Assembly: GCA_945870865.1 (NCBI GenBank)
Contig: CAMBTO010000002.1
Location: 22,535 to 86,534, forward strand
DNA from: Klebsiella pneumoniae
Lineage (GTDB): Bacteria > Pseudomonadota > Gammaproteobacteria > Eutrophobiales > Eutrophobiaceae
Direction: 5' to 3'
Length of the DNA stretch: 64,000 nucleotides
Positions 1 to 64,000 of the stretch are shown one piece after another (within the stretch, counting starts at the first letter, position 1; the number at the start of each line of letters is the position of its first letter). The translations under genes were made by a program, and so were the position numbers. The notes below the pieces were generated by a model. It was given only the letters and a program-made list of their open reading frames with translations. It was not told where the DNA came from and searched no databases.

Positions 1-453
1 TTCCGTGCACTCGATGCAAACCCGCAGAAGATGGCGTTCAGCGAGGTCTACCAGGCCTTGCAGACCGGTGTGGTTGATGGCCAGGAAAACACCTGGTCAA
101 ACATCTTTACCCAGAAATTCCATGAAGTACAGGATTCGATTACCGAGACGAATCACGGTGTGATCCTGTATATGGTCATTGCCAATTCGGACTGGTGGGA
201 CAGTCTGCCGGCAGATATTCAGACCGGCCTGTCAGAGGCGATGAATGAAGCGACTGTCTATGCAAACCAGCTTGCCTTTGAAATCAATGAGAACGACCGC
301 AAGCAGATCAGTGATGCGGGCAAGGCGAAGATCCATACGTTGAGCGCAGACGATCTTACGGAGTGGCGTGAGAAGATGGAGCCGGTATGGAAGAAGTATG
401 AGACAGACATCGGCAAGGATTTGATAGACGCTGCATTGCAGTCAAATAACTGA
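1..453 (+). CDS. TRAP transporter solute-binding protein, DctP family (5'-partial; the ORF is open to the window start)
   Basis: The translation contains EVYQALQTGVVDGQENTWSNI, typical of the DctP family. The reading frame is open from base 1, and the gene is followed directly by DctQ and DctM genes. Confidence 0.75.
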   Translation, partial: FRALDANPQKMAFSEVYQALQTGVVDGQENTWSNIFTQKFHEVQDSITETNHGVILYMVIANSDWWDSLPADIQTGLSEAMNEATVYANQLAFEINENDRKQISDAGKAKIHTLSADDLTEWREKMEPVWKKYETDIGKDLIDAALQSNN

Positions 454-475
454 TCGCAGGTCAAGGATAAATCCT

Positions 476-1021
476 ATGAGAATGTGGCTTGAACAACTGG
501 AAGAAGGGCTGATTGCACTTCTACTGGCGATGATGACAATCATCACGTTTGCGCAGGTGATTGCCCGCTATGTCTTCAATTTCAGTTTTGTCTGGGCACT
601 TGAGCTGGTCACCTTCCTGTTTGCCTGGCTGATCTTTATCGGCATGGCCTACGGCGTGCGTGTCGGTTCGCATATCGGTATCGATGCTGCGGTAAAGCTA
701 CTTGGCCCACGGCTCGGCCGGGCGGTCACCCTTCTTGCGATTGTACTCTGTATCGTCTATTCCGTGCTGGTCCTGACCGGTTGCTGGACCTACATTACCA
801 AGATCTACCAGATTGGAAATGAGGCGAAAGATATCGCCATACCGATCTGGATCCCGCGGCTCGCGCTGCCAATTGGTTTTGCACTGCTGACCTACCGTTT
901 CTGCGAACTCTTGTACCTGACTGTCAGGGGGAGGTCCACACACCTGATCGGCGATGAGGCTGAGGAAGCACTGAAATTGCGCGTTATTGACGATAACGCC
1001 CCGGCGCAGGACCCGCGATGA
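476..1021 (+). CDS. TRAP transporter small permease (DctQ family)
   Basis: 181 aa with 4 predicted TM segments, and it lies between the DctP-like and DctM-like genes. The stop overlaps the DctM start (ATGA). Confidence 0.8.
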   Translation: MRMWLEQLEEGLIALLLAMMTIITFAQVIARYVFNFSFVWALELVTFLFAWLIFIGMAYGVRVGSHIGIDAAVKLLGPRLGRAVTLLAIVLCIVYSVLVLTGCWTYITKIYQIGNEAKDIAIPIWIPRLALPIGFALLTYRFCELLYLTVRGRSTHLIGDEAEEALKLRVIDDNAPAQDPR

Positions 1022-2295
1022 CTACGGCAGCACTCTTTATCATGTTGCTCGTGTTCATGCTGATTGGCATGCCAATCGCAGTGGCGCTTGGTCTGTCTTC
1101 GGTGCTGACCATCCTTTTTTTTAGTCAGGGATCACTCGCCGCTCTCGCGCTGAAGTTGCTGAATACGGCCGATCATTTTACCCTGCTGTCGATACCATTC
1201 TTTATCCTGTCAGGTACCTTCATGACGACCGGCGGTGTGGCCCGGCGCATGGTCCACTTTGCCAATGCCTGTATCGGCCATTTCCGTGGTGGCCTTGGCA
1301 TGGCCTCGGTGCTCGCCTGTATGCTGTTTGCTGCCGTATCAGGTTCATCTCCGGCGACCGTGGTGGCCGTCGGCTCTATTGTTATTGCTGGCATGGTCAA
1401 GTCCGGTTATTCACGTGATTTTGCTGCCGGTGTCATTTGCAATGCCGGTACGCTGGGGATCCTGATCCCGCCGTCAATTGTGATGGTAGTCTACGCCGCC
1501 TCAACCGAGACGTCGGTGGGGCAGTTGTTTCTGGCCGGTATCGTCCCTGGCATCGTGCTCGGTGTGATGATGATGTTCGCCATCTATGTGCGTGCGCGCA
1601 TGCTCAATTTGCCCTTGCAACCGCGTGCGTCCATGAAGGAGATACTGACTGCCGGACGCGAGTCCATGTGGGGCCTGATGTTACTCGTGATCATCCTTGG
1701 CGGTATCTATGGTGGTGTATTTACCCCGACCGAGGCCGCTGCTGTGGCCGCCGTCTATGCGTTTTTCGTGGCCATATTTGTTCATCGTGATATCACCATG
1801 AAGGATGTGCCGCGGGTGCTGGTTGATGCGGCAAAGATATCGGTCATGCTGATGTTCCTTATTGCGAATGCGATGTTGTTTGCCTATGTATTGACCACAG
1901 AACGGATACCGCAGGAGATAGCCGAACATATTATCGCGATGGGACTGTCACCCTGGCAGTTTTTGATCGTGGTCAACCTGTTGTTACTTGTCGCCGGTAA
2001 CTTTATGGAACCTACCGGCATTATCCTGATCTTGGCACCGATCCTGTTACCGATCGCTGTCCAGTTGGGTATCGATCCGGTACATTTCGGCATCATCATG
2101 GTGGTAAATATGGAAATCGGTATGGTGACACCGCCTGTTGGTCTGAACCTGTTTGTCACTTCCGGTATCACCGGCATGACGATCATGGAAGTGGTCCGTG
2201 CCGCAATGCCCTGGTTGTCGGTGTTGGTGGTGTTTCTGATCATGATTACCTATCTACCAACGATATCATTGTGGTTACCGGGACTGCTGTTCTAG
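1018..2295 (+). CDS. TRAP transporter large permease (DctM family)
   Basis: 425-aa polytopic membrane protein with the typical DctM length and hydrophobic pattern. It is translationally coupled to the preceding DctQ gene. Confidence 0.85.
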   Translation: MTTAALFIMLLVFMLIGMPIAVALGLSSVLTILFFSQGSLAALALKLLNTADHFTLLSIPFFILSGTFMTTGGVARRMVHFANACIGHFRGGLGMASVLACMLFAAVSGSSPATVVAVGSIVIAGMVKSGYSRDFAAGVICNAGTLGILIPPSIVMVVYAASTETSVGQLFLAGIVPGIVLGVMMMFAIYVRARMLNLPLQPRASMKEILTAGRESMWGLMLLVIILGGIYGGVFTPTEAAAVAAVYAFFVAIFVHRDITMKDVPRVLVDAAKISVMLMFLIANAMLFAYVLTTERIPQEIAEHIIAMGLSPWQFLIVVNLLLLVAGNFMEPTGIILILAPILLPIAVQLGIDPVHFGIIMVVNMEIGMVTPPVGLNLFVTSGITGMTIMEVVRAAMPWLSVLVVFLIMITYLPTISLWLPGLLF

Positions 2296-2396
2296 AACAG
2301 AGTAGTCGGGACTGACGGGTATTGAAGTCAGAAAAACGTTGTTACAGTTTTATGTATATCGGCAGTAGTACACGGGTTAATCCAGCGGGGGGGCGT

Positions 2397-3377
2397 ATGA
2401 AATACAGTTATCTCACAAGGCTGTACTGCTTATTAGCGGTCATTCTCTCGGTCGGTCAGGTACAGGGCCAGACTATCGAACGGCTGGATCCTGCGCTTGA
2501 CGAGCTGATCTCTGTAGACGCAAAACCGGAGCTGATCACCGATCTGGGTGAAGGCGCCTCGGTAGAGGGTGGCGTCTGGAAAGAGGATGCGTCATTACCT
2601 GATGGAGGTTACTTCCTGTTCAGCAACCGGGGCCCGCGACAGATTTCCAGGTGGTCACCCAATACGGAACTTACAATGGCCTATGACCTGCAGAAAATTT
2701 TGCCGGACATGGAGGCTGAGAGTTCTTCCTCCAGCGGGACCGCGCTGGATCCGGAAGGCCGGCTGGTGTTTTGTGCCGGTGCATCACACTCGGTCATACG
2801 CCTTGAAAAGGATGGGACACCAACCGTACTCGCCCACCTGACCAACGGCCTGCCGCTGCATCGACCCAACGATCTGGTCATAAAGAACAATGGTTCAATC
2901 TTCTTCACCGACAACTCGCGTGACGAGACCGGCAAGGTGCCAGCGGCCGTGTATCTGATCAAGGACGGCAAGATGACGCAGATTATCAAGGGCGGCGGTA
3001 TTACCGGACCGAACGGGATTACGCTGTCGCCGGATGGCAAGGTGCTGTACGTGAACAACTCTCCTACACGTACAGTGTATCGTTACGACGTACTGGCGGA
3101 TGATACCGTGGCTAATGAAAAACTGTTTATCGACATGAGCGGGCGCAAGGAAGAGGGCACGACCGACGGTATCAAGACAGACGCGCAGGGTAATATCTAC
3201 AACACCGGACCGGGCGGAGTATGGATCATCTCACCGGAAGGCAAACATCTAGGCACAATACGCACACCGGAACGGCTGACCAATCTTGCCTTCGGCGGCA
3301 AGGATGGCAAGACATTGTTTCTGGTAGGCCATCAGATGCTGTTTCATATGCAGGTGAAGGTCGGAGGAATAAATTAA
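2397..3377 (+). CDS. secreted SMP-30/gluconolactonase/LRE-family beta-propeller protein
   Basis: Start chosen at the internal ATG (MKYSYLTRLYCLLAVILSVGQVQGQ), which gives a signal peptide. The GPNGITLSPDGKVLYVNN motif is typical of SMP-30/gluconolactonase/LRE proteins. The longer ORF from 2322 has no signal peptide and a non-proteinlike N-terminus. Confidence 0.6.
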   Translation: MKYSYLTRLYCLLAVILSVGQVQGQTIERLDPALDELISVDAKPELITDLGEGASVEGGVWKEDASLPDGGYFLFSNRGPRQISRWSPNTELTMAYDLQKILPDMEAESSSSSGTALDPEGRLVFCAGASHSVIRLEKDGTPTVLAHLTNGLPLHRPNDLVIKNNGSIFFTDNSRDETGKVPAAVYLIKDGKMTQIIKGGGITGPNGITLSPDGKVLYVNNSPTRTVYRYDVLADDTVANEKLFIDMSGRKEEGTTDGIKTDAQGNIYNTGPGGVWIISPEGKHLGTIRTPERLTNLAFGGKDGKTLFLVGHQMLFHMQVKVGGIN

Positions 3378-3545
3378 CAGTTTCAGTTGACTCTCAAACT
3401 GAGGAGCAGCCGCCTGCATAGTATTGTGAAAGACCGTGTGCCGCAGGGATGCGGAACCCGAGCCTACATGGATGTATTTACGGCATGTCTGGAACGATAC
3501 TATGCAGGTGGCTGCTCGGCCACCAAAGCCAATGCCCTTATATAA

Positions 3546-5711
3546 CTAGAAACTCCCCGTCAGCACCAGATTGACCCGCCGCCCCACATCGCGTTCGCGT
3601 AACAGATACGAATTGATCGGCGTCAGCCCACGTTCACCTGTGTAGATAGTCCGTTCGCGGAACTCGTCATATTTGAACAGGTTATGTCCCTCTATTCGCG
3701 CCTTGATACCGAACCAGCGAGTGGTCTCAACAAAGACACTGGCGAGCACGCCTTCGTTTGAAAGCTCTTCTTCATTCACCTTGAACGCCGGTCGCACCGC
3801 CTGTTCTGCCATGCGCCAGCCCCAGGCAATTCGTTCGGCCTCCAAATCCTGGCGGTAGGAGACATCAATCACATACTCGTTGCCCTGTCTGAACTTGATG
3901 TCCGGCACACCGCGAAAACCGGTGACGGCTGTCAGTACCCGATCTTGGCCGGTAACCGGGTCGACGACGGTCGAGTCCTGCCAGCGAAACTTGCTGTCCA
4001 GTTTGGCGCCGACGAGACCGAGCAAGGACAGTGGCAGCGTGGTCTCCACCTCAACGCCCCAGCGTCTGCCATCACCGATATTACCCGGTACTTCAAAATC
4101 CGCTGTGAGCGGTAACAGATCCAGCACATCGGTGATCCAGTGGTGAAAAGCGGTGACCTTGAGTACACCGGAATCGCCAAAGCGATGTTCATGGCCAATC
4201 TCGCCTACCCATGTGCGATCCGGACGCAGGTTCGGGTTACCAAGTGCGAGATCATCGTCTTCGAACACGGTCGTGCTGATAAAATCAGCAAAGTCGAGTT
4301 GCGCCACCTCGCGGGCCAGACGTATGCGTGTCTGCTGTCCCTTGGCATGGGTATAGCTGAGTGACGATTGCGGGGAGACGAAGAAAAATTCGCGTTTTAA
4401 TTCGGCATCACCCGTTTGCGAAATCTGTGATACCTCGGCACCGAGTCCGTAATCAAGCTCGAACTTGCCCAGTGACCAGGTATCTTTCAACAGAAAATCG
4501 CCGCGTGACTCTTCCACCAGCGAATTGCCGCCGGGTACAACGACTTCAATTATGCCGGCCCCGGTGTTCTCCGCCTGAAACAGTGTGCCGTCGAGCCGGT
4601 TATAGGCCCCTTCGACATTCAGCTGGATGGCATGGTTCGGCAACGTAGTCCAGTCGAGCTCCAGCCGCGTAATGGCCTCCCGCGTTTTACTGATCGTATC
4701 GGCCTGCCTGAACAATAGCTGGATGCCTTGTGTGGTTGCGGATGTCTGGGTCGAGGTGACGTCGGACAGTTTGTCGGTAAACAGCGCGATGACCTTGCCT
4801 GACAGTGTGTCGGTCAGTTCATGTTCGGCATCAATACCCAGCTCGTAGGTTTCGCTGTGTTGTGAATATTTGACCAGATTCTCGCGTGGTTTGCCGCTGA
4901 CGGGGATACGATGTGAGGCATGGCGTTCCGGACTGTTGCCTAGCCCGAACTTGCCATTGATATGCATAAAGGTATCGCCAAGCCAGGATGTGGCATTCAT
5001 GAACAGCCCGGTACTGAATCCGGTTTCCTTCTGTGTCTCATCACGTGTTTCAGTCAGTGTGTGCGTCGCGTCATATACGTACTCATTGCCGAGCTCACCG
5101 TTGCCGTCACGTAACATGTCCGCACCAAAATTATATTCAATGTCCTTCCAGCGGTCCGCGATAGAGGCCTTGACACCGGCCCGCAGCGGACTGGCCGTGC
5201 TGTACAGCGCATAGGTCTCCCAGCTGATTGCGGCGGCGGCATCTTCGGCCAGCTGCACGTCCACCACGGTGGATTGCCCGCGCAGATCTATACCTTTCAC
5301 CTGTCCGCGTATCACCTTGATCCCGGTAACTTGACTGGCGGGGATACGGGACAACAGGGCGGAAGGCTGGTCCTGTTTGGCGCTGGGAAACTGACCGTTG
5401 ATCAGGATATTTCCCGCGGCACCGGCAAAGCCTCGCGAGTCATCACCGTCATCGACCAGAAATCCAGGCACCTGTTTGACCATATCAAGCGCGGTATTCG
5501 GCTTGTAACGTGCAAAAAATGACGCCGCATATTCAACCACGGGTGATGAATCATCCACAGTTGGTATGACGTCCTGGGCAAATGCCGTGATACCAACACC
5601 CGGCAGTATCAGCAGTGACAGTATATGCAGGCAGATTATCTGCCTCGGTAGACGGGTAATCCGGCACAGTTGTTTCAATAGTGATGTTTGTGAATGATTC
5701 TTGACTGACAC
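3546..5711 (-). CDS. TonB-dependent outer-membrane receptor (paralog A)
   Basis: 721 aa with an N-terminal plug-like region (ALDMVKQVPGF...GAAGNILINGQ) and a long beta-rich body ending in an aromatic residue (…LTGSF). It is ~65-70% identical over the C-terminal 300 aa to the ORF at 7580-9712. Confidence 0.7.
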   Translation of the reverse strand: MSVKNHSQTSLLKQLCRITRLPRQIICLHILSLLILPGVGITAFAQDVIPTVDDSSPVVEYAASFFARYKPNTALDMVKQVPGFLVDDGDDSRGFAGAAGNILINGQFPSAKQDQPSALLSRIPASQVTGIKVIRGQVKGIDLRGQSTVVDVQLAEDAAAAISWETYALYSTASPLRAGVKASIADRWKDIEYNFGADMLRDGNGELGNEYVYDATHTLTETRDETQKETGFSTGLFMNATSWLGDTFMHINGKFGLGNSPERHASHRIPVSGKPRENLVKYSQHSETYELGIDAEHELTDTLSGKVIALFTDKLSDVTSTQTSATTQGIQLLFRQADTISKTREAITRLELDWTTLPNHAIQLNVEGAYNRLDGTLFQAENTGAGIIEVVVPGGNSLVEESRGDFLLKDTWSLGKFELDYGLGAEVSQISQTGDAELKREFFFVSPQSSLSYTHAKGQQTRIRLAREVAQLDFADFISTTVFEDDDLALGNPNLRPDRTWVGEIGHEHRFGDSGVLKVTAFHHWITDVLDLLPLTADFEVPGNIGDGRRWGVEVETTLPLSLLGLVGAKLDSKFRWQDSTVVDPVTGQDRVLTAVTGFRGVPDIKFRQGNEYVIDVSYRQDLEAERIAWGWRMAEQAVRPAFKVNEEELSNEGVLASVFVETTRWFGIKARIEGHNLFKYDEFRERTIYTGERGLTPINSYLLRERDVGRRVNLVLTGSF

Positions 5712-6045
5712 GAACGAATACCTCGGCTATAAGACCGCGCGCAGATTACCATTTACTGTGGGTTTTTGATATTAGGGTGGTTTTTGGACGCACAAAGGTT
5801 GCATGTACTGTATTAATCAACAAATCCCGATATCGCCTTCCGCAAAGAGTGATTTACAGTTATCAACCTTTTTTATAACCGTCAGTGGAAACGGGTAGAA
5901 CCCATTTTTACGTATAGCCTGCCAGCAGTTTTGCATTGTTAAGTACGGAGTATCTTTGCGGGGTATACAGACATTTACACCATGTAATTATCAAAACATT
6001 TCAATTAGATAGGCTCTTAGTTCGGTCCCGTTCATTGCCGCACAG

Positions 6046-6318
6046 GTGTATCTGGGCGATACAGGACTTTACCTGGCTGCCGGTATTGCGGGACTGACTG
6101 ACGTTGACGCAATCACGCTGGCAATGGCAGACCTCACCCGGTCTGACGGGAGTAATCTCAATATCGCATCGCGTGCCATTGTCATTGCTGTCCTTGCCAA
6201 TACCTTCGTCAAGAGCAGTATGGCCGCCAGTCTGGGTTCGATTAAACTGCGCAGGATTACACTGCCACTATCAGGTGCGTTGTTTGCAGCAGGCATTGCG
6301 GCGATATTGCTAATCTGA
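6046..6318 (+). pseudogene. orphan C-terminal fragment of a DUF4010/MgtC-like membrane protein (GTG-initiated 90-aa ORF; likely gene remnant)
   Basis: The GLTDVDAITLAMADL...AIVIAVLANTFVKSSMA motif resembles the C-terminus of DUF4010 proteins. There is an in-frame stop 36 bp upstream, so the N-terminal ~300 aa expected for the family are absent. Confidence 0.35.
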
Positions 6319-6379
6319 TCCGAAAAGTCGTGATCAGGTAATTACACGACAAATATTGAATTCCCTCCATGTGTATCTG

Positions 6380-7372
6380 TTACTGGTCCAGCGTACTGTG
6401 GGCCATCACTTCATCCAGTTTCATCAGCCGTGGCGTGAGTCCCTGCTCGAAAGAATATTGCGCGGCGGTTTCCAGCACCTTCCGGTTTGCCTTAATACCG
6501 TGACGCACGACAGCTTCCTGCAAGGCCTTTGCCGCGTCCGTTGAAATCAGACCGGTGGTGACGTGGTAGTCCACATGTTCCATACGTTGCCTGTTGGTTA
6601 ACTCGTTGGCCTGTTCAAACGCCTTTAACAGGTTAAGCACGACCCAGGGGTGTTTTTCGACAATCTCACGACGCACAACCATGCCGTGATTGATTGGGTA
6701 AATGCCGGTCTTGCGGTAGTAACGTATGCCCTCGGCCTGAGGATCAGGAAACAGTGATCGAATGTCGGGGTGATTGTGCAGGTCGGCGGTACTGCGGTCG
6801 ACCAGGTTATTGTGACGCAGATAATGGATGACCGCATCCAGTTCGCCTGCAAGCATCATTGAGCCGATATTTTTCTCCGGCGGGATCGGGTTGATGGTCA
6901 CACCCGGTGGCGCCTTGAAGCCCACGCTGGCGGCATGGCTGTGTGTTGGTACGCGTTCCATCCAGTGCTGCATGTCCTGTTGGGGTACACCAAATTCATG
7001 CTGGAGTATGCCGCGCGTCCATAACGCAGCGGTTTGCTGGTATTCCGGCACACCCACACGACGACCCTTCAGATCGGCGGGTGTCTTTATCCCTGACTCC
7101 TTGCGCACCAGGATTTCGGTATGGAAGAATTTGCGGGTGGTAAAGATCGGCAGCCCGACCCAGCGGTCATCGCCTCCGGCCACAGCCATCATCAGTGACG
7201 AAAATGACATCTCGGACAAATCAAAATCGGCAAACTTCAGTTGCCGCCAGAACATCTCGGATGGATGTAATACGGTCGGTATCAGATCGATTCCGTCTGG
7301 CTGTACGCGTCCATCCAGAATGGGCCAGGTGCGCGGGTTAGAGGCAAGGGCAATACTGAGTTGCAGTTTCAT
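6380..7372 (-). CDS. 4,5-dihydroxyphthalate decarboxylase-family protein (NMT1/THI5-like periplasmic-binding fold)
   Basis: 330 aa. The N-terminus MKLQLSIAL...LDGRVQPDGIDL...FWRQL.FDLSEMS...LKGRRVGV...RGILQHEFGV matches the conserved signature of the Pht5-type decarboxylase family as I recall it. Confidence 0.55.
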   Translation of the reverse strand: MKLQLSIALASNPRTWPILDGRVQPDGIDLIPTVLHPSEMFWRQLKFADFDLSEMSFSSLMMAVAGGDDRWVGLPIFTTRKFFHTEILVRKESGIKTPADLKGRRVGVPEYQQTAALWTRGILQHEFGVPQQDMQHWMERVPTHSHAASVGFKAPPGVTINPIPPEKNIGSMMLAGELDAVIHYLRHNNLVDRSTADLHNHPDIRSLFPDPQAEGIRYYRKTGIYPINHGMVVRREIVEKHPWVVLNLLKAFEQANELTNRQRMEHVDYHVTTGLISTDAAKALQEAVVRHGIKANRKVLETAAQYSFEQGLTPRLMKLDEVMAHSTLDQ

Positions 7373-7579
7373 CGATTCCTTTGTCGGCCTGCGTACAGGC
7401 AGTAATTTTATGTGTTATCAGAGTCAGATTAACAAAACAGACCGCTGTTACACAAATGTTACACAAACAAATCAGTACAGATCTACGGAGATTGTATTGC
7501 TCTTACCTATAATTGCTGTAAAACCGGTCGTTCACAAGGTATCCTGTGGCTTCAAGAAAAATTCAATATCAGGTAAAAA

Positions 7580-9712
7580 ATGCGCTACAGTGAATTTATT
7601 GTTTGTCTGTTTACGGCCTCAATCGTTGCCGTCGGCCCCGCTTATGGACAGGGGAGTGACAGTAAGGCCACGTCTGACGTGGCCCTGTCCACTGCAGGTG
7701 CCGGTTCGGAACTGGTCAGTTATCCAGCTGATTTTTTTCATAAATTCAAGCCACTGACAGCACTTGATATGGTGCGACAGGTCCCCGGCTTTCAACTTGA
7801 AGAGAGTGTGGACGGTCCTCGCGGTTTTGCCGCCGGCGCGGGTAATCTTCTGATCAATGATCAACGTCCCAGCGCGAAGCAGGACCTGCCCTCGGCGATA
7901 CTGTCACGTATTCCCGCAGGCAATGTCGAGCGTATCGAGCTGATACTGGGTCAGGTGCGTGGTATCGATCTGCGTGGCCAGTCCTCGCTGATAAATATCA
8001 TCCTGCATGAAGACAGTCCGGGCGCGGTCAAGTGGGAGGGGGCGGTGCTGGTCCCGTTCAAACACGGTCCTTTGACACCGATAGTCAATGTTTCACTTTC
8101 AGATAAATGGAATGAAATAGAGTACAGCACGGGCCTGTCGATGACAGGCAACTCCTATGGTCGTCACGGGCTGGATCAGCTTTTTAATGGCAACGGTATC
8201 CTCACCGAAAACCGGTTTGATAACCGGGAAAACCGGATTAAAACCTGGAAAGGCAATTTCAATGCCGTCTCCCTGCTGACGGGAGGTACGCTGGTCAAGC
8301 TGAATACGGTTTTCACCCATGAGTCTCGTGACCAGTTTCTGGTTTCGGACCGAGTCCCTGAGGCGGCAGGCAGTCCTCCTCGGGTCGAGACATTCGATGA
8401 TAATCTGAAAGCACCGGGTCTTGAGATCGGACTCGACGCAGAACGTAATCTCTATAACGACCTGACCGGCAAGGCCATCCTGCTGTTCTACCGCAAGGAC
8501 GAGCAGACTTACCGTACCCAGCGTGTGCTGTATACCCTGGGGAACCAGACATCCTTCCGTGTGGCCGAAGGTGATGGTATCGCGACCGAACTTATCACCC
8601 GTGTTGAATTTGACTGGCGTGGTCTGCCCGAGCAGACGCTGCAGCTGAATCTGGAGCGGGCCTATAACAGTCTGGACCGCACACTGCAATCCACGCTCGA
8701 TAGCGGCAGTGGACCGGTTGCGTTTGACGTGCCGGGCGCTGATTCGCTGGTAAAGGAAGAGCGTTACGACCTGTTGTTACAGGACACCTGGTCACGCGGC
8801 AGGCTGCAGGTGGATCTGGGTCTGGGCGCCGAGGCCTCGACCATTACCCAGAGCGGCGACGCTGAGCAACAACGTGATTTCTTTTTTGTGAAACCCCAGG
8901 GTGTACTGACCTATACCCGGGAACAGGGCGGTCAGACCCGCCTGCGGATTGCGCGAGAGGTTGCACAACTTGATCTGACTGACTTTGTCAGTGCCACCCT
9001 GTTTGAAGATGATGACCTTGCGCTCGGCAATCCCGATATCCAGCCGGATACCACCTGGATCAGTGAGATCAGCCATGAACGCCGTTTTGGTGATGTAACC
9101 GTGGTCAAGCTGACCACCTATCATCACTGGATAGCGAATGTGCTCGACCTGCTGCCGTTGACGCCGACGTTTGAGGTGCCGGGAAATATCGGTGACGGTA
9201 GACGTTGGGGTGTCGAACTGGAGGCTACGCTGCCACTCGAATGGCTCGGCCTGACCGGGGCAAAGGTTGATGTGAAAACGCGCTGGCAGGATTCGACCGT
9301 GGTTGATCCGGTGACCGGTCAGGACCGCATACTGTCGAGTATCGAAGGCGATTTTCCGATTTTATACAATGTACCAAACCGCCACGGCTACAGCGTGGAC
9401 TATCGTCAGGACTTCGAGGCCTCACGTGTGGCCTGGGGCTGGACGTTGATATCACGCGGTGAACGCCCGTTGTTCAAGGTGAATGAACTGGAGGTTTACG
9501 ACGAGACGCCGGACCTTAACATGTTTATCGAAACGACGCGTTGGCTCGGTATCAAGGTGCGCCTGTCAACCCAGAACGTGCTGGATACACCGGGGTCACG
9601 AAATCGTACCGTGTTTACCGGTCAGCGCGACCTCAGTCCGATCAGGTTCCGTGAGGTACGTGAGCGGTATCGCGACAAGTCGGTCACTCTGACGTTCAGC
9701 GGGGTATACTGA
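7580..9712 (+). CDS. TonB-dependent outer-membrane receptor (paralog B)
   Basis: 710 aa with a signal peptide (…AVGPAYGQ) and a plug motif (ALDMVRQVPGF…GAGNLLINDQRP…NVERIELI), ending with an aromatic C-terminus (…FSGVY). It is a paralog of 3546-5711. Confidence 0.7.
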   Translation: MRYSEFIVCLFTASIVAVGPAYGQGSDSKATSDVALSTAGAGSELVSYPADFFHKFKPLTALDMVRQVPGFQLEESVDGPRGFAAGAGNLLINDQRPSAKQDLPSAILSRIPAGNVERIELILGQVRGIDLRGQSSLINIILHEDSPGAVKWEGAVLVPFKHGPLTPIVNVSLSDKWNEIEYSTGLSMTGNSYGRHGLDQLFNGNGILTENRFDNRENRIKTWKGNFNAVSLLTGGTLVKLNTVFTHESRDQFLVSDRVPEAAGSPPRVETFDDNLKAPGLEIGLDAERNLYNDLTGKAILLFYRKDEQTYRTQRVLYTLGNQTSFRVAEGDGIATELITRVEFDWRGLPEQTLQLNLERAYNSLDRTLQSTLDSGSGPVAFDVPGADSLVKEERYDLLLQDTWSRGRLQVDLGLGAEASTITQSGDAEQQRDFFFVKPQGVLTYTREQGGQTRLRIAREVAQLDLTDFVSATLFEDDDLALGNPDIQPDTTWISEISHERRFGDVTVVKLTTYHHWIANVLDLLPLTPTFEVPGNIGDGRRWGVELEATLPLEWLGLTGAKVDVKTRWQDSTVVDPVTGQDRILSSIEGDFPILYNVPNRHGYSVDYRQDFEASRVAWGWTLISRGERPLFKVNELEVYDETPDLNMFIETTRWLGIKVRLSTQNVLDTPGSRNRTVFTGQRDLSPIRFREVRERYRDKSVTLTFSGVY

Positions 9713-9743
9713 AAAAAAACCCCGTCACCAGGACGGGGTTTTA
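9713..9743. terminator. bidirectional rho-independent terminator between the TonB-dependent receptor B gene and the PEP-CTERM gene
   Basis: The sequence is an A-run, then CCCCGTC-accagg-GACGGGG, then TTTT. The GC-rich 7-bp stem is flanked by A and T tracts. Confidence 0.6.
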
Positions 9744-9769
9744 AAGACTACGGGGACTACGGTTGGTGA

Positions 9770-10363
9770 CTAGTTGTTCGAGCGGCGTTTGCGCATGCCG
9801 GCCAGACCCAGCAGGCTGAGTGACAACAGCGCAAGGCTACCCGGCTCAGGAACAGCCGTCGGATTATCATTGCTGAAGTTGGCGATAAATCTGTGATCTA
9901 GACCGATGAAGTCAGTCATATCATTTATCGAGCCAAAGACCGAGTTACCACCAGAGTAAACATCGTTAAAGATAAAGTGGGCAGTTGATCTAGTAAAACC
10001 GTTATAGTCGATTAAGGCCCAGACGGTGCTGCCACCAGTCAGTTCCATATCGATGTCAATCACGTTAATAGCAGCGACATTGACGACAACCGAAGTCGAG
10101 AACAAGGTGTTGCCGAAGTTCAACGCATCCGTCAGGATGAAGTTGAAAGTCAGACCGTTTGATTCTTCGTCAAAGTAAAAACCAATATCATCGAGCGTGG
10201 TATCCGTATTATCGACCGTTAATGACGGGCCACTGCCTGCCCATGCGCTACTAACGTTACCATCCCATAATGCGCTGGTATCAATAACAGCAGCCTGTGA
10301 GGCGACGGGCAACAACCCGATGAACGCTACACTCATCAACAATGATAATATTCTGGAACGCAT
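9770..10363 (-). CDS. PEP-CTERM sorting-domain secreted protein
   Basis: The C-terminus is VPEPGSLALLSLSLLGLAGMRKRRSNN, i.e. the PEP motif, a TM helix and an Arg-rich tail. The start was moved to the internal ATG (10363), which has an AGGAG RBS 11 nt upstream and a signal peptide (MRSRILSLLMSVAFIGLLPVASQA). Confidence 0.75.
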   Translation of the reverse strand: MRSRILSLLMSVAFIGLLPVASQAAVIDTSALWDGNVSSAWAGSGPSLTVDNTDTTLDDIGFYFDEESNGLTFNFILTDALNFGNTLFSTSVVVNVAAINVIDIDMELTGGSTVWALIDYNGFTRSTAHFIFNDVYSGGNSVFGSINDMTDFIGLDHRFIANFSNDNPTAVPEPGSLALLSLSLLGLAGMRKRRSNN

Positions 10364-10756
10364 TACGGCTGACTCCTCATGAATTTGACTAATCTTCAGA
10401 TTCGGTACTGGTTCACAGTTTAAGAGCAATTTTCGTACCACAAATATTAATAAATAAAATCAACAACTTCTGTTTAGGCGCGGGTGCGGAAGTGTAAAAA
10501 ACTTCGTCAGTTAGCGCCCGGTATATACATGTTTTGAGCTATCTTGTGTCGTTCATTGTTAGTCAAGCATATGAATTTATTATAAAAAATCTGGATAACA
10601 TGGCTTGTTTTACTTTGTAAACTATTCCGACATAACAAAATACCCGGACCAAGGCTGACTCCCGCTACACAGTCCTGGCAGTATCACTACGTTTTCGGGA
10701 GATCAGGCGACACAATCACGCCAGATTTACAGTAATGACTTTGAAGAGGCGCATCC

Positions 10757-11557
10757 ATGTTCAGATCAGAGAGAGGCAGATACCGGGGTCAGCAGGTTGT
10801 TTTGACCGGACTTATCCCGTGGCTGTTGTTCATCAGTATGTCCGCTCTGGCGGAGGGTACGTTGACGGATAATCTCCGAATCCGCAGCAAGGTGCTCGGT
10901 TACGACCTGCAATATCGTGTCTATCTACCACAAGCCGGTCAGGACGCCGGGCCCTATCCGGCATTGTTCATGACAGACGGTCAGAATTATCTCGGACGCG
11001 GTCATATGGATCAGGTTCTGGATCGCGAGACCGGCAAAGGTTCAATCCGCCCTGTCATAGCCGTGTTTGTGGATCCACGAGACCCGGACGACCCGGAGAC
11101 GAACCGGCGTCGACAACAGTTTCTGTGTAACTCTGAATATTTCCAGTTTTATGTTGAGGAACTGATCCCCGCGATCGAAGCCAGTTATCCGGTCATACGC
11201 GACCGTACAGGCAGGACGATCATGGGCGTGTCATTTGGGGGGACCAATGCGGCCTGTTTCGGCGCACTCGGTTCGGAGACCTTCTCCGGCCTGGTCATGC
11301 AGTCTCCCGCGAACCACCCGGTCCCGAACCTGTTACCGGTCTATGCGCAACTGCCCACACTGCCGCTGAAGATATTTCTGAGCACCGGCACGCCGGATGA
11401 TAATACGGAGGCGAACCGCGAGTTTCATGCGTTGTTACAGGATAAGGCTTACCCGATAAAATATGTTGAGGTGGACGAGGGGCACGACTGGAACAACTGG
11501 GGCCCGCTACTGGACGATGTGCTCGTTTATTTCTACGGGGTGGAAGCGGAACGTTGA
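10757..11557 (+). CDS. secreted esterase-family alpha/beta hydrolase (putative esterase, enterochelin-esterase-like fold)
   Basis: Signal peptide present. GVSFGG is a GxSxG nucleophile motif, and there is a conserved Asp/His-containing C-terminal part (EGHDWNNW). Confidence 0.6.
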   Translation: MFRSERGRYRGQQVVLTGLIPWLLFISMSALAEGTLTDNLRIRSKVLGYDLQYRVYLPQAGQDAGPYPALFMTDGQNYLGRGHMDQVLDRETGKGSIRPVIAVFVDPRDPDDPETNRRRQQFLCNSEYFQFYVEELIPAIEASYPVIRDRTGRTIMGVSFGGTNAACFGALGSETFSGLVMQSPANHPVPNLLPVYAQLPTLPLKIFLSTGTPDDNTEANREFHALLQDKAYPIKYVEVDEGHDWNNWGPLLDDVLVYFYGVEAER

Positions 11558-11564
11558 GTTATTG

Positions 11565-12440
11565 TCAGGCCAGCCGTTTTGCTAGATAGACCTGACCTGC
11601 GACCAGCGCGGCCACCAGCCAACTGTGCCATTCGACGACTTCGTCCAACAGCCAGGCCGCGGCAAACAAGGTGAGAAAGGTTTGCAGCAGTTGCACCTGT
11701 GAAACACGGGCCACACCGCCGAGGCTGAGACCGGCGTACCAGGGGAAAAAACCCAGTAACTGACTGACAAGGGCCAGATACAGGAACGCCGCGACAGCAG
11801 GAAGCGGAACGGTTGCGATGGTATCTAGCTGCATTACCATATATATCACGGTCGGGATACTGAACGGCAGCATCATTACCATCGCCCAGCAGATCGTGTT
11901 AATGCCGCCGAGTGTCCGGGTCACGCTGGCGCCAGCACTGTAGGCAATCGCGGCTGAAATTGCGGCCAGCAACAGCCAGAGATCCTCTGCTACCAGCCGG
12001 ATGCCGCTGTTCCATAAGATGTAGGCAAGCACACTCAGACAGCCGCTAACCGCGATCAGCCAAAATGATTTGCCATGTTTTTCCTGATGGCTGATCGCAC
12101 CGAGTATGGATGTCAACAGCGGCAGGATGGCGAGCACTATGCCGGCATGCGACGCATCGGTATGTGTCAGTGCGATACCGAGCGACAGCGGAAAACCGAC
12201 CGACACCCCGAGTGAGACCATGACCAGTCGCTTCCAGTACACACGCGCTGGCCAGTGCTCCCGGCGCAGATAGAGGATGAGGGCGGCCAGTACACCGGCG
12301 ATGGATACCCGTCCTGCTGTAATGAAGTAAGGGGAAAAGCCCTGTAAGGCGAGGCGGGTGAACGGGGCGGTCAGGCTGAAACAGGCCATACCGATGAACC
12401 CGTAGATCATGCCGCGCCAGATGTGTGTGTGAGTGTTCAT
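11565..12440 (-). CDS. DMT-superfamily (EamA-like) transporter
   Basis: 10-TM hydrophobic pattern with two EamA-like halves. The start is uncertain: MNTHTHIW at 12440 was chosen over the upstream ATG at 12497, and there is no clear RBS. Confidence 0.7.
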   Translation of the reverse strand: MNTHTHIWRGMIYGFIGMACFSLTAPFTRLALQGFSPYFITAGRVSIAGVLAALILYLRREHWPARVYWKRLVMVSLGVSVGFPLSLGIALTHTDASHAGIVLAILPLLTSILGAISHQEKHGKSFWLIAVSGCLSVLAYILWNSGIRLVAEDLWLLLAAISAAIAYSAGASVTRTLGGINTICWAMVMMLPFSIPTVIYMVMQLDTIATVPLPAVAAFLYLALVSQLLGFFPWYAGLSLGGVARVSQVQLLQTFLTLFAAAWLLDEVVEWHSWLVAALVAGQVYLAKRLA

Positions 12441-12592
12441 TATTTGGTCGTGCATAGTGAACCAAAACGCCCTGTAAATCATCTGATATCCGGGCACGTT
12501 GAAAATTGAAAGCGAATTATTCTCACCTGACTCTGTGCCGGGTTTGCGTTATTATCCAGACATTCCGGATTTACAAGATTGAGGACTTATAG

Positions 12593-13039
12593 ATGAAATT
12601 AATCGTCGTTATTACCTTAACACTGATGTTATCTCTCCCTGTTGCACAGGCCGAGATGAGTGATGTGGAATCGACCCGCCTGCTGGCAGAACAGGATGAT
12701 CCGTATTCGCAGTTATACCTCGCCTACATGTATGAACACGGCAAGGGTTTGCCGGTTGATATGGAGCAGGCCTACCACTGGTATCGTAAGGCTGCCGACC
12801 ATGGCATGCCTGCTGGACAGCACAGTCTCGGTCTGATGTATGCGGAGGGTGTAGTCGTACCACAGGATGATCTCGCAGCCTATATCTTCTTTTATATGGC
12901 TGCCGTGCAGAGTCATGATGGCGCCAGTAAAAAGCGGGATGAGATGGCGGCCAGACTGAATGCAGAGCAACTGGATCGGGGACAAAAGCTGGCCATTGCC
13001 TGTGTGGAGTCGCGTTATACAGAATGCCCGTTGCAATAA
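12593..13039 (+). CDS. Sel1-repeat (TPR-like) periplasmic protein
   Basis: Signal peptide, then repeated YxxAAxxGxxxAQxxLGxMYxxG motifs (LAYMYEHGKG, LGLMYAEG). There is a GAGGA RBS. Confidence 0.65.
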   Translation: MKLIVVITLTLMLSLPVAQAEMSDVESTRLLAEQDDPYSQLYLAYMYEHGKGLPVDMEQAYHWYRKAADHGMPAGQHSLGLMYAEGVVVPQDDLAAYIFFYMAAVQSHDGASKKRDEMAARLNAEQLDRGQKLAIACVESRYTECPLQ

Positions 13040-13061
13040 CCCGCCGGACGGTTGAGACAGC

Positions 13062-14096
13062 ATGAATAATTCGCCAATCGATTTGCGCAGTGATACCGTC
13101 ACCCGACCGACACCGGCGATGCGTCAGGCCATGGCTACGGCCGAGGTAGGTGATGATGTGCTCGGGGATGATCCTACCGTTATTGAACTGGAACGTGTTA
13201 CCGCCGCCCTGCTGGGAAAACAGGCGGCGCTGTTTGTTCCGTCAGGCACGATGGCAAACCAGCTGGCTATCCGTTGCCACACGCAGCCGGGCGACGAGGT
13301 CCTGCTCGAGGCGCAGTCACATATCTACTGGTACGAGGCCGGTGCCCCGGCGGCACTGTCCGGCGTGAACTGTCGCGTCGTACCAGGGACACGTGGTTTG
13401 TTTACCGCCGATCAACTACGATCTGTCCTGCGTCCGCTAAATATTCATTACGCCCCAACGCGCCTGCTCACACTGGAGAACACCCACAACCGGGGTGGCG
13501 GATCCGTCTGGCCACTGGTGCAGATGCAACAGGTCTGTGCCGTCGCACGGGAAGCGGGTATCGCCACTCATCTGGATGGGGCGCGATTGTGGAACGCCGC
13601 CATCGCGACCGGGATAGCCGAACGCGCGTACGCAGACAATTTTGATAGCGTCAGCGTGTGTTTCTCCAAGGGCCTTGGCGCCCCGATGGGATCGATACTC
13701 GCTGGCAGTGCAGAGTTCATCACCCGGGCGCGCCGGTTTCGCAAACAGTTTGGTGGCGGCATGCGCCAGGTCGGCATTATTGCGGCCGGTGCCCTGTACG
13801 CATTGAATCACCATCGCGCCCGACTGGCGGATGACCATGCGAATGCGGCACGACTGGCGCGGGGTCTGACAGATATACCAGGACTGCGGGTGAACAGTCA
13901 TGAGGTCGACACGAATATGGTTTATTTTGAAGTCGACAAACTGCCGTCTGCTGAAGTGGCCGCGCTGCTGGACACACAAGGCTTACGGGTACTGGCCACC
14001 GGACCACACACATTGCGGGCTGTGACCAGTCTGGAAGTGGATGCGGACGCAATTGATAGTGCAGCAAGGATCATCCGCGAGGTCGTGACGGGCTGA
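13062..14096 (+). CDS. ltaE: low-specificity L-threonine aldolase
   Basis: N-terminus [19 protein letters not shown]…[10 protein letters not shown] and the PLP-enzyme pattern are typical of LtaE. 344 aa. Confidence 0.85.
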
Positions 14097-14244
14097 TTTG
14101 GCTGAGGTGGCCAGACAAAGATGATCTGTATTTAAAGAACTTTCTGATTACGTGTCATTTCGACCGAAGTGGAGAAATCACGTTGGTTGGCATGACAAGA
14201 TGTACATAATGAAATAACAGTCCAATAGTAACCTAGGGGGATTC

Positions 14245-15669
14245 ATGCACAAACACCTGTTCCGTTATACCTGTCTCTGCTCACTCGTCAGCTTGCTGAT
14301 CATATTCCCCGCCCAGGCACAAACCGGTGCGAATGTGGAAAAGGTCGCCGGTGCAGACTGGATCCATCTGTCCAAACCTGACATCGTCAAGCTGTCAGAG
14401 GAAGTGCTGGCGATGCCGGACATCCCGGTACGTTCGACCGAAGTGGTTCATCGCATAGAGGCACTCGGCCTGCAATGGGATATTGCCGCGAGTGTGCACG
14501 AGCCTGAAGACCCGGCACGTATCCCGGTCGGCCCCGATGGAAAAAAAATCGGCCTGTTTATATTGCACGGTGGTGGAGGACATCATCCAGGCAAGAATGA
14601 ATTCGCCCGTTTTCTGGCGACCAAATTCGGTTACAAGGTCGTCAACATGTCCTATCCGGGTAACTACAATCTGCAGGATACGAGCGGTAACTGGTCAGGA
14701 GAGACCATGCACCCGGACGGCTCGGTCAGGACACCGGTTTATCTGAAAGATGAAATCATCACGAAAGACCAGTATGAGGTGGTGACCGATACCGAGGACT
14801 CACGCCGTCGGCGCTGGGGTACGTTGTATCTCGCTTGTGCGAAGGAAGGCTCGAATTTTTATGACCGCCTGGCAGGCTGGCCGCGGGCACATGAGGCAGG
14901 CGCGACCGAACTTGCCCGCCGTTATTTGCCCGAAGGTGAATTCTCGATTTATAGCCACGGTCATTCTACCGGCGGTCCGATGACGATGATGTTGACCCAG
15001 CGTATCCCGAACATTGTCGGTGTGCTCGGACTGGAGAGCTCACCGTTTGGAGCCTTGTACGGCAAGATGACGCGTGAACAGCAGGGCATAGACGTGCCGT
15101 GGGCGGCGGACTTTAATTGTCTGCGCATACGCAGTTGGCGCGACATCGCGCGTTATTACGGCTACGAGTTGATAGAAGAAGAAGGCGTGGATGCGTTGGC
15201 GCGTCTGGCCATGGTGATCGAGGAAGTAATGGAAAAAACCGAACGCGGCTTGTCTTCGGCCCTGTTCAAGGCCGAGAACATCCTGCATTTTGACAGCCCG
15301 GAACAGATGGAGGCCGCCGCAAGGGCGAGTGCAAAACGGCTGAATATGGGCAAGGAAGAAACCGAGGAACTGGTCGACAGGTATCTTGGATATCTGCGCG
15401 GTGTGTCTGGCCCCGGTGTCAAGCCGGTGCCGCCATTGTTACTGATCATTGCCAGCAACAGTCGCGACCATGATGCACGTGCCTACCGTGAGATCTATCT
15501 GCCCGGTTATGCCGCGATGAAACCGGCACCCCTGGTCAAGCTGTTCGAGTTTGCGACCGGTAAACATGGCTACAGTGCGCCGGAGGAAGATTTGCCGATG
15601 GGTATTGCCCCAGGTGCCATGAAGTTGTGGAATGAGACGATCATGAGCGGTTATTACCTGCAGAAATGA
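14245..15669 (+). CDS. secreted alpha/beta-fold hydrolase (lipase/esterase-like), function unknown
   Basis: Signal peptide, an HGGGGHH oxyanion-like motif and a GHSTGG nucleophile elbow. There is a GGGG RBS upstream. Confidence 0.5.
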   Translation: MHKHLFRYTCLCSLVSLLIIFPAQAQTGANVEKVAGADWIHLSKPDIVKLSEEVLAMPDIPVRSTEVVHRIEALGLQWDIAASVHEPEDPARIPVGPDGKKIGLFILHGGGGHHPGKNEFARFLATKFGYKVVNMSYPGNYNLQDTSGNWSGETMHPDGSVRTPVYLKDEIITKDQYEVVTDTEDSRRRRWGTLYLACAKEGSNFYDRLAGWPRAHEAGATELARRYLPEGEFSIYSHGHSTGGPMTMMLTQRIPNIVGVLGLESSPFGALYGKMTREQQGIDVPWAADFNCLRIRSWRDIARYYGYELIEEEGVDALARLAMVIEEVMEKTERGLSSALFKAENILHFDSPEQMEAAARASAKRLNMGKEETEELVDRYLGYLRGVSGPGVKPVPPLLLIIASNSRDHDARAYREIYLPGYAAMKPAPLVKLFEFATGKHGYSAPEEDLPMGIAPGAMKLWNETIMSGYYLQK

Positions 15670-15713
15670 CCCTTTATACTTACTGCCACTGAAAAAAAAC
15701 AGGACTGAAATTT

Positions 15714-16343
15714 GTGAAAAAGATAATCCTCTACACCGCAAAAAATGCTTGTTCACTCGCCTCGCATATCGCACTCGAACAGGTCGGTGCAGATTATGAA
15801 GTACGGGTGCTTGATTTTTCCACCAATCAGCAACGCTCACCGGACTATCTCTGGATCAATCCTAAAGGTCGGGTGCCAGCATTGATCACAGAGCAGGGTA
15901 TCATTACCGAAATCCCGGCCATACTCGCCTTTATCTGCCAGACCTGGCCTGCGGCCAATCTGGCACCGGTACAGGAACCGTTCGCCTTTGCCAAGGTGCA
16001 GGAGTTCATCAGTTACCTGTGTTCTACCGTGCATGTTGCCCATGCCCATTTGTATCGTGGGTCCCGCTGGGCCGATGATCCGGCGGCGATTGAGGCAATG
16101 AAAAAGAAGGTGCCCCAGACGGTGGGTGAATGTTTCGCACTGATAGAACAGGAGCTGCTAAAAGGTCCCTGGGTCTTCGGTGAATCCTACACCGTGTGTG
16201 ATATGTACCTGTATACGGTATGTCAGTGGCTGGAGGCAGACGGTGTTGATATCCAGAGCTTTCCCAAGGTCGCCGCGTTAAGGCAAAGGATGTCGGCGGA
16301 TCCGGTGGTGAGCAGGGTGCTCGCCAGGGTGGCGGCAGGATAA
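15714..16343 (+). CDS. glutathione S-transferase family protein (GTG start)
   Basis: The N-terminal thioredoxin-like GST-N domain (KIILYTAKNACSLASHIALE…GRVPAL) is followed by a GST-C helical domain. Confidence 0.8.
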   Translation: MKKIILYTAKNACSLASHIALEQVGADYEVRVLDFSTNQQRSPDYLWINPKGRVPALITEQGIITEIPAILAFICQTWPAANLAPVQEPFAFAKVQEFISYLCSTVHVAHAHLYRGSRWADDPAAIEAMKKKVPQTVGECFALIEQELLKGPWVFGESYTVCDMYLYTVCQWLEADGVDIQSFPKVAALRQRMSADPVVSRVLARVAAG

Positions 16344-16346
16344 ATG

Positions 16347-16374
16347 ATCAGGGGCGGCTTGCGCCGCCCCTGAT
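16347..16374. terminator. GC-rich 12-bp perfect hairpin between convergent GST and rhlE genes (terminator-like, no canonical U-tract)
   Basis: ATCAGGGGCGGC-ttgc-GCCGCCCCTGAT read directly from the sequence. Confidence 0.45.
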
Positions 16375-16404
16375 AAAAACTACAGACCCTTTCGAACTAC
16401 AGGT

Positions 16405-17706
16405 TTATCCAGCGTAGTTGTGCTGGCCCCGGGCGTCACGATTACCGTTATTCTCCTGCGATTTTGACGAGCGCTGCTGGGAGTTGTTTCTCTGGTTTGA
16501 GCGGTTGTTACCCGGGTTCGTCCGCGGCCGGCTGTTGTTCGGTCGGGCCGAGCTGCCGGATTCCGGTACCAGCTGGGTCGGCTTGAAGCCTTCAACTTCC
16601 TCTCGATCAATCTTTCGCTTAATCAGGCGCTCAATGTCCTGCAACTGTTTGAACTCGTCCGCACTGACCAGCGAAATGGCTGTACCACTGGCACCGGCAC
16701 GGCCGGTTCGGCCAATACGGTGCACATAATCTTCCGGTACGTTCGGCAGATCAAAGTTGATCACATGTGAGAGCTGGTCAATATCGATACCGCGCGAGGC
16801 GATGTCGGTAGCAACCAGAACCTGTATCCGGTCCTGCTTGAAATCAGCGAGTGCGCGGGTACGCTGAGGCTGGCTCTTGTTCCCGTGAATCGCCGCGGCA
16901 TCGATATTGTCGCGGGCCAGTTGCTTGACCAGTTTGTCAGCACCGTGTTTGGTACGGCTGAACACCAGCACCTGGTGCCAGTTTTCTGTGCGTATCATGT
17001 GGCTGAGCAGCTCGGCCTTGCGTGCCTTGTCTACCATATGTACTTTCTGGGCAATGATCTCAACCGTGGAATTACGCGGCGAGATGTCTATCTCCAGCGG
17101 GTTATTGATCACACCTTTGGCCAGCGTGCGTATCTCGCTGGAAAACGTCGCCGAGAACAACAGGTTCTGACGTTGTTTTGGCAGCAGTGCCATGATCTTT
17201 CTGATGTCATTGATGAATCCCATGTCGAGCATGCGGTCGGCTTCATCCAGCACCAGTATTTCGATATCGTTAAAACGGATGGCATTCTGTTGATACAGAT
17301 CCAGCAGACGGCCCGGTGTTGCCACTAGGATGTCCACACCACGGCGCAGCTTCATCATCTGCGGGTTGATGTTGACGCCACCGAATACGACAGTGGAACG
17401 CAGTGTCAGATGTTTACCGTAGGTAAGGATACTGTCCTGAATCTGTGCTGCCAGTTCACGGGTCGGCGTCAGTATCAGTGCGCGGGCACGGTTAGGCTTT
17501 ACCGGGGTTTTGGTGTCGAGTCTCTGCAACATCGGCAGGGTAAAGCCGGCAGTCTTGCCCGTGCCGGTCTGTGCAGCGGCCATCAGGTCGCGGCCTTCCA
17601 GTATTGCGGGGATAGCCTGCGCCTGGATCGGGGTCGGGGTGGTGTAGCCGGTCTCGCATACAGCACGCAGCAAAGGCTCGGAGAGTCCTAGTGTGTCAAA
17701 AGTCAT
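16405..17706 (-). CDS. rhlE: ATP-dependent DEAD-box RNA helicase (RhlE-like) with Arg/Asn-rich C-terminal tail
   Basis: Q-motif (TPTPIQ), Walker [13 protein letters not shown] box ([13 protein letters not shown]), SAT and HRIGRTGR motifs, and a low-complexity basic tail. Confidence 0.9.
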
Positions 17707-17961
17707 TTAATATTTCCTGATATATATTTTGCCCGTGCATAGCCCGCAGATAGTGCAGATAGCCAGTCAGGGCAGGGTGAAAAAAATCAAGGCGTGGCAG
17801 TAGCTACGCCAGTTTGTGCGGCAAACAATAATTGGCTCTCAACAGGGAGGGGCAGTTGGACTCGCAATATGAAATGAGACAAACTAACAACTAAAGAAGA
17901 CGCTCCGGCAATCGAAAGGATGTTCCGGATGCGTGCACCTTACCACAATATGGTAGAAATG

Positions 17962-17999
17962 TGAAAGTAAAGCGGCGCAGTTGTACCGGGTGCCGCTTT
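17962..17999 (-). terminator. rho-independent terminator of rdgC
   Basis: On the minus strand: AAAGCGGC-(15-nt loop)-GCCGCTTT followed by the U-rich ACUUUCACAUUUC. It overlaps the rdgC stop codon. Confidence 0.5.
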
Positions 18000-18903
18000 A
18001 TTTGTCCCGATTGATCCCGCCAAATGCCTCGAGCAACTCATCCAGCAGAAAGCCAAGTTGCAACGTCATGATGGCAAAGTCCTGGTCAAACTGAGAGGCA
18101 AAATCATCCGCCTCGGTATCGGCCTCTTTCTGTATCGAGTGCTCAAAACGAACCCGCTTCAGGCTGAAATCCTCATTCAGGACAAAACGTATCGCCTCTT
18201 TCCAGTTGATGGCCATGGAGATAACCCGCTTGCCCGCCTTCAGGTGTCCCATAATCTCTTCACTTTCCAGTTCCTGATTTTTGCAGCGGATGATGTTTTT
18301 GCTCTCCAGCGGATTGCGCAGGTCGCATTCGTTATCAAGATCAAACCCCTTCGCGGTCGAATTTTTTAACCAGCGCGTCATCACCTCGGCCGGGTCGCCG
18401 TGACAGGTCAGCGGCACCACCGGTAACTCACCGAGCGCAATGCGCAGGTGTTCCAGAAACTCCTCTGCCTTTGTTGCGCTGGCCGCGTCGATGATCAACA
18501 GGTTCTTCACTGTCGAGAAACAGGCATAGGTCTGGACGGAACGTGTCAACGCGCGTGGCAGTAGCGTGTGGATCACAGTTTCCTTGATGTCGCGTTTTTC
18601 CTTGCGATATACACTGCGGTCCTGACGTGCCTCCAGTTCCAGGATTTTGTCCTCGACCATTTCGTTGATCGCCGCCGGCGGCAGGATCTTTTCCTGTTTG
18701 CGTGCGCAGATTATCGTGTGACCATTGCCAGCATGGGTAAACAGCGTCCCGTGTTTGCCGAGCGGTGGCACCCATCCATAGCGCGAGAATTCAAGATTGG
18801 TACATGGCCGGTAACTGTGTTCAGCCAGTTTTTCTTCCAGCGTTTCCGGGGTAATGTCTATCGGTCTGGTCAGGCGATAAATACGAAGATTTCTAAACCA
18901 CAT
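17998..18903 (-). CDS. rdgC: recombination-associated protein RdgC
   Basis: N-terminus MWFRNLRIYRL… is the RdgC hallmark, so the start was moved to that Met. ~301 aa. Confidence 0.85.
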   Translation of the reverse strand: MWFRNLRIYRLTRPIDITPETLEEKLAEHSYRPCTNLEFSRYGWVPPLGKHGTLFTHAGNGHTIICARKQEKILPPAAINEMVEDKILELEARQDRSVYRKEKRDIKETVIHTLLPRALTRSVQTYACFSTVKNLLIIDAASATKAEEFLEHLRIALGELPVVPLTCHGDPAEVMTRWLKNSTAKGFDLDNECDLRNPLESKNIIRCKNQELESEEIMGHLKAGKRVISMAINWKEAIRFVLNEDFSLKRVRFEHSIQKEADTEADDFASQFDQDFAIMTLQLGFLLDELLEAFGGINRDK

Positions 18904-19103
18904 ATGATTCCTTGAAAGGGGGAACAAGATTTCGTGCGTGTCACGGTATTACGGGTGATGTCCCGAATTCCGCTAATGTCTGGGATCAGCCGTCTGGCTA
19001 TAATCGTTCAAGACACGTTATGAATACATCCATGTACGCTCGAGCGCCGCATCCCTGCGGCTAACGGTCTTTCACAATCATAGCCAGACGGCTGATGTAT
19101 AAT

Positions 19104-19385
19104 TTAGTCCTTGCGGCTGGTCACTTCGAGCAGGTGATAACCGAACTGGGTCTTTACCGGCCCGTGTACTACATTTACGGCACCGTTAAACACAACTTCA
19201 TCAAACTCCTTGACCATCTGGCCACGGCCGAATTCACCCAGATCGCCGCCGGACTTGCCGGACGGACAGCTGGAATGTTTCCGCGCGATCTCGGCGAAAT
19301 CTGCGCCGTCGGCGATTTGTTGTTTCAGGTCCTCGCATTTTGCTGCGCTGTCCACGAGGATATGTCTTGCTTTTGCCTTGGCCAT
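19104..19385 (-). CDS. ppiC: peptidyl-prolyl cis-trans isomerase C (parvulin)
   Basis: MAKAKARHILV…CPSGKSGGDLGEF…GYHLLEV is the parvulin signature. The start was moved to MAKAK, which has an AGGAG RBS 8 nt upstream. Confidence 0.85.
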   Translation of the reverse strand: MAKAKARHILVDSAAKCEDLKQQIADGADFAEIARKHSSCPSGKSGGDLGEFGRGQMVKEFDEVVFNGAVNVVHGPVKTQFGYHLLEVTSRKD

Positions 19386-19524
19386 GATGTGCTCCTGAAG
19401 ATAAAACATCATTATACCTGCAATCGAAACAAATGGATCAGGGGCAGTTGCCGGATTATTTGATCATTCACTCATCCTGTCGTACTGTTTGTCTCTGAAA
19501 CAGTGTACACATTAATATTTATCA

Positions 19525-21570
19525 GTGGATCAAGGGGGAAAGGGTATGCGCCATAGCCAAACTAATGTCAGGTATCTGTTGTTAATGTCATTGCTGTTTA
19601 CCTTGCCGGGGGTTGTTACCGCCGCCCCCGTGACCACAGTCACCCCGGGCCGTATCCATTTTGACAAAGGCGAGGTACGCAGTGTCGCGATCAGTGAGGG
19701 CGAACAATCCTATATCGTCGCCGCGCTGTCGTTTGCAGGCGTGGTCTCGTTGTCAGGCGACGGTCAGGTGCTGGACAGCATCGATTCCGCAGACCCGTTG
19801 TCACAAGTGGTCGGTGTGGCCATCTCGTCAGAGTATAGACACGACTCCCGCAAGCTGATGCTGGTGGCGATGGTTGACCTGTCGAAATTTCGCATCATCT
19901 TGCGCGGTCTCGACCCGGAGACCGGCCGTTTTGTCGACCCGGGCCTGATCGCAGAACAGGGCAATATCACCGTGATGCCGCGCACGACCCATGTCTGCTT
20001 TGCCCGTGACACCCATGATAATAGTCTGTATTTATTTGCCGGCGGTGACCACGGTCGCCTGTTTCAGTACCGGATTTATAACAGCGAAAGCGGGCCAATA
20101 ACCGTTCGTGAAATGCAGCAGGTGGTCATTGGTGGACCCACCACCTCATGCAGCAGTGACGATGATAGCGGCATTGTTTATCTGACTGAACCGGCGATGG
20201 GACTGTGGCAGGTCATCGCCGACCCGGAGGAGGTCCCCGTGCGTAAGCCGGTTGAGCTGAACAAACCGTACGGACAATTTGCCGAGCCGATTGCCGTCAC
20301 CGGGATCTATCAGGGACAGCAACGCTTGTCCTTGCTGGCTGACAAGGACAGCGGGATGTATGTGCAGGTCACCGCCAGGGGTGAGATCACCGAACACTAT
20401 CCGATAGACGACGAGGTAATGGTGGGATCACTGGCGGCGATCGCCAGCGGTACGTTGACCCAGGCTGGCCGTAAGCAGGATATGATCGCTCTCGCCGTTA
20501 CTGGTGATGCCGGTGACGGGGACATCTATTTGCGTCCTCTACCGGATTCCGCTACGGCCAAAGGCGCGGGAAACAGCCAGCCCAACGATGCGGTTGTGCA
20601 TACCCAGGTGATCAGCGCACCGGTCACCGGCGGCATGGACGCCGCCGATGATCCGGCCATCTGGATCAATCCGCGCAACCCCGCCGACAGTCTGGTGCTC
20701 GGGGCAGACAAGGGTGCCGGTCTCGGGGTCTATGATCTGGACGGCCGCTTGTTGCAGTTTTTGGCGGACGGTCGCATCAACAATATCGATTTGCGTGCCG
20801 GATTTTCGGACATCGGTGCGCTGGCGCACATCGCCGTCGGGTCGGACCGTACCAAAATGGCGCTGGCGATCTATGCAATCGACGAGGCCACGCGCAAGGT
20901 CAGCCGTATTGATGCGCGGACCATCCCGGCCGAATTTCATGATTTGTATGGCTTGTGTATGTATCACAGTCAACGCACCGGTGACCTGTACGCCTTTGCG
21001 ACCAGTGCAGACGGGCGTATGCACCAGTGGCGCCTGTTTCCAGTCGCCGGTAACAAGGTTGATGCCGAGCTGGTCCGCCGCATCAATATAGGATCGGTAG
21101 CAGAAGGCTGTGTCGTCGACGATGAGACCGGCCATCTGTACGTATCAGAGGAAACCGTCGCGGTCTGGCGTTATGGCGCCGAGCCCGGCGATGGAGAGAC
21201 GCGCACCGCGGTCGCACGGATAGAGCCCGGTGGCGTGCTGGCAGAGGATCTGGAAGGTCTGGCGATCTACAAGACGGCCAACGGCGGTGGTTACCTGATA
21301 GTGACCTCGGAAGGATCCGATAACTATGCTGTATATGATCGCAAACCGCCGCATGCCTACCGGGGATCGTTCTGGATACGGGCAAACGCGGAGGCGGGTC
21401 TGGATGGCACCTCGCAGACTGATGGAATAGAGGTGACACCGATGGCCTTGCCCGGCTTTCCCCTGGGCTTGATGGTCGCGCAGGATGGCCGTTATGACGA
21501 GAGCCAGAATTTCAAATTTGTATCCTGGGCGGATATCGCCGCACAACTGCAACTGGATGATCTGCCGTGA
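19525..21570 (+). CDS. secreted dual-domain beta-propeller phytase (3-phytase, BPP family)
   Basis: Signal peptide and a DDPAIWINP motif. Two internally homologous halves (…FAGGDHGRLFQYRI… vs …FATSADGRMHQWRL…; …IGGPTTSCSSDDDSGIVYLTEP… vs …IGSVAEGCVVDDETGHLYVSEE…) match tandem BPP domains. Confidence 0.7.
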   Translation: MDQGGKGMRHSQTNVRYLLLMSLLFTLPGVVTAAPVTTVTPGRIHFDKGEVRSVAISEGEQSYIVAALSFAGVVSLSGDGQVLDSIDSADPLSQVVGVAISSEYRHDSRKLMLVAMVDLSKFRIILRGLDPETGRFVDPGLIAEQGNITVMPRTTHVCFARDTHDNSLYLFAGGDHGRLFQYRIYNSESGPITVREMQQVVIGGPTTSCSSDDDSGIVYLTEPAMGLWQVIADPEEVPVRKPVELNKPYGQFAEPIAVTGIYQGQQRLSLLADKDSGMYVQVTARGEITEHYPIDDEVMVGSLAAIASGTLTQAGRKQDMIALAVTGDAGDGDIYLRPLPDSATAKGAGNSQPNDAVVHTQVISAPVTGGMDAADDPAIWINPRNPADSLVLGADKGAGLGVYDLDGRLLQFLADGRINNIDLRAGFSDIGALAHIAVGSDRTKMALAIYAIDEATRKVSRIDARTIPAEFHDLYGLCMYHSQRTGDLYAFATSADGRMHQWRLFPVAGNKVDAELVRRINIGSVAEGCVVDDETGHLYVSEETVAVWRYGAEPGDGETRTAVARIEPGGVLAEDLEGLAIYKTANGGGYLIVTSEGSDNYAVYDRKPPHAYRGSFWIRANAEAGLDGTSQTDGIEVTPMALPGFPLGLMVAQDGRYDESQNFKFVSWADIAAQLQLDDLP

Positions 21571-21576
21571 TGATGA

Positions 21577-21999
21577 ACGCAAGTTACCGACGCCGAATCC
21601 AGCACAGTCTCGAATGGCTGTATTATTTTGCGCGGGCAGCCCGTCTTTGAGAGCATGGGTGCGACCCTGCAGACCTATATCTTCAATAATTTTTTCCCCG
21701 CGTTCGGGCAAAATATCCTTGAATACATCAACACCTTTACCCAGAAGGCCTCGGAGTTGACAGTCACGGGACTGTTGATGTTGTTCGTAGTCGCGCTGAT
21801 GATGATAGCGACGATAGACGATGCGCTGAATTCCATCTGGCATGTACGTAATCGCCGTACCTTCATTGCCCGGTTTCTGGTGTATTGGGCGATACTGACG
21901 ATGGGACCGTTACTGGTCGGGGTGAGCCTGATTTCCACGTGCCGCAGGCAGCGTTGTATGGCCTCGGCAGCGAACTGTCTCGTTATCAGCAGCCGCTAA
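21577..21999 (+). pseudogene. remnant of yihY/BrkB-family membrane protein gene, truncated at both ends
   Basis: …FNNFFPAFGQNILEYINTF…LMMIATIDDALNSIWHVRNRRTFIARFLVYWAILTMGPLLVGVSL matches the central conserved region of YihY. There is no start codon in frame after the stop at 21574. Similarity ends at ~21935 and no continuation is found in other frames. Confidence 0.55.
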
Positions 22000-22102
22000 C
22001 AGACAATCTGACCGTGTCGGTTAGTACCATATTGAAACAGAAGCAGGACAATCCGGTATTATAGTGATACGTATCATTTGACCGGACGCCAGGAAACACA
22101 GA

Positions 22103-22624
22103 ATGACAAACAACGATATCATCCGCCGCATACGCTACATCTTCGATTTTAACGACTACAGAATGATCGCCATCTTTGCACTGGCCGAGGTCGAGGTCTC
22201 CCGCGAACAGATCAGTAACTGGTTGAAAAAAGATGAGGATTCGGCGTACCAGGCCTGCAACGATATAATGATGGCCACCTTCCTGAACGGCCTGATCCTC
22301 GAAACCCGCGGGAAAAAGGAAGGTCCACAACCTGAACCTGAAAAGCGCCTGACCAACAATATCGTCTTTATGAAACTGAAGATAGCGCTGAACATGCAGG
22401 CCGATGCGGTGCTGGAGATACTGGAGTCGGTTGGCCTGAAGATCAGCAAACATGAATTAAGTGCGTTATTCCGCAAGCCCGGGCATAAACATTATCGTGA
22501 CTGCAAGGACCAGATATTACGCAACTTTCTCAAAGGACTACAGCTGAAATATCGCGGCAATCGCAGTGCCTATGAGGAAATCGGGACAGACGAGGATGTA
22601 ATAACGGGTGATAACATTACATAA
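22103..22624 (+). CDS. DUF1456 (YehS-like) family protein
   Basis: 173 aa with two internal repeats (NNDIIRRIRYIFDFNDYRMIAIFALA… / …KLKIALNMQADAVLEILESVGLKISKHELSALF) characteristic of DUF1456. Confidence 0.55.
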   Translation: MTNNDIIRRIRYIFDFNDYRMIAIFALAEVEVSREQISNWLKKDEDSAYQACNDIMMATFLNGLILETRGKKEGPQPEPEKRLTNNIVFMKLKIALNMQADAVLEILESVGLKISKHELSALFRKPGHKHYRDCKDQILRNFLKGLQLKYRGNRSAYEEIGTDEDVITGDNIT

Positions 22625-23248
22625 CACGGTCCCATTTATTAGTTCTGACAGAGTGCTCGAAAATCGCATCCCGAAGAAAGTTCCGTCCTCATCCCGGATT
22701 ATTTGATACTGGACAGTAAAAACTGTTTCAATATCTTCGATATAGGTATAACGAATTATTGATGGTATTATCTCTCTGTTGAAGGGCTCTTGAGCCCATC
22801 TACAGGGCCCCTAGTAGCACCCCCCCGCTGCCGGGGCCCTTCTATTGATACCTCTCATGATCCAGCTGTCTCCATCGAGTCCGCAATTACATATCGTCTA
22901 TCTAAAGCTTTTAAAGTCAATTATTTAATAGAAGTTACAGGGGCAAGTTACTGAACCGCCCGAATACGTTATCAGAATCAAGTTAACTGTGACTGAAACT
23001 CTCAAGGGCCTTTTGCAGGGTTAAAAGCTCGTCAGTCATATCCTTGCTGAAATAAAACGACGGTTAAGTTGATACGCACGTTGTTTGCATGCATCGAACG
23101 CCGTGTTATACCGCATTTCAATTTCCCTTTGTGTAATTGATCTTTTAGTGAAATCACTGCTAGCGCTTGGTATTTCTCGTAAGGACTTAGCTAAAGCTAT
23201 ATCGACAATCTCTCAAGCGGCATAACGATTAAGACGAGCAGGGATCGC

Positions 23249-23320
23249 GGGGACAGTTTACTTATCTGCCTGTTGTAATCTCAATTAAGTAAACTGTCCC
23301 GAAAACTCAGTTTTTTCGCG
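23249..23320 (+). terminator. 15-bp perfect inverted repeat followed by T6 (terminator-like; possible 3' end of an unannotated sRNA)
   Basis: GGGACAGTTTACTTA-(21 nt)-TAAGTAAACTGTCCC then gaaaactcagTTTTTTcg. It lies in an 800-bp ORF-free AT-rich region. Confidence 0.4.
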
Positions 23321-23442
23321 GTTAGTTTCGACATTACGCCAGAGAATATATCAAAAATATACAACTGGCCTATATCGCAGTAAAAGGACTTTCGGTAATT
23401 TCGGGTGTACTATTTGCAAACCTGACTGATAGGGAATGCTTT

Positions 23443-23895
23443 ATGATACTGGACGTACTGGAAAACGCTGATCGCTATCTCACCCTGAACAAGGGTTTCA
23501 AAACCGCGTTTTCCTTTCTGATGCGATCGGATCTGCAAAAACTTGCGCCGGGCCGGCATGAAGTCGCCAATGATCGTGTATTCGCGCTGGTCGAGGATGC
23601 ACCGGGTCGCCAACCGGAGCAGGCCGAGCTGGAGTCGCATGAAAAATATATCGATATCCAGCTGGTGGTGACCGGTATGGATACGATGGGCTGGAAACGC
23701 ACGGCGACCTGTACGCAGGTCTCGAAGGCATATCATCCTGGCAAGGACATCGGCTTTTTCAAGAACAAGCCCGATGTGTGGTTACCGGTCAGTGCTGGTA
23801 TGTATGCGATCTTTTTTCCGGAAGATGCCCACATGCCGATGATCTCCACGGAGCGTATACGCAAGGTTGTGATGAAGATAGCACTCGATCAATAA
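23443..23895 (+). CDS. YhcH/YjgK/YiaL-family (DUF386) protein
   Basis: 150 aa. MILDVL…YIDIQLVVTGMDTMGW…GMYAIFFPEDAHMP…RKVVMKIA matches the DUF386 beta-sandwich family as I recall it. Confidence 0.7.
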   Translation: MILDVLENADRYLTLNKGFKTAFSFLMRSDLQKLAPGRHEVANDRVFALVEDAPGRQPEQAELESHEKYIDIQLVVTGMDTMGWKRTATCTQVSKAYHPGKDIGFFKNKPDVWLPVSAGMYAIFFPEDAHMPMISTERIRKVVMKIALDQ

Positions 23896-23936
23896 ACCCG
23901 GGCAAAATCGGCACGCAGATTAAGGGGAGAGAACAG

Positions 23937-24100
23937 ATGAGTGAACTGGTCAACATCTTGCTGGCGATATTTTGCCGCCAGTGGGTGTGTTTCTGCAGGT
24001 CGGTATCGGCAAGCATTTCTGGATCAATATCATCCTGACACTGTGCTGTTATATCCCGGGAATCGTGCACGCGGTCTGGGTCATTTCGAAGAAAAAATAG
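23937..24100 (+). pseudogene. pmp3/yqaE-family proteolipid gene disrupted by a -1 frameshift in a T-run (or homopolymer sequencing error)
   Basis: A strong RBS (AAGGGGAG) precedes ATG 23937. MSELVNILLAIF is in frame 0. The rest of the family-conserved sequence PPVGVFLQVGIGKHFWINIILTLCCYIPGIVHAVWVISKKK* is in the -1 frame, and the shift is at TTTT (~23970). Confidence 0.6.
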
Positions 24101-24113
24101 GGGAGGGCAGCAC

Positions 24114-25754
24114 ATGCAGCTGAAGCAAAGATGGTTCCGGTTTCTGGTATTACCACTCCTGATTTTCAATGCCTCGACCAGTGCACAGGATGGTGCAAAG
24201 TCCTCATTTGATATCATGGAGGCAAGCATTGCGGATATCCATGCTGGATATAAGGATGGCAGCCTGACGGCAGTGCAGTTGGTGCAACTGTATCTTGATC
24301 GTATCAATGCCTATGATCAGACCGGCCCGAAGATTAATTCGATTATCATGGTCAACAAAAATGCGCTGGCCGAAGCGGCTGCGCTTGATCGTGCGCGTGA
24401 ACAATCCGGACTGCGTGGCCCCTTGCATGGCATTCCTGTTGTGCTGAAAGACAATATCAATACGCTGGATATGCCCACCACGAACGGCTCGGCGATCTTG
24501 AGCGGTGTGATCCCGCCGACCGATGCAATGTTAACGCGTGAGTTGCGGAAGGCCGGTGCGATAATTCTCGGCAAGGCGGCAATGGGCGAGTTTGCCTCGG
24601 GCAGTTATAACTCGGTCAGTGGCCAGACCATCAACCCCTACAATTTCAAGCGTGACACCGGTGGATCCAGCAGTGGTTCAGCAGCAGCGATAGCCTCGAA
24701 TTTTGCAGTGCTGGCTGTGGGTACCGATACGAGCACATCCGTGCGTGGGCCCTCGGCGTTTAACGGCATCGTTGGCCTGCGCCCGACCACCGGCCTTGTC
24801 AGCCGTGCCGGTATCGCACCGAAAGATCTCGAGTTTGATACGGCCGGTCCGATGGCGCGGACGGTGACCGATGTGGCGCGTATGCTTGATGTGCTCGCCG
24901 TGCAGGATCCGGAAGACCCTTTGAGCCGCATAGTCTGGGACGAGTTTGCGCGTCATTATGCGGTAAAGGACGGGCGGATTCAGTTCAGTCAGTATCTGGA
25001 TGCAGATGCATTGCGTGGCAAGCGGGTCGGTGTGTTGCGGGACTTCTTCGGTGGTGACCCTGAAATCGTGGCGATGGCCGAGGCGGCGTTAAAACAGCTG
25101 GAGGCGCTCGGTGCAACGCTGGTTGACATCCGGCTCGATGCGGATTTTATGGCGCGGTATACCGGTGAGGGCGAGACCCGGATCCGTCGTACGGCCGATT
25201 CCCGTTTCCAGCGTGACTGGGAGCAGTATGCCACAACGCTGAAGGGCACGCCGGCTACTGTGGCTGAATATATTGATCTGTACGAGAACAAGGTCAATAA
25301 GTCGGCACTGCCGACGACCGAGGGCACGCTGCGTTTACTGAAGGCCTCATTGAAGACTTCCACTGAAGATGCCGCCTACAAGCAGCTGGTTAGCGAGACG
25401 CTGCCGAAGGCGACCGCAGACAAACTCGCGGTGTTTGAAAAACACGGGGTTGATGTGCTGGTGTTTCCCTATGAGACCAGTTTTGCCAGGGTGATCAGTA
25501 ATCCAGTGTATAAACTCGAAGACCCGAGCTATGTCGATTCCGATGTGGAATCACCGGCAACACTGGCCGGGTATAACTCGACCGGGTTCCCCGGCGTGGT
25601 TGTGCCGATGGGGTACGGGACACAAGGTCTGCCGATGGCGCTGGGTTTTATGGGCAAACCGTATGATGACGGCCCACTGCTTGGTTATGCCTACGCCTAT
25701 GAACAGGCCAGTCGCAAACGCAAACCCTCACCGCTGTTGCCACCGCTGCAGTAA
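24114..25754 (+). CDS. secreted amidase (amidase-signature family)
   Basis: Signal peptide, then the GGSSSGSAAAIA amidase signature with the Ser-cisSer-Lys context. 546 aa. Confidence 0.8.
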   Translation: MQLKQRWFRFLVLPLLIFNASTSAQDGAKSSFDIMEASIADIHAGYKDGSLTAVQLVQLYLDRINAYDQTGPKINSIIMVNKNALAEAAALDRAREQSGLRGPLHGIPVVLKDNINTLDMPTTNGSAILSGVIPPTDAMLTRELRKAGAIILGKAAMGEFASGSYNSVSGQTINPYNFKRDTGGSSSGSAAAIASNFAVLAVGTDTSTSVRGPSAFNGIVGLRPTTGLVSRAGIAPKDLEFDTAGPMARTVTDVARMLDVLAVQDPEDPLSRIVWDEFARHYAVKDGRIQFSQYLDADALRGKRVGVLRDFFGGDPEIVAMAEAALKQLEALGATLVDIRLDADFMARYTGEGETRIRRTADSRFQRDWEQYATTLKGTPATVAEYIDLYENKVNKSALPTTEGTLRLLKASLKTSTEDAAYKQLVSETLPKATADKLAVFEKHGVDVLVFPYETSFARVISNPVYKLEDPSYVDSDVESPATLAGYNSTGFPGVVVPMGYGTQGLPMALGFMGKPYDDGPLLGYAYAYEQASRKRKPSPLLPPLQ

Positions 25755-25756
25755 AC

Positions 25757-26092
25757 ATGTACGTCGTATTCAATATTATCCGCGTTAAGCAGGAACATCT
25801 GGAACAGTTTCTGGCCGGGGTGTATCAGCATGCGCACAACTCCAGTGCTGAACCGGGATGTATGCGATATGAAGTGATGCAGGATGTGTCGGACCCGCAG
25901 ATAGTCTGTTTGCATGAGGTGTTTGCGGATGAAGCGGCTTTTCGCCAGCATCTCACCTACGCCTTTTACAAGGCGTGGATGGCAAGGTCGAAAGACTGGC
26001 GGCACAGTGAAAACCGGATACGACATGTGCTCGACTTTGTCTATGGCCCGGACCAGGCAGATAGTGACATGCGACAAAACACGGGTGTCTGA
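25757..26092 (+). CDS. antibiotic-biosynthesis-monooxygenase (ABM) domain protein
   Basis: ~110-aa ferredoxin-like ABM pattern (YVVFNIIRVK…RYEVMQD…LHEVFADEAAFRQHLTYAFY). Confidence 0.65.
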   Translation: MYVVFNIIRVKQEHLEQFLAGVYQHAHNSSAEPGCMRYEVMQDVSDPQIVCLHEVFADEAAFRQHLTYAFYKAWMARSKDWRHSENRIRHVLDFVYGPDQADSDMRQNTGV

Positions 26093-26570
26093 GACGGTTT
26101 TACCGCGTCCTGCGGAGTCCAACGATTACCTCGCCGGACATGTACAGTTATTGCGGGACAGCCTGCGTGCTTTGACCGGTCGTGATCTGGTGGGCGATGA
26201 CCTGTCAGCGCTGGAAGCGGCCAGACAGGTCTTTCATGCCCCGTTTGTCGTGCTGTCCCACAATACCAATACCGACCCCATCCTGACCTATGCGAACCTT
26301 GTAGCTTTACAGCTGTTTGAGATGCCGTGGGAAGATCTGATCCTGACTCCGTCACGTTTGACCGCTGAGGCAACGGTACGTGCCGAACGGGAACGCCTGC
26401 TGACCCGCGTTGCTGCACAGGGTTTTATAGACGATTACTCCGGCGTGCGCGTTTCCTGCAGTGGCCGCCGGTTTTCTATCAATAAAGCGACAGTCTGGAA
26501 CCTGACCGACCCTGCTGGGCAGTACCGAGGGCAGGCGGCAATGTTCGCCAACTGGACTTTCCTGATATGA
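26085..26570 (+). CDS. MEKHLA-domain protein (start uncertain: GTG 26085 or ATG 26043)
   Basis: …HAPFVVLSHNTNTDPILTYANLVALQLFEMPWEDLILTPSRL…ERERLL…GFIDDYSGVRVSCSGRRFSINKATVWNL…G.YRGQAAMFANW matches the MEKHLA domain consensus. The 5' part of the long ORF from 25914 overlaps the ABM gene and is probably not translated. Confidence 0.55.
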   Translation: MSETVLPRPAESNDYLAGHVQLLRDSLRALTGRDLVGDDLSALEAARQVFHAPFVVLSHNTNTDPILTYANLVALQLFEMPWEDLILTPSRLTAEATVRAERERLLTRVAAQGFIDDYSGVRVSCSGRRFSINKATVWNLTDPAGQYRGQAAMFANWTFLI

Positions 26571-26622
26571 TGGTGTCTTCGTGGATACAGCTTGAACTTA
26601 TATATATGCCCCGATAACGTGG

Positions 26623-26856
26623 ATGAGTATGTCAACCAGCACACCGGAATTTCACAGATTAATCGCCAGTCTTGATGGTGATGAGGAATTACTCGCGACT
26701 ATCGCCGCGCCAGTCGCCGGTTTCTACAGCGCGTTTGCCGAACAGATGCGGCTATTGCTGGATGACACGAATTACGCGGGGCTGAAGAATGTCGCACATA
26801 AACTGGAGGCCACCTGGAGTATGTACGCAGAAAATTATCATGACGCGCCTGAATAG
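26623..26856 (+). CDS. small hypothetical protein, possibly Hpt-like
   Basis: 77-aa helical-looking protein. NVAHKLEATWSMYAE faintly resembles an HxxKG Hpt motif. The call is weak. Confidence 0.25.
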   Translation: MSMSTSTPEFHRLIASLDGDEELLATIAAPVAGFYSAFAEQMRLLLDDTNYAGLKNVAHKLEATWSMYAENYHDAPE

Positions 26857-27171
26857 CTTGAGGCCGTGACCCGCAGTGTGGTCAATTCCCCGGCACTGAC
26901 TGGCATACCATACAGCGGTAATGCCATGATCAGCACCAGCAGGATCTGCCGCAGTTTCAGTTTATCACTCTGACCTGTTTTCATGGTTGCGATGATCAAC
27001 GATACGAGTCGACGACACAGTCCGTGTTTGGTATCAAACTGTCACCGCGCGTAACCCGATAAAGTCTCATGGCAGTATCGTGATGCGCAGACTTTCTGAA
27101 TAAGGATGCAAGGTGAGTATGTAGCGGGAGTGTATGGCAACAGTAACAGTCTGTAACCGGTGTATCGAAGA

Positions 27172-27215
27172 TCACTGCTGTAATAGCAGATCACTGCTGT
27201 AATAGCAGATCAGTC
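27172..27215. repeat. tandem direct repeat of the 19-bp unit GATCACTGCTGTAATAGCA (2.3 copies), each unit containing a CTGCT-gtaat-AGCAG mini-hairpin
   Basis: Read directly from the sequence. It abuts the stop codon of the response-regulator gene. Confidence 0.8.
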
Positions 27216-27914
27216 CCAGCCGGTTGTGTTGAACAGATAACCCTTGCTACGGACCGTCTTGATTCGGTGCGGATTATCTGTGTCATCACCGAGACGTTTG
27301 CGCAGTCTTGAGATTTTCATATCAATGGAACGATCCAGACTATCATGTTCAATGCCGCGCAGTTTTTTCTGGATGTCATCACGTGAGACTATCACGCCCG
27401 CACTGCTGGCAAGCAACCACAATAAATCAAAATCAGCCGTGGTGAGTGAAACTTCCTCACCACCCAGCTTCACACTGCGAGTCAACTTGTTGATAAAAAA
27501 ATAGCTGTAGCTGTCCTGTTTGCCGATATGATTGGTGACGGTATCACCTCGGCGCAGAATGGCCTTCAACCGGGCATGTATCAAACGGGGTTCGGCAGGT
27601 TTGGTAATGTAATCATCCGCGCCAAGTTCAAGACCTATGATCTGATCGATATCATCATCACGGGCCGTCAGCATGATAATCGGATCATCAAAACTGGCCC
27701 GGACTTCCCTGCACACTTCATACCCGTCCTTGCCCGGCAGGTTCAGATCCAGAATCAATGCATTCGGTTCATATTTTTCAATGGCGGCGAGTACATTGTC
27801 ACCATCTGATTCAGTGATCACCCTGAAGTTCTGCTTTTCCAGATAACGCGAAAGTGTCAGTGCCATGACCTCGTCGTCTTCCACCAGCAGGATAGTCTTG
27901 TTAGGGATTGTCAT
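27210..27914 (-). CDS. OmpR/PhoB-family two-component response regulator (orphan: no kinase in window)
   Basis: The receiver domain (LLVEDDEVMAL…ILDLNLPGKDGYEV…IMLTARDDDID…GADDYITKP) is followed by a winged-helix domain (…RLRKRLG…IKTVRSKGY). Confidence 0.85.
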   Translation of the reverse strand: MTIPNKTILLVEDDEVMALTLSRYLEKQNFRVITESDGDNVLAAIEKYEPNALILDLNLPGKDGYEVCREVRASFDDPIIMLTARDDDIDQIIGLELGADDYITKPAEPRLIHARLKAILRRGDTVTNHIGKQDSYSYFFINKLTRSVKLGGEEVSLTTADFDLLWLLASSAGVIVSRDDIQKKLRGIEHDSLDRSIDMKISRLRKRLGDDTDNPHRIKTVRSKGYLFNTTGWD

Positions 27915-27923
27915 TTCTTCAGG

Positions 27924-28412
27924 GTGTTATTTTTTGTGTGTAATTCAAGCCAGCTGTTCAGACCAGTGGCTACCAGATGTAACTCGTTAATCAGTAACTC
28001 CGTCAGTCTGCTGATTTGTTCGGCGTCATTCTCACGGATGGCGGCCAGTGTGATTGCCAATTGCAAGATACTGCAAATACAGGACATCAATTTCGGTGCG
28101 CTGGATCCCGGTCAGGCCAGCAACGCCAGCGAGGAAGGACACATCAGCTTTGCCTGTACCCGCGGTGTCGATTATCGGATGACGATTGATCAGGGCGAGA
28201 ACTTTGATTCAGAACGCAGCAGCTGCAGGATGAAGGCCAATGCTGCGGACTACCTGCCCTATCCCATTGATAATGAAGTGGTATCAGGCTCCGGTACCGG
28301 TTTCAGTTCACCGCTCAACTTCAGCATACAGGCCAGTGTCAGCGGTGCAGATTATCGTGATCTGCCAGTTGCGGCTTATCAGGACACCCTGAGTATCACG
28401 CTGGAACCCTGA
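27924..28412 (+). CDS. spore-coat-protein-U (SCPU / Csu-pilin-like) domain ORF lacking a signal peptide (probable N-terminally degraded or orphan)
   Basis: …ANCKILQIQDINFGALDP…ISFACTRG…YRDLPVAAYQDTLSITLEP matches SCPU-domain consensus (C…FG…C…YxDT…). No leader peptide is encoded in any frame upstream, and similarity starts ~28050. Confidence 0.4.
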   Translation: MLFFVCNSSQLFRPVATRCNSLISNSVSLLICSASFSRMAASVIANCKILQIQDINFGALDPGQASNASEEGHISFACTRGVDYRMTIDQGENFDSERSSCRMKANAADYLPYPIDNEVVSGSGTGFSSPLNFSIQASVSGADYRDLPVAAYQDTLSITLEP

Positions 28413-28561
28413 TTTTTCGGGTTTCGGCACCTGTTACACACGGTTACACAAGCCGTCCTCGCCGTGACAAACACTATACCCGCCACTGACAGATCTTCCG
28501 GTCGACCTGCCTTATCATACCCCCAACAGTTTGAAATCAATCACGGGCAAAGGAGCAGGAA

Positions 28562-28900
28562 ATGAATACCAATATTACCGATCGTACTTTCTGGTCAAAT
28601 GAGGGCTGGTTTCTCAATTTGCGCAAGGGTGATGAAAACGTGATGTCATTTGTGGGTAACCGACGCCTGAATATCCGCAGCGGTGATTTTGGTGTCATCG
28701 CCGGCCCATTCAATTCGCTGATACAGATGGAAAACTGGTTTACGACCTTTCAGGGCCGTCATGGCAAACCACGGGATCTGCAGATGTATCAGGGACAGGT
28801 CGGGTCCTCAATCGACATGGATAACACAGGACTTGAGCTGATGGCGGTCGAGGAGATCAGGAATCTGGCCAAGAATGTGGCAGGATTTCATTTCGGTTAA
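28562..28900 (+). CDS. hypothetical protein (112 aa)
   Basis: Good AAGGAG RBS 7 nt upstream. No recognisable family. Confidence 0.4.
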   Translation: MNTNITDRTFWSNEGWFLNLRKGDENVMSFVGNRRLNIRSGDFGVIAGPFNSLIQMENWFTTFQGRHGKPRDLQMYQGQVGSSIDMDNTGLELMAVEEIRNLAKNVAGFHFG

Positions 28901-28924
28901 GACGACCTCAAACGCCAGGCCTGA

Positions 28925-29641
28925 TCAGGGCAAGTCCCGGTAGCGCAGCGATATCTCTCCGCCGCTGGTTGCCATGCTGGCGAAATAACCGGGTGCGGAG
29001 TCGATATTCATTAGCGTCCAGTCTGCCATGAGTTCGTCTTCCCAGCGCGTCACCAGCAAGCGCGGCGGCTGATACGGATCGACTGACACATCAAACTGTT
29101 TTAATCCCAGGGCGATGCCTTTGCCATGCGCCTTGACGATGGCCTCCTTGCGTGTCCACGTCGCAAAAAATGCCTGCAACCGGATCTGTTCACTACAGTC
29201 CTGAAGTGCCTCGTATTCTGCCGTCGAAAAAAAACGGCGAGCCAGCGTCTGGTAGTCGATATCTGTGCGGACCTTCTCTACGTCAATACCTATATCGTGA
29301 TCCAGCGTCAAGGCTATCATCGCGAGATCCTGCGAATGCGATACGCTGAAACGGACGCGGGTAGGGCCAGGTTGAAATTGCAGGTACGGTTTACCGTCGG
29401 GATGATTGGCAATGGTGATATGTGACAAGTCACAATCCAGCGTTTGTGCCAGTATCTGCCGGAGAGTGCTGCGTGTAATTGTAAACTCCCGCACCTTGCT
29501 GGCGGAGAGGAACTTTGCCGCGCGCTGTCTCTCCTCGTCTGACAGGTACTGTTGGCAGTCCTGTATCTCAGCCTCGGTACGCCCAAGAGGTATCCGGTAG
29601 ATATCCACACTCTCCGGTTTATACCCGGGCATGTTTATCAT
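28925..29641 (-). CDS. pfaE: Sfp-type 4'-phosphopantetheinyl transferase (PfaE-like)
   Basis: GIDVE and WTRKEAIVKAHGKG motifs. It is the last gene of the pfa/ole operon, with a 4-nt overlap with oleD. Confidence 0.8.
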   Translation of the reverse strand: MINMPGYKPESVDIYRIPLGRTEAEIQDCQQYLSDEERQRAAKFLSASKVREFTITRSTLRQILAQTLDCDLSHITIANHPDGKPYLQFQPGPTRVRFSVSHSQDLAMIALTLDHDIGIDVEKVRTDIDYQTLARRFFSTAEYEALQDCSEQIRLQAFFATWTRKEAIVKAHGKGIALGLKQFDVSVDPYQPPRLLVTRWEDELMADWTLMNIDSAPGYFASMATSGGEISLRYRDLP

Positions 29642-30633
29642 TTTGCTGCCCCGGAAAAATATTGTTCCAGTCTGTGCATGCCCTGTTCGGTACTGACATG
29701 TGGCTGATAGCCGAGGTCGCGGTGGGCGGCACTGATATTGTACCAGTGGGCACAGCTCAGTTGGCGGGCGATAAAACGCGTCATCAGTGGCTCCTGTCGG
29801 ATCTTCAGCAGACTGTATACGACCTCGGAGATCTGTCCGATTTTATAGAGTAGTCCGTCCGGCACAGTCCGGTTGATCGCAGGCATACCCGCTGCGTTCA
29901 GAATACGGTTTATGATCGCGGACATCGGCAAGGGCTCGCCGTTACTGATGAAATAGGCCTTGCCGGCACAGCTTGCGCCGACGTTCAGTTTATCCAGTGC
30001 GGCCAGATGTGCGTCCACGGCATTGTCGATATAGGTGGTATCAACAAGGCGGCGACTGCCGCGTGTCAGTCGTAGTCTGCCGGTACGGGCACGGCTGAGG
30101 ATCCTGCCGATCAGGTGCGGGTCACCCGGCCCCCAGATCAGGTGCGGTCTTAATGCCACGGTAGATAACCAGTCATTGTTTGCGGCCAGTACGCGTTGCT
30201 CGGCCATCGCCTTGGTACGCTGGTAATGATTGAGCCAGGTGGAAGGATAGGGCGCAGACTCATCGAGGTTCTCCTCATCCGAGCCGTCAAAAACGACACT
30301 GGGCGAACTGGTGTATATGAGCCGGCGGATACCGTTGGTGATACAGGCATTGATGATATTTTCCGTGCCGATGACGTTGGTCCGGTAATAGTCATCATAC
30401 TTGCCCCACACACCGGTCAGCCCGGCGATATGCATGATCACATCACAATCGCGACTGGCGTCTAACACCGTCTGGCGAACAGCCAGGTCGCCCTTGTACA
30501 AAACTACACCAGCGCGTTGCAGTTCAGGATATTCACCGCGTTGCAGGCAGCTGACTTGTAACCCGCGTTGCAGTAGTGCACGCACCACCGCACCGCCGAG
30601 GTAACCTCCACCGCCCGTGACCAACACATTCAT
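29638..30633 (-). CDS. oleD: OleD, NAD(P)H-dependent 2-alkyl-3-ketoalkanoate reductase (3beta-HSD/NAD-epimerase family)
   Basis: VLVTGGGGYLG Rossmann motif, the YxxxK region and ~330 aa. It is positioned as oleD after oleC. Confidence 0.75.
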   Translation of the reverse strand: MNVLVTGGGGYLGGAVVRALLQRGLQVSCLQRGEYPELQRAGVVLYKGDLAVRQTVLDASRDCDVIMHIAGLTGVWGKYDDYYRTNVIGTENIINACITNGIRRLIYTSSPSVVFDGSDEENLDESAPYPSTWLNHYQRTKAMAEQRVLAANNDWLSTVALRPHLIWGPGDPHLIGRILSRARTGRLRLTRGSRRLVDTTYIDNAVDAHLAALDKLNVGASCAGKAYFISNGEPLPMSAIINRILNAAGMPAINRTVPDGLLYKIGQISEVVYSLLKIRQEPLMTRFIARQLSCAHWYNISAAHRDLGYQPHVSTEQGMHRLEQYFSGAAK

Positions 30634-32276
30634 TTCTGTTTGCGGGCCCAGCGGGTCAGTTCAGCCCGGTTAATCTTTGTGTTATGACGGATGTCTACCG
30701 GAAACCCTGGATGGAAATAGATGTCACGGATTGCACGGGTATGTTCATGTTCCTTGCCGAGTTCAAGCAGTTCACGTTTGATCGCCGTGGTATTGGCCTT
30801 GCGGTGCGCCGGATCAAGCTCGACGCAAAGTGCCGGTATCACCTCAATCTTGTGTCGCCGACTGACCAACGCGGTCCGGTATACCTGAGGATGGGCATTA
30901 AACACACCTTCACAACAGGCGCTAAACCAGGTCTTGTCATACTCGACCACCCGTTCGGACTTGCGACCGCAAAACCACAAGCGGCCCAACTCATCCAGAT
31001 AACCGGTATCGCCCATGCGGTGATAAACCTTGCCGTCACCGGCAAAGATCTTCGCCTGCAGTGTGGCATCGGGTCGGTTGTAATATTTCGTGGTGACCTG
31101 CGGACCACTGACCACAATCTCGCCAATCTGCGGCGCCGCTAGCAGAGTCACCTCGTCCCAGCGTCCAATCGGTTTGTCAGTGATCGCAATGATATGGACA
31201 TCCATACCTGCAACCGGTTTGCCTACACAGATCCCCTTCCCGGCATCGGTGGCCAGCCGGGTCTGTTGCAGGAGCTCGTGGCTGCCGATCGAACTGACCG
31301 GCAGTGATTCGGTGGCACCATAGGGTGTATAAATTTGTACTGAAGGATTCAACAGCTGGCTAAAGCTCTCCAGGATCGCGGGAGCAACCGGTGCGCCGGC
31401 ACTGAGCACACGTTTTAACGAGGGCAGGCGGATATTCTTTTTGACGCCATAACGTCCGCAACGGTCCAGCAGCGCAGGAGACCCAAACATCGTCGTCGCC
31501 TGATAGCGATCGATTGCCGCAAAGATTTTTACCGGGTCCACACTGCCCGGACGGGTAAAGTCCATGTCCGGGATGATAGATGTCATACCCATCGCCGGGG
31601 CATACAACCCAAACAGCGGAAACGTCGCGAGGTCTACCTCACCCGGGCGTATGTCATACAGCTGCTGCAATGCCTGGACCTGGGCAAGAAAGTTACCGTG
31701 CGTATAGACCGCACCTTTCGGTGTGCCGGTGCTGCCGCTGGTAAACAGGATGGCCGCCATCTGGCCGGGGTCGGTCTCCACCTTGTCATTAGCCAGTTTG
31801 CGCCAGCGGTCGCGCATTAAGGAACGTAGTCGAATCAAACCTGGCAGTGGCAGAGGATCATTGCCGCTGAGTATACGGGTTTCGATACTGCCACCCGCCC
31901 AGCCGAAGATAATCCGTGCCAGATGGGCCTTGCGATTGCCGATGAATGCCTGCGGTCGAGCCTCGCCCAGACATTTTTTCAGGTGTCTCAGGCCGATACC
32001 GGGGTCCACCGCGACCAGCACCGCACCGATCCGGAACAGCGCAAACACGGTGGCAAAAAATTCAAACCCGGGGCGTTCCATCAATACGGTACGGGTCCCT
32101 GCGCGGATACCGTGCCAGGACAGGCCACTGGCAATGCGTGCGCTCGCGTCGTCCAGCTCGCGATACGAAAACTCCTGAAACCGTCCGTCCGCCTGTTGTA
32201 CTGCCAGCGCGAGGTTGTCCGGCTGTTGCTGCGCCATCTGTGCAAGATAGTCTGCAATATTGGTCGCCTGCATCAT
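30630..32276 (-). CDS. oleC: OleC, AMP-dependent synthetase/ligase (olefin beta-lactone synthetase)
   Basis: AMP-binding motifs (FTSGSTGTPKG; YGATE-like; …GDTGY…), 548 aa and position within oleABCD. Confidence 0.8.
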   Translation of the reverse strand: MMQATNIADYLAQMAQQQPDNLALAVQQADGRFQEFSYRELDDASARIASGLSWHGIRAGTRTVLMERPGFEFFATVFALFRIGAVLVAVDPGIGLRHLKKCLGEARPQAFIGNRKAHLARIIFGWAGGSIETRILSGNDPLPLPGLIRLRSLMRDRWRKLANDKVETDPGQMAAILFTSGSTGTPKGAVYTHGNFLAQVQALQQLYDIRPGEVDLATFPLFGLYAPAMGMTSIIPDMDFTRPGSVDPVKIFAAIDRYQATTMFGSPALLDRCGRYGVKKNIRLPSLKRVLSAGAPVAPAILESFSQLLNPSVQIYTPYGATESLPVSSIGSHELLQQTRLATDAGKGICVGKPVAGMDVHIIAITDKPIGRWDEVTLLAAPQIGEIVVSGPQVTTKYYNRPDATLQAKIFAGDGKVYHRMGDTGYLDELGRLWFCGRKSERVVEYDKTWFSACCEGVFNAHPQVYRTALVSRRHKIEVIPALCVELDPAHRKANTTAIKRELLELGKEHEHTRAIRDIYFHPGFPVDIRHNTKINRAELTRWARKQK

Positions 32277-33187
32277 GATTGAGCTGATTTTGATGGTGTC
32301 CCGATCCGGTGGCGTGCCAGGAAGTCTTGCACCAGTGGGACTATCTGTTCGTGCGCGTCTTCCAGCACATAATGACCGGCATCGGCAAATCGGTGTAACT
32401 CGGCAGCGGGAAAGCGTTCGGTCCAGCCATCCAGGAAATGTTCATCAAATACAAAATCACGCATGCCCCAGCAGATCAACATCGGCAGCTGGCGGAAGCG
32501 GGCGAGGCCCTCGGCGACGGCTGATACAATGTCATACCCGAGGTCGCCAGGTTGCAGCGGGATGTCCTCGACGAACCGACGCACGGCCACACGGTTGGCC
32601 CAGTTGTCATACGGGGCCAGATAGGCCGCAGCGACGTCAGCGTCCATCGGCCTGCGGGTAACGCCGTACCTGACAGCACCACGACAAAACGCATTGAAGC
32701 CTTGATTCAGCAGGGCATTCAGCAGCGGGATGCGACTCAGTTTAAGCGACAACGGTAGATGTTTGCCCGCTGGCAGATGGAATGCGGCTGTATTGAGGAT
32801 GACCAGTCGTTTGATGCGTTCCGGGTGCAGGCTGGCCCAGGCCATGCCGATCATGCCGCCCCAGTCATGCACCACCAGGGTGATATTGCCGGTGATGTCG
32901 AGCTGGTCCAGCAATGCCCCGAGGTCTTCCACCCGCCGTGCCAGCATAAACGGATATTGTGCTGCCAGTGGTTTTTCCGACAGGCCCATGCCGATATGAT
33001 CCGGGACGATGCAGCGATAGTTTCCCTTCAGCGCCAGTACCAGCCTGCGATAATAAAATGACCAGCTCGGATTGCCATGCACCATGACGATGACATCTGC
33101 ATCACGCGGGCCTTCATCCAGATAATGCAGCTTGTAGCCGCGAATATCGACGAAGTGTGAGTTGAATGGATAATCCGGATAGTGCAT
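32273..33187 (-). CDS. oleB: OleB, alpha/beta hydrolase (haloalkane-dehalogenase-like; beta-lactone decarboxylase)
   Basis: MVHGNPSWSFYYR, VVHDWGG nucleophile motif and 304 aa. It lies between oleA and oleC. Confidence 0.8.
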   Translation of the reverse strand: MHYPDYPFNSHFVDIRGYKLHYLDEGPRDADVIVMVHGNPSWSFYYRRLVLALKGNYRCIVPDHIGMGLSEKPLAAQYPFMLARRVEDLGALLDQLDITGNITLVVHDWGGMIGMAWASLHPERIKRLVILNTAAFHLPAGKHLPLSLKLSRIPLLNALLNQGFNAFCRGAVRYGVTRRPMDADVAAAYLAPYDNWANRVAVRRFVEDIPLQPGDLGYDIVSAVAEGLARFRQLPMLICWGMRDFVFDEHFLDGWTERFPAAELHRFADAGHYVLEDAHEQIVPLVQDFLARHRIGTPSKSAQS

Positions 33188-33253
33188 GGCAGACAGTGTC
33201 GATTTATGTGGAAAACAGATTTGTTCGAATCTCGGGATTCGGGACCGGCTAAC

Positions 33254-34453
33254 TTACCACTCCCAGCCGAGCATCATGCAGTTAAGGCCGCTGCCGATAC
33301 CGAGGAACCCGACCCGGTCGCCACGTTTTAGGAATTTGCGCTGATCGGCGATGGCAGCGGTCATCGGTACCGAGACGGTGCCGATATTGCCGAGGTATTT
33401 ATAGGTACTGAAATCCTTGTCTTTGGAAATCCCGAGCTCGCGTAGAATGGTTTCCTGATGTCCCGAACCGACCTGGTGACAGATGACCTTGTCGATCTCC
33501 TCGCGCGCCCAGCCCATCCGCGTCAGGAACGTGCCCCAGGTCTTTACCCCGAGCTTTACGCCGTGTTTCAGTACCGACACCGAGTCGGTCGACATGAACT
33601 GGGACAAAACCTGTGGCAGCATCTTTGAGGGTAACAGGTTGGCGACGGCGGTTGGCAGTTTCTCGCTGGTCATCAGCTCGCGCATGAACGTAGGCAGGGT
33701 CTCCGGGTTCATCACATCGTCTACCGCGTGCATCAGTTTGTCCGGTGTCAGCATCATCTTGCCGAGCTCGACCGGTGTCATCGTCACGCCCCAGCGGCAC
33801 AGCCGGTGATGTTCGGGGGCGGCCTGAGTGGCGGCACCGATTAATCTGTGAGTATTGCTGTTGCTGAATGAACCGTCGGTCAACAACACAGCGGCCGCAC
33901 CGGAACCGCCGGTCAGCGTCGCCAGTGAGGAGGAGAAGATATCCATCGTCTTTTCGCGCAGCATGCGGTTGATCATGATCTCGACGATCTCGCGTGAGGA
34001 TTCGCAGGACACAACCATACCGGCGCGGATCTGTTTCAATTCGATCCGGTTGGCGATATCAATGATCCCGTTTAATACACCAAGACAGGCATTCGAGATA
34101 TCGTAGACATAGGCATCCGGGCTGATGCCCAGTTTGGCGGCGACCGCGCAGGCGGTGGCCGGTTCGTAGTTCTCGCGGCAGACACCTGCGTAGATCAGTG
34201 TCTGGATATCGCTGGCGCGTACATTCGACTGGTTCAGCGCCTTTAAAGCGGCGGCTGTGGCACCATCCGACAGTGAGTAGCCCTGATCCCACCAGCGGCG
34301 TTCACTGATACCTGTTAATGCTTCCAGCTGACCGGGTGAGATATGCAGCGAGTCGTACATCGGTAACAGCCTGCCTTCCAGTTCTTCCGAGGTGACCACC
34401 ATCGATGGCAACTCGTAACCGATAGACTCCATATGTACGCGGCGAAATATCAT
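33254..34453 (-). CDS. oleA: OleA, FabH-like thiolase (acyl-CoA:acyl-CoA head-to-head Claisen condensing enzyme)
   Basis: FabH/OleA fold (…DISNACLGVLNGI… with catalytic Cys). ~400 aa, longer than FabH. The start overlaps the pfaC stop by 4 nt. Confidence 0.8.
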   Translation of the reverse strand: MIFRRVHMESIGYELPSMVVTSEELEGRLLPMYDSLHISPGQLEALTGISERRWWDQGYSLSDGATAAALKALNQSNVRASDIQTLIYAGVCRENYEPATACAVAAKLGISPDAYVYDISNACLGVLNGIIDIANRIELKQIRAGMVVSCESSREIVEIMINRMLREKTMDIFSSSLATLTGGSGAAAVLLTDGSFSNSNTHRLIGAATQAAPEHHRLCRWGVTMTPVELGKMMLTPDKLMHAVDDVMNPETLPTFMRELMTSEKLPTAVANLLPSKMLPQVLSQFMSTDSVSVLKHGVKLGVKTWGTFLTRMGWAREEIDKVICHQVGSGHQETILRELGISKDKDFSTYKYLGNIGTVSVPMTAAIADQRKFLKRGDRVGFLGIGSGLNCMMLGWEW

Positions 34454-37400
34454 ATGTCTGACATTCTAAGGGTAAAATCGGTCATCTGATAGATGATTCT
34501 GCCATCGACGATCAAAAACCCGTCTGCAGTCAGCAATTTGCGCGTGTCATCTACCTGTTTGACCACAGCAGATACCGTGACCTCATGGTCTTTCGGGATG
34601 ATCTGGCCGCGGTACAACCAGTGGTGTGGCTGATGCAAGGCCATCGATTCGAGGCGGGCCGTCTCGCCGCCCTGCCAGCGCTCGCACGCCACTACTTTCA
34701 GTAACTGGATAAATGATTCCAGTCCGAGAGAGCCGGGCCAGACCGGATCCTGGTAAAAATGGGCCTTGAAGAACCAGGCCTCGGGATTCACGCGGGCAGT
34801 GCCACGGATATAACCGAGTCCGTGTGGTCCACCTTCTGCATCAAAATGTTCAATCCGATCGATCATGCGCATTTGATCAGCCGGGTAGGGCGCCTGTTGT
34901 GGGTAAGCGAACTGCCGCGCACGAGAGACCTCTGTAGCGGTCGGCTGATAGGGCATGACATCGCGGATACCGACCTGATTGGTGAGCGCCTGTCTGGAGA
35001 AGAATCCAAAGTAGGTATCACCCTTATAGACTGTCCCGGCATTGCAGAGGACTTCATAATCATAATTCTGGATGATCATGCCGCCAGACAAGGCCACGTT
35101 GGTCATCTTCACCCGGATCGTCAGCATGCCGGTGTCGGCAGTGACCGGCAGTGTCTGTACCGCCTTGCCACCGAGGTTGCGGAATGACAGATCGGTCTCG
35201 CTGGTCAGGGCCGAGCCGAGATAAGCGGCCATCCAGCCGCAGGGCTGCAAGGCGATCTCAAGTAACACGGAGAAGGGCATGCCTTGTTGCCGGTTCGCAC
35301 CAAAGTACCAGGCGTCTACAGGCACATCGTATTCACCTTCAATGACAGCACCCGCCTTTAATTGCCAGGGTTCGCAGTGATTGATGGAGACGATACGATC
35401 CAGAAACTGGAACGGCGGGCCGGGCAGGCGGGCGATAATCCGATCGTGATCAAACGGCAGGTAACGATCACCAAACGCCTCGGATGGCTTGCCGGTCGCA
35501 AAGGCGAGTATGGAGTTGTAATCATACAGTACGGTCTTGACAGGTGAAGGCGCGGTATTACCGCGTTGTTGCCAGAGTGTCTGCAACTGGTCGCGATGCA
35601 GACCGGTCAGCTGCACCGACATATTGCTCATCTGCACGATCGCGCGACCATCGGCGTACATCAGTGCATCGGCGATCACATACGGTGTGCCGTTAGCCTG
35701 ATAGCCGATTTCCTTCAGTGTAATCTCGTACTGTACCTTGCTGGTCGAGGCGATCACCTGACCACGGCATTTTAATTTGCTGTTGATGCCCGCTACCGGT
35801 TCATAAACAACGGCGGATGCCTCACCAACCCAACCCATGCGCAACAGATAGATGCGCAGTGTGTGCAGGCAACATTCGTACATCAGGGTACCGGGCATCA
35901 CCTGATCATCTATAAAGTGGCAGGTGAGGAACCAGTCGTCCGGATGGATATCCGCCTCACCGGTGATGCGACCGATCCCGTAGCGGCCGGCGCCCGGATC
36001 CAGTTCGAGCACGCGGTGCACCAGTGTCATCCGACCGCCGGGCAGACCGACCGCGTGTTGCAGGGCCAGTCCGGTAAACTGTGGACCAAACGCGGTGACC
36101 AGGTCGCCGCTGCGCAGTGCCTCAATCTGTGTATCGGTGTATGACTCGGTTTGCATGCCTACCAGTGGCTGCCAGTCCGGTGTACGCACGCCATCGGCAG
36201 GACGGCGTTCAAATTCGGTCAGCACGATACCCTTGCCCGCATCGAGTTCAGCCTGGCTGAAAAAACCGGCACAACCGTTCCGCATCGACAGCAGCGGTTT
36301 GCCATTGACCGTACCTTCAAAGCTGAAGCGGAACAGATGGGTGTCACCCTGCCGGAAGAAGCGCTCGATACGAATGTCATAATGGATCGTCTGTCCGGGA
36401 CCCGGCAATGCATCGTGGAAGCTGATCTCGGCGTCAAGCAGGCGGTAGACCGCGAGGCCTTTGGTAATCTGATCGATACCGAGATAACCGGACAGGAACA
36501 GATCGGCCTGGCCTGACTCGACCGCAATACAGGTCGGGATACGCCCGCCATCCAGATACCAGGCACCCGGATGGATATCATGTTCGGTGGTGACGCGGCC
36601 ACTGCCCATCGAGCATGGCTCACCTTCTATCATCAGAATACGATCAACCAGCATCAACGGTTCGTCCGGCAGACGGACCCGTGTGGGGTAACTGTCGATT
36701 GGTGCAAACTGCGGCCCCAGTAGCTTGCCTATTGCTCCGCGCGCGAACTCCAGACACTGCATACGATCCAGCGCAGGCCGTGTCGGCACAACGCTGGCGG
36801 GTTTGGTCGGGTGCAACGTTGTCACAGTCAGTTCAGTTACCTGTGTCGGCATATTCTGTAGCAGCGCCATTTGTAGCGACAAGGCATTGCTGAGTGTATG
36901 GGTGATACCGTTGGCGACCCGCAGATACGTCTCGTGTGCCTGTGCCATCGCCGATTCGGAGCAGGCAATCTGCTCTATTAATGTCTGTGCCGGTGTATAC
37001 GTTGTCAGCCGGGTCGGGTGTGTCAGTACCCGCGCCGTCACGGTTTCTGTCTGCGGTTTTTGTGCAGGTACTCGCGGCAGGCGAATGTCGATGGGGGCAT
37101 GGCCAACCTTGACGCTGATCTGAGGCACCTTCGCCTCGGCCTGTCGGAGACTCGCGGTGTACAGGCTGTCGAGTTGCAGCGGTACCCGGTGTGTGTTCAG
37201 CAGTGCGAGTGTACGCAACACCGAGGCGACACCGTTTTTACCGTTGACGCACACTGCCTGTGCCAGATGCGGCCTGTCCTGCAGGATGCGATCAATCATA
37301 CGGGTACACGAGCCACCGGGCCCCATCTCGATAAACAGGCGTACACCGTCATCAAAGGCCGAGTTGATCACCCGTGTGTAATCAAACGGTTGTAGCGCCT

Positions 37401-40400
37401 GGCCAACGATCGAGTCGGCCGCACTGTCCATAGTGACCGGATAGGCACGCCCGAGGATGCCGCTGTAGAAACGCACGTTCTCCGGCGGGTTGGTCGGGAA
37501 CAGGTGTAACTCACGGTAGGCCTGCTCGACCGGTTTTGCTACATCACAATGTACCGTCGTGATCGTGTCCAGCGGATGAAAACTGCAAGCGAGGTCTTTT
37601 ACCAGCGCCTCAACCGCAATACGGTTGCCACCGATTACACATTCATCCGGTGTATTGATAATCAGCAGATAGACCCAGGGCAATTTCTGTATACGGGCGT
37701 TCAGTATGTCAGCCGGGCATTGAATGACGCCGACCTGCCAGTCCACATCGACATAACTGGATAGTCCCCAGCACTGACGCGCGGCCGTGCATGGACCAGC
37801 GAGTTCGGTGGTGAACAGCGTCGACTGTTGTATACGTTGTAGCATCAGGTCGCGGTCGCGCCAGGTGCGGGTCGCAAACAGACCGGCTGTTTCGCCGAGG
37901 CTGTAGCCGATAATCGCGTCTGGACGCACACCAAAACGGGAAATCACATCACTGACAAATGTACCCAGCCAGACCTGACCAAAAATGACGTCCTGATGAC
38001 CCAGCGGCCCGTTGTCCGTGTCTGCCCAGAATCGAGAGCGTGCAAATTGCGCGGCGAGTGCACCGTTCTCACGGTCGAGGTTTTCCAGCACCTCGGGCCA
38101 GCGACAGGCAATGTCGCGACCCATACCCCGAAAATGGTTGCCGGAGCCCGGGAACACAAAGGCGATTTTGCCCGTATCCGCGAGTGGCTGATCGGTAAAA
38201 TATATACGGTCGCCGATGGGCACCCTGCCACCCTCTACGATCTGGCGGGCTTGCGTTATCAATTCGAGCAGTTGGGTCTGGTTCGCAGCAAGCAGGCTGA
38301 TTGCGCGTTTACGCCTGCCATGTTCGCGGTTCGATTCAAACCAGCGTCGGGCGATAGCGCCGATGTCCTCGTTACTGCGCGTGCGTACCAGTTCGGCAAG
38401 ATGATCCAGTCCGGCGTGCAATTGCGTGCGTTCATCCGCCTCAATGGAAAACAATTTATCATGACAGCCGCCGGACAATACCGACGATGTGTCTATGGCA
38501 TTCGTAATGCTGTGTTCTGCCTGCTCCAGTACCACATGGCAGCAGGAACCGCCGGTGCCAATCGAGGTCGCGAGCGCACGCCGAGGACCGGCGAGTCGAT
38601 CACGCAACCAGTGTTGAGGCGTCTGGTGGACACTGAACCGGCTGTATTCACGAAAACGGGTCTGATCCGATAACACATTACGTAACGGTGGCAACACACG
38701 GTGATAGAGGGCCAGGCTTGCCTTTGCAACCGAGGCGAGTCCCGAGGCGGCACCGGTGTGACCGATGTCTGCCTTGACGCTGGTGATCACCGTGGACTGA
38801 TCCTCGCTGTTGGTGCTGAACACGGAGCACAGCGCTCCGGTCTCCAGTCTGTCCTCGTCTGCGTGACCACTGCCATAGGTCTCGATACAGGAAATGCTGT
38901 CCGGCGCGATATGCGCATCGGCACAGGCCTGCTGTAACGAGCGGGTATAGGTGTTGACCGAGGGTAACAGCGTACCGATGTCACCACCGCTCGCACTGCC
39001 GATACCGGTGAGCAACGAATAGATCCGGTCGCCGTCACGCACGGCATCTTCATGGCGTTTCAGCACGAAGGCAACGGCGCCTTCACCGATCACTGTTCCC
39101 GTGCTGTCCTCAGCAAACGGTCGGCAGATACCGTCGGTGGCATAGGGGCGGGCGGCATCCTGTCCGGCCACGGCACGTACATCACCGGCCAGATCAACCG
39201 CGCCGACAATGGCTATGTTCAGCTCATTTCTCTGCAAGGCGCGTATCGCGGTCTGCAACGCGTGCATGCCGGAACTTTCCTCGCTGGAGACGGTAAAGCC
39301 GGCCCCGCCAAAATTGAATGCGCGGGCAATCCGGCTCGCCACAATCCCGCCGAGTGCACCCATCGTCCGGTTCGCTGTCAGCGGCGGGCCGACCTGATCT
39401 TTCAGGTTTTCAGTCCACTGTTGCAGGCTGTCCGCGTTCAGCTGTATTCCGGACTTTTTGATCCACGCCTGGGCCATATCGGTCATCGCCCAGCGCAGAT
39501 GGAAGTTCGTGGTGTTCAGGTCGAGGCCAATCCCGATAAACACACCGGCATCGGTGCGTTCCTGTCCAACCGGGCCGGACTGCTGTGCATCGTCGAGCGC
39601 GTTCGCGGCCACTTGTAACATCAACAACTGTTGCGGCAGCATGTCCTGCAATTCCTTCGGCGGGATACGGAAACGACCGACCGGTACGTCTACCTGATCT
39701 ATCGTATAACCACGCAGACCGGACAGGCGCGGCAGACCCCAGCGGTTATTGGCCGGCGTTGTGCTGATGTCCTGTAACTCGCCGAGTACTCGCGCGGTGA
39801 AGTCAGGCAGTGAGCGCCACGGTCCGAAACAGGTGTCCATACCGACGATCGCAATCGCCGGAGTGGGAATCGCATCGGGTGCGGTTTTGTTTTTTACCTT
39901 GCCGAAAATGGTAGCTGTTCCGGTTTCAGGCCATTGCTCCAGCAACACATGCGCATTAATACCCCCGAAGCCGAAAGCACTGACTGCAGCACGACGAGGT
40001 TGGTCTGCCTCGCGTGGTTGCCAGTCGCGGGCGTGGTCAAGTACCGTAAACGGACCGTTGTCCAGATCGATGCCACTGGCGGCGTGCTCGAAGTTCGCCA
40101 TCGGTGGTAACAGATTATGTTTGAATGCCAGCAATACCTTAATCAGTCCGGCGGATCCTGCGGCGGTCAGCAGATGGCCAATATTGCTCTTCACCGATCC
40201 AATCACACAGCGCTGCCCGTCACGGTAATGCTGGCCCCACAGTGTGCGCATGCTCTGGTATTCGGTACTGTCACCGGCCGGCGTGCCGGTGCCGTGACAT
40301 TCAATCAGGTCGATCGTATCGGCCTGCCAGCCTGCCTCGGCATAGGCGGCACGCATCGCACGCAGTTGGCCTTCCGAGTCTGGCAACATCAGGTTACCGC

Positions 40401-41262
40401 GTATGTCATTCGAGATGCCGGTACCGGCTATCGTGGCGTAGATGTGGTCCTGATCTCGCAACGCATCTTCCAGTCGTTTGAGCACAAGGATACCCGCGCC
40501 TTCACCAACGACCAGACCATCGGCCTTGCTATCAAACGGGGAACAGCGACCGGAAGGAGACAGCGCACCGAGTGTCGAGAAACCCATCTGCGTATACAGG
40601 CTGTCGGGTCGCGATAGTCCACCACATAACATCGCATCAGCGCGATGGGCCTGTAATTCGGCAACCGCATATTTAAGTGAATACAGTGAAGAGGCACAGG
40701 CCGCATCGAGCGTATAACAGGTCCCGCCGAGTCCCAGTGCGTGTGCAAGCACGGAGGCAGGCAGACCGGCGACATAACGATTAAGTAGGCTGGTCTGTCC
40801 AGGCGGCGTTGCTTTGCCGTTCAGGTGGCTGGCAAAGGCCTGCCCGAGTAATTCATCCGCAATGCTCGCCGAGGTCTGGGTCGGCAACGCAATATTGCCA
40901 ATGATGACCCCGGTGCGGTGTTTGTCCAGCTTCGCGGTAACTGTATCGAGCCAGGCCTGGCGACCGGCGTGTAATAACAGACCAAACATCGGATCCAGAG
41001 ACTGTGCCAGCGCTGCATCAATATTGAGTCCGTCGAGATCGGGGCTAATATCATCAACAAAACAGGCGCGACGTGAATAAACATGATCAGGGCCAGGTGC
41101 TTGCGCGTAGACCTGTTGCAGATCCGGCAACCAGCGTCCCGGTGGCGGCTCGCGTGAAAGGTCGCGCCGTGCCACGATATTGTCCCAGAGTTGTTCAACC
41201 CCGCGGGCACCCGGAAAGATGCCGCCGATGCCAACGATGGCGACGGTCTGTCCCGGTTTCAT
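34450..41262 (-). CDS. pfaC: PUFA-synthase subunit, PfaC-like with embedded acyltransferase: KS - CLF - AT - DH/DH' - DH/DH' (2270 aa)
   Basis: KS active site DAACASSLYSL (~40700). A second KS-like domain lacks Cys (FTVSSEESSGMH), i.e. a chain-length factor. The AT has FVFPGSGNHF and GYSLGE (Ser codon ~37900). There are four hotdog modules with FabA-like motifs (HDIHPGAWY, DIHPDDWFLTCHF, PVDAWYFG, AHFYQDPVWPG). Confidence 0.85.
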   Translation of the reverse strand: MKPGQTVAIVGIGGIFPGARGVEQLWDNIVARRDLSREPPPGRWLPDLQQVYAQAPGPDHVYSRRACFVDDISPDLDGLNIDAALAQSLDPMFGLLLHAGRQAWLDTVTAKLDKHRTGVIIGNIALPTQTSASIADELLGQAFASHLNGKATPPGQTSLLNRYVAGLPASVLAHALGLGGTCYTLDAACASSLYSLKYAVAELQAHRADAMLCGGLSRPDSLYTQMGFSTLGALSPSGRCSPFDSKADGLVVGEGAGILVLKRLEDALRDQDHIYATIAGTGISNDIRGNLMLPDSEGQLRAMRAAYAEAGWQADTIDLIECHGTGTPAGDSTEYQSMRTLWGQHYRDGQRCVIGSVKSNIGHLLTAAGSAGLIKVLLAFKHNLLPPMANFEHAASGIDLDNGPFTVLDHARDWQPREADQPRRAAVSAFGFGGINAHVLLEQWPETGTATIFGKVKNKTAPDAIPTPAIAIVGMDTCFGPWRSLPDFTARVLGELQDISTTPANNRWGLPRLSGLRGYTIDQVDVPVGRFRIPPKELQDMLPQQLLMLQVAANALDDAQQSGPVGQERTDAGVFIGIGLDLNTTNFHLRWAMTDMAQAWIKKSGIQLNADSLQQWTENLKDQVGPPLTANRTMGALGGIVASRIARAFNFGGAGFTVSSEESSGMHALQTAIRALQRNELNIAIVGAVDLAGDVRAVAGQDAARPYATDGICRPFAEDSTGTVIGEGAVAFVLKRHEDAVRDGDRIYSLLTGIGSASGGDIGTLLPSVNTYTRSLQQACADAHIAPDSISCIETYGSGHADEDRLETGALCSVFSTNSEDQSTVITSVKADIGHTGAASGLASVAKASLALYHRVLPPLRNVLSDQTRFREYSRFSVHQTPQHWLRDRLAGPRRALATSIGTGGSCCHVVLEQAEHSITNAIDTSSVLSGGCHDKLFSIEADERTQLHAGLDHLAELVRTRSNEDIGAIARRWFESNREHGRRKRAISLLAANQTQLLELITQARQIVEGGRVPIGDRIYFTDQPLADTGKIAFVFPGSGNHFRGMGRDIACRWPEVLENLDRENGALAAQFARSRFWADTDNGPLGHQDVIFGQVWLGTFVSDVISRFGVRPDAIIGYSLGETAGLFATRTWRDRDLMLQRIQQSTLFTTELAGPCTAARQCWGLSSYVDVDWQVGVIQCPADILNARIQKLPWVYLLIINTPDECVIGGNRIAVEALVKDLACSFHPLDTITTVHCDVAKPVEQAYRELHLFPTNPPENVRFYSGILGRAYPVTMDSAADSIVGQALQPFDYTRVINSAFDDGVRLFIEMGPGGSCTRMIDRILQDRPHLAQAVCVNGKNGVASVLRTLALLNTHRVPLQLDSLYTASLRQAEAKVPQISVKVGHAPIDIRLPRVPAQKPQTETVTARVLTHPTRLTTYTPAQTLIEQIACSESAMAQAHETYLRVANGITHTLSNALSLQMALLQNMPTQVTELTVTTLHPTKPASVVPTRPALDRMQCLEFARGAIGKLLGPQFAPIDSYPTRVRLPDEPLMLVDRILMIEGEPCSMGSGRVTTEHDIHPGAWYLDGGRIPTCIAVESGQADLFLSGYLGIDQITKGLAVYRLLDAEISFHDALPGPGQTIHYDIRIERFFRQGDTHLFRFSFEGTVNGKPLLSMRNGCAGFFSQAELDAGKGIVLTEFERRPADGVRTPDWQPLVGMQTESYTDTQIEALRSGDLVTAFGPQFTGLALQHAVGLPGGRMTLVHRVLELDPGAGRYGIGRITGEADIHPDDWFLTCHFIDDQVMPGTLMYECCLHTLRIYLLRMGWVGEASAVVYEPVAGINSKLKCRGQVIASTSKVQYEITLKEIGYQANGTPYVIADALMYADGRAIVQMSNMSVQLTGLHRDQLQTLWQQRGNTAPSPVKTVLYDYNSILAFATGKPSEAFGDRYLPFDHDRIIARLPGPPFQFLDRIVSINHCEPWQLKAGAVIEGEYDVPVDAWYFGANRQQGMPFSVLLEIALQPCGWMAAYLGSALTSETDLSFRNLGGKAVQTLPVTADTGMLTIRVKMTNVALSGGMIIQNYDYEVLCNAGTVYKGDTYFGFFSRQALTNQVGIRDVMPYQPTATEVSRARQFAYPQQAPYPADQMRMIDRIEHFDAEGGPHGLGYIRGTARVNPEAWFFKAHFYQDPVWPGSLGLESFIQLLKVVACERWQGGETARLESMALHQPHHWLYRGQIIPKDHEVTVSAVVKQVDDTRKLLTADGFLIVDGRIIYQMTDFTLRMSDI

Positions 41263-41303
41263 GCAAATACCTGTAATGACATGATGAGGTTGTATCTTTC
41301 CAC

Positions 41304-44300
41304 TCAGGCCTGAGATTCGGTTTCCAGCTGGTTACGTCTGAATGCCTCATTCAGCGATGCATCAATCACACACTCGTAACCTTCAATTCGTGCGACCAGC
41401 TTGCCCTTCATGTCGACAAATTCAATCGAGGCCTTCGCCTCATGTTTACCCATCGACTCGACCAGCAGATTGATCAACGTGCCGTCTTTCGGAAACTGTC
41501 TCCGGTACTGGCGATATTTGCCGAGGCGGGTTGGCAACGAGCCGTACCCGGTCCGTTCAAAACACCAGAGGATCATTAACTGGAATGCCGAATCCAGCGC
41601 CAGCGGGTCGGCCAGCCAACCGGTGCGTATCGCTTGTTTCATCCACGCCGACGGGTTTGGTGCAGGACGGACACGCGCCGAGATTCCGCGATCACTGTAA
41701 CCGGTGATCGCCTCAATGCCGTGCAGATCCTTGCCGTGGAACAGACGTCCGGATGAATACAGTTCCGCATCGTTTATCGAATAGGTGCCGATGATGACCG
41801 GATTGCCCGCGGCAGGGACAGGGACAGCATCCGTGCCAAGCACGATGTTCGCGCCCGCATGCAGCAGCTTGCCCTGGCGCAGTTCGACCGGGATACGGTG
41901 GATGCCGGCAGACTCGACCGCATTACCGGCGAGGATCTGCAACTCGGCTCGCGCACCCGACTCCAGGATCACACCCTTGTAGATGGCCAGATTATCGATA
42001 CCGTTGAAGTTCAGCCCCGGTTGATCATGCATGGCGCCGTGGGCCAGCCATTCGGCGATTAATGCGGTGGGCAGTACCGCCTTGTCATTCATCACATGCG
42101 ATTTAAGTACCGGCAGATCATTCAGACTGACGGTCCGTTCAAACGTGACGATCATATTATTTGTAACAGACGATTTCGCTACCTTGCCGGAATAATCCGG
42201 CGTGTCTGTCTGCACCGGCGCACTGCCGAGTACGACCAGTTCAACCGGACCCGGTGTGGCGATTTCCTGCAGCAGGTATTCAGCCCCGGCACGTAGCGGG
42301 ATCACACCGACGCCTTCGCCTTCAAAGACCTTCTTCAATCCGGCGGTGACCATGCCACCGTCCCACGGGCCCCAGTTCAAACTGAGCACACGACACGACG
42401 GCCGCAGGTGCTGTTGTTGCTGTGCGGACTTGTTCAGTACTTCATTGGCGGCGGCATAATCGATCTGGCCCTTGCGTCCAAACCTGGCGGTCGAGGACGA
42501 AAACAGTACCAGCAGTTTCAGATCGTCCTGTTGGGTTGCCTCCAGCAGCGACTGCAAGCCGTCCACCTTGGTCGAACAGACCTCGGCAAACTGTGCACGG
42601 GTCTTGTCTTCGATGCGCCGATCCGCGAGTACGCCTGCACCGTGGATAATCCCGCGTATCGGGCCGAGCTCTTCACGGGCCTGTGCCAGCGCCTTGTTTA
42701 CCTCAGCCGGATGACGTATGTCGACGGACTGGTATGTTGCCCGCACGCCACTGGCGCGGACGCGTTCGAGGGTCTGGGCTATCTCACGCGCGGCCATCAG
42801 TTCACGATAACGTGACTCGACCTGTTTTGGATTCGGTCGGTCGGTGCTCTGGGTAACGATGGCACGTTTTATAGTGGCCTCATCAGTCAGGCCTGACAAC
42901 CAGTCGGGCTGTGGTGCAGGTTGCGGACTGCGACCGAGTAATAACAGGTTCGTCTGCATGCGGGTTGCGAGTTCAACCGCGATCGCGGCGGTGATCCCAC
43001 GTGCGCCGCCGCTGATGACGACCACATCACCGCGACCGACCGTGGCCGTTACTGGTGTGTGGGTGTCGAGTGCCACGGGTGTCAGTGTCAGCGTGCTGCA
43101 CTGTCCATCCCGTAGTCCGGTTTCCAGTGGTCCCTCGTGTAACAACTCGTCTACCAGACTGTCGGCCAGTGCTGTTGCCCTGTAGTCTGTGTCGATAACC
43201 CGGCAGCGGACCTGCGACCATTCCTTGTCGGCGGTCTTGATCAGGCCGGCCAGTCCGCCCGCCAGCGGCGAGGCATCGGTGTGGTGTGTCAGCGCAAAAC
43301 GGCCACCGAGGCCGGTGACACCGGCCAGCAGCACAACTTGCGCGGCGGCGGTCTGTTTTAACGCGGGGCCGTAGTGGCGGATTAATTCAAATACCTCTGC
43401 CAGAAAATCCGGGTGCGGCTGTGCCGGTGTAACGATGACCAGACCGGCCACTGCGTCCGTTCGTCGTTCGTGTATACCGATCACGCTGGCGTTATACCCA
43501 CGTGCCTGAAATGCATTACATATTGCGGTGGACAACCCGTCACCGGAATCGGTCACATGGAGGATAGCTTGCGCAGGCAGATCCAGTGGATTGCGATTGC
43601 TGGCAGGCTCCAGCGGTGTGACTGACAAGACACCGCGCCACAGTGTATTCGGCTGTACCGTGCGCAGCCTGGTCTCTACCGGTTGCACCGCAGTAGCCGG
43701 TGCGACAGTATTGCCCTGATGCATGTAGTCCACTATCTGTTGCAGTGTCTGCAAGGTGGCCATGTGTTCCGGATTGACCGTGGGTGCGTCCGGCATGCGT
43801 TCCTGGAATGCAGAGAGGATCTCGACGCGCTTGATCGAATCTATACCAAGGTCAGTATCGAGATTCATATCAAGCCGCAGCATATCGACCGGGTAACCGG
43901 TCTTGTCGGCGACCACGTCCAGCAATGCCTGATCAAATACCGGTGTTGCAGTGCCTGGTTTAGTTGTCACTGCTAATGCGACGCTTGCGTCTCCAGCACC
44001 ACCCCGGGTCTGCATATAATCCACGATCTGTTGCAGTGTCTGTAATGCGGCCATGTCTTCCGGATTCACCGTCGGTGCTTCAGGCATACGCTCCTGGAAC
44101 GCAGACAGGATCTCGACGCGTTTGATCGAATCAATACCAAGGTCGGTATCCAGATTCATATCGAGTCGCAGCATATCAACCGTGTAACCGGTCTTCTCCG
44201 CAACTACCTCAAGCAAGGCCTGGTTCAGGCTGGCGTCTGCGATGACAGTGACGACGGGTGTCATCATGCTGGCCGGGGTACTGTGAGTTTCGGCATCGTC

Positions 44301-47300
44301 GGCCAGATATTCAATAATATTTTTCAGCAACCTGAACGTGCCAAGGTCCTCTGGCTGGATCTTGCGAATGCCGGGCAGCCGCTCCTGCAGGCCGGAGAGG
44401 ATCTCGACGCGTTTGATCGAATCGATTCCGAGGTCGGTATCCAGACTCATCTCTATGCTGAGCATCTCGACCGGATAACCGGTCTTCTCGGCGATGACCT
44501 GCAATAAAATCGTTTCCAGTTTTCCGGTGCTTGCTGCCGGGGCAGAGACGACCGGCGCTGTGACAACCGGGGCAGGTGTGGTGATGACCGGCGTTGTTGC
44601 TGTTCTGACAGTGGGTGCCGCGGGTAGTGTCGTTTGCACTGGCGCAATAAGCAGCGGGCTGATCGGTATGCCGGTCAATAATAGTTGCTGCTGTTCCAGT
44701 AGACGCTGGATTGAAAGCTGTGCCGCCTGCTGGCCTTCCAGATAACGGCGATGTAACTCGGCGGTCTGCTCCTGCATCTGTTGCAATGCGAGTATGCTTT
44801 GTTGTGTGGTAGCCAGTAGTTGCTGTGCCTGCGGAGCATCAGTGCCGGTGGGCAGTGTGATCGCGACGGTTTGCGCAGCGGGTGTTGTGGCTACGCCGGG
44901 TCGCGCTGGTGTTGCGGTAGTGCTGGCCGGTGTGGTCGGTGTGATCTGCATACGGGCAGGTTCCTGTCTGGTTTTTTGCGGTTGCGGGCGCGGCTTCACA
45001 TAGTTGGCGCCCGTCAGAGTGATTGTCATCGCCGGTTTTTTGGTGGAGGCCGCAGGCAGCTGTGTCAGCCACTGGGCGTCCCACAGACTGATACGGCAGC
45101 CGTGTCCGAGTGCGGCAAGCCGCGCGAGTGTGCAGGCGAGATCATATTGCCCGCCCTGTTTGCCCTTTGATGCATCCAGCGTGATGCTCGTGTGATCACG
45201 ATCACCCAGGATGGATCGGACCAGCCCGGTCAGTGTGTTGCCAGGGCCGGTCTCTACGAAGGTGCGGATACCCTTCGCATACATGTTTTCTATCTGGGTG
45301 ACAAACTCGACCGGTTGCGCGAGCTGGCGCGCCAGCAACTGCCGTACCGCCGCCTCGGCCTGCGGGTAACACTCGGCTGTCGTGTTTGCATAGACCGGGA
45401 GCTTGCCCTTGTGGAAGCGGACCGATTGCATAAACTGTGCGAACGGTTTTTCCGCTGCGCTGACAAAGCTGCTGTGGAACGCAGCGGAGACGGTCAAAAC
45501 CTTTGCGCTCAGCCCGCGTTTCTTCAGCACCTCGGCGGCACGTCGGATCTGATCGGTGGCACCGGACAGGACCACCTGTCGTGGCGCATTGTTGTTCGCA
45601 ATGATCAGATCCAGCTGCTCTGCCTCCAGAATTTCGTGGATGACCGCCGCAGAGGCAGACGCAGCCAGCATGGAGCCATGATCACCCTCACTCATATTCA
45701 TCAGTTCACCACGCTTGATCGCAAGCCGGTGCAGACTGTCACTATCGATACGACCGGCGGCGCACAGCGCGGTCAATTCACCAAAACTGTGACCGGCAGT
45801 CGCCTCGGCCTCAACACCAAAATAGTCGAGCAGGCGCAGCGCACCCAGACTGACGGCACCGATCGCCGGTTGGGCATACTGGGTTGCACGCAAGGCCTCG
45901 GCCTGTGCCGTCCGCGCCTCGTCGTTAAACACCGGTATTGGATAGATGCGTTTGCCCAGTGATTCGCCGCCATTCATCTCGCTGAATATCTGATCGGCCT
46001 CGGCCAGCGCTGACTGTATCAGCGGAAACTGGCAGGCCAGATCGAGCAGCATGTCCGGGTACTGTGAACCCTGACCGGGGAACAGCATCGCCAGTTTGCC
46101 TGTCGGTTTGCCTGTACCAAACCAGGCACCTTCTGGCAGGCTCCACTGGTTCAGATCCTGGTTCTGTAACATCTGGCGCGTGTCATTGAACAGTTTGTCC
46201 AGGCCACTCTTCGGTGTGATCACGAATAACAGGCGGCAGGGGTCGGCGCTGTTAAATTGTTGCAGACTGCGTGCCGCCTGCGTGCGCAGTAAGTCCCAGT
46301 CCTGTTTCAGATCGATTGCATTTAATTTACCGAGCAGCGACTGACGGTTATCCGCAGACAGTCCGAGTACTAGCACCTTGCCGTCCCAGTCGATCTCCGT
46401 GGTGGCCGTCGGTGCTTCCTCCAGCACACAATGGAAATTGCTGCCACCGAAGCCAAACGCACTGATCGCGCCACGGCGCGGGTGGGCGGGTGAGCCGATC
46501 CACGGACGTTTCAGCGTATTTACATAGACCGGTGCGGTGCCGGGGTTCAGGATCTCAAGTGGCTGGGCGACCTTGATTGTGGGGGGCAAGACCTTGTGTT
46601 TCAACGCCATCGCCACCTTGATCAGTCCGGCCACACCGGCCGCGGCCTTGGTATGGCCGATCATCGATTTGACCGAACCGATGGCACACCAGCTGCCTTC
46701 CGCTTGCGCCTCACGATAAACCGAAGACAGTGCCTCGGCCTCGACCGCATCGCCGACGCGTGTACCGGTGCCGTGTGCCTCGACCAGTTCGATAGTGGCA
46801 GGCGAGACGCCAGCCTCACGGTAGGCATTTTTCAGCGCGCGGGTCTGACCATTCGCACTGGGTGCGTAGATCGCATTGCCACGGCCGTCGCTCGATGAGC
46901 CTATGCCACGCAGTACGGCATAAATATTGTCGCCATCGCGCTCGGCATCGGCGAGCCGCTTCAGGACAATCGCGCCGAGGCCCTCACCGAGGATGGTGCC
47001 GTCACCGTTGCTGTCGAACGGTTTGCTGTTACCGGTCGGTGACAGTGCCGGTGTCTTGCTGAAACACATGTACATGAAGATATCGTTAAACGTATCAAAG
47101 CCACCGGTGATCGCCATGTCAGAGCGGCCCGAATACAATTCAAGCGCGGCCAGGTGGATCGCACTGAGCGAACTGGCACAGGCGGCGTCAACGACGCAGT
47201 TGGTGCCACCGAGGTCAAAGCGGTTGGCGATCCGGCCAGCGGCCACATTGCCGAGCAGACCGGGGAACGAGTTTTCCTGCCAGGGCACATAACCGGCGGA

Positions 47301-47852
47301 GATACGTTCGACCACCTCTTCTGCAACAGTCTGATCGACCCCGGCATCGGCCAGCGCCTTGCGCCAGATCGGGTGACCGAGTCTGGCACCGAGCGGGATG
47401 ACCAGCTCCAGCGTACCGGTCACGCCGAGGATGACGCTGGTGCGGTTGCGATCAAACGGTTTACCATCATTGCTGTCACGGCCGGTTGCATAACCAGCAT
47501 CAAGCAGGGCCTGACGGGCGACGACCATGCCGAGCAACTGGGTCGTGTCGGTCGCTTCAATATTTTTCGGACTAAGGCCATACAACAGCGGGTCAAAATC
47601 GACCGGGTTGATAAAGCCGCCGCGCCGCGCATAGGTCATATCGGGCGCGTGTTTGTCTGCATTGAAATAATCGTCCGGGTTCCAGTGGGTCGGTGGCACC
47701 TCGGTGATCGCATCCACACCATCGCGGATATTGGTCCAGTACGTCTGCGGGTCGCTCGCGCCGGGGAACAGGCAGCCGATGCCGACAATCGCCAGTGGTA
47801 CGGCAGTGGCGGTGGTATGGTCTTCCGGTAAGGCGTCAGGCTTCTTGGTCAC
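41304..47852 (-). CDS. pfaA: PUFA-synthase subunit PfaA-like: KS - AT - [Pro/Thr/Ala/Gln-rich linker] - 3x ACP - KR - DH (2182 aa)
   Basis: KS motif VDAACASSLSAIH (Cys codon ~47183). AT motifs FPGQGSQ and GHSFGE (Ser ~45788). Three tandem ACPs each carry DTDLGIDSIKRVEIL. The KR has VVISGGARGITAAIA and the PKS DH has HVMNDKAVLP. Confidence 0.85.
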   Translation of the reverse strand: MTKKPDALPEDHTTATAVPLAIVGIGCLFPGASDPQTYWTNIRDGVDAITEVPPTHWNPDDYFNADKHAPDMTYARRGGFINPVDFDPLLYGLSPKNIEATDTTQLLGMVVARQALLDAGYATGRDSNDGKPFDRNRTSVILGVTGTLELVIPLGARLGHPIWRKALADAGVDQTVAEEVVERISAGYVPWQENSFPGLLGNVAAGRIANRFDLGGTNCVVDAACASSLSAIHLAALELYSGRSDMAITGGFDTFNDIFMYMCFSKTPALSPTGNSKPFDSNGDGTILGEGLGAIVLKRLADAERDGDNIYAVLRGIGSSSDGRGNAIYAPSANGQTRALKNAYREAGVSPATIELVEAHGTGTRVGDAVEAEALSSVYREAQAEGSWCAIGSVKSMIGHTKAAAGVAGLIKVAMALKHKVLPPTIKVAQPLEILNPGTAPVYVNTLKRPWIGSPAHPRRGAISAFGFGGSNFHCVLEEAPTATTEIDWDGKVLVLGLSADNRQSLLGKLNAIDLKQDWDLLRTQAARSLQQFNSADPCRLLFVITPKSGLDKLFNDTRQMLQNQDLNQWSLPEGAWFGTGKPTGKLAMLFPGQGSQYPDMLLDLACQFPLIQSALAEADQIFSEMNGGESLGKRIYPIPVFNDEARTAQAEALRATQYAQPAIGAVSLGALRLLDYFGVEAEATAGHSFGELTALCAAGRIDSDSLHRLAIKRGELMNMSEGDHGSMLAASASAAVIHEILEAEQLDLIIANNNAPRQVVLSGATDQIRRAAEVLKKRGLSAKVLTVSAAFHSSFVSAAEKPFAQFMQSVRFHKGKLPVYANTTAECYPQAEAAVRQLLARQLAQPVEFVTQIENMYAKGIRTFVETGPGNTLTGLVRSILGDRDHTSITLDASKGKQGGQYDLACTLARLAALGHGCRISLWDAQWLTQLPAASTKKPAMTITLTGANYVKPRPQPQKTRQEPARMQITPTTPASTTATPARPGVATTPAAQTVAITLPTGTDAPQAQQLLATTQQSILALQQMQEQTAELHRRYLEGQQAAQLSIQRLLEQQQLLLTGIPISPLLIAPVQTTLPAAPTVRTATTPVITTPAPVVTAPVVSAPAASTGKLETILLQVIAEKTGYPVEMLSIEMSLDTDLGIDSIKRVEILSGLQERLPGIRKIQPEDLGTFRLLKNIIEYLADDAETHSTPASMMTPVVTVIADASLNQALLEVVAEKTGYTVDMLRLDMNLDTDLGIDSIKRVEILSAFQERMPEAPTVNPEDMAALQTLQQIVDYMQTRGGAGDASVALAVTTKPGTATPVFDQALLDVVADKTGYPVDMLRLDMNLDTDLGIDSIKRVEILSAFQERMPDAPTVNPEHMATLQTLQQIVDYMHQGNTVAPATAVQPVETRLRTVQPNTLWRGVLSVTPLEPASNRNPLDLPAQAILHVTDSGDGLSTAICNAFQARGYNASVIGIHERRTDAVAGLVIVTPAQPHPDFLAEVFELIRHYGPALKQTAAAQVVLLAGVTGLGGRFALTHHTDASPLAGGLAGLIKTADKEWSQVRCRVIDTDYRATALADSLVDELLHEGPLETGLRDGQCSTLTLTPVALDTHTPVTATVGRGDVVVISGGARGITAAIAVELATRMQTNLLLLGRSPQPAPQPDWLSGLTDEATIKRAIVTQSTDRPNPKQVESRYRELMAAREIAQTLERVRASGVRATYQSVDIRHPAEVNKALAQAREELGPIRGIIHGAGVLADRRIEDKTRAQFAEVCSTKVDGLQSLLEATQQDDLKLLVLFSSSTARFGRKGQIDYAAANEVLNKSAQQQQHLRPSCRVLSLNWGPWDGGMVTAGLKKVFEGEGVGVIPLRAGAEYLLQEIATPGPVELVVLGSAPVQTDTPDYSGKVAKSSVTNNMIVTFERTVSLNDLPVLKSHVMNDKAVLPTALIAEWLAHGAMHDQPGLNFNGIDNLAIYKGVILESGARAELQILAGNAVESAGIHRIPVELRQGKLLHAGANIVLGTDAVPVPAAGNPVIIGTYSINDAELYSSGRLFHGKDLHGIEAITGYSDRGISARVRPAPNPSAWMKQAIRTGWLADPLALDSAFQLMILWCFERTGYGSLPTRLGKYRQYRRQFPKDGTLINLLVESMGKHEAKASIEFVDMKGKLVARIEGYECVIDASLNEAFRRNQLETESQA
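43700..44519. repeat. three tandem ~290-bp near-identical DNA repeats encoding the ACP domains of pfaA
   Basis: Repeated blocks GATCTCGACGCG(C/T)TTGATCGAATC…CAAGGTC(A/G)GTATC…CATATC(A/G)A…CAGCATATC(G/A)ACCG(G/T)GTAACCGGTCTT have their Ser codons at ~43838, ~44129 and ~44423. Confidence 0.8.
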
Positions 47853-49522
47853 GATAGATATCTCATGATGGCGGAGGATTCGAGCGGTTTTACAGCAACG
47901 GATGCCGTGGCGCGTACGCCTTGCATCCGCAGTTGATTAATACGGGTGAAGAGTGCAGCGCCGTACATCAGGTTCAGTGCGACATTGGCCACGTTACGGT
48001 TGGCCGGTTGTTCGAGCGCGGTGCCACGGGTCCATTCATTGAATGCACCCATCGCCGGCCCGCACCAGATTTGATAGTCGATCTGGCGTTCAGTAACACC
48101 GGCATTGGCCCAGCGCGATGACAGCCCCAGGTACCAGCGGAACAGCAGCGCCATTTTATGTTTCGGCTCCTTGTCGGCGCGTGCAATCTCGGCTGGATTA
48201 CGTTCATTGAAAAATTCACGGGTCTGTTGCCAGATGGTCTCGATCGACGCCTTGAAGATCGTCTTTTCCAGCGACTCACGTTCTGCCTGCGGGATCTGTT
48301 CGATGGAGCCATAGGCGCGATACAGCTCGTACAACTTGTTGCTGCGCATCGGAAACATGGTGCCGCGTTTCAGCACCTGCAATTTTACGCCCATCTCGAA
48401 CATATCAACCGCTGGCGCCATCGCCACGTCGGCCTGATCGGCGGTGGCGAGCATTTGCCTGACCAGATCGCTGCTGCCCGATTCGATGCAGGCCTGGTTA
48501 ACGCTGCCGGTGACGATATACGCCGCGCCGATTGCAAACGCGGCGGCGGCCGTAGCCGGGGTCGCAATGCCACCGGCCGCACCAACACGCAGTGGCTGGG
48601 CATAGTTATATTGTGCCTGCAATTTATCGCGTAGTTCGAGCATCGTCGGTAACAACGTCAGCGCGGGGCGATTGTCGGTATGACCACCGGAGTCGGCCTC
48701 GACGGTCAGGTCTTGTGCCATCGGGATCTGTGTGGCGAGTTCGGCCTGTTCAGTAGTGATGATGCCCTGTGCCAGCAGTTCGTTGACAAACTTTGCCGGT
48801 GGCGGACTGAACCAGCGTGTTGCGACCTCCTGGCGTGAGGCCTTCGCGATGATCCGGTTTGGTATAACGATCGTGCCCTGTGCATCGCGGTGAATGCCAT
48901 GCAGGCGGTAGCGCACTACCTGCAATGTCAGCGCCATATAGGCGGAGGCCTCGACCAGGCGGATGCCGTGGCGCAGGTACACATCAACGACGGCCTTTTC
49001 CTGGCCCTTCTCATTCGGACTATGGATCAGGTTCGCGCAAAACGGTGTATCACCGAGTGCGGCTTTTAATTCGAGTATGGCCGCCTCGATCTGATTAACC
49101 ATCAAACCGGCCGCACCAAACGAGCCGAGCATACCCGCTTGCGCTATTGCCCTGACCAACCGTGTTGAGGCGATACCGTTCGCCATCGCACCGGTCATAT
49201 AAGGCAGGCGGATGCCGTGATCACGGCAGAAGCTCACATCACCCAGATCAGTGATGCGTAGCGGCGGTATCCAGGCGTTTAAGGGGTAATCGCCGGTCTG
49301 TGAAGTTCCGAGCGTGGCGTGGCCGCTGTTGCTGTAAATCTCAATGCCATTCTGATCGATGACATAGAGCGATTTATCGATCGCCGCAATTGCCCCGGCC
49401 AGTGTGGTTTGACCAGCAGATTTGTCTGACGCGTCAGCCGTCCACCCGCCGAGCCGAGTCGACCGGAAAGCGTGAGTGGGGATCTGATCAAACGCAGCGG
49501 GGGCGTTTGTTTGCATGTTCAC
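47849..49522 (-). CDS. pfaD: PfaD-like trans-enoyl reductase (2-nitropropane-dioxygenase-like FMN enzyme)
   Basis: …YMTGAMANGIAS…GAAGL… is typical of the PfaD ER. It is the first gene of the operon, with a GTG or ATG start at 49522/49516 preceded by AAGGA, and a 4-nt overlap with pfaA. Confidence 0.8.
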   Translation of the reverse strand: MNMQTNAPAAFDQIPTHAFRSTRLGGWTADASDKSAGQTTLAGAIAAIDKSLYVIDQNGIEIYSNSGHATLGTSQTGDYPLNAWIPPLRITDLGDVSFCRDHGIRLPYMTGAMANGIASTRLVRAIAQAGMLGSFGAAGLMVNQIEAAILELKAALGDTPFCANLIHSPNEKGQEKAVVDVYLRHGIRLVEASAYMALTLQVVRYRLHGIHRDAQGTIVIPNRIIAKASRQEVATRWFSPPPAKFVNELLAQGIITTEQAELATQIPMAQDLTVEADSGGHTDNRPALTLLPTMLELRDKLQAQYNYAQPLRVGAAGGIATPATAAAAFAIGAAYIVTGSVNQACIESGSSDLVRQMLATADQADVAMAPAVDMFEMGVKLQVLKRGTMFPMRSNKLYELYRAYGSIEQIPQAERESLEKTIFKASIETIWQQTREFFNERNPAEIARADKEPKHKMALLFRWYLGLSSRWANAGVTERQIDYQIWCGPAMGAFNEWTRGTALEQPANRNVANVALNLMYGAALFTRINQLRMQGVRATASVAVKPLESSAIMRYLS

Positions 49523-49605
49523 AATGGGTTGTCCTTGAGAAACTTGTTAACCGTATGTGCGTTGCGATGCAGCATGCCATACGTGGACAGGCAAGTATAA
49601 GCTGA

Positions 49606-49625
49606 AAAGCGCCTGTTTTACAGGC
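49606..49625 (-). terminator. candidate weak terminator downstream of ptsP / upstream of pfa operon
   Basis: On the minus strand: GCCTGT-aaa-ACAGGC followed by GCUUUUC. Confidence 0.35.
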
Positions 49626-49694
49626 TCCACGGGTGGATAAATCCGTGTTTTTTGTGGATTTTTTGGGTGGTCGGTGCGGGAGGGAGTAAAGGCC

Positions 49695-51983
49695 TCAGAC
49701 CGACTTTTTTTCGGCCCGAATAAGGCCGCCGAGGCCTTGTTTGTCCAGTGCAGCTGTCATCATCGCGCGGATAGGCGCGGTTTCCTCGAACTGCATTGCC
49801 TGCTCCCATAACTGATCGGCATAGGTATGGCTGAACGAACGGATGACCCATTTGATGCGCGGCAGGTCACCGGCACTCAGGCTGAGGCTGTCGACACCAA
49901 GTGCAATCAGCAGGATGGCAAACAAGGGGTCGCCCGCGGCCTCTCCGCAGATAGATACATGTTTTTTATGCCTTTTTCCGGCGGCAGCGATGTCGGCCAG
50001 CGCCCGCAGCACGGCCGGATGCAGCGGGTCAAACATCTTTGCGACCAGCTCATTATTGCGGTCGATGGCCAACAGATACTGGATCAGATCGTTGGTCCCG
50101 ACCGAGACAAAATCGACCCGTTTGAGTATGGAGTCTATCTGGTAGACCGCCGAGGGCACCTCTATCATGGCCCCCAGTTGCGGGATCCGAACCTTGATCC
50201 CCTCGCTGGTGACCTGTTCATGGGCGCGGTGGACCAGACGGATAGCGTGATCGAGCTCGCCGGTATTGCTGATCATCGGGAACAACACCTTCAGGTTTTC
50301 AATCCCGTTACTTGCCCGTAACATTGAGCGCAGCTGGGTCAACAGGATGTCCGGGTGGTCCAGCGTCAGCCGTATGCCGCGCCACCCGAGGAATGGATTC
50401 GGCTCTTTCACGGTAAAGTAGGGCAGCATCTTGTCCCCACCTGCATCGAGAGTGCGTAAGGTGACCGGCCGCGGCGCATAGGCCTCCAGCACCTGCCGAT
50501 ACAGAGCGGTCTGCTCTTCCTCGCTGGGGAAATTCTCCTTGCTCATGAACGGCAACTCGGTGCGGTACAGGCCAATACCCTCGGTGCCGACATCGATCGC
50601 ATGGGTAAACCCGGTCAGCAGACCGGTATTCGTATACAGATGGATCCGCAGCCCGTCGGGTGTCGTCGCTGGCAGGCTCGTCAGCGTGGCCAGTTCACGA
50701 CCCAGTTGATCCTGACCCTCGACCAGTTCCTGATAGGCCGTTAATTCGGATTCAATCGGGGCGACCACGATCTGGCCCTGATAACCATCAATAATCAGTT
50801 TATTGCCATCCAGTTTAGCCATCGGTAACTGCCGCGAGAAACCAAGCACAGCTGGTATGCCCAGCGCGTGGGCGAGGATGGCCAGATGTGAATAACCCGA
50901 ACCGTGACCGGAGACGATACCGGCAAGCCGGGCTGGCGGCACCTTGGCCAGATCCAGCGGACTCAGGTTTTCACCGACGAGGATGGTCTTTTCCGGGTAT
51001 TCGCGGTCGTGTTGTTCCTCGGCCTGCAGGTAGCCGAGGATACGGTTGCCGATGTCGCGCATATCGTTCGCCCGCTCACGCATATAATCATTTTCCATCG
51101 CCTCAAACTGCGCGGCATACCCGTCGATGGTCTCGCGCAAGGCACCCGGTGCCCAGTTACCGCTGTGGATCTTTTCTATCGTGGAATTGATCAGGTCTTC
51201 ATCGCTGGCAATCAATGCATAGGCGTCAAACAAAAGCCGGTCGGCCTCGGGCAAGGTGTCGTTGTAGATCTGACTGATCTCCTTTAATTCAGCCACGGCC
51301 TTGTTGATCGCGGTGCGGAACCGTTCCTCTTCAATTTCGGGGTCACCCGAGACGCGGTTTGGCACGGAGGATAGGTCTATCGGGTTGTAAGTGACGACTC
51401 CGGTACCGATGGCGATACCGGGCGCACCGGCGATACCGTTAAACAAACCACCGGCTTTACGGGTGCCGGACAGCAGGCCTTCGATCAACCCGCGGGCCTT
51501 GGCAAACGCGATATTGCCGGCGATCAACGCGGCCAGCGTGGTCAGGAAGGCAATGTCCTGGTCACTGAAGCGGCGGGCCGATTTTTGCTGGATGACCAGC
51601 ACAGCCAAGTGCTCGCCGTGGTGCGAGATAGGCACGCCCAGAAACGACAGGAACGGGTCTTCACCGATCTCGGGGATATATTTAAAACGCGGGTGCGCCG
51701 GCGCGTTCTCCGCATTGACCGGCTCCATCGTCTGTGTCACCAGACCGACCAGCCCCTCATTGAACGGGATCTGGATCGTACCGACCACATCCTGATTCAG
51801 GCCGAAGGTCGCCATCAGGATATTGACGCCGGTTGTGTTATCACTGAGGTAGAGCGAGCACACGTCCACATCCAGCGCATCATGGATCCCCTGCACGAGA
51901 CTGTTCAAGGCCTGCGACAGGTCGACAGAGCGATCTATCGACTTGGCGATCTTGTGTATCGTGCTGAGTGTGTAGGAGGTCAT
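49695..51983 (-). CDS. ptsP: phosphoenolpyruvate-protein phosphotransferase PtsP (EI-Ntr, GAF-domain-containing)
   Basis: The N-terminal GAF domain is followed by PEP-utilising enzyme domains (…GGRTSHAAILAR-like HGSGYSHLAILAHALGIPAV; catalytic His region). 762 aa. Confidence 0.85.
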   Translation of the reverse strand: MTSYTLSTIHKIAKSIDRSVDLSQALNSLVQGIHDALDVDVCSLYLSDNTTGVNILMATFGLNQDVVGTIQIPFNEGLVGLVTQTMEPVNAENAPAHPRFKYIPEIGEDPFLSFLGVPISHHGEHLAVLVIQQKSARRFSDQDIAFLTTLAALIAGNIAFAKARGLIEGLLSGTRKAGGLFNGIAGAPGIAIGTGVVTYNPIDLSSVPNRVSGDPEIEEERFRTAINKAVAELKEISQIYNDTLPEADRLLFDAYALIASDEDLINSTIEKIHSGNWAPGALRETIDGYAAQFEAMENDYMRERANDMRDIGNRILGYLQAEEQHDREYPEKTILVGENLSPLDLAKVPPARLAGIVSGHGSGYSHLAILAHALGIPAVLGFSRQLPMAKLDGNKLIIDGYQGQIVVAPIESELTAYQELVEGQDQLGRELATLTSLPATTPDGLRIHLYTNTGLLTGFTHAIDVGTEGIGLYRTELPFMSKENFPSEEEQTALYRQVLEAYAPRPVTLRTLDAGGDKMLPYFTVKEPNPFLGWRGIRLTLDHPDILLTQLRSMLRASNGIENLKVLFPMISNTGELDHAIRLVHRAHEQVTSEGIKVRIPQLGAMIEVPSAVYQIDSILKRVDFVSVGTNDLIQYLLAIDRNNELVAKMFDPLHPAVLRALADIAAAGKRHKKHVSICGEAAGDPLFAILLIALGVDSLSLSAGDLPRIKWVIRSFSHTYADQLWEQAMQFEETAPIRAMMTAALDKQGLGGLIRAEKKSV

Positions 51984-52049
51984 CTTTGTATTTATAGTTA
52001 TCCGGAAACTGTTCCCAAATTATATTGTTATTTGCCGGTCGGCAACCAG

Positions 52050-52086
52050 ATAATCAATAGCAATAAATTGCACGGGATCCGTGCAA
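52050..52086 (-). terminator. rho-independent terminator of cysE
   Basis: On the minus strand: TTGCACGG-atc-CCGTGCAA followed by UUUAUUGCUAUUG. Confidence 0.45.
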
Positions 52087-52127
52087 CAAGTGGTGCATTT
52101 GCATCATTAGAGGTCAGGAATGACTGG

Positions 52128-52829
52128 TTACTGCTGGTCGATCTTTTTCTTCAGTGCCTCAAGTTCCTGATCAACCTTGTGCATGTGGTCCAGCATCGTG
52201 TCGAGCGCGTTCTGGATCGGGTCGGGCATGTCACTGGCGGTGCCATAGGCGTCAAAGCCTATCTTCTTCGCCATCGCCTGGCGTTGTGCATCCTTGTTCA
52301 GTGTCTCGTCTGGCTTGTCGCGCGAGACGATATGGCCGGGCACGCCGACGACAGTAGCGCCAGCCGGGACATCCTTGACCACGACCGCATTCGAGCCTAT
52401 CCGTGAACCGGCGCCGATGATGATTGGTCCGAGTATCTTCGCCCCGGCACCGATAATCACCCCATTGCCCAGTGTCGGATGACGCTTGCCCTTCTGCCAG
52501 GTCGTCCCACCGAGCGTGACGCCGTGGTAGATCGAGCAGTCATCACCAATCTCCGAGGTCTCGCCGATGACGACACCCATGCCGTGGTCGATAAAGAAGC
52601 GCTTGCCTATCCGGGCACCGGGATGGATCTCGATCCCGGTCAAAAACCGTGACAGGTGTGAGCCGATACGGCCGAGCAGATAGAAACCACGCTGCCATAA
52701 CCAGTGGTTCATCCGGTGGAACAACATCGCATGCAGACCGGGGCTCGCGATCAGGGTCTCCAGCGCCGAACGCGCGGCCGGGTCCCGATCAAATATGGTC
52801 TGGATGTCTTCTTTGATATTGTCGAACAT
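52128..52829 (-). CDS. cysE: serine O-acetyltransferase
   Basis: The N-terminal SATase helical domain is followed by left-handed beta-helix hexapeptide repeats ([41 protein letters not shown]). Confidence 0.85.
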
Positions 52830-53493
52830 ACTGTTGCCCGTGTCTTACTCGCTAGTCCCGGATGGCCGGATTCAGCGGCCATTATAACGACTACAGTGAT
52901 ACTTTACCCAATTAACCGAATCCGCTATCTGAATCAGGAAATCAAACAATACATAACGATTTAGCCGGTCCGCACACGTGAACGCCAATAGCCTGGTTCC
53001 TTGTGTCAATGCATGACTGCCACAATAAGAATATTCTCAGGCTCAAATGTTACAGCACGCGGGATAGGCCGCCAGATCGGGCGCAGATATCTACAAAATA
53101 TTTGGACAACCACGCAGAAATATTACAAATCACATGGAGGTATTTATGAAGGATTTCGTGCCCAAATCGTGCGGGCTGATGGATCAGGTCCGTGAGGTTC
53201 TGCGTTATTATCATTACGCCTACTCCACTGAAAAATCGTATGTTTCTGGATATCCGTAACTGGCTTTTAACGCCATCTTATTCCTGTGGCGGGATGTTTT
53301 AAAGTGCTATCAGGTCATGTTTTGATGGTTTTAAAAACGCTTGTTTGAACTGGATTCCGGGCTCGGCTAGCGCCGACCCGGAATGACGGGATACTGAGCG
53401 AGGTAGGGCTTGTACGATTCTTTGGCCTGGTCAGTACCTTCGGGTTTTGTGCTGGCACAAGCTGACAAAGTAAATCAAGACATTAGTAATGCT

Positions 53494-56328
53494 TTAGCCT
53501 GTCAGTTTCAGTATCCGCTGATATTGCTCTTCCAGTTTGCCCAGTCCATCGACAACCTCGGCGAGGCGGTCGCGTTCTTTCTGGACGACCGGGGCGGGGG
53601 CGCGGTCGGTGAAGTCGTTGTTCGCCAGTTTGGCGGCGAGGCGGTCGCGTTCGTTGCGCAAGCGGGTCAGTTCCTTCTCCAGTCGGGCAGCTTCGGCCTT
53701 TGGATCAATCAAATCTGCCAGCGGGACGAGCAGAGTCATTTCTCCTGCGAGTGCGATCACGGCGTCGTCGTCGGCCTCGGTGACCTCGGTGATGCTGGCG
53801 GTCTTCGCCAGCGCGGTGATGTAGTGGCGGTTTGCGGCGAGCCAGTTGCCTTCGTTGGTGTTGCCGCCTTTTACCAGCACGGCCAATGCCTTGCCCGGGG
53901 CGATGTCGCGTTCGGAGCGGATGCGGCGCACGCCGAGGATGAATGACTTGACCCATTCCATCTCGGTCATTGCCGCGTTGTCGGCGGCGATATCCGCGGT
54001 CTGCGGGTACGCTTGCAACATGATCGTCGGTGCGGTCTTGTTTAGCAGCGGGGCGACGCGTTGCCAGATCTCTTCGGTGATGAACGGGGTGAACGGGTGC
54101 ATCAGGCGCAGCAGCATCTCCAGTACGTTCAGCAAGGTGTACAGTGTGCCGCGTTTGGCCGCGTCGGTCGCATCGGTGCCGGTCAGCGTGACCTTCGACA
54201 GTTCGAGATACCAGTCGCAATATTCGTCCCAGGTGAATTCGTAGATGGCCTGCGCGGACAAATCAAAGCGGTAGTTATTGATGCCCTGGTTGATGTCAGT
54301 GACGGCGCGGGCGAGGCGGGCGTTGATCCAGCGCTCGGCCAGATTGTATTCGCGATCACCCTGATGGATGTCCAGCGTGTTCGCCTCCATACACATCATC
54401 ACGTAACGGCTGGCGTTCCATAACTTGTTGCAGAAATTGCGATAACCCTGGATGCGGGCAACATCAAAGTTGATACCGCGGCCCTGCGTGGCGAGGATCG
54501 CGAAGGTGAAGCGCAGGGCGTCAGTGCCGTATGATTCGATGCCGTCCGGGAATTGTTTGCGCGTGGACTTCTCGATCTTCGGGGCGTCTTTCGGGCGCAT
54601 CAGTCCGACTGTGCGTTTTTTCACCAGTGATTCCAGATCGATACCGTCGATCAGATCAAGCGGGTCGAGGATATTGCCCTTCGACTTCGACATCTTCTGG
54701 CCTTCCGAGTCGCGGACCAGTCCGTGGATATAGACCTCGCGGAACGGCACGTTACCCATGAATTTCAGGCCCATCATGATCATGCGGGCGACCCAGAAGA
54801 AGATGATGTCATAGCCGGTGACCAGCACGCTGGTCGGGTAAAACTGTTTCAGTTCTTTCGTGTTGTCCGGCCAGCCCAGCGTAGTGAACGGCCACAAGGC
54901 AGAGGAGAACCAGGTGTCGAGTACGTCCTCATCCTGTTTTAGCGCGAGCGATTTATCGAGTTTGTACTTGCTGCGGACCTCGTCTTCGGTGCGACCAACG
55001 TAAATGCCGCCCTGTTCGTCGTACCAGGCCGGGATCTGGTGGCCCCACCACAACTGGCGGCTGATGCACCAGTCTTCAATATTGCGCATCCACTCAAAAT
55101 ACGTCTTCGTCCAGTTTTCTGGCACGAATTTGATGTCGCCATTTTCGACTGCCTTGATCGCCGGATCGGCGAGAGGCTGGATCTTCACGTACCACTGGTC
55201 GGTCAGATACGGTTCGATGACTGCGTTCGAGCGGTCACCGCGCGGTACCATCAGCTTGTGGGGTGCGGTTTTATCCAGAAGGTCGGCGGCCTCGAGATCA
55301 GCGATTAGCTGTTTGCGGGCGGCAAAGCGATCGAGTCCACGATAGGCAGACGGGATCAGATCCGATGCCGGATTGCTGATCGTCTTGTCAGCGGATTCGG
55401 TGACCAGACTGGCGTCTTTGGTAAAGATATTTATCAGACCATTAAACGGCATTGCTTTCAGTTCTGCCGTGTCCTTGTGCCGCGTCCACACCGCATAGTC
55501 ATTAAAATCATGCGCCGGTGTAATCTTCACACAGCCGGTACCGAACAGCGGATCGACATACTCGTCCGCAATGACCGGGATCTGGCGGCCGGTCAGTGGC
55601 AGTTCGAGATATTTACCGACGAGGTCGCGATAACGTTCATCGTCCGGATGCACAGCAACGGCCGCATCGCCGAGCATCGTCTCCGGGCGTGTCGTGGCGA
55701 CCACGACGTAACCCTTGCCATCGACACGCGGGTAACGGATATGCCACATCGAGCCGTCTTCTTCGGTGGCGATGACCTCGAGGTCGGAGATCGCCGTGTG
55801 TAATACCGGGTCCCAGTTGACCAGCCGTTTGCCACGGTAGATAAGGCCCTCGTCATGCAGGCGGACGAACACCTCCTTGACCGCCTCGGACAGACCGGCG
55901 TCCATCGTAAACCGTTCGCGTGACCAGTCCATCGACGCACCGAGCCGACGCGACTGGTTCGTGATCGTACTGCCGGATTCCTCTTTCCACTTCCACACCG
56001 CCTCGACAAATTTTTCGCGACCGAGGTCGTGGCGGGATTTCCCTTGCAGGCCGAGCTGACGTTCAACCACCATCTGCGTCGCAATGCCAGCGTGATCGGT
56101 GCCACCCTGCCACAGCGTCGCGTCACCGCGCATGCGGTGGTAACGGATCATCACGTCCATCAGCGTCTGCTGGAACGCGTGGCCCATGTGCAGATTGCCG
56201 GTCACGTTCGGTGGCGGCAGCATGATGCAATAGGGCGACTGCTCACCGTGGGCGGCAAAATGGCCGGCCTGTTCCCAGCTCTGGCACCACTCGGCTTCAA
56301 TCTGTTTCGGGTTGTAGGTCTTTTCCAT
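53494..56328 (-). CDS. valS: valine--tRNA ligase
   Basis: [11 protein letters not shown]…[13 protein letters not shown] (HIGH motif) and the KMSKS motif (QKMSKSKGN). ~944 aa. Confidence 0.95.
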
Positions 56329-56704
56329 CGTCATCGGTATTTTTCAGTGTATCGCTCTTTAATAAAATCTGTAGCTCGTTCAGTATGCTTTCACGCATAT
56401 TGACCTTCAGCAGGTTGACGATCTCGTCCAGTTCATGGGTCAGCTTTTGTTCCAGGTCGCCCGCGATCTGTTCGAGTCGTTCATGTGTGGGTTCATCATC
56501 ATCTTCATCGTCGTCGAACGGCAGTTCCGGATAATCGTCCGATTCATCATGTTCGAACAGGTCTTCCAGTATCGGTATGCCCGAGGCGGTATGGACGACA
56601 CGTGACGGGCCGGGGTCAGCGGGCTCGCGGTGTTCGATCAGCAGCGCCTCGAGTTCGTCGATTTTTTCGGTCAACTCCGATTGTTTGCCGGTTTCCTCAG
56701 CCAT
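56297..56704 (-). CDS. small acidic hypothetical protein between holC and valS (135 aa)
   Basis: Start taken at [14 protein letters not shown]. The composition is highly acidic (DDDEDDDE). A small hypothetical gene sits in the same position between holC and valS in Pseudomonas, from memory. The 3' end overlaps the valS start by ~30 nt. Confidence 0.45.
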
Positions 56705-57137
56705 GGGCCTGTTCCGCGGTGATATTGTGGTTGAACATCTCATAGCCACGTTCGCGGTAAACCTTGTACCGTTCACGCCCGCGCTCACGCCGCGAGGTCT
56801 CATCGGCAATGATCTCGACGATGCGATTGTAATCATTGCTATTGTCGGCCACGGATTCGGTCAGGTTGATCATCACATCGGTCTGCGGTGCCTCGGCGCC
56901 CGGCCAACCGATGAGGATCGGGGTGTCGGATGGTGCATCATCGACACAGGCATGTGGCAGAAAGCTGATGTCCTGAAACGTCCACAACAGGTCGTCCAGT
57001 CGGGCCGCCTCCTCGCGATCAGTTGCCATGATGTAAACGGAGTTGCCCTGACTGTAGGCCTTGCCCGCCACCGTACAGGAAAACCGGGACGGCGCTGTAT
57101 TGCCGTTCAGGATGTAAAAGTCAGCGCGGGCCATCAA
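56697..57137 (-). CDS. holC: DNA polymerase III subunit chi
   Basis: 146 aa. MMARADFYILNGN… is typical of HolC, and it is positioned between pepA and valS as in E. coli. Confidence 0.85.
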   Translation of the reverse strand: MMARADFYILNGNTAPSRFSCTVAGKAYSQGNSVYIMATDREEAARLDDLLWTFQDISFLPHACVDDAPSDTPILIGWPGAEAPQTDVMINLTESVADNSNDYNRIVEIIADETSRRERGRERYKVYRERGYEMFNHNITAEQAHG

Positions 57138-57160
57138 TCTGAAGAGTTCAAGTGCAAGGC

Positions 57161-58657
57161 TTATTTGTGCGAGCAGCGTTCAAGTATGTATTGCATCAAC
57201 AGCTTGACCGGTCTGCCGGTGGCACCCTTGTCTGCGCCGCTCGTCCAGGCGGTGCCGGCAATATCGAGATGGGCCCAACGAAACTTTTTGGTAAACCGTG
57301 ACAGGAAACAGGCCGCCGTAATCGTACCGCCGTCGCGACCGCCGATATTGGCCATGTCGGCAAACGGGCTGTCCAGTAGCGATTGGTATTCGTCCCACAA
57401 CGGCATCTGCCAGGCGCGGTCGCCGGTGTATTCCCCGGCCGCGAGTAGGTCATTCGCCAGCGGGCTGTGGTTGCCCAGCAGGCCGGTAGCGACCTTGCCC
57501 AGTGCGACGACGCAGGCGCCGGTCAGGGTGGCAATATCGATGACCACATCCGGGTTGTAGCGCTCGCTGTAGGTTAGCGCGTCGCACAGGATCAGGCGGC
57601 CTTCCGCGTCGGTATTCAGTACTTCGACCGTCTGGCCGGACATCGTGGTAAAGATATCGCCCGGTTTGGTCGCGGTGCCGCTCGGCATGTTTTCGACCGT
57701 GGGGACGACGCCGATCAGATTGACCTGGAGCCCGAGTTCCGCGACGGCACAGATGACGCCGAGTACCGAGGCGGCACCACACATATCAAATTTCATCTCA
57801 TCCATCGCTGCTGCCGGCTTGATAGAGATACCGCCGGTATCAAAGGTCACGCCTTTGCCGACCATCACGATCGGCTTGTCATCCTTGCGCCCATTGTAAT
57901 ATTCCATCGTGATCAACTTCGGTGGCTCGGCCGAACCGGCTGAGACGGACAGTAGAGAGTTCATGCCCAGCTTGCGCATATCATCGCGTTCTAGCACGCT
58001 GACCTTTACGCTCTTGTAGGTCTTGCCGAGTTGTTGCGCCTGCGCGGCCAGATGGGTTGGTGTGCACACATTCGAGGGCCGGTTGGCGAGGTCGCGGGTC
58101 AGGCGGATACCTTTGGAGATTCCCTGTCCCTCGCGGATGGCGGCATCACCGGCGGGCAAGTCACGGCGTGACGTTACCGTCAGCACCAGCCTGCGCAGTG
58201 ATTTTTTCTCGCGTTTTTTCTTGCTCTTGAATTCGTTGAACTGGTAGAGGCAATGGTTAATGATCTCGACGGTATGCCGGACCTTCCAGTGAACATCACG
58301 ACTCTTCAGATTCAGTTCGGGCAGATAACTGACCGCCTCGGTCGCGCCTGTCTGGGTCAGTTGTTTGATGCTGTGTTCGGTTATCTTGCGGAATTTCGCG
58401 TCATCGAGATCACGCTCACGACCGCAACCTATCAGCAGGACGCGGTCGGCCAGCAGTCCGGGTACGTTGTGCAACACCAGCGATTGGCCGATCTTGCCGT
58501 CCATGTCGCCACGGCGCAGCAGGTTCGACAGGTGGCGATTGCTGGCCTCATCTATGGCCTTGGCCGCACTGCCGAGGCGTCGGGGCTCGGATATACCCAC
58601 GATCAGGCAGGCTGTCCGTTGTTTTTCAGGGCTTCCGCTTTTAATGATGAATTCCAT
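57161..58657 (-). CDS. pepA: leucyl aminopeptidase (cytosol aminopeptidase, M17)
   Basis: NTDAEGRL signature plus the Zn-binding residues of the M17 family. 498 aa. Confidence 0.95.
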   Translation of the reverse strand: MEFIIKSGSPEKQRTACLIVGISEPRRLGSAAKAIDEASNRHLSNLLRRGDMDGKIGQSLVLHNVPGLLADRVLLIGCGRERDLDDAKFRKITEHSIKQLTQTGATEAVSYLPELNLKSRDVHWKVRHTVEIINHCLYQFNEFKSKKKREKKSLRRLVLTVTSRRDLPAGDAAIREGQGISKGIRLTRDLANRPSNVCTPTHLAAQAQQLGKTYKSVKVSVLERDDMRKLGMNSLLSVSAGSAEPPKLITMEYYNGRKDDKPIVMVGKGVTFDTGGISIKPAAAMDEMKFDMCGAASVLGVICAVAELGLQVNLIGVVPTVENMPSGTATKPGDIFTTMSGQTVEVLNTDAEGRLILCDALTYSERYNPDVVIDIATLTGACVVALGKVATGLLGNHSPLANDLLAAGEYTGDRAWQMPLWDEYQSLLDSPFADMANIGGRDGGTITAACFLSRFTKKFRWAHLDIAGTAWTSGADKGATGRPVKLLMQYILERCSHK

Positions 58658-58817
58658 GATCTTCTGTACTATCCCCGGATTGGTTTAATGTGTTTGTACC
58701 GTTATGCTTATATGCTTATGCAGTCCATATTGGGCAGGATCCTGCATATTTTCCCGAGTTTATCACGTGTATAGTCCTGGACGCATTAATGTAAATGAGT
58801 GGTCGCCAAATTAAAAG

Positions 58818-59912
58818 ATGATACTTGAGCGTTACATCCAGAGGGAAATCCTGGCCAAACTCGGCTGGATCATGACCTTTTTGCTGGCAATCCTCGCCAG
58901 CAACCGCTTTGTCGATTATCTGGCTGATGCGGCCGCCGGTGATCTGCCTGCGAATCTGATCCTGCAAATGTTGTTGATGAAGCTGCTGTCGATGTTGCCC
59001 CGACTATTACCGGTGGCGCTGTTGCTCGGTGTCGTGCTGGCTCTGGCGCGGATGACGCAGGACCGTGAGCTGACCGTGGTCGCAAGCTCGGGCATACCCG
59101 AGACTTCAACGATCAAGACGATACTGAAACTTTCGATGCTGTATGCCGTGTTCGTATTTCTGATCACCTTTTTCCTGGCACCGTGGGCGGAGGCCGAGGT
59201 GCGTGCGCTGACGCGGCGTGCCGAGGTGGAGTCCGATATCAGCGGTATTTCCGCCGGGCAGTTTCGCGAGTTCAGCAAGGGCGATATGGTCGTCTATGTG
59301 GAACAGTTGAACAGGCTGACCGAGACGATGTCAGACGTGTTCCTGCAAATCCGTCAGGGTGAACAGCTGGCCTTGATCCGAGCGGCCCATGCGAAACTGC
59401 ATATGCAACCTGAGTCCGGCAGTCGTTATGTCATTTTTGAAAACGGCAACCGTTATATCGGTGAACCGGGTCAGGTCAATTACCAGATCACCCACTACCG
59501 CAATTATGCGGTGTTGCTGGAGCAGGGCCAGCATGAGACGGACCTGACCTGGATGGAGGTGATACCCAGTTTGCGTTTGTTTCAGTCTGACCAGACGCAG
59601 TATCATGCCGAGTTGCAATGGCGGATCTCGTTTGTGATAGCCGCGATACTGCTGCCGTTACTGGCATTTGCGGTAAACCGTTATGCCTCACGTGACAGTC
59701 GATATGTCTCTGTGTTTGTCTGCATCCTGATCTATCTGATTTACAGCAATCTTCTGGGTGTTTCGCGGACACTGCTGAAGCGGGGTGACGTATCAGCCTA
59801 TGTTGGTCTGTGGTGGGTGCATTTACTGTTGCTGGCGACGATAGTGGTGCTGGTCAAACTGCCTGCGTTGCGCGCCTGGTTTCGGCGCAAGACCGCAGCG
59901 GATGTGGTGTAA
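58818..59912 (+). CDS. lptF: LPS export ABC permease LptF
   Basis: N-terminus MILERYIQREIL…, 6-TM permease (YjgP/YjgQ family) topology, and it is divergent from pepA as in E. coli. Confidence 0.9.
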   Translation: MILERYIQREILAKLGWIMTFLLAILASNRFVDYLADAAAGDLPANLILQMLLMKLLSMLPRLLPVALLLGVVLALARMTQDRELTVVASSGIPETSTIKTILKLSMLYAVFVFLITFFLAPWAEAEVRALTRRAEVESDISGISAGQFREFSKGDMVVYVEQLNRLTETMSDVFLQIRQGEQLALIRAAHAKLHMQPESGSRYVIFENGNRYIGEPGQVNYQITHYRNYAVLLEQGQHETDLTWMEVIPSLRLFQSDQTQYHAELQWRISFVIAAILLPLLAFAVNRYASRDSRYVSVFVCILIYLIYSNLLGVSRTLLKRGDVSAYVGLWWVHLLLLATIVVLVKLPALRAWFRRKTAADVV

Positions 59913-59918
59913 TCGACA

Positions 59919-60980
59919 ATGAGAATACTGCGACGTTATATTAGCCGTGACCTGTTATGGACCACCATGCTGGCCTTGTTTGTCATGGTAGCGTTGTTTT
60001 CCTTTTTTACGCTGGTCGATCAGCTGGATGATACCGGCCAGGGCCGATACGGTGTGTTGCAGGCGATCATGTATGTTGTGCTGACCGTACCCCGTCTGGC
60101 CTATGATCTGTTCCCGATTGCGGCGGTGATTGGCAGCATGACCGTGCTCGGGATCTTGGCACGCAATAGTGAGCTTGATGTGATCTATACGTCCGGTGTG
60201 TCGCGGTTCCGGCTTGCCGCCTTGCTGGCAAGGTCGTCCCTGCTGATGCTGGTTATGGTCATCCTGCTCGGTGAACTGATCGCACCTTATAGTGAAGATA
60301 AGGCGCAAAACCTGCGTTCGCTGTCGCTGTCCGAGCAGATCACGATGAAGACCCGATACGGGTTCTGGATCCGCGATGGCAACAGTTATGTGAATATCCG
60401 CAAGGTGCTGTCCGGCAACCGTATCGAACAGATTTATCTGTACGAATTTGCCACCGACGGCAGCCTGCGCCGCAGCCTGTATGCCGGCAGTGCTGATTAT
60501 GTTAATGGCAAATGGAACATGCGGGACATTGTTGAATCGGTTATCAGCACCGAAAAAATCGAAAATACTTCTCGCCAGTCGACGACGTGGGAGTCGTTGC
60601 TGAACCCGGAAATCATCAACGTCGTCATCGTCCAGCCGCAGTATCTGACCTTGCCGGGTCTGATCAACTATATCGAATATCTGCACCATAACCTGCAGGA
60701 TACGCGCCTGTATGAACAGGCCCTGTGGGCAAAACTGGTCAAACCGTTTTCAATCCTTGGCATGATCATGCTGGCAGTGCCGCTGGTGCGCGGTCTGGCA
60801 CGCTCGCCCGTAGTGGGGCAGCGTGTATTCACCGGGACGCTGGCCGGGATAATTTTTCACCTGGCCAATGAGGTCAGTGTAAATCTGGGGGTGGTTTACC
60901 AGATCCATCCGGCGATCAGCGTCATCGTGCCGACGCTATTACTCTACCTGCTGATATTGGCGCTGTTGCGTACCGAATAG
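59919..60980 (+). CDS. lptG: LPS export ABC permease LptG
   Basis: MRILRRYISRDLL…, YjgP/YjgQ family, immediately downstream of lptF. Confidence 0.9.
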   Translation: MRILRRYISRDLLWTTMLALFVMVALFSFFTLVDQLDDTGQGRYGVLQAIMYVVLTVPRLAYDLFPIAAVIGSMTVLGILARNSELDVIYTSGVSRFRLAALLARSSLLMLVMVILLGELIAPYSEDKAQNLRSLSLSEQITMKTRYGFWIRDGNSYVNIRKVLSGNRIEQIYLYEFATDGSLRRSLYAGSADYVNGKWNMRDIVESVISTEKIENTSRQSTTWESLLNPEIINVVIVQPQYLTLPGLINYIEYLHHNLQDTRLYEQALWAKLVKPFSILGMIMLAVPLVRGLARSPVVGQRVFTGTLAGIIFHLANEVSVNLGVVYQIHPAISVIVPTLLLYLLILALLRTE

Positions 60981-60984
60981 GGTG

Positions 60985-61039
60985 CTAAATAACGGTTCCG
61001 AAATCCTCGACGGTTCTGGATTTCGGAACCGTTATTTAG
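60985..61039. terminator. 22-bp perfect inverted repeat (11-nt loop) between convergent lptG and RDD-protein genes; hairpin terminator-like, no U-tract
   Basis: CTAAATAACGGTTCCGAAATCC-tcgacggttct-GGATTTCGGAACCGTTATTTAG. The right arm overlaps the RDD gene stop codon. Confidence 0.5.
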
Positions 61040-61455
61040 ACTCTGTACAGTCCGGTCCCGGAATAGCGATCGTGCATGGTCCTGCCTTGTGCATCAACCA
61101 GCGCCCAGAGAAACCCGCCGCCTAGCAATATCCAGGATAGCATGGCGAGAGAGAAATGCAGGCTGGCCAGACGCCAGCTGATCGTGCCGCCCGCAGGTGT
61201 TATCATCCGGACCTTCCATGCGCGCATACCCAGCGTCTGTCCGCCGTGTGTCCATTGCCAGCAAAAATACAGGTGACAGCATGAAATCAGGTAGAGCAGG
61301 TACAGATAGTTACCGCTGTGGATGGCGTTGCCTCCGGTAAACAGGAGCAGTGCAGCGGTGGCCATGAACAGCACTCCTGCCAGTAACAGGCAGTCGTAGG
61401 CGATGGCGAGCAAGCGCCGGAACAGGCCGCAGCGTATAGGTAGAATTTCAGTCAT
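61036..61455 (-). CDS. RDD-family membrane protein
   Basis: 139 aa with 3 TM helices and the RDD-family pattern (R…D…D spacing with AYDCLL…WQWTHGGQTLGMRAWKVRM). Confidence 0.65.
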   Translation of the reverse strand: MTEILPIRCGLFRRLLAIAYDCLLLAGVLFMATAALLLFTGGNAIHSGNYLYLLYLISCCHLYFCWQWTHGGQTLGMRAWKVRMITPAGGTISWRLASLHFSLAMLSWILLGGGFLWALVDAQGRTMHDRYSGTGLYRV

Positions 61456-61466
61456 GATTATTATAA

Positions 61467-61542
61467 TGGCGCTCCCTAGGGGATTCGAACCCCTGTTACC
61501 GGCGTGAGAGGCCAGCGTCCTAGGCCTCTAGACGAAGGGAGC
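61467..61542 (-). tRNA. tRNA-Glu (anticodon CUC), CCA encoded
   Basis: The minus-strand sequence GCTCCCTTCGTCTAGAGGCCTAGGACGCTGGCCTCTCACGCCGGTAACAGGGGTTCGAATCCCCTAGGGAGCGCCA is near-identical in D-arm, T-arm and acceptor stem to E. coli tRNA-Glu. The anticodon loop is CUCUCAC. Confidence 0.85.
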
Positions 61543-61717
61543 GGAACACAGAAGGGCGCTATAATACTTGTGAATTCAATCAGATCATAGTGTGAATCGA
61601 TCCTGATTCTGCTGTATCGTATCGGCCACGATGTTATTTTCTGGAAAACCGTACTTGCCGGTGTCGTCAGCTGCACTGGCATTAGCGCTCTGAAACGGCC
61701 CGATATACAGATAAAAT

Positions 61718-63049
61718 ATGATGAAAACAGGAAATGAAACCAGCAACGTCAGCCAGTTGCGGCCACGGCCGCAGGTGATACCGCGCGCGGACCACAATAT
61801 CTCCCGCAACCAGATCAGTGAAAATGCGCTAAAGGTGTTGTACCGGCTTAAGAACGGCGGTTATGGTGCCTATCTGGTCGGTGGCAGTGTGCGTGACCTG
61901 TTACTCGGTCGCGAACCGAAGGATTTTGATGTGGCGACCGATGCCCGTCCTGATCAAATTCGTGAACTGTTCCGTAACAGTCGCCTGATAGGTCGACGCT
62001 TCCGCCTTGCCCATGTCAGATACGGCGATGAAATAATCGAGGTATCGACCTTCCGCGCCCACCATACCCCCGACGATGGGGATAGGCAGATGACGGAGGG
62101 CAGGATCCTTGAAGACAATGTCTACGGCACAATTGATGATGATGCCTGGCGACGCGATTTCACCGTCAATTCGCTTTATTACAATATTGAAGATTTTTCG
62201 GTCATAGATTATGTCGGCGGGATGAATGATATCCGCGCCGGGCGTATCCGCCTGATTGGAAACCCGGATCAGCGTTATATCGAAGACCCGGTCAGGATGT
62301 TGCGTGCAGTCAGGTTTGCGGTGAAGCTCGGTTTCCGTATAGATCCTGAGTCCGAAAAGCCGATATTCAGGCTGAATGAATTATTGAAAGACATCCCGGC
62401 AGCACGCCTGTTTGAGGAATGTATCAAGCTGTTTACCGGAGGGCAGGCGCTGGAGACGTTTGAGCAGCTGCGCCATTTCGATCTGTTCCGCATCCTGTTT
62501 CCGCAGACCGACGAGGTGTTACAGCAGCAGGAAGGTGGCTTTCCGCATACGCTGCTGATACATGCCTTGCGTAATACGGACAGCCGGATCGCGGAAGGAA
62601 AACCGGTCTCACCAGGCTTTTTGATTGCGGCATTGTTATGGATGCCGATGATAGAGCTGTCCCGTACATATATGGAAAGCGGCTTGTCGGAGCTTGATTC
62701 GATTACGCTCGCCAGCGATGTAGTCATCTCCAAGCAAGTACACAGCACAGCGATGCCACGCCGGCATACGCAGATGGCAAGGGATGTCTGGCAGATGCAG
62801 TCCAGGTTGCAACGGATCAAGGGCAGTCGTCCGCAGCGCTTGTTGCAACATCCGAAGTTCCGTGCCGCGTATGACTTCCTGTTGTTGCGCACTGAGGCCG
62901 GTGAAAATGAGAAGGAACTGGCGGACTGGTGGACGGCGTTTCTTGAAAACCCGGAACAGGTACTCGCGCAGACGCAGGACAAACCGGCCGGTCCGCGCCG
63001 GAAAAGGCGCCGTGGTGGCAGGAACCGGTCACGTAAGCCACAGGTTTGA
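61718..63049 (+). CDS. pcnB: poly(A) polymerase I
   Basis: GGSVRDLLLGREPKDFDVAT nucleotidyltransferase motif, a head domain and the basic C-terminal tail. folK follows as in E. coli. Confidence 0.9.
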   Translation: MMKTGNETSNVSQLRPRPQVIPRADHNISRNQISENALKVLYRLKNGGYGAYLVGGSVRDLLLGREPKDFDVATDARPDQIRELFRNSRLIGRRFRLAHVRYGDEIIEVSTFRAHHTPDDGDRQMTEGRILEDNVYGTIDDDAWRRDFTVNSLYYNIEDFSVIDYVGGMNDIRAGRIRLIGNPDQRYIEDPVRMLRAVRFAVKLGFRIDPESEKPIFRLNELLKDIPAARLFEECIKLFTGGQALETFEQLRHFDLFRILFPQTDEVLQQQEGGFPHTLLIHALRNTDSRIAEGKPVSPGFLIAALLWMPMIELSRTYMESGLSELDSITLASDVVISKQVHSTAMPRRHTQMARDVWQMQSRLQRIKGSRPQRLLQHPKFRAAYDFLLLRTEAGENEKELADWWTAFLENPEQVLAQTQDKPAGPRRKRRRGGRNRSRKPQV

Positions 63050-63534
63050 TGATGGTCGTATATATTGGTCTGGGCAGTAATATGGACCATCCGCAGCAAC
63101 AGGTCACAGCAGCGTTGTCAGAACTTGCGTGTTTGCCTGATACCGCGTTGCTGCAGGCCTCCTCACTCTACCAGAGTGCACCGCTGGGGCCGCAGGAACA
63201 GCCAGACTTTATTAATGCCGTCGTCAGTCTGGAGACGGCATTGACGGCAGAGGCACTGCTGGATGCGCTCCAGCAAATTGAACAAAACCACGCACGAGTC
63301 CGCACGATGCATTGGGGACCCCGCACACTGGATCTGGATATACTTTTATACGGGGATATGAGTATCAAGACGCAAAGATTGACGGTGCCGCATCCGGAAA
63401 TGATCAGACGCAGTTTTGTGCTTGAGCCATTGCTGGAGTTAGCCCCGCTTATTGACATACCCGGCGTTGGACTTGCCATTGATTTATATCGGGGCTTGCA
63501 GGCCGAACCTTTGCAAAGGATAGGCGCGTTGTGA
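63046..63534 (+). CDS. folK: 2-amino-4-hydroxy-6-hydroxymethyldihydropteridine pyrophosphokinase
   Basis: VYIGLGSN…P…DLDIL motif. ~160 aa. Overlaps the pcnB stop. Confidence 0.9.
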   Translation: MMMVVYIGLGSNMDHPQQQVTAALSELACLPDTALLQASSLYQSAPLGPQEQPDFINAVVSLETALTAEALLDALQQIEQNHARVRTMHWGPRTLDLDILLYGDMSIKTQRLTVPHPEMIRRSFVLEPLLELAPLIDIPGVGLAIDLYRGLQAEPLQRIGAL

Positions 63535-64000
63535 GCAAGGTCAGCCCGGAGTATATCGTGATAGAAGGCCCTATCGGTGTGGGCAAAACCACGCTCGCCA
63601 TCCGTCTCGCAGATGCCCTCGGCACCGATCTGATGCTTGAGTCCGCCTCCGAGAATCCGTTTCTGCCAAAGTTTTACCAGGATCCGAAGTCCGCCGCGTT
63701 ACCAACGCAGTTACACTTTCTGTTTCAGCGCCTCCGCCAGATGGAAGCCCTCCGGCAAACTGATCTGTTTAAACCCTCGCTGGTCTCTGATTTTCTGGTC
63801 CAGAAAGACAAGCTGTTTGCCGGCATCACGTTGAGTGACCAGGAACTTGACCTGTATAACCAGATCTACAGTCGACTCGCGCTGGATGAGGCCCCGGCGC
63901 CTGATCTGGTGATCTATCTGCAGGCCAATGTTGACGATCTGCAACGTCGGGTCTATGAGCGCGGGAACAACTATGAAAGAAACATCAATGAGCAGTACCT
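63531..64000 (+). CDS. deoxynucleoside kinase (dGK/dCK family), 3'-partial at window end; GTG start overlapping folK stop (GTGA)
   Basis: P-loop IVIEGPIGVGKTT and dNK-family motifs (…ERSL/ DRxxxE-like). The ORF is open to position 64000. It was not in the supplied ORF track because it has no stop in the window. Confidence 0.7.
   Translation, partial: MSKVSPEYIVIEGPIGVGKTTLAIRLADALGTDLMLESASENPFLPKFYQDPKSAALPTQLHFLFQRLRQMEALRQTDLFKPSLVSDFLVQKDKLFAGITLSDQELDLYNQIYSRLALDEAPAPDLVIYLQANVDDLQRRVYERGNNYERNINEQY

Follow-up and report, generated by a model that had tools for sequence, protein, structure and literature searches.

A tandem pfa-ole operon in an uncultured gammaproteobacterium, with a polyene hydrocarbon as its most likely product

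Introduction

What does a Pfa-type synthase make when its genes depart from the classical pfaABCD layout? The question is raised by a 64-kb stretch of DNA (the window) from an uncultured gammaproteobacterium, in which an earlier note had recognized a non-canonical pfa cluster, akin to the myxobacterial pfa1-3 genes minus their AGPAT domain and to the 'secondary lipid' pfa-like types. That reading of the layout holds up well. However, the cluster does not end at position 34450, as had been supposed, but continues on the same strand through five more genes, namely oleA, oleB, oleC, oleD and a phosphopantetheinyl transferase (PPTase) gene, four of which are linked by overlaps of 4 bp. Nor does its product seem as unpredictable as was claimed, given that this tandem order has been published for Geobacter bemidjiensis, a maker of the C31:9 olefin (PMC4882568), and that clusters of this type (Type I) were proposed to feed olefin synthesis (PMC3098273). 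Positions 28925-49522 thus quite probably form a single eight-gene pfa-ole operon that makes a very long polyene hydrocarbon, most likely C31:9.

Organization of the operon

The unit spans 20.6 kb of the minus strand (28925-49522) in the order pfaD-pfaA-pfaBC-oleA-oleB-oleC-oleD-pfaE. The three synthase ORFs lead and the PPTase gene closes it, as follows, with supporting models and matches in brackets.

47849..49522, minus strand: pfaD, first gene, 557 aa, enoyl reductase of the PfaD family (TIGR02814, NMO, FabD_helical_ins)
41304..47852, minus strand: pfaA, 2182 aa, KS-AT-3xACP-KR-DH (TIGR02813, Pfam domains, motifs)
34450..41262, minus strand: pfaBC fusion, 2270 aa, KS-CLF-AT-four FabA hotdogs (Pfam and NCBIfam matches, 6riw_A, 9ry8_A)
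33254..34453, minus strand: oleA, putative non-decarboxylative Claisen-condensing thiolase (PRK09258, 3row alignment)
32273..33187, minus strand: oleB, alpha/beta-hydrolase of haloalkane-dehalogenase fold, putative beta-lactone decarboxylase (Abhydrolase_1, HDWGG, position)
30630..32276, minus strand: oleC, putative AMP-dependent beta-lactone synthetase (PRK09274, NF045785, NF045786)
29638..30633, minus strand: oleD, putative NAD(P)H-dependent 2-alkyl-3-oxoalkanoate reductase (NF042423, NF042422, 3Beta_HSD)
28925..29641, minus strand: pfaE, last gene, Sfp/HetI-type phosphopantetheinyl transferase (ACPS, AASDHPPT_N, HetI model)

The junctions comprise two gaps (41 and 66 bp) and five 4-bp start/stop overlaps, found at pfaA/pfaD (GTGA), at the oleA start and pfaBC stop codon (ATGA), and at oleC/oleB, oleD/oleC and pfaE/oleD. 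Because promoter and terminator scans gave counts no higher than in shuffled sequence, it is gene spacing alone that points to a single transcript. Catalytic residues are intact in all domains checked. A foreign origin by composition was considered and set aside, there being no clear signal in the GC content of the operon (0.545-0.589) when compared with that of the window (0.552).

PfaD and PfaA

That an enoyl reductase gene leads the operon is borne out by the match of the first ORF to the PfaD family (652.9 bits with TIGR02814, whose cutoff is 449.25), along with matches to the Pfam families NMO and FabD_helical_ins; the closest relative is 79% identical in an alignment over 100% of the length. 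PfaA scores 1627 bits against TIGR02813, for which the cutoff is 1010, and its domains, located by Pfam and by motifs, lie as follows.

46569-47798, minus strand: KS
45216-46085, minus strand: AT (GHSFGE)
43719-44519, minus strand: three ACPs
42360-43022, minus strand: KR
41370-42149, minus strand: PS-DH

As the earlier note had it, there are exactly three ACPs, seen both as three PP-binding stretches and as three LGIDSI motifs (residues 1141, 1238 and 1335). Among 39 relatives the number of ACPs ranges from 1 to 5 and is mostly 2-4; three is ordinary in the Pfa family to which the window operon belongs.

The PfaBC fusion and its embedded acyltransferase

Pfam and NCBIfam matches, together with PDB chains, resolve PfaBC into the domains listed below, with an AT embedded between the CLF and the four hotdogs of the 2270-aa protein, just as first described.

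40087-41247, minus strand: KS
38704-39861, minus strand: CLF
37162-38178, minus strand: PfaB-type AT
34468-36765, minus strand: four FabA hotdogs

The KS carries DAACAS, HGTGT and NIGH motifs, and the KS-CLF portion matches the KS-CLF of PfaC (6riw_A) with an E value of 3.7e-124. The four FabA stretches make up two DH/isomerase units, with a catalytic His in two of them (residues 1782 and 2168). PfaBC stops directly behind its final FabA domain (residues 2127-2260 of 2270), and no acyltransferase (PlsC) match was obtained for it, in agreement with the stated absence of a C-terminal AGPAT. Its homologues are about 2180-2410 aa long. Likewise, a tblastn search with both AT domains as queries found no third AT in the 64-kb window, and so within that span there is no separate pfaB.

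The nucleophile motif of the embedded AT, GYSLGE, occupies PfaBC residues 1119-1124, with Ser1121 at window positions 37900-37902, where the earlier note had placed it; the domain also has TTVH1238, PGSGN and, in alignment with PfaB, Gln1146 at the Arg position. It matches the crystal-structure chain 9ry8_A, the PfaB of Shewanella baltica (E 6.5e-32), with nucleophile and His aligned. Arg1143 was considered as the malonyl-binding Arg (the equivalent of FabD Arg117) and rejected, since an ungapped alignment with PfaB places Gln1146 there. The Pfam AT match falls below threshold (27.9 versus 32.7), as does TIGR02816 on the whole protein (121.7 versus 144.3), the latter because PfaBC holds the AT half of that model only. 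The idea that the domain is a degenerate, non-catalytic linker, which would have undone the first description, was rejected in view of the 9ry8_A match and of a Ser-His dyad retained across homologues (nucleophile and His in 12 of 12). The homologues number more than 7800, and nearly every one of the best 120 is full length. The PfaB described in the literature is a long-chain terminal AT with a GYSMG motif and an xAxH His, and without a malonyl-binding Arg or Gln (PMC12895367). The window AT has this pattern, i.e., a GYSxG nucleophile, an xAxH His and no malonyl-binding Arg, but differs from EPA- and DHA-type PfaB in its oxyanion residue (Ser in PGSGN) and in having Leu, not Met, after the nucleophile. 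Judged by its sequence, this AT belongs to a conserved PfaB type and is no oddity.

The Ole enzymes and PfaE

OleA exceeds the PRK09258 cutoff of 285 with 477 bits and aligns with the OleA of Xanthomonas campestris (3row, E 3e-54) at Cys123, the Glu of RENYEP, the His of HQV and the Asn of GNIG. It also bears a 52-aa, Met/Pro/Leu-rich insertion (33614-33769) that is conserved solely in the gammaproteobacterial clade, being absent from the OleAs of Geobacter and X. campestris. This segment could change substrate choice. An AlphaFold2 model of OleA proved unusable for placing it (mean pLDDT 52.6, pTM 0.40). The bolder idea that the insertion serves as a novel element for docking or gating synthase-ACP acyl chains, or that it diverts the pathway from C31:9 to another polyene hydrocarbon, is in our judgement unlikely; if true, the abundant carrier Gammaproteobacteria would supply the environment with a distinct polyunsaturated hydrocarbon, a source so far unrecognized.

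OleB matches Abhydrolase_1 (103.5 bits), has an HDWGG nucleophile motif and a GHY His, and finds its best PDB matches among proteins of the HLD fold. OleC scores 706.6 bits against PRK09274, a broader OleC family model with a cutoff of 478, and 632 and 612 bits against the olefin beta-lactone synthetase models NF045785 and NF045786, below the equivalog cutoffs (632 versus 850). The best matches of OleD are NF042423 (439 bits) and NF042422 (426 bits), below the cutoff of 580, with 3Beta_HSD at 177 bits. For both proteins the nearest equivalog models are thus the named Ole ones (Shewanella, Xanthomonas), at scores below the curated cutoffs, and synteny supports the probable assignments. PfaE matches ACPS (76 bits) and AASDHPPT_N (42 bits) and, below threshold, the HetI model (160.8 bits).

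Related loci and phylogeny

Synteny was assessed in a sample of 80 related loci from many phyla, with denominators that vary by feature. An oleA gene lies immediately downstream of pfaBC on the same strand in 55 of 71 loci, all of oleABCD are present in 43 of 63, and pfaD and pfaA lie upstream in 40 of 55; oleB keeps its place between oleA and oleC in most relatives, and many of the loci also have a PPTase at the cluster end. The hosts include Gammaproteobacteria, Geobacter/Desulfuromonadales, Planctomycetota, Verrucomicrobiota, Acidobacteriota, Gemmatimonadota and Elusimicrobia. Loci of Geobacter and Desulfuromonadales are collinear with the window operon, and PfaBC is approximately 52% identical to Geobacter proteins. 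A neighbour-joining tree of PfaBC, built without bootstrap and without the Types A-T references, puts the window in a separate gammaproteobacterial clade that adjoins clades of Phycisphaerae, Verrucomicrobia and Geobacter/Desulfuromonadales. The operon is carried by a widespread clade of uncultured Gammaproteobacteria, from which several closed MAG chromosomes or contigs measure 2.1-2.8 Mb. A literature search for gammaproteobacterial pfa-ole clusters returned nothing relevant.

Comparison with known systems

Shulse and Allen (2011) defined Type I by the pfaBC fusion and proposed that it feeds olefin synthesis (PMC3098273). With the order pfaD, pfaA and fused pfaBC, followed at once by oleA-D and pfaE in tandem, the window cluster can be assigned by gene order and fusion to this G. 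bemidjiensis-type pfa-ole group. G. bemidjiensis itself has the identical tandem order pfaD-pfaA-pfaBC-oleABCD-pfaE (Yoshida et al. 2016, PMC4882568) and makes C31:9, being the one carrier of this cluster type for which that product is known (PMC3098273, PMC4882568); for Geobacter with the same cluster, this olefin is reported and other products are largely unknown (PMC4882568). The two share gene order, a KS-CLF-AT-DH2 fusion, few ACPs and the lack of an AGPAT. They differ in that protein identity is about 50-58% and that the window OleA has the insertion; moreover, the window host is an uncultured gammaproteobacterium, not an anaerobic deltaproteobacterium or a planctomycete.

Shewanella, with pfaEABCD (Type A) and oleABCD, has the same enzyme set and chemistry, including a PfaB-type AT (GYSxG, PDB 9ry8), and the catalytic Cys of the window OleA lies at 123, as in S. 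pealeana OleA, where it was replaced in the C123A mutant (PMC6463001). In Shewanella, however, PfaB is separate, the pfa genes close with pfaD, PfaA carries 4-6 ACPs, and there is no linkage between the pfa and ole loci. A thioesterase, pfaT, takes part there, whereas no pfaT-like thioesterase is annotated in the flanks of the window operon. The Shewanella synthase makes both EPA and the olefin precursor, and in vivo its OleA takes 16:4n-3 from the Pfa ACPs (PMC6463001). Canonical clusters of Types A and B, pfaABCD(E), have a stand-alone PfaB and the A-B-C-D order, as opposed to the fused AT and leading pfaD of the window. The myxobacterial pfa1-pfa2-pfa3 genes (Aetherobacter, Sorangium) are alike in placing the ER gene first and the AT between CLF and DH in the third protein, but their Pfa3 has an AGPAT at its C-terminus and they yield PUFAs found in lipids; the window has oleABCD next instead. 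Finally, X. campestris OleABCD offers the best structural-sequence match for OleA (3row), with catalytic residues kept, and homologues of OleB, OleC and OleD in the same order, although that bacterium condenses acyl-CoAs derived from type II FAS, has no linked Pfa synthase, and has an OleA without the insertion.

Proposed pathway and product

By homology, PfaE would phosphopantetheinylate the three ACPs of PfaA. A polyunsaturated medium-chain acyl-ACP would then be built iteratively from malonyl units without oxygen, as is established for Pfa synthases, through the action of PfaA (KS/AT/KR/DH), the PfaBC KS-CLF, the two FabA-type DH/isomerases and the PfaD enoyl reductase. Because of its Ser-His dyad, the Tyr in GYSLG and the lack of Arg at the malonyl-binding position, the embedded AT is expected, in line with the 2026 work on PfaB, to act on long acyl chains late in the process or at its end rather than to load malonyl. 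OleA would join two such chains head-to-head, directly from the synthase ACPs, as it does in vivo in Shewanella. Following the chemistry established for X. campestris Ole proteins, OleD would reduce the 2-alkyl-3-keto acid, OleC would close the beta-lactone, and OleB would decarboxylate it to the cis-olefin. Since oleA directly follows pfaBC in those 55 of 71 loci and the order is that of G. bemidjiensis, the product class is predictable, i.e., a head-to-head polyunsaturated olefin. The product is most likely a very long-chain polyene hydrocarbon, the likeliest candidate by analogy being C31:9 hentriacontanonaene from two 16:4n-3 units, although the sequence by itself does not disclose how long or how unsaturated the chain is. 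By the same analogy, the window operon may yield EPA beside the olefin, a dual output like that of the Shewanella synthase.

It is improbable that pfaD-pfaA-pfaBC work as a stand-alone PUFA or secondary-lipid synthase, making a fatty acid for membrane lipids with the ole genes as mere neighbours. While the three synthase genes are complete by themselves, oleA starts before the stop codon of pfaBC is complete, and the PPTase that PfaA requires sits past oleD; the ole genes are therefore bracketed by an accessory gene of the synthase itself. Conservation of the pfa-ole arrangement across phyla also argues against this reading, even if oleA is not directly downstream in 16 of 71 related loci, as does the lack of an AGPAT domain or an adjacent thioesterase for routing free PUFA into lipids. 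The EPA that the Shewanella synthase yields besides its olefin precursor (PMC6463001) is in its favour, but Geobacter with the same cluster is reported to make the C31:9 olefin (PMC4882568). It is also highly improbable that the pathway ends at a beta-lactone or ketone, the alpha/beta-hydrolase being no functional OleB. Beta-lactone clusters characteristically lack oleB, a beta-lactone decarboxylase gene whose presence separates olefin clusters from them (PMC7064751), and the hydrolase at the oleB position has the HDWGG nucleophile, the GHY His, the HLD fold and a position conserved in most relatives, despite the facts that no curated OleB-specific model exists and that haloalkane-dehalogenase models score below their cutoffs.

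A minority possibility, which we would not dismiss lightly, is that the same pfa-ole pathway gives a product with another chain length or double-bond number, by way of a diverged synthase and the 52-aa segment of OleA. C31:9 is made by Shewanella as well as by G. bemidjiensis, although their pfa clusters differ in type (A and I; PMC3098273, PMC4882568), and yet the window PfaBC, at 52% identity to its Geobacter homologues, falls in a separate gammaproteobacterial clade, the only one in which the OleA insertion is conserved. PfaB-type ATs, furthermore, influence final chain length (PMC12895367), and that of the window differs at its oxyanion and post-nucleophile residues. Nonetheless, the sharing of C31:9 by divergent producers suggests that interception of 16:4 withstands wide divergence in sequence. 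Work by Sukovich in 2010 reportedly adds a verrucomicrobium and a planctomycete to the makers of C31:9.

Significance

The window operon is of a kind already known and represents no new kind of system; what is new is modest, namely its host, an uncultured gammaproteobacterial lineage, with a conserved insertion in OleA. An 'unpredictable product' can now be replaced with a concrete prediction, a C31:9-type polyene hydrocarbon. Tandem pfa-ole, which came to notice in a planctomycete and in anaerobic Deltaproteobacteria, is standard also in many other phyla and in a gammaproteobacterial lineage that is abundant and uncultured. This bears on which bacteria supply polyunsaturated hydrocarbons to the environment, as well as on the role of PfaB-type ATs where the acyl chain goes to OleA and not to phospholipid. 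Compact eight-gene operons of this sort may also be of use in hydrocarbon production.

Organization of the probable pfa-ole operon

The operon comprises eight minus-strand genes, separated by five 4-bp overlaps and two gaps (41 and 66 bp):

49522..47849, minus strand, PfaD-family enoyl reductase, 557 aa
47852..41304, minus strand, PfaA-type protein, 2182 aa
41262..34450, minus strand, PfaBC, 2270 aa
34453..33254, minus strand, OleA-type thiolase (PRK09258, 477 bits; cutoff, 285)
33187..32273, minus strand, alpha/beta hydrolase at the oleB position
32276..30630, minus strand, AMP-ligase, putative oleC (best named matches, 'olefin beta-lactone synthetase')
30633..29638, minus strand, 3-beta-HSD-type reductase, putative oleD (best matches, '2-alkyl-3-oxoalkanoate reductase')
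29641..28925, minus strand, Sfp/HetI-type PPTase, putative pfaE

The first three ORFs are exactly as the earlier note had described them, but the cluster runs on past 34450, where it had placed the end; a further five genes lie beyond that point on this strand, the first of them, oleA, overlapping the pfaBC stop codon (ATGA). The PfaD-family protein matches TIGR02814 with 652.9 bits (cutoff, 449) and PfaA matches TIGR02813 with 1627 bits (cutoff, 1010). PfaA contains a KS, an AT with GHSFGE, three ACPs whose LGIDSI motifs stand at residues 1141, 1238 and 1335, a KR (YAAAN) and a PS-DH domain. That count of three ACPs agrees with the earlier reading, and it is a usual number in this family, since 39 PfaA homologues carry between one and five, mostly two to four. 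PfaBC begins with an active-type KS (DAACAS, HGTGT and NIGH motifs), followed by a second KS-like domain that lacks the Cys (the CLF), an AT with GYSLGE at residues 1119-1124, and four FabA-like stretches, two of which have the catalytic His (1782 and 2168). The domain search found no AGPAT domain in PfaBC, which ends just past the last hotdog, and tblastn with both AT domains as queries found no further AT within the 64-kb window; the absences of an AGPAT domain and of a separate pfaB in the window thus both hold.

The embedded acyltransferase

The nucleophile of the PfaBC AT, placed earlier at about 37900, is Ser1121 (window 37900-37902). The possibility that this domain is a degenerate linker might draw on its scores, which fall below threshold for both Pfam AT (27.9 versus 32.7 bits) and the PfaB-family model TIGR02816 (121.7 versus 144.3), the latter because PfaBC contains no more than the model's AT half. 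However, its best relative of solved structure is chain 9ry8_A ('PfaBs'; E 6.5e-32), in which GYSMGE lies opposite GYSLGE and the catalytic His opposite His1238. According to PMC12895367, which describes the 9ry8 structure, PfaB-type ATs are marked by a Tyr where a His would otherwise precede the nucleophile, a dyad of Ser and His, and loss of both the malonyl-binding Arg and the Gln of PGQxQ; the PfaBC AT has every one of these hallmarks (GYS, TTVH, PGSGN, and Gln1146 at the Arg-aligned position). In a 12-sequence alignment with homologues as low as 54% in identity, every sequence keeps the His, and all but one, which has Cys, keep Ser as the nucleophile. Together, the match to the PfaB chain, the hallmarks and the conserved Ser and His dismiss the degenerate-linker reading. 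Because PfaB, by the conclusion of PMC12895367, transfers long acyl chains at a late stage and influences final chain length, the PfaBC AT would probably do likewise.

Of two PfaBC homologues in alignment A1 (P0056 and P0026), one has GYCLGE, with Cys replacing the nucleophilic Ser, and the other has malonyl-AT-like GHSLGE. Invariant in the PfaBC family is Arg1143, which lies three residues ahead of the position aligned with FabD Arg117.

The ole genes and the OleA insertion

OleA aligns with Xanthomonas campestris OleA (3row; E 3e-54), with the catalytic Cys (here Cys123), Glu, His and Asn all conserved. As would be expected of an OleB (PMC7064751), the hydrolase at that position combines an HDWGG nucleophile motif with a haloalkane-dehalogenase fold. 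Since scores to the equivalog models for OleC, OleD and the PPTase are below the curated cutoffs, those probable assignments rest on best match and synteny.

Between its two thiolase halves, OleA carries a Met/Pro/Leu-rich insertion of 52 residues (residues 229-280; window 33614-33769, minus strand): ELGKMMLTPDKLMHAVDDVMNPETLPTFMRELMTSEKLPTAVANLLPSKMLP. It is conserved in all OleAs of the gammaproteobacterial clade and, in a comparison of OleAs, was absent from those of Geobacter, Planctomycetota, Acidobacteriota and X. campestris. The best 120 database matches to OleA are every one 392 or 399 aa, and an identical OleA occurs on metagenome contigs bearing the same operon. The AlphaFold2 model of OleA was too poor for the insertion to be interpreted.

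Distribution across bacteria

PfaBC matches more than 7800 database proteins, the best 120 being almost all full length (~2180-2410 aa). A scan with one genome per species gave 80 loci, the closest in a Gammaproteobacteria MAG (76% identity) and the remainder in further Gammaproteobacteria, Geobacter/Desulfuromonadales, Planctomycetota, Verrucomicrobiota, Acidobacteriota, Gemmatimonadota, Elusimicrobia and other groups. Where the flanking DNA sufficed, oleA lies directly 3' of pfaBC on the same strand in 55 of 71 loci, oleABCD is complete in 43 of 63, and pfaD and pfaA are upstream of pfaBC in 40 of 55. In a rough NJ tree of PfaBC, the window groups with L005, a related locus from the scan, in a monophyletic gammaproteobacterial clade near those of Phycisphaerae, Verrucomicrobia and Geobacter/Desulfuromonadales.

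Variants also occur. Four gammaproteobacterial MAG loci (L009, L042, L047 and L066) keep pfaBC-oleABCD-pfaE together, but the 10 kb upstream contain neither pfaD nor pfaA, so part of the clade has its synthase genes divided among separate loci. Two delta-proteobacterial MAGs (L044 and L059) have oleB-oleC-oleD behind pfaBC without oleA, and a Planctomycetia MAG (L053) has ole genes downstream of pfaBC on the opposite strand.

Genomic surroundings

Other genes in the window (valS, pepA, lptF/lptG, pcnB, rdgC and ptsP) fit a gammaproteobacterial chromosome. Just past the operon end lies a bacterial MEKHLA-domain protein (25914-26570, plus strand), whose neighbours (24114-25754 and 27210-27914) include an amidase, an ABM-type monooxygenase ORF and an OmpR-type response regulator. 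A low-GC stretch (21850-24100; GC 0.467 versus 0.55 for the window) has small ORFs only, one of 173 aa (22103-22624) and one for a 150-aa DUF386 protein (23443-23895). A 681-aa protein (19525-21570, plus strand) has a beta-propeller phytase domain at its C-terminus (Pfam Phytase, 306 bits), preceded by an N-terminal region of ~340 aa with no domain assigned, and the sole Rfam match in the window is a tRNA gene (61470-61542, minus strand).

Relation to known systems and proposed pathway

The architecture and its ole linkage are already published. Shulse and Allen (PMC3098273) sorted pfa-like clusters into 20 types, remarked on the frequent linkage of ole genes to them, and proposed that Type I, which carries a fused pfaBC and is known from Geobacter, Desulfuromonas, Pelobacter and Gemmata, supplies olefin precursors, because Geobacter bemidjiensis makes C31:9. 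The G. bemidjiensis cluster of Yoshida et al. (PMC4882568) has the same gene order as the window. In vivo work by Allemann et al. (PMC6463001) showed OleA to be the link between the Pfa and olefin pathways, drawing 16:4n-3 directly from the Pfa ACPs with no need for an acyl-CoA synthetase. The operon's occurrence in this gammaproteobacterial lineage and the 52-residue OleA insertion were not found in the literature searched.

The operon probably encodes a pfa-ole olefin pathway. As homology and synteny suggest for the host organism, PfaE would activate the ACPs, the synthase would build a polyunsaturated acyl-ACP anaerobically, and OleA would condense two chains, whereupon reduction by OleD, lactonisation by OleC and decarboxylation by OleB would yield a cis-olefin. 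Chain length is not given by the sequence, and C31:9, although the most likely single product, is about an even call.
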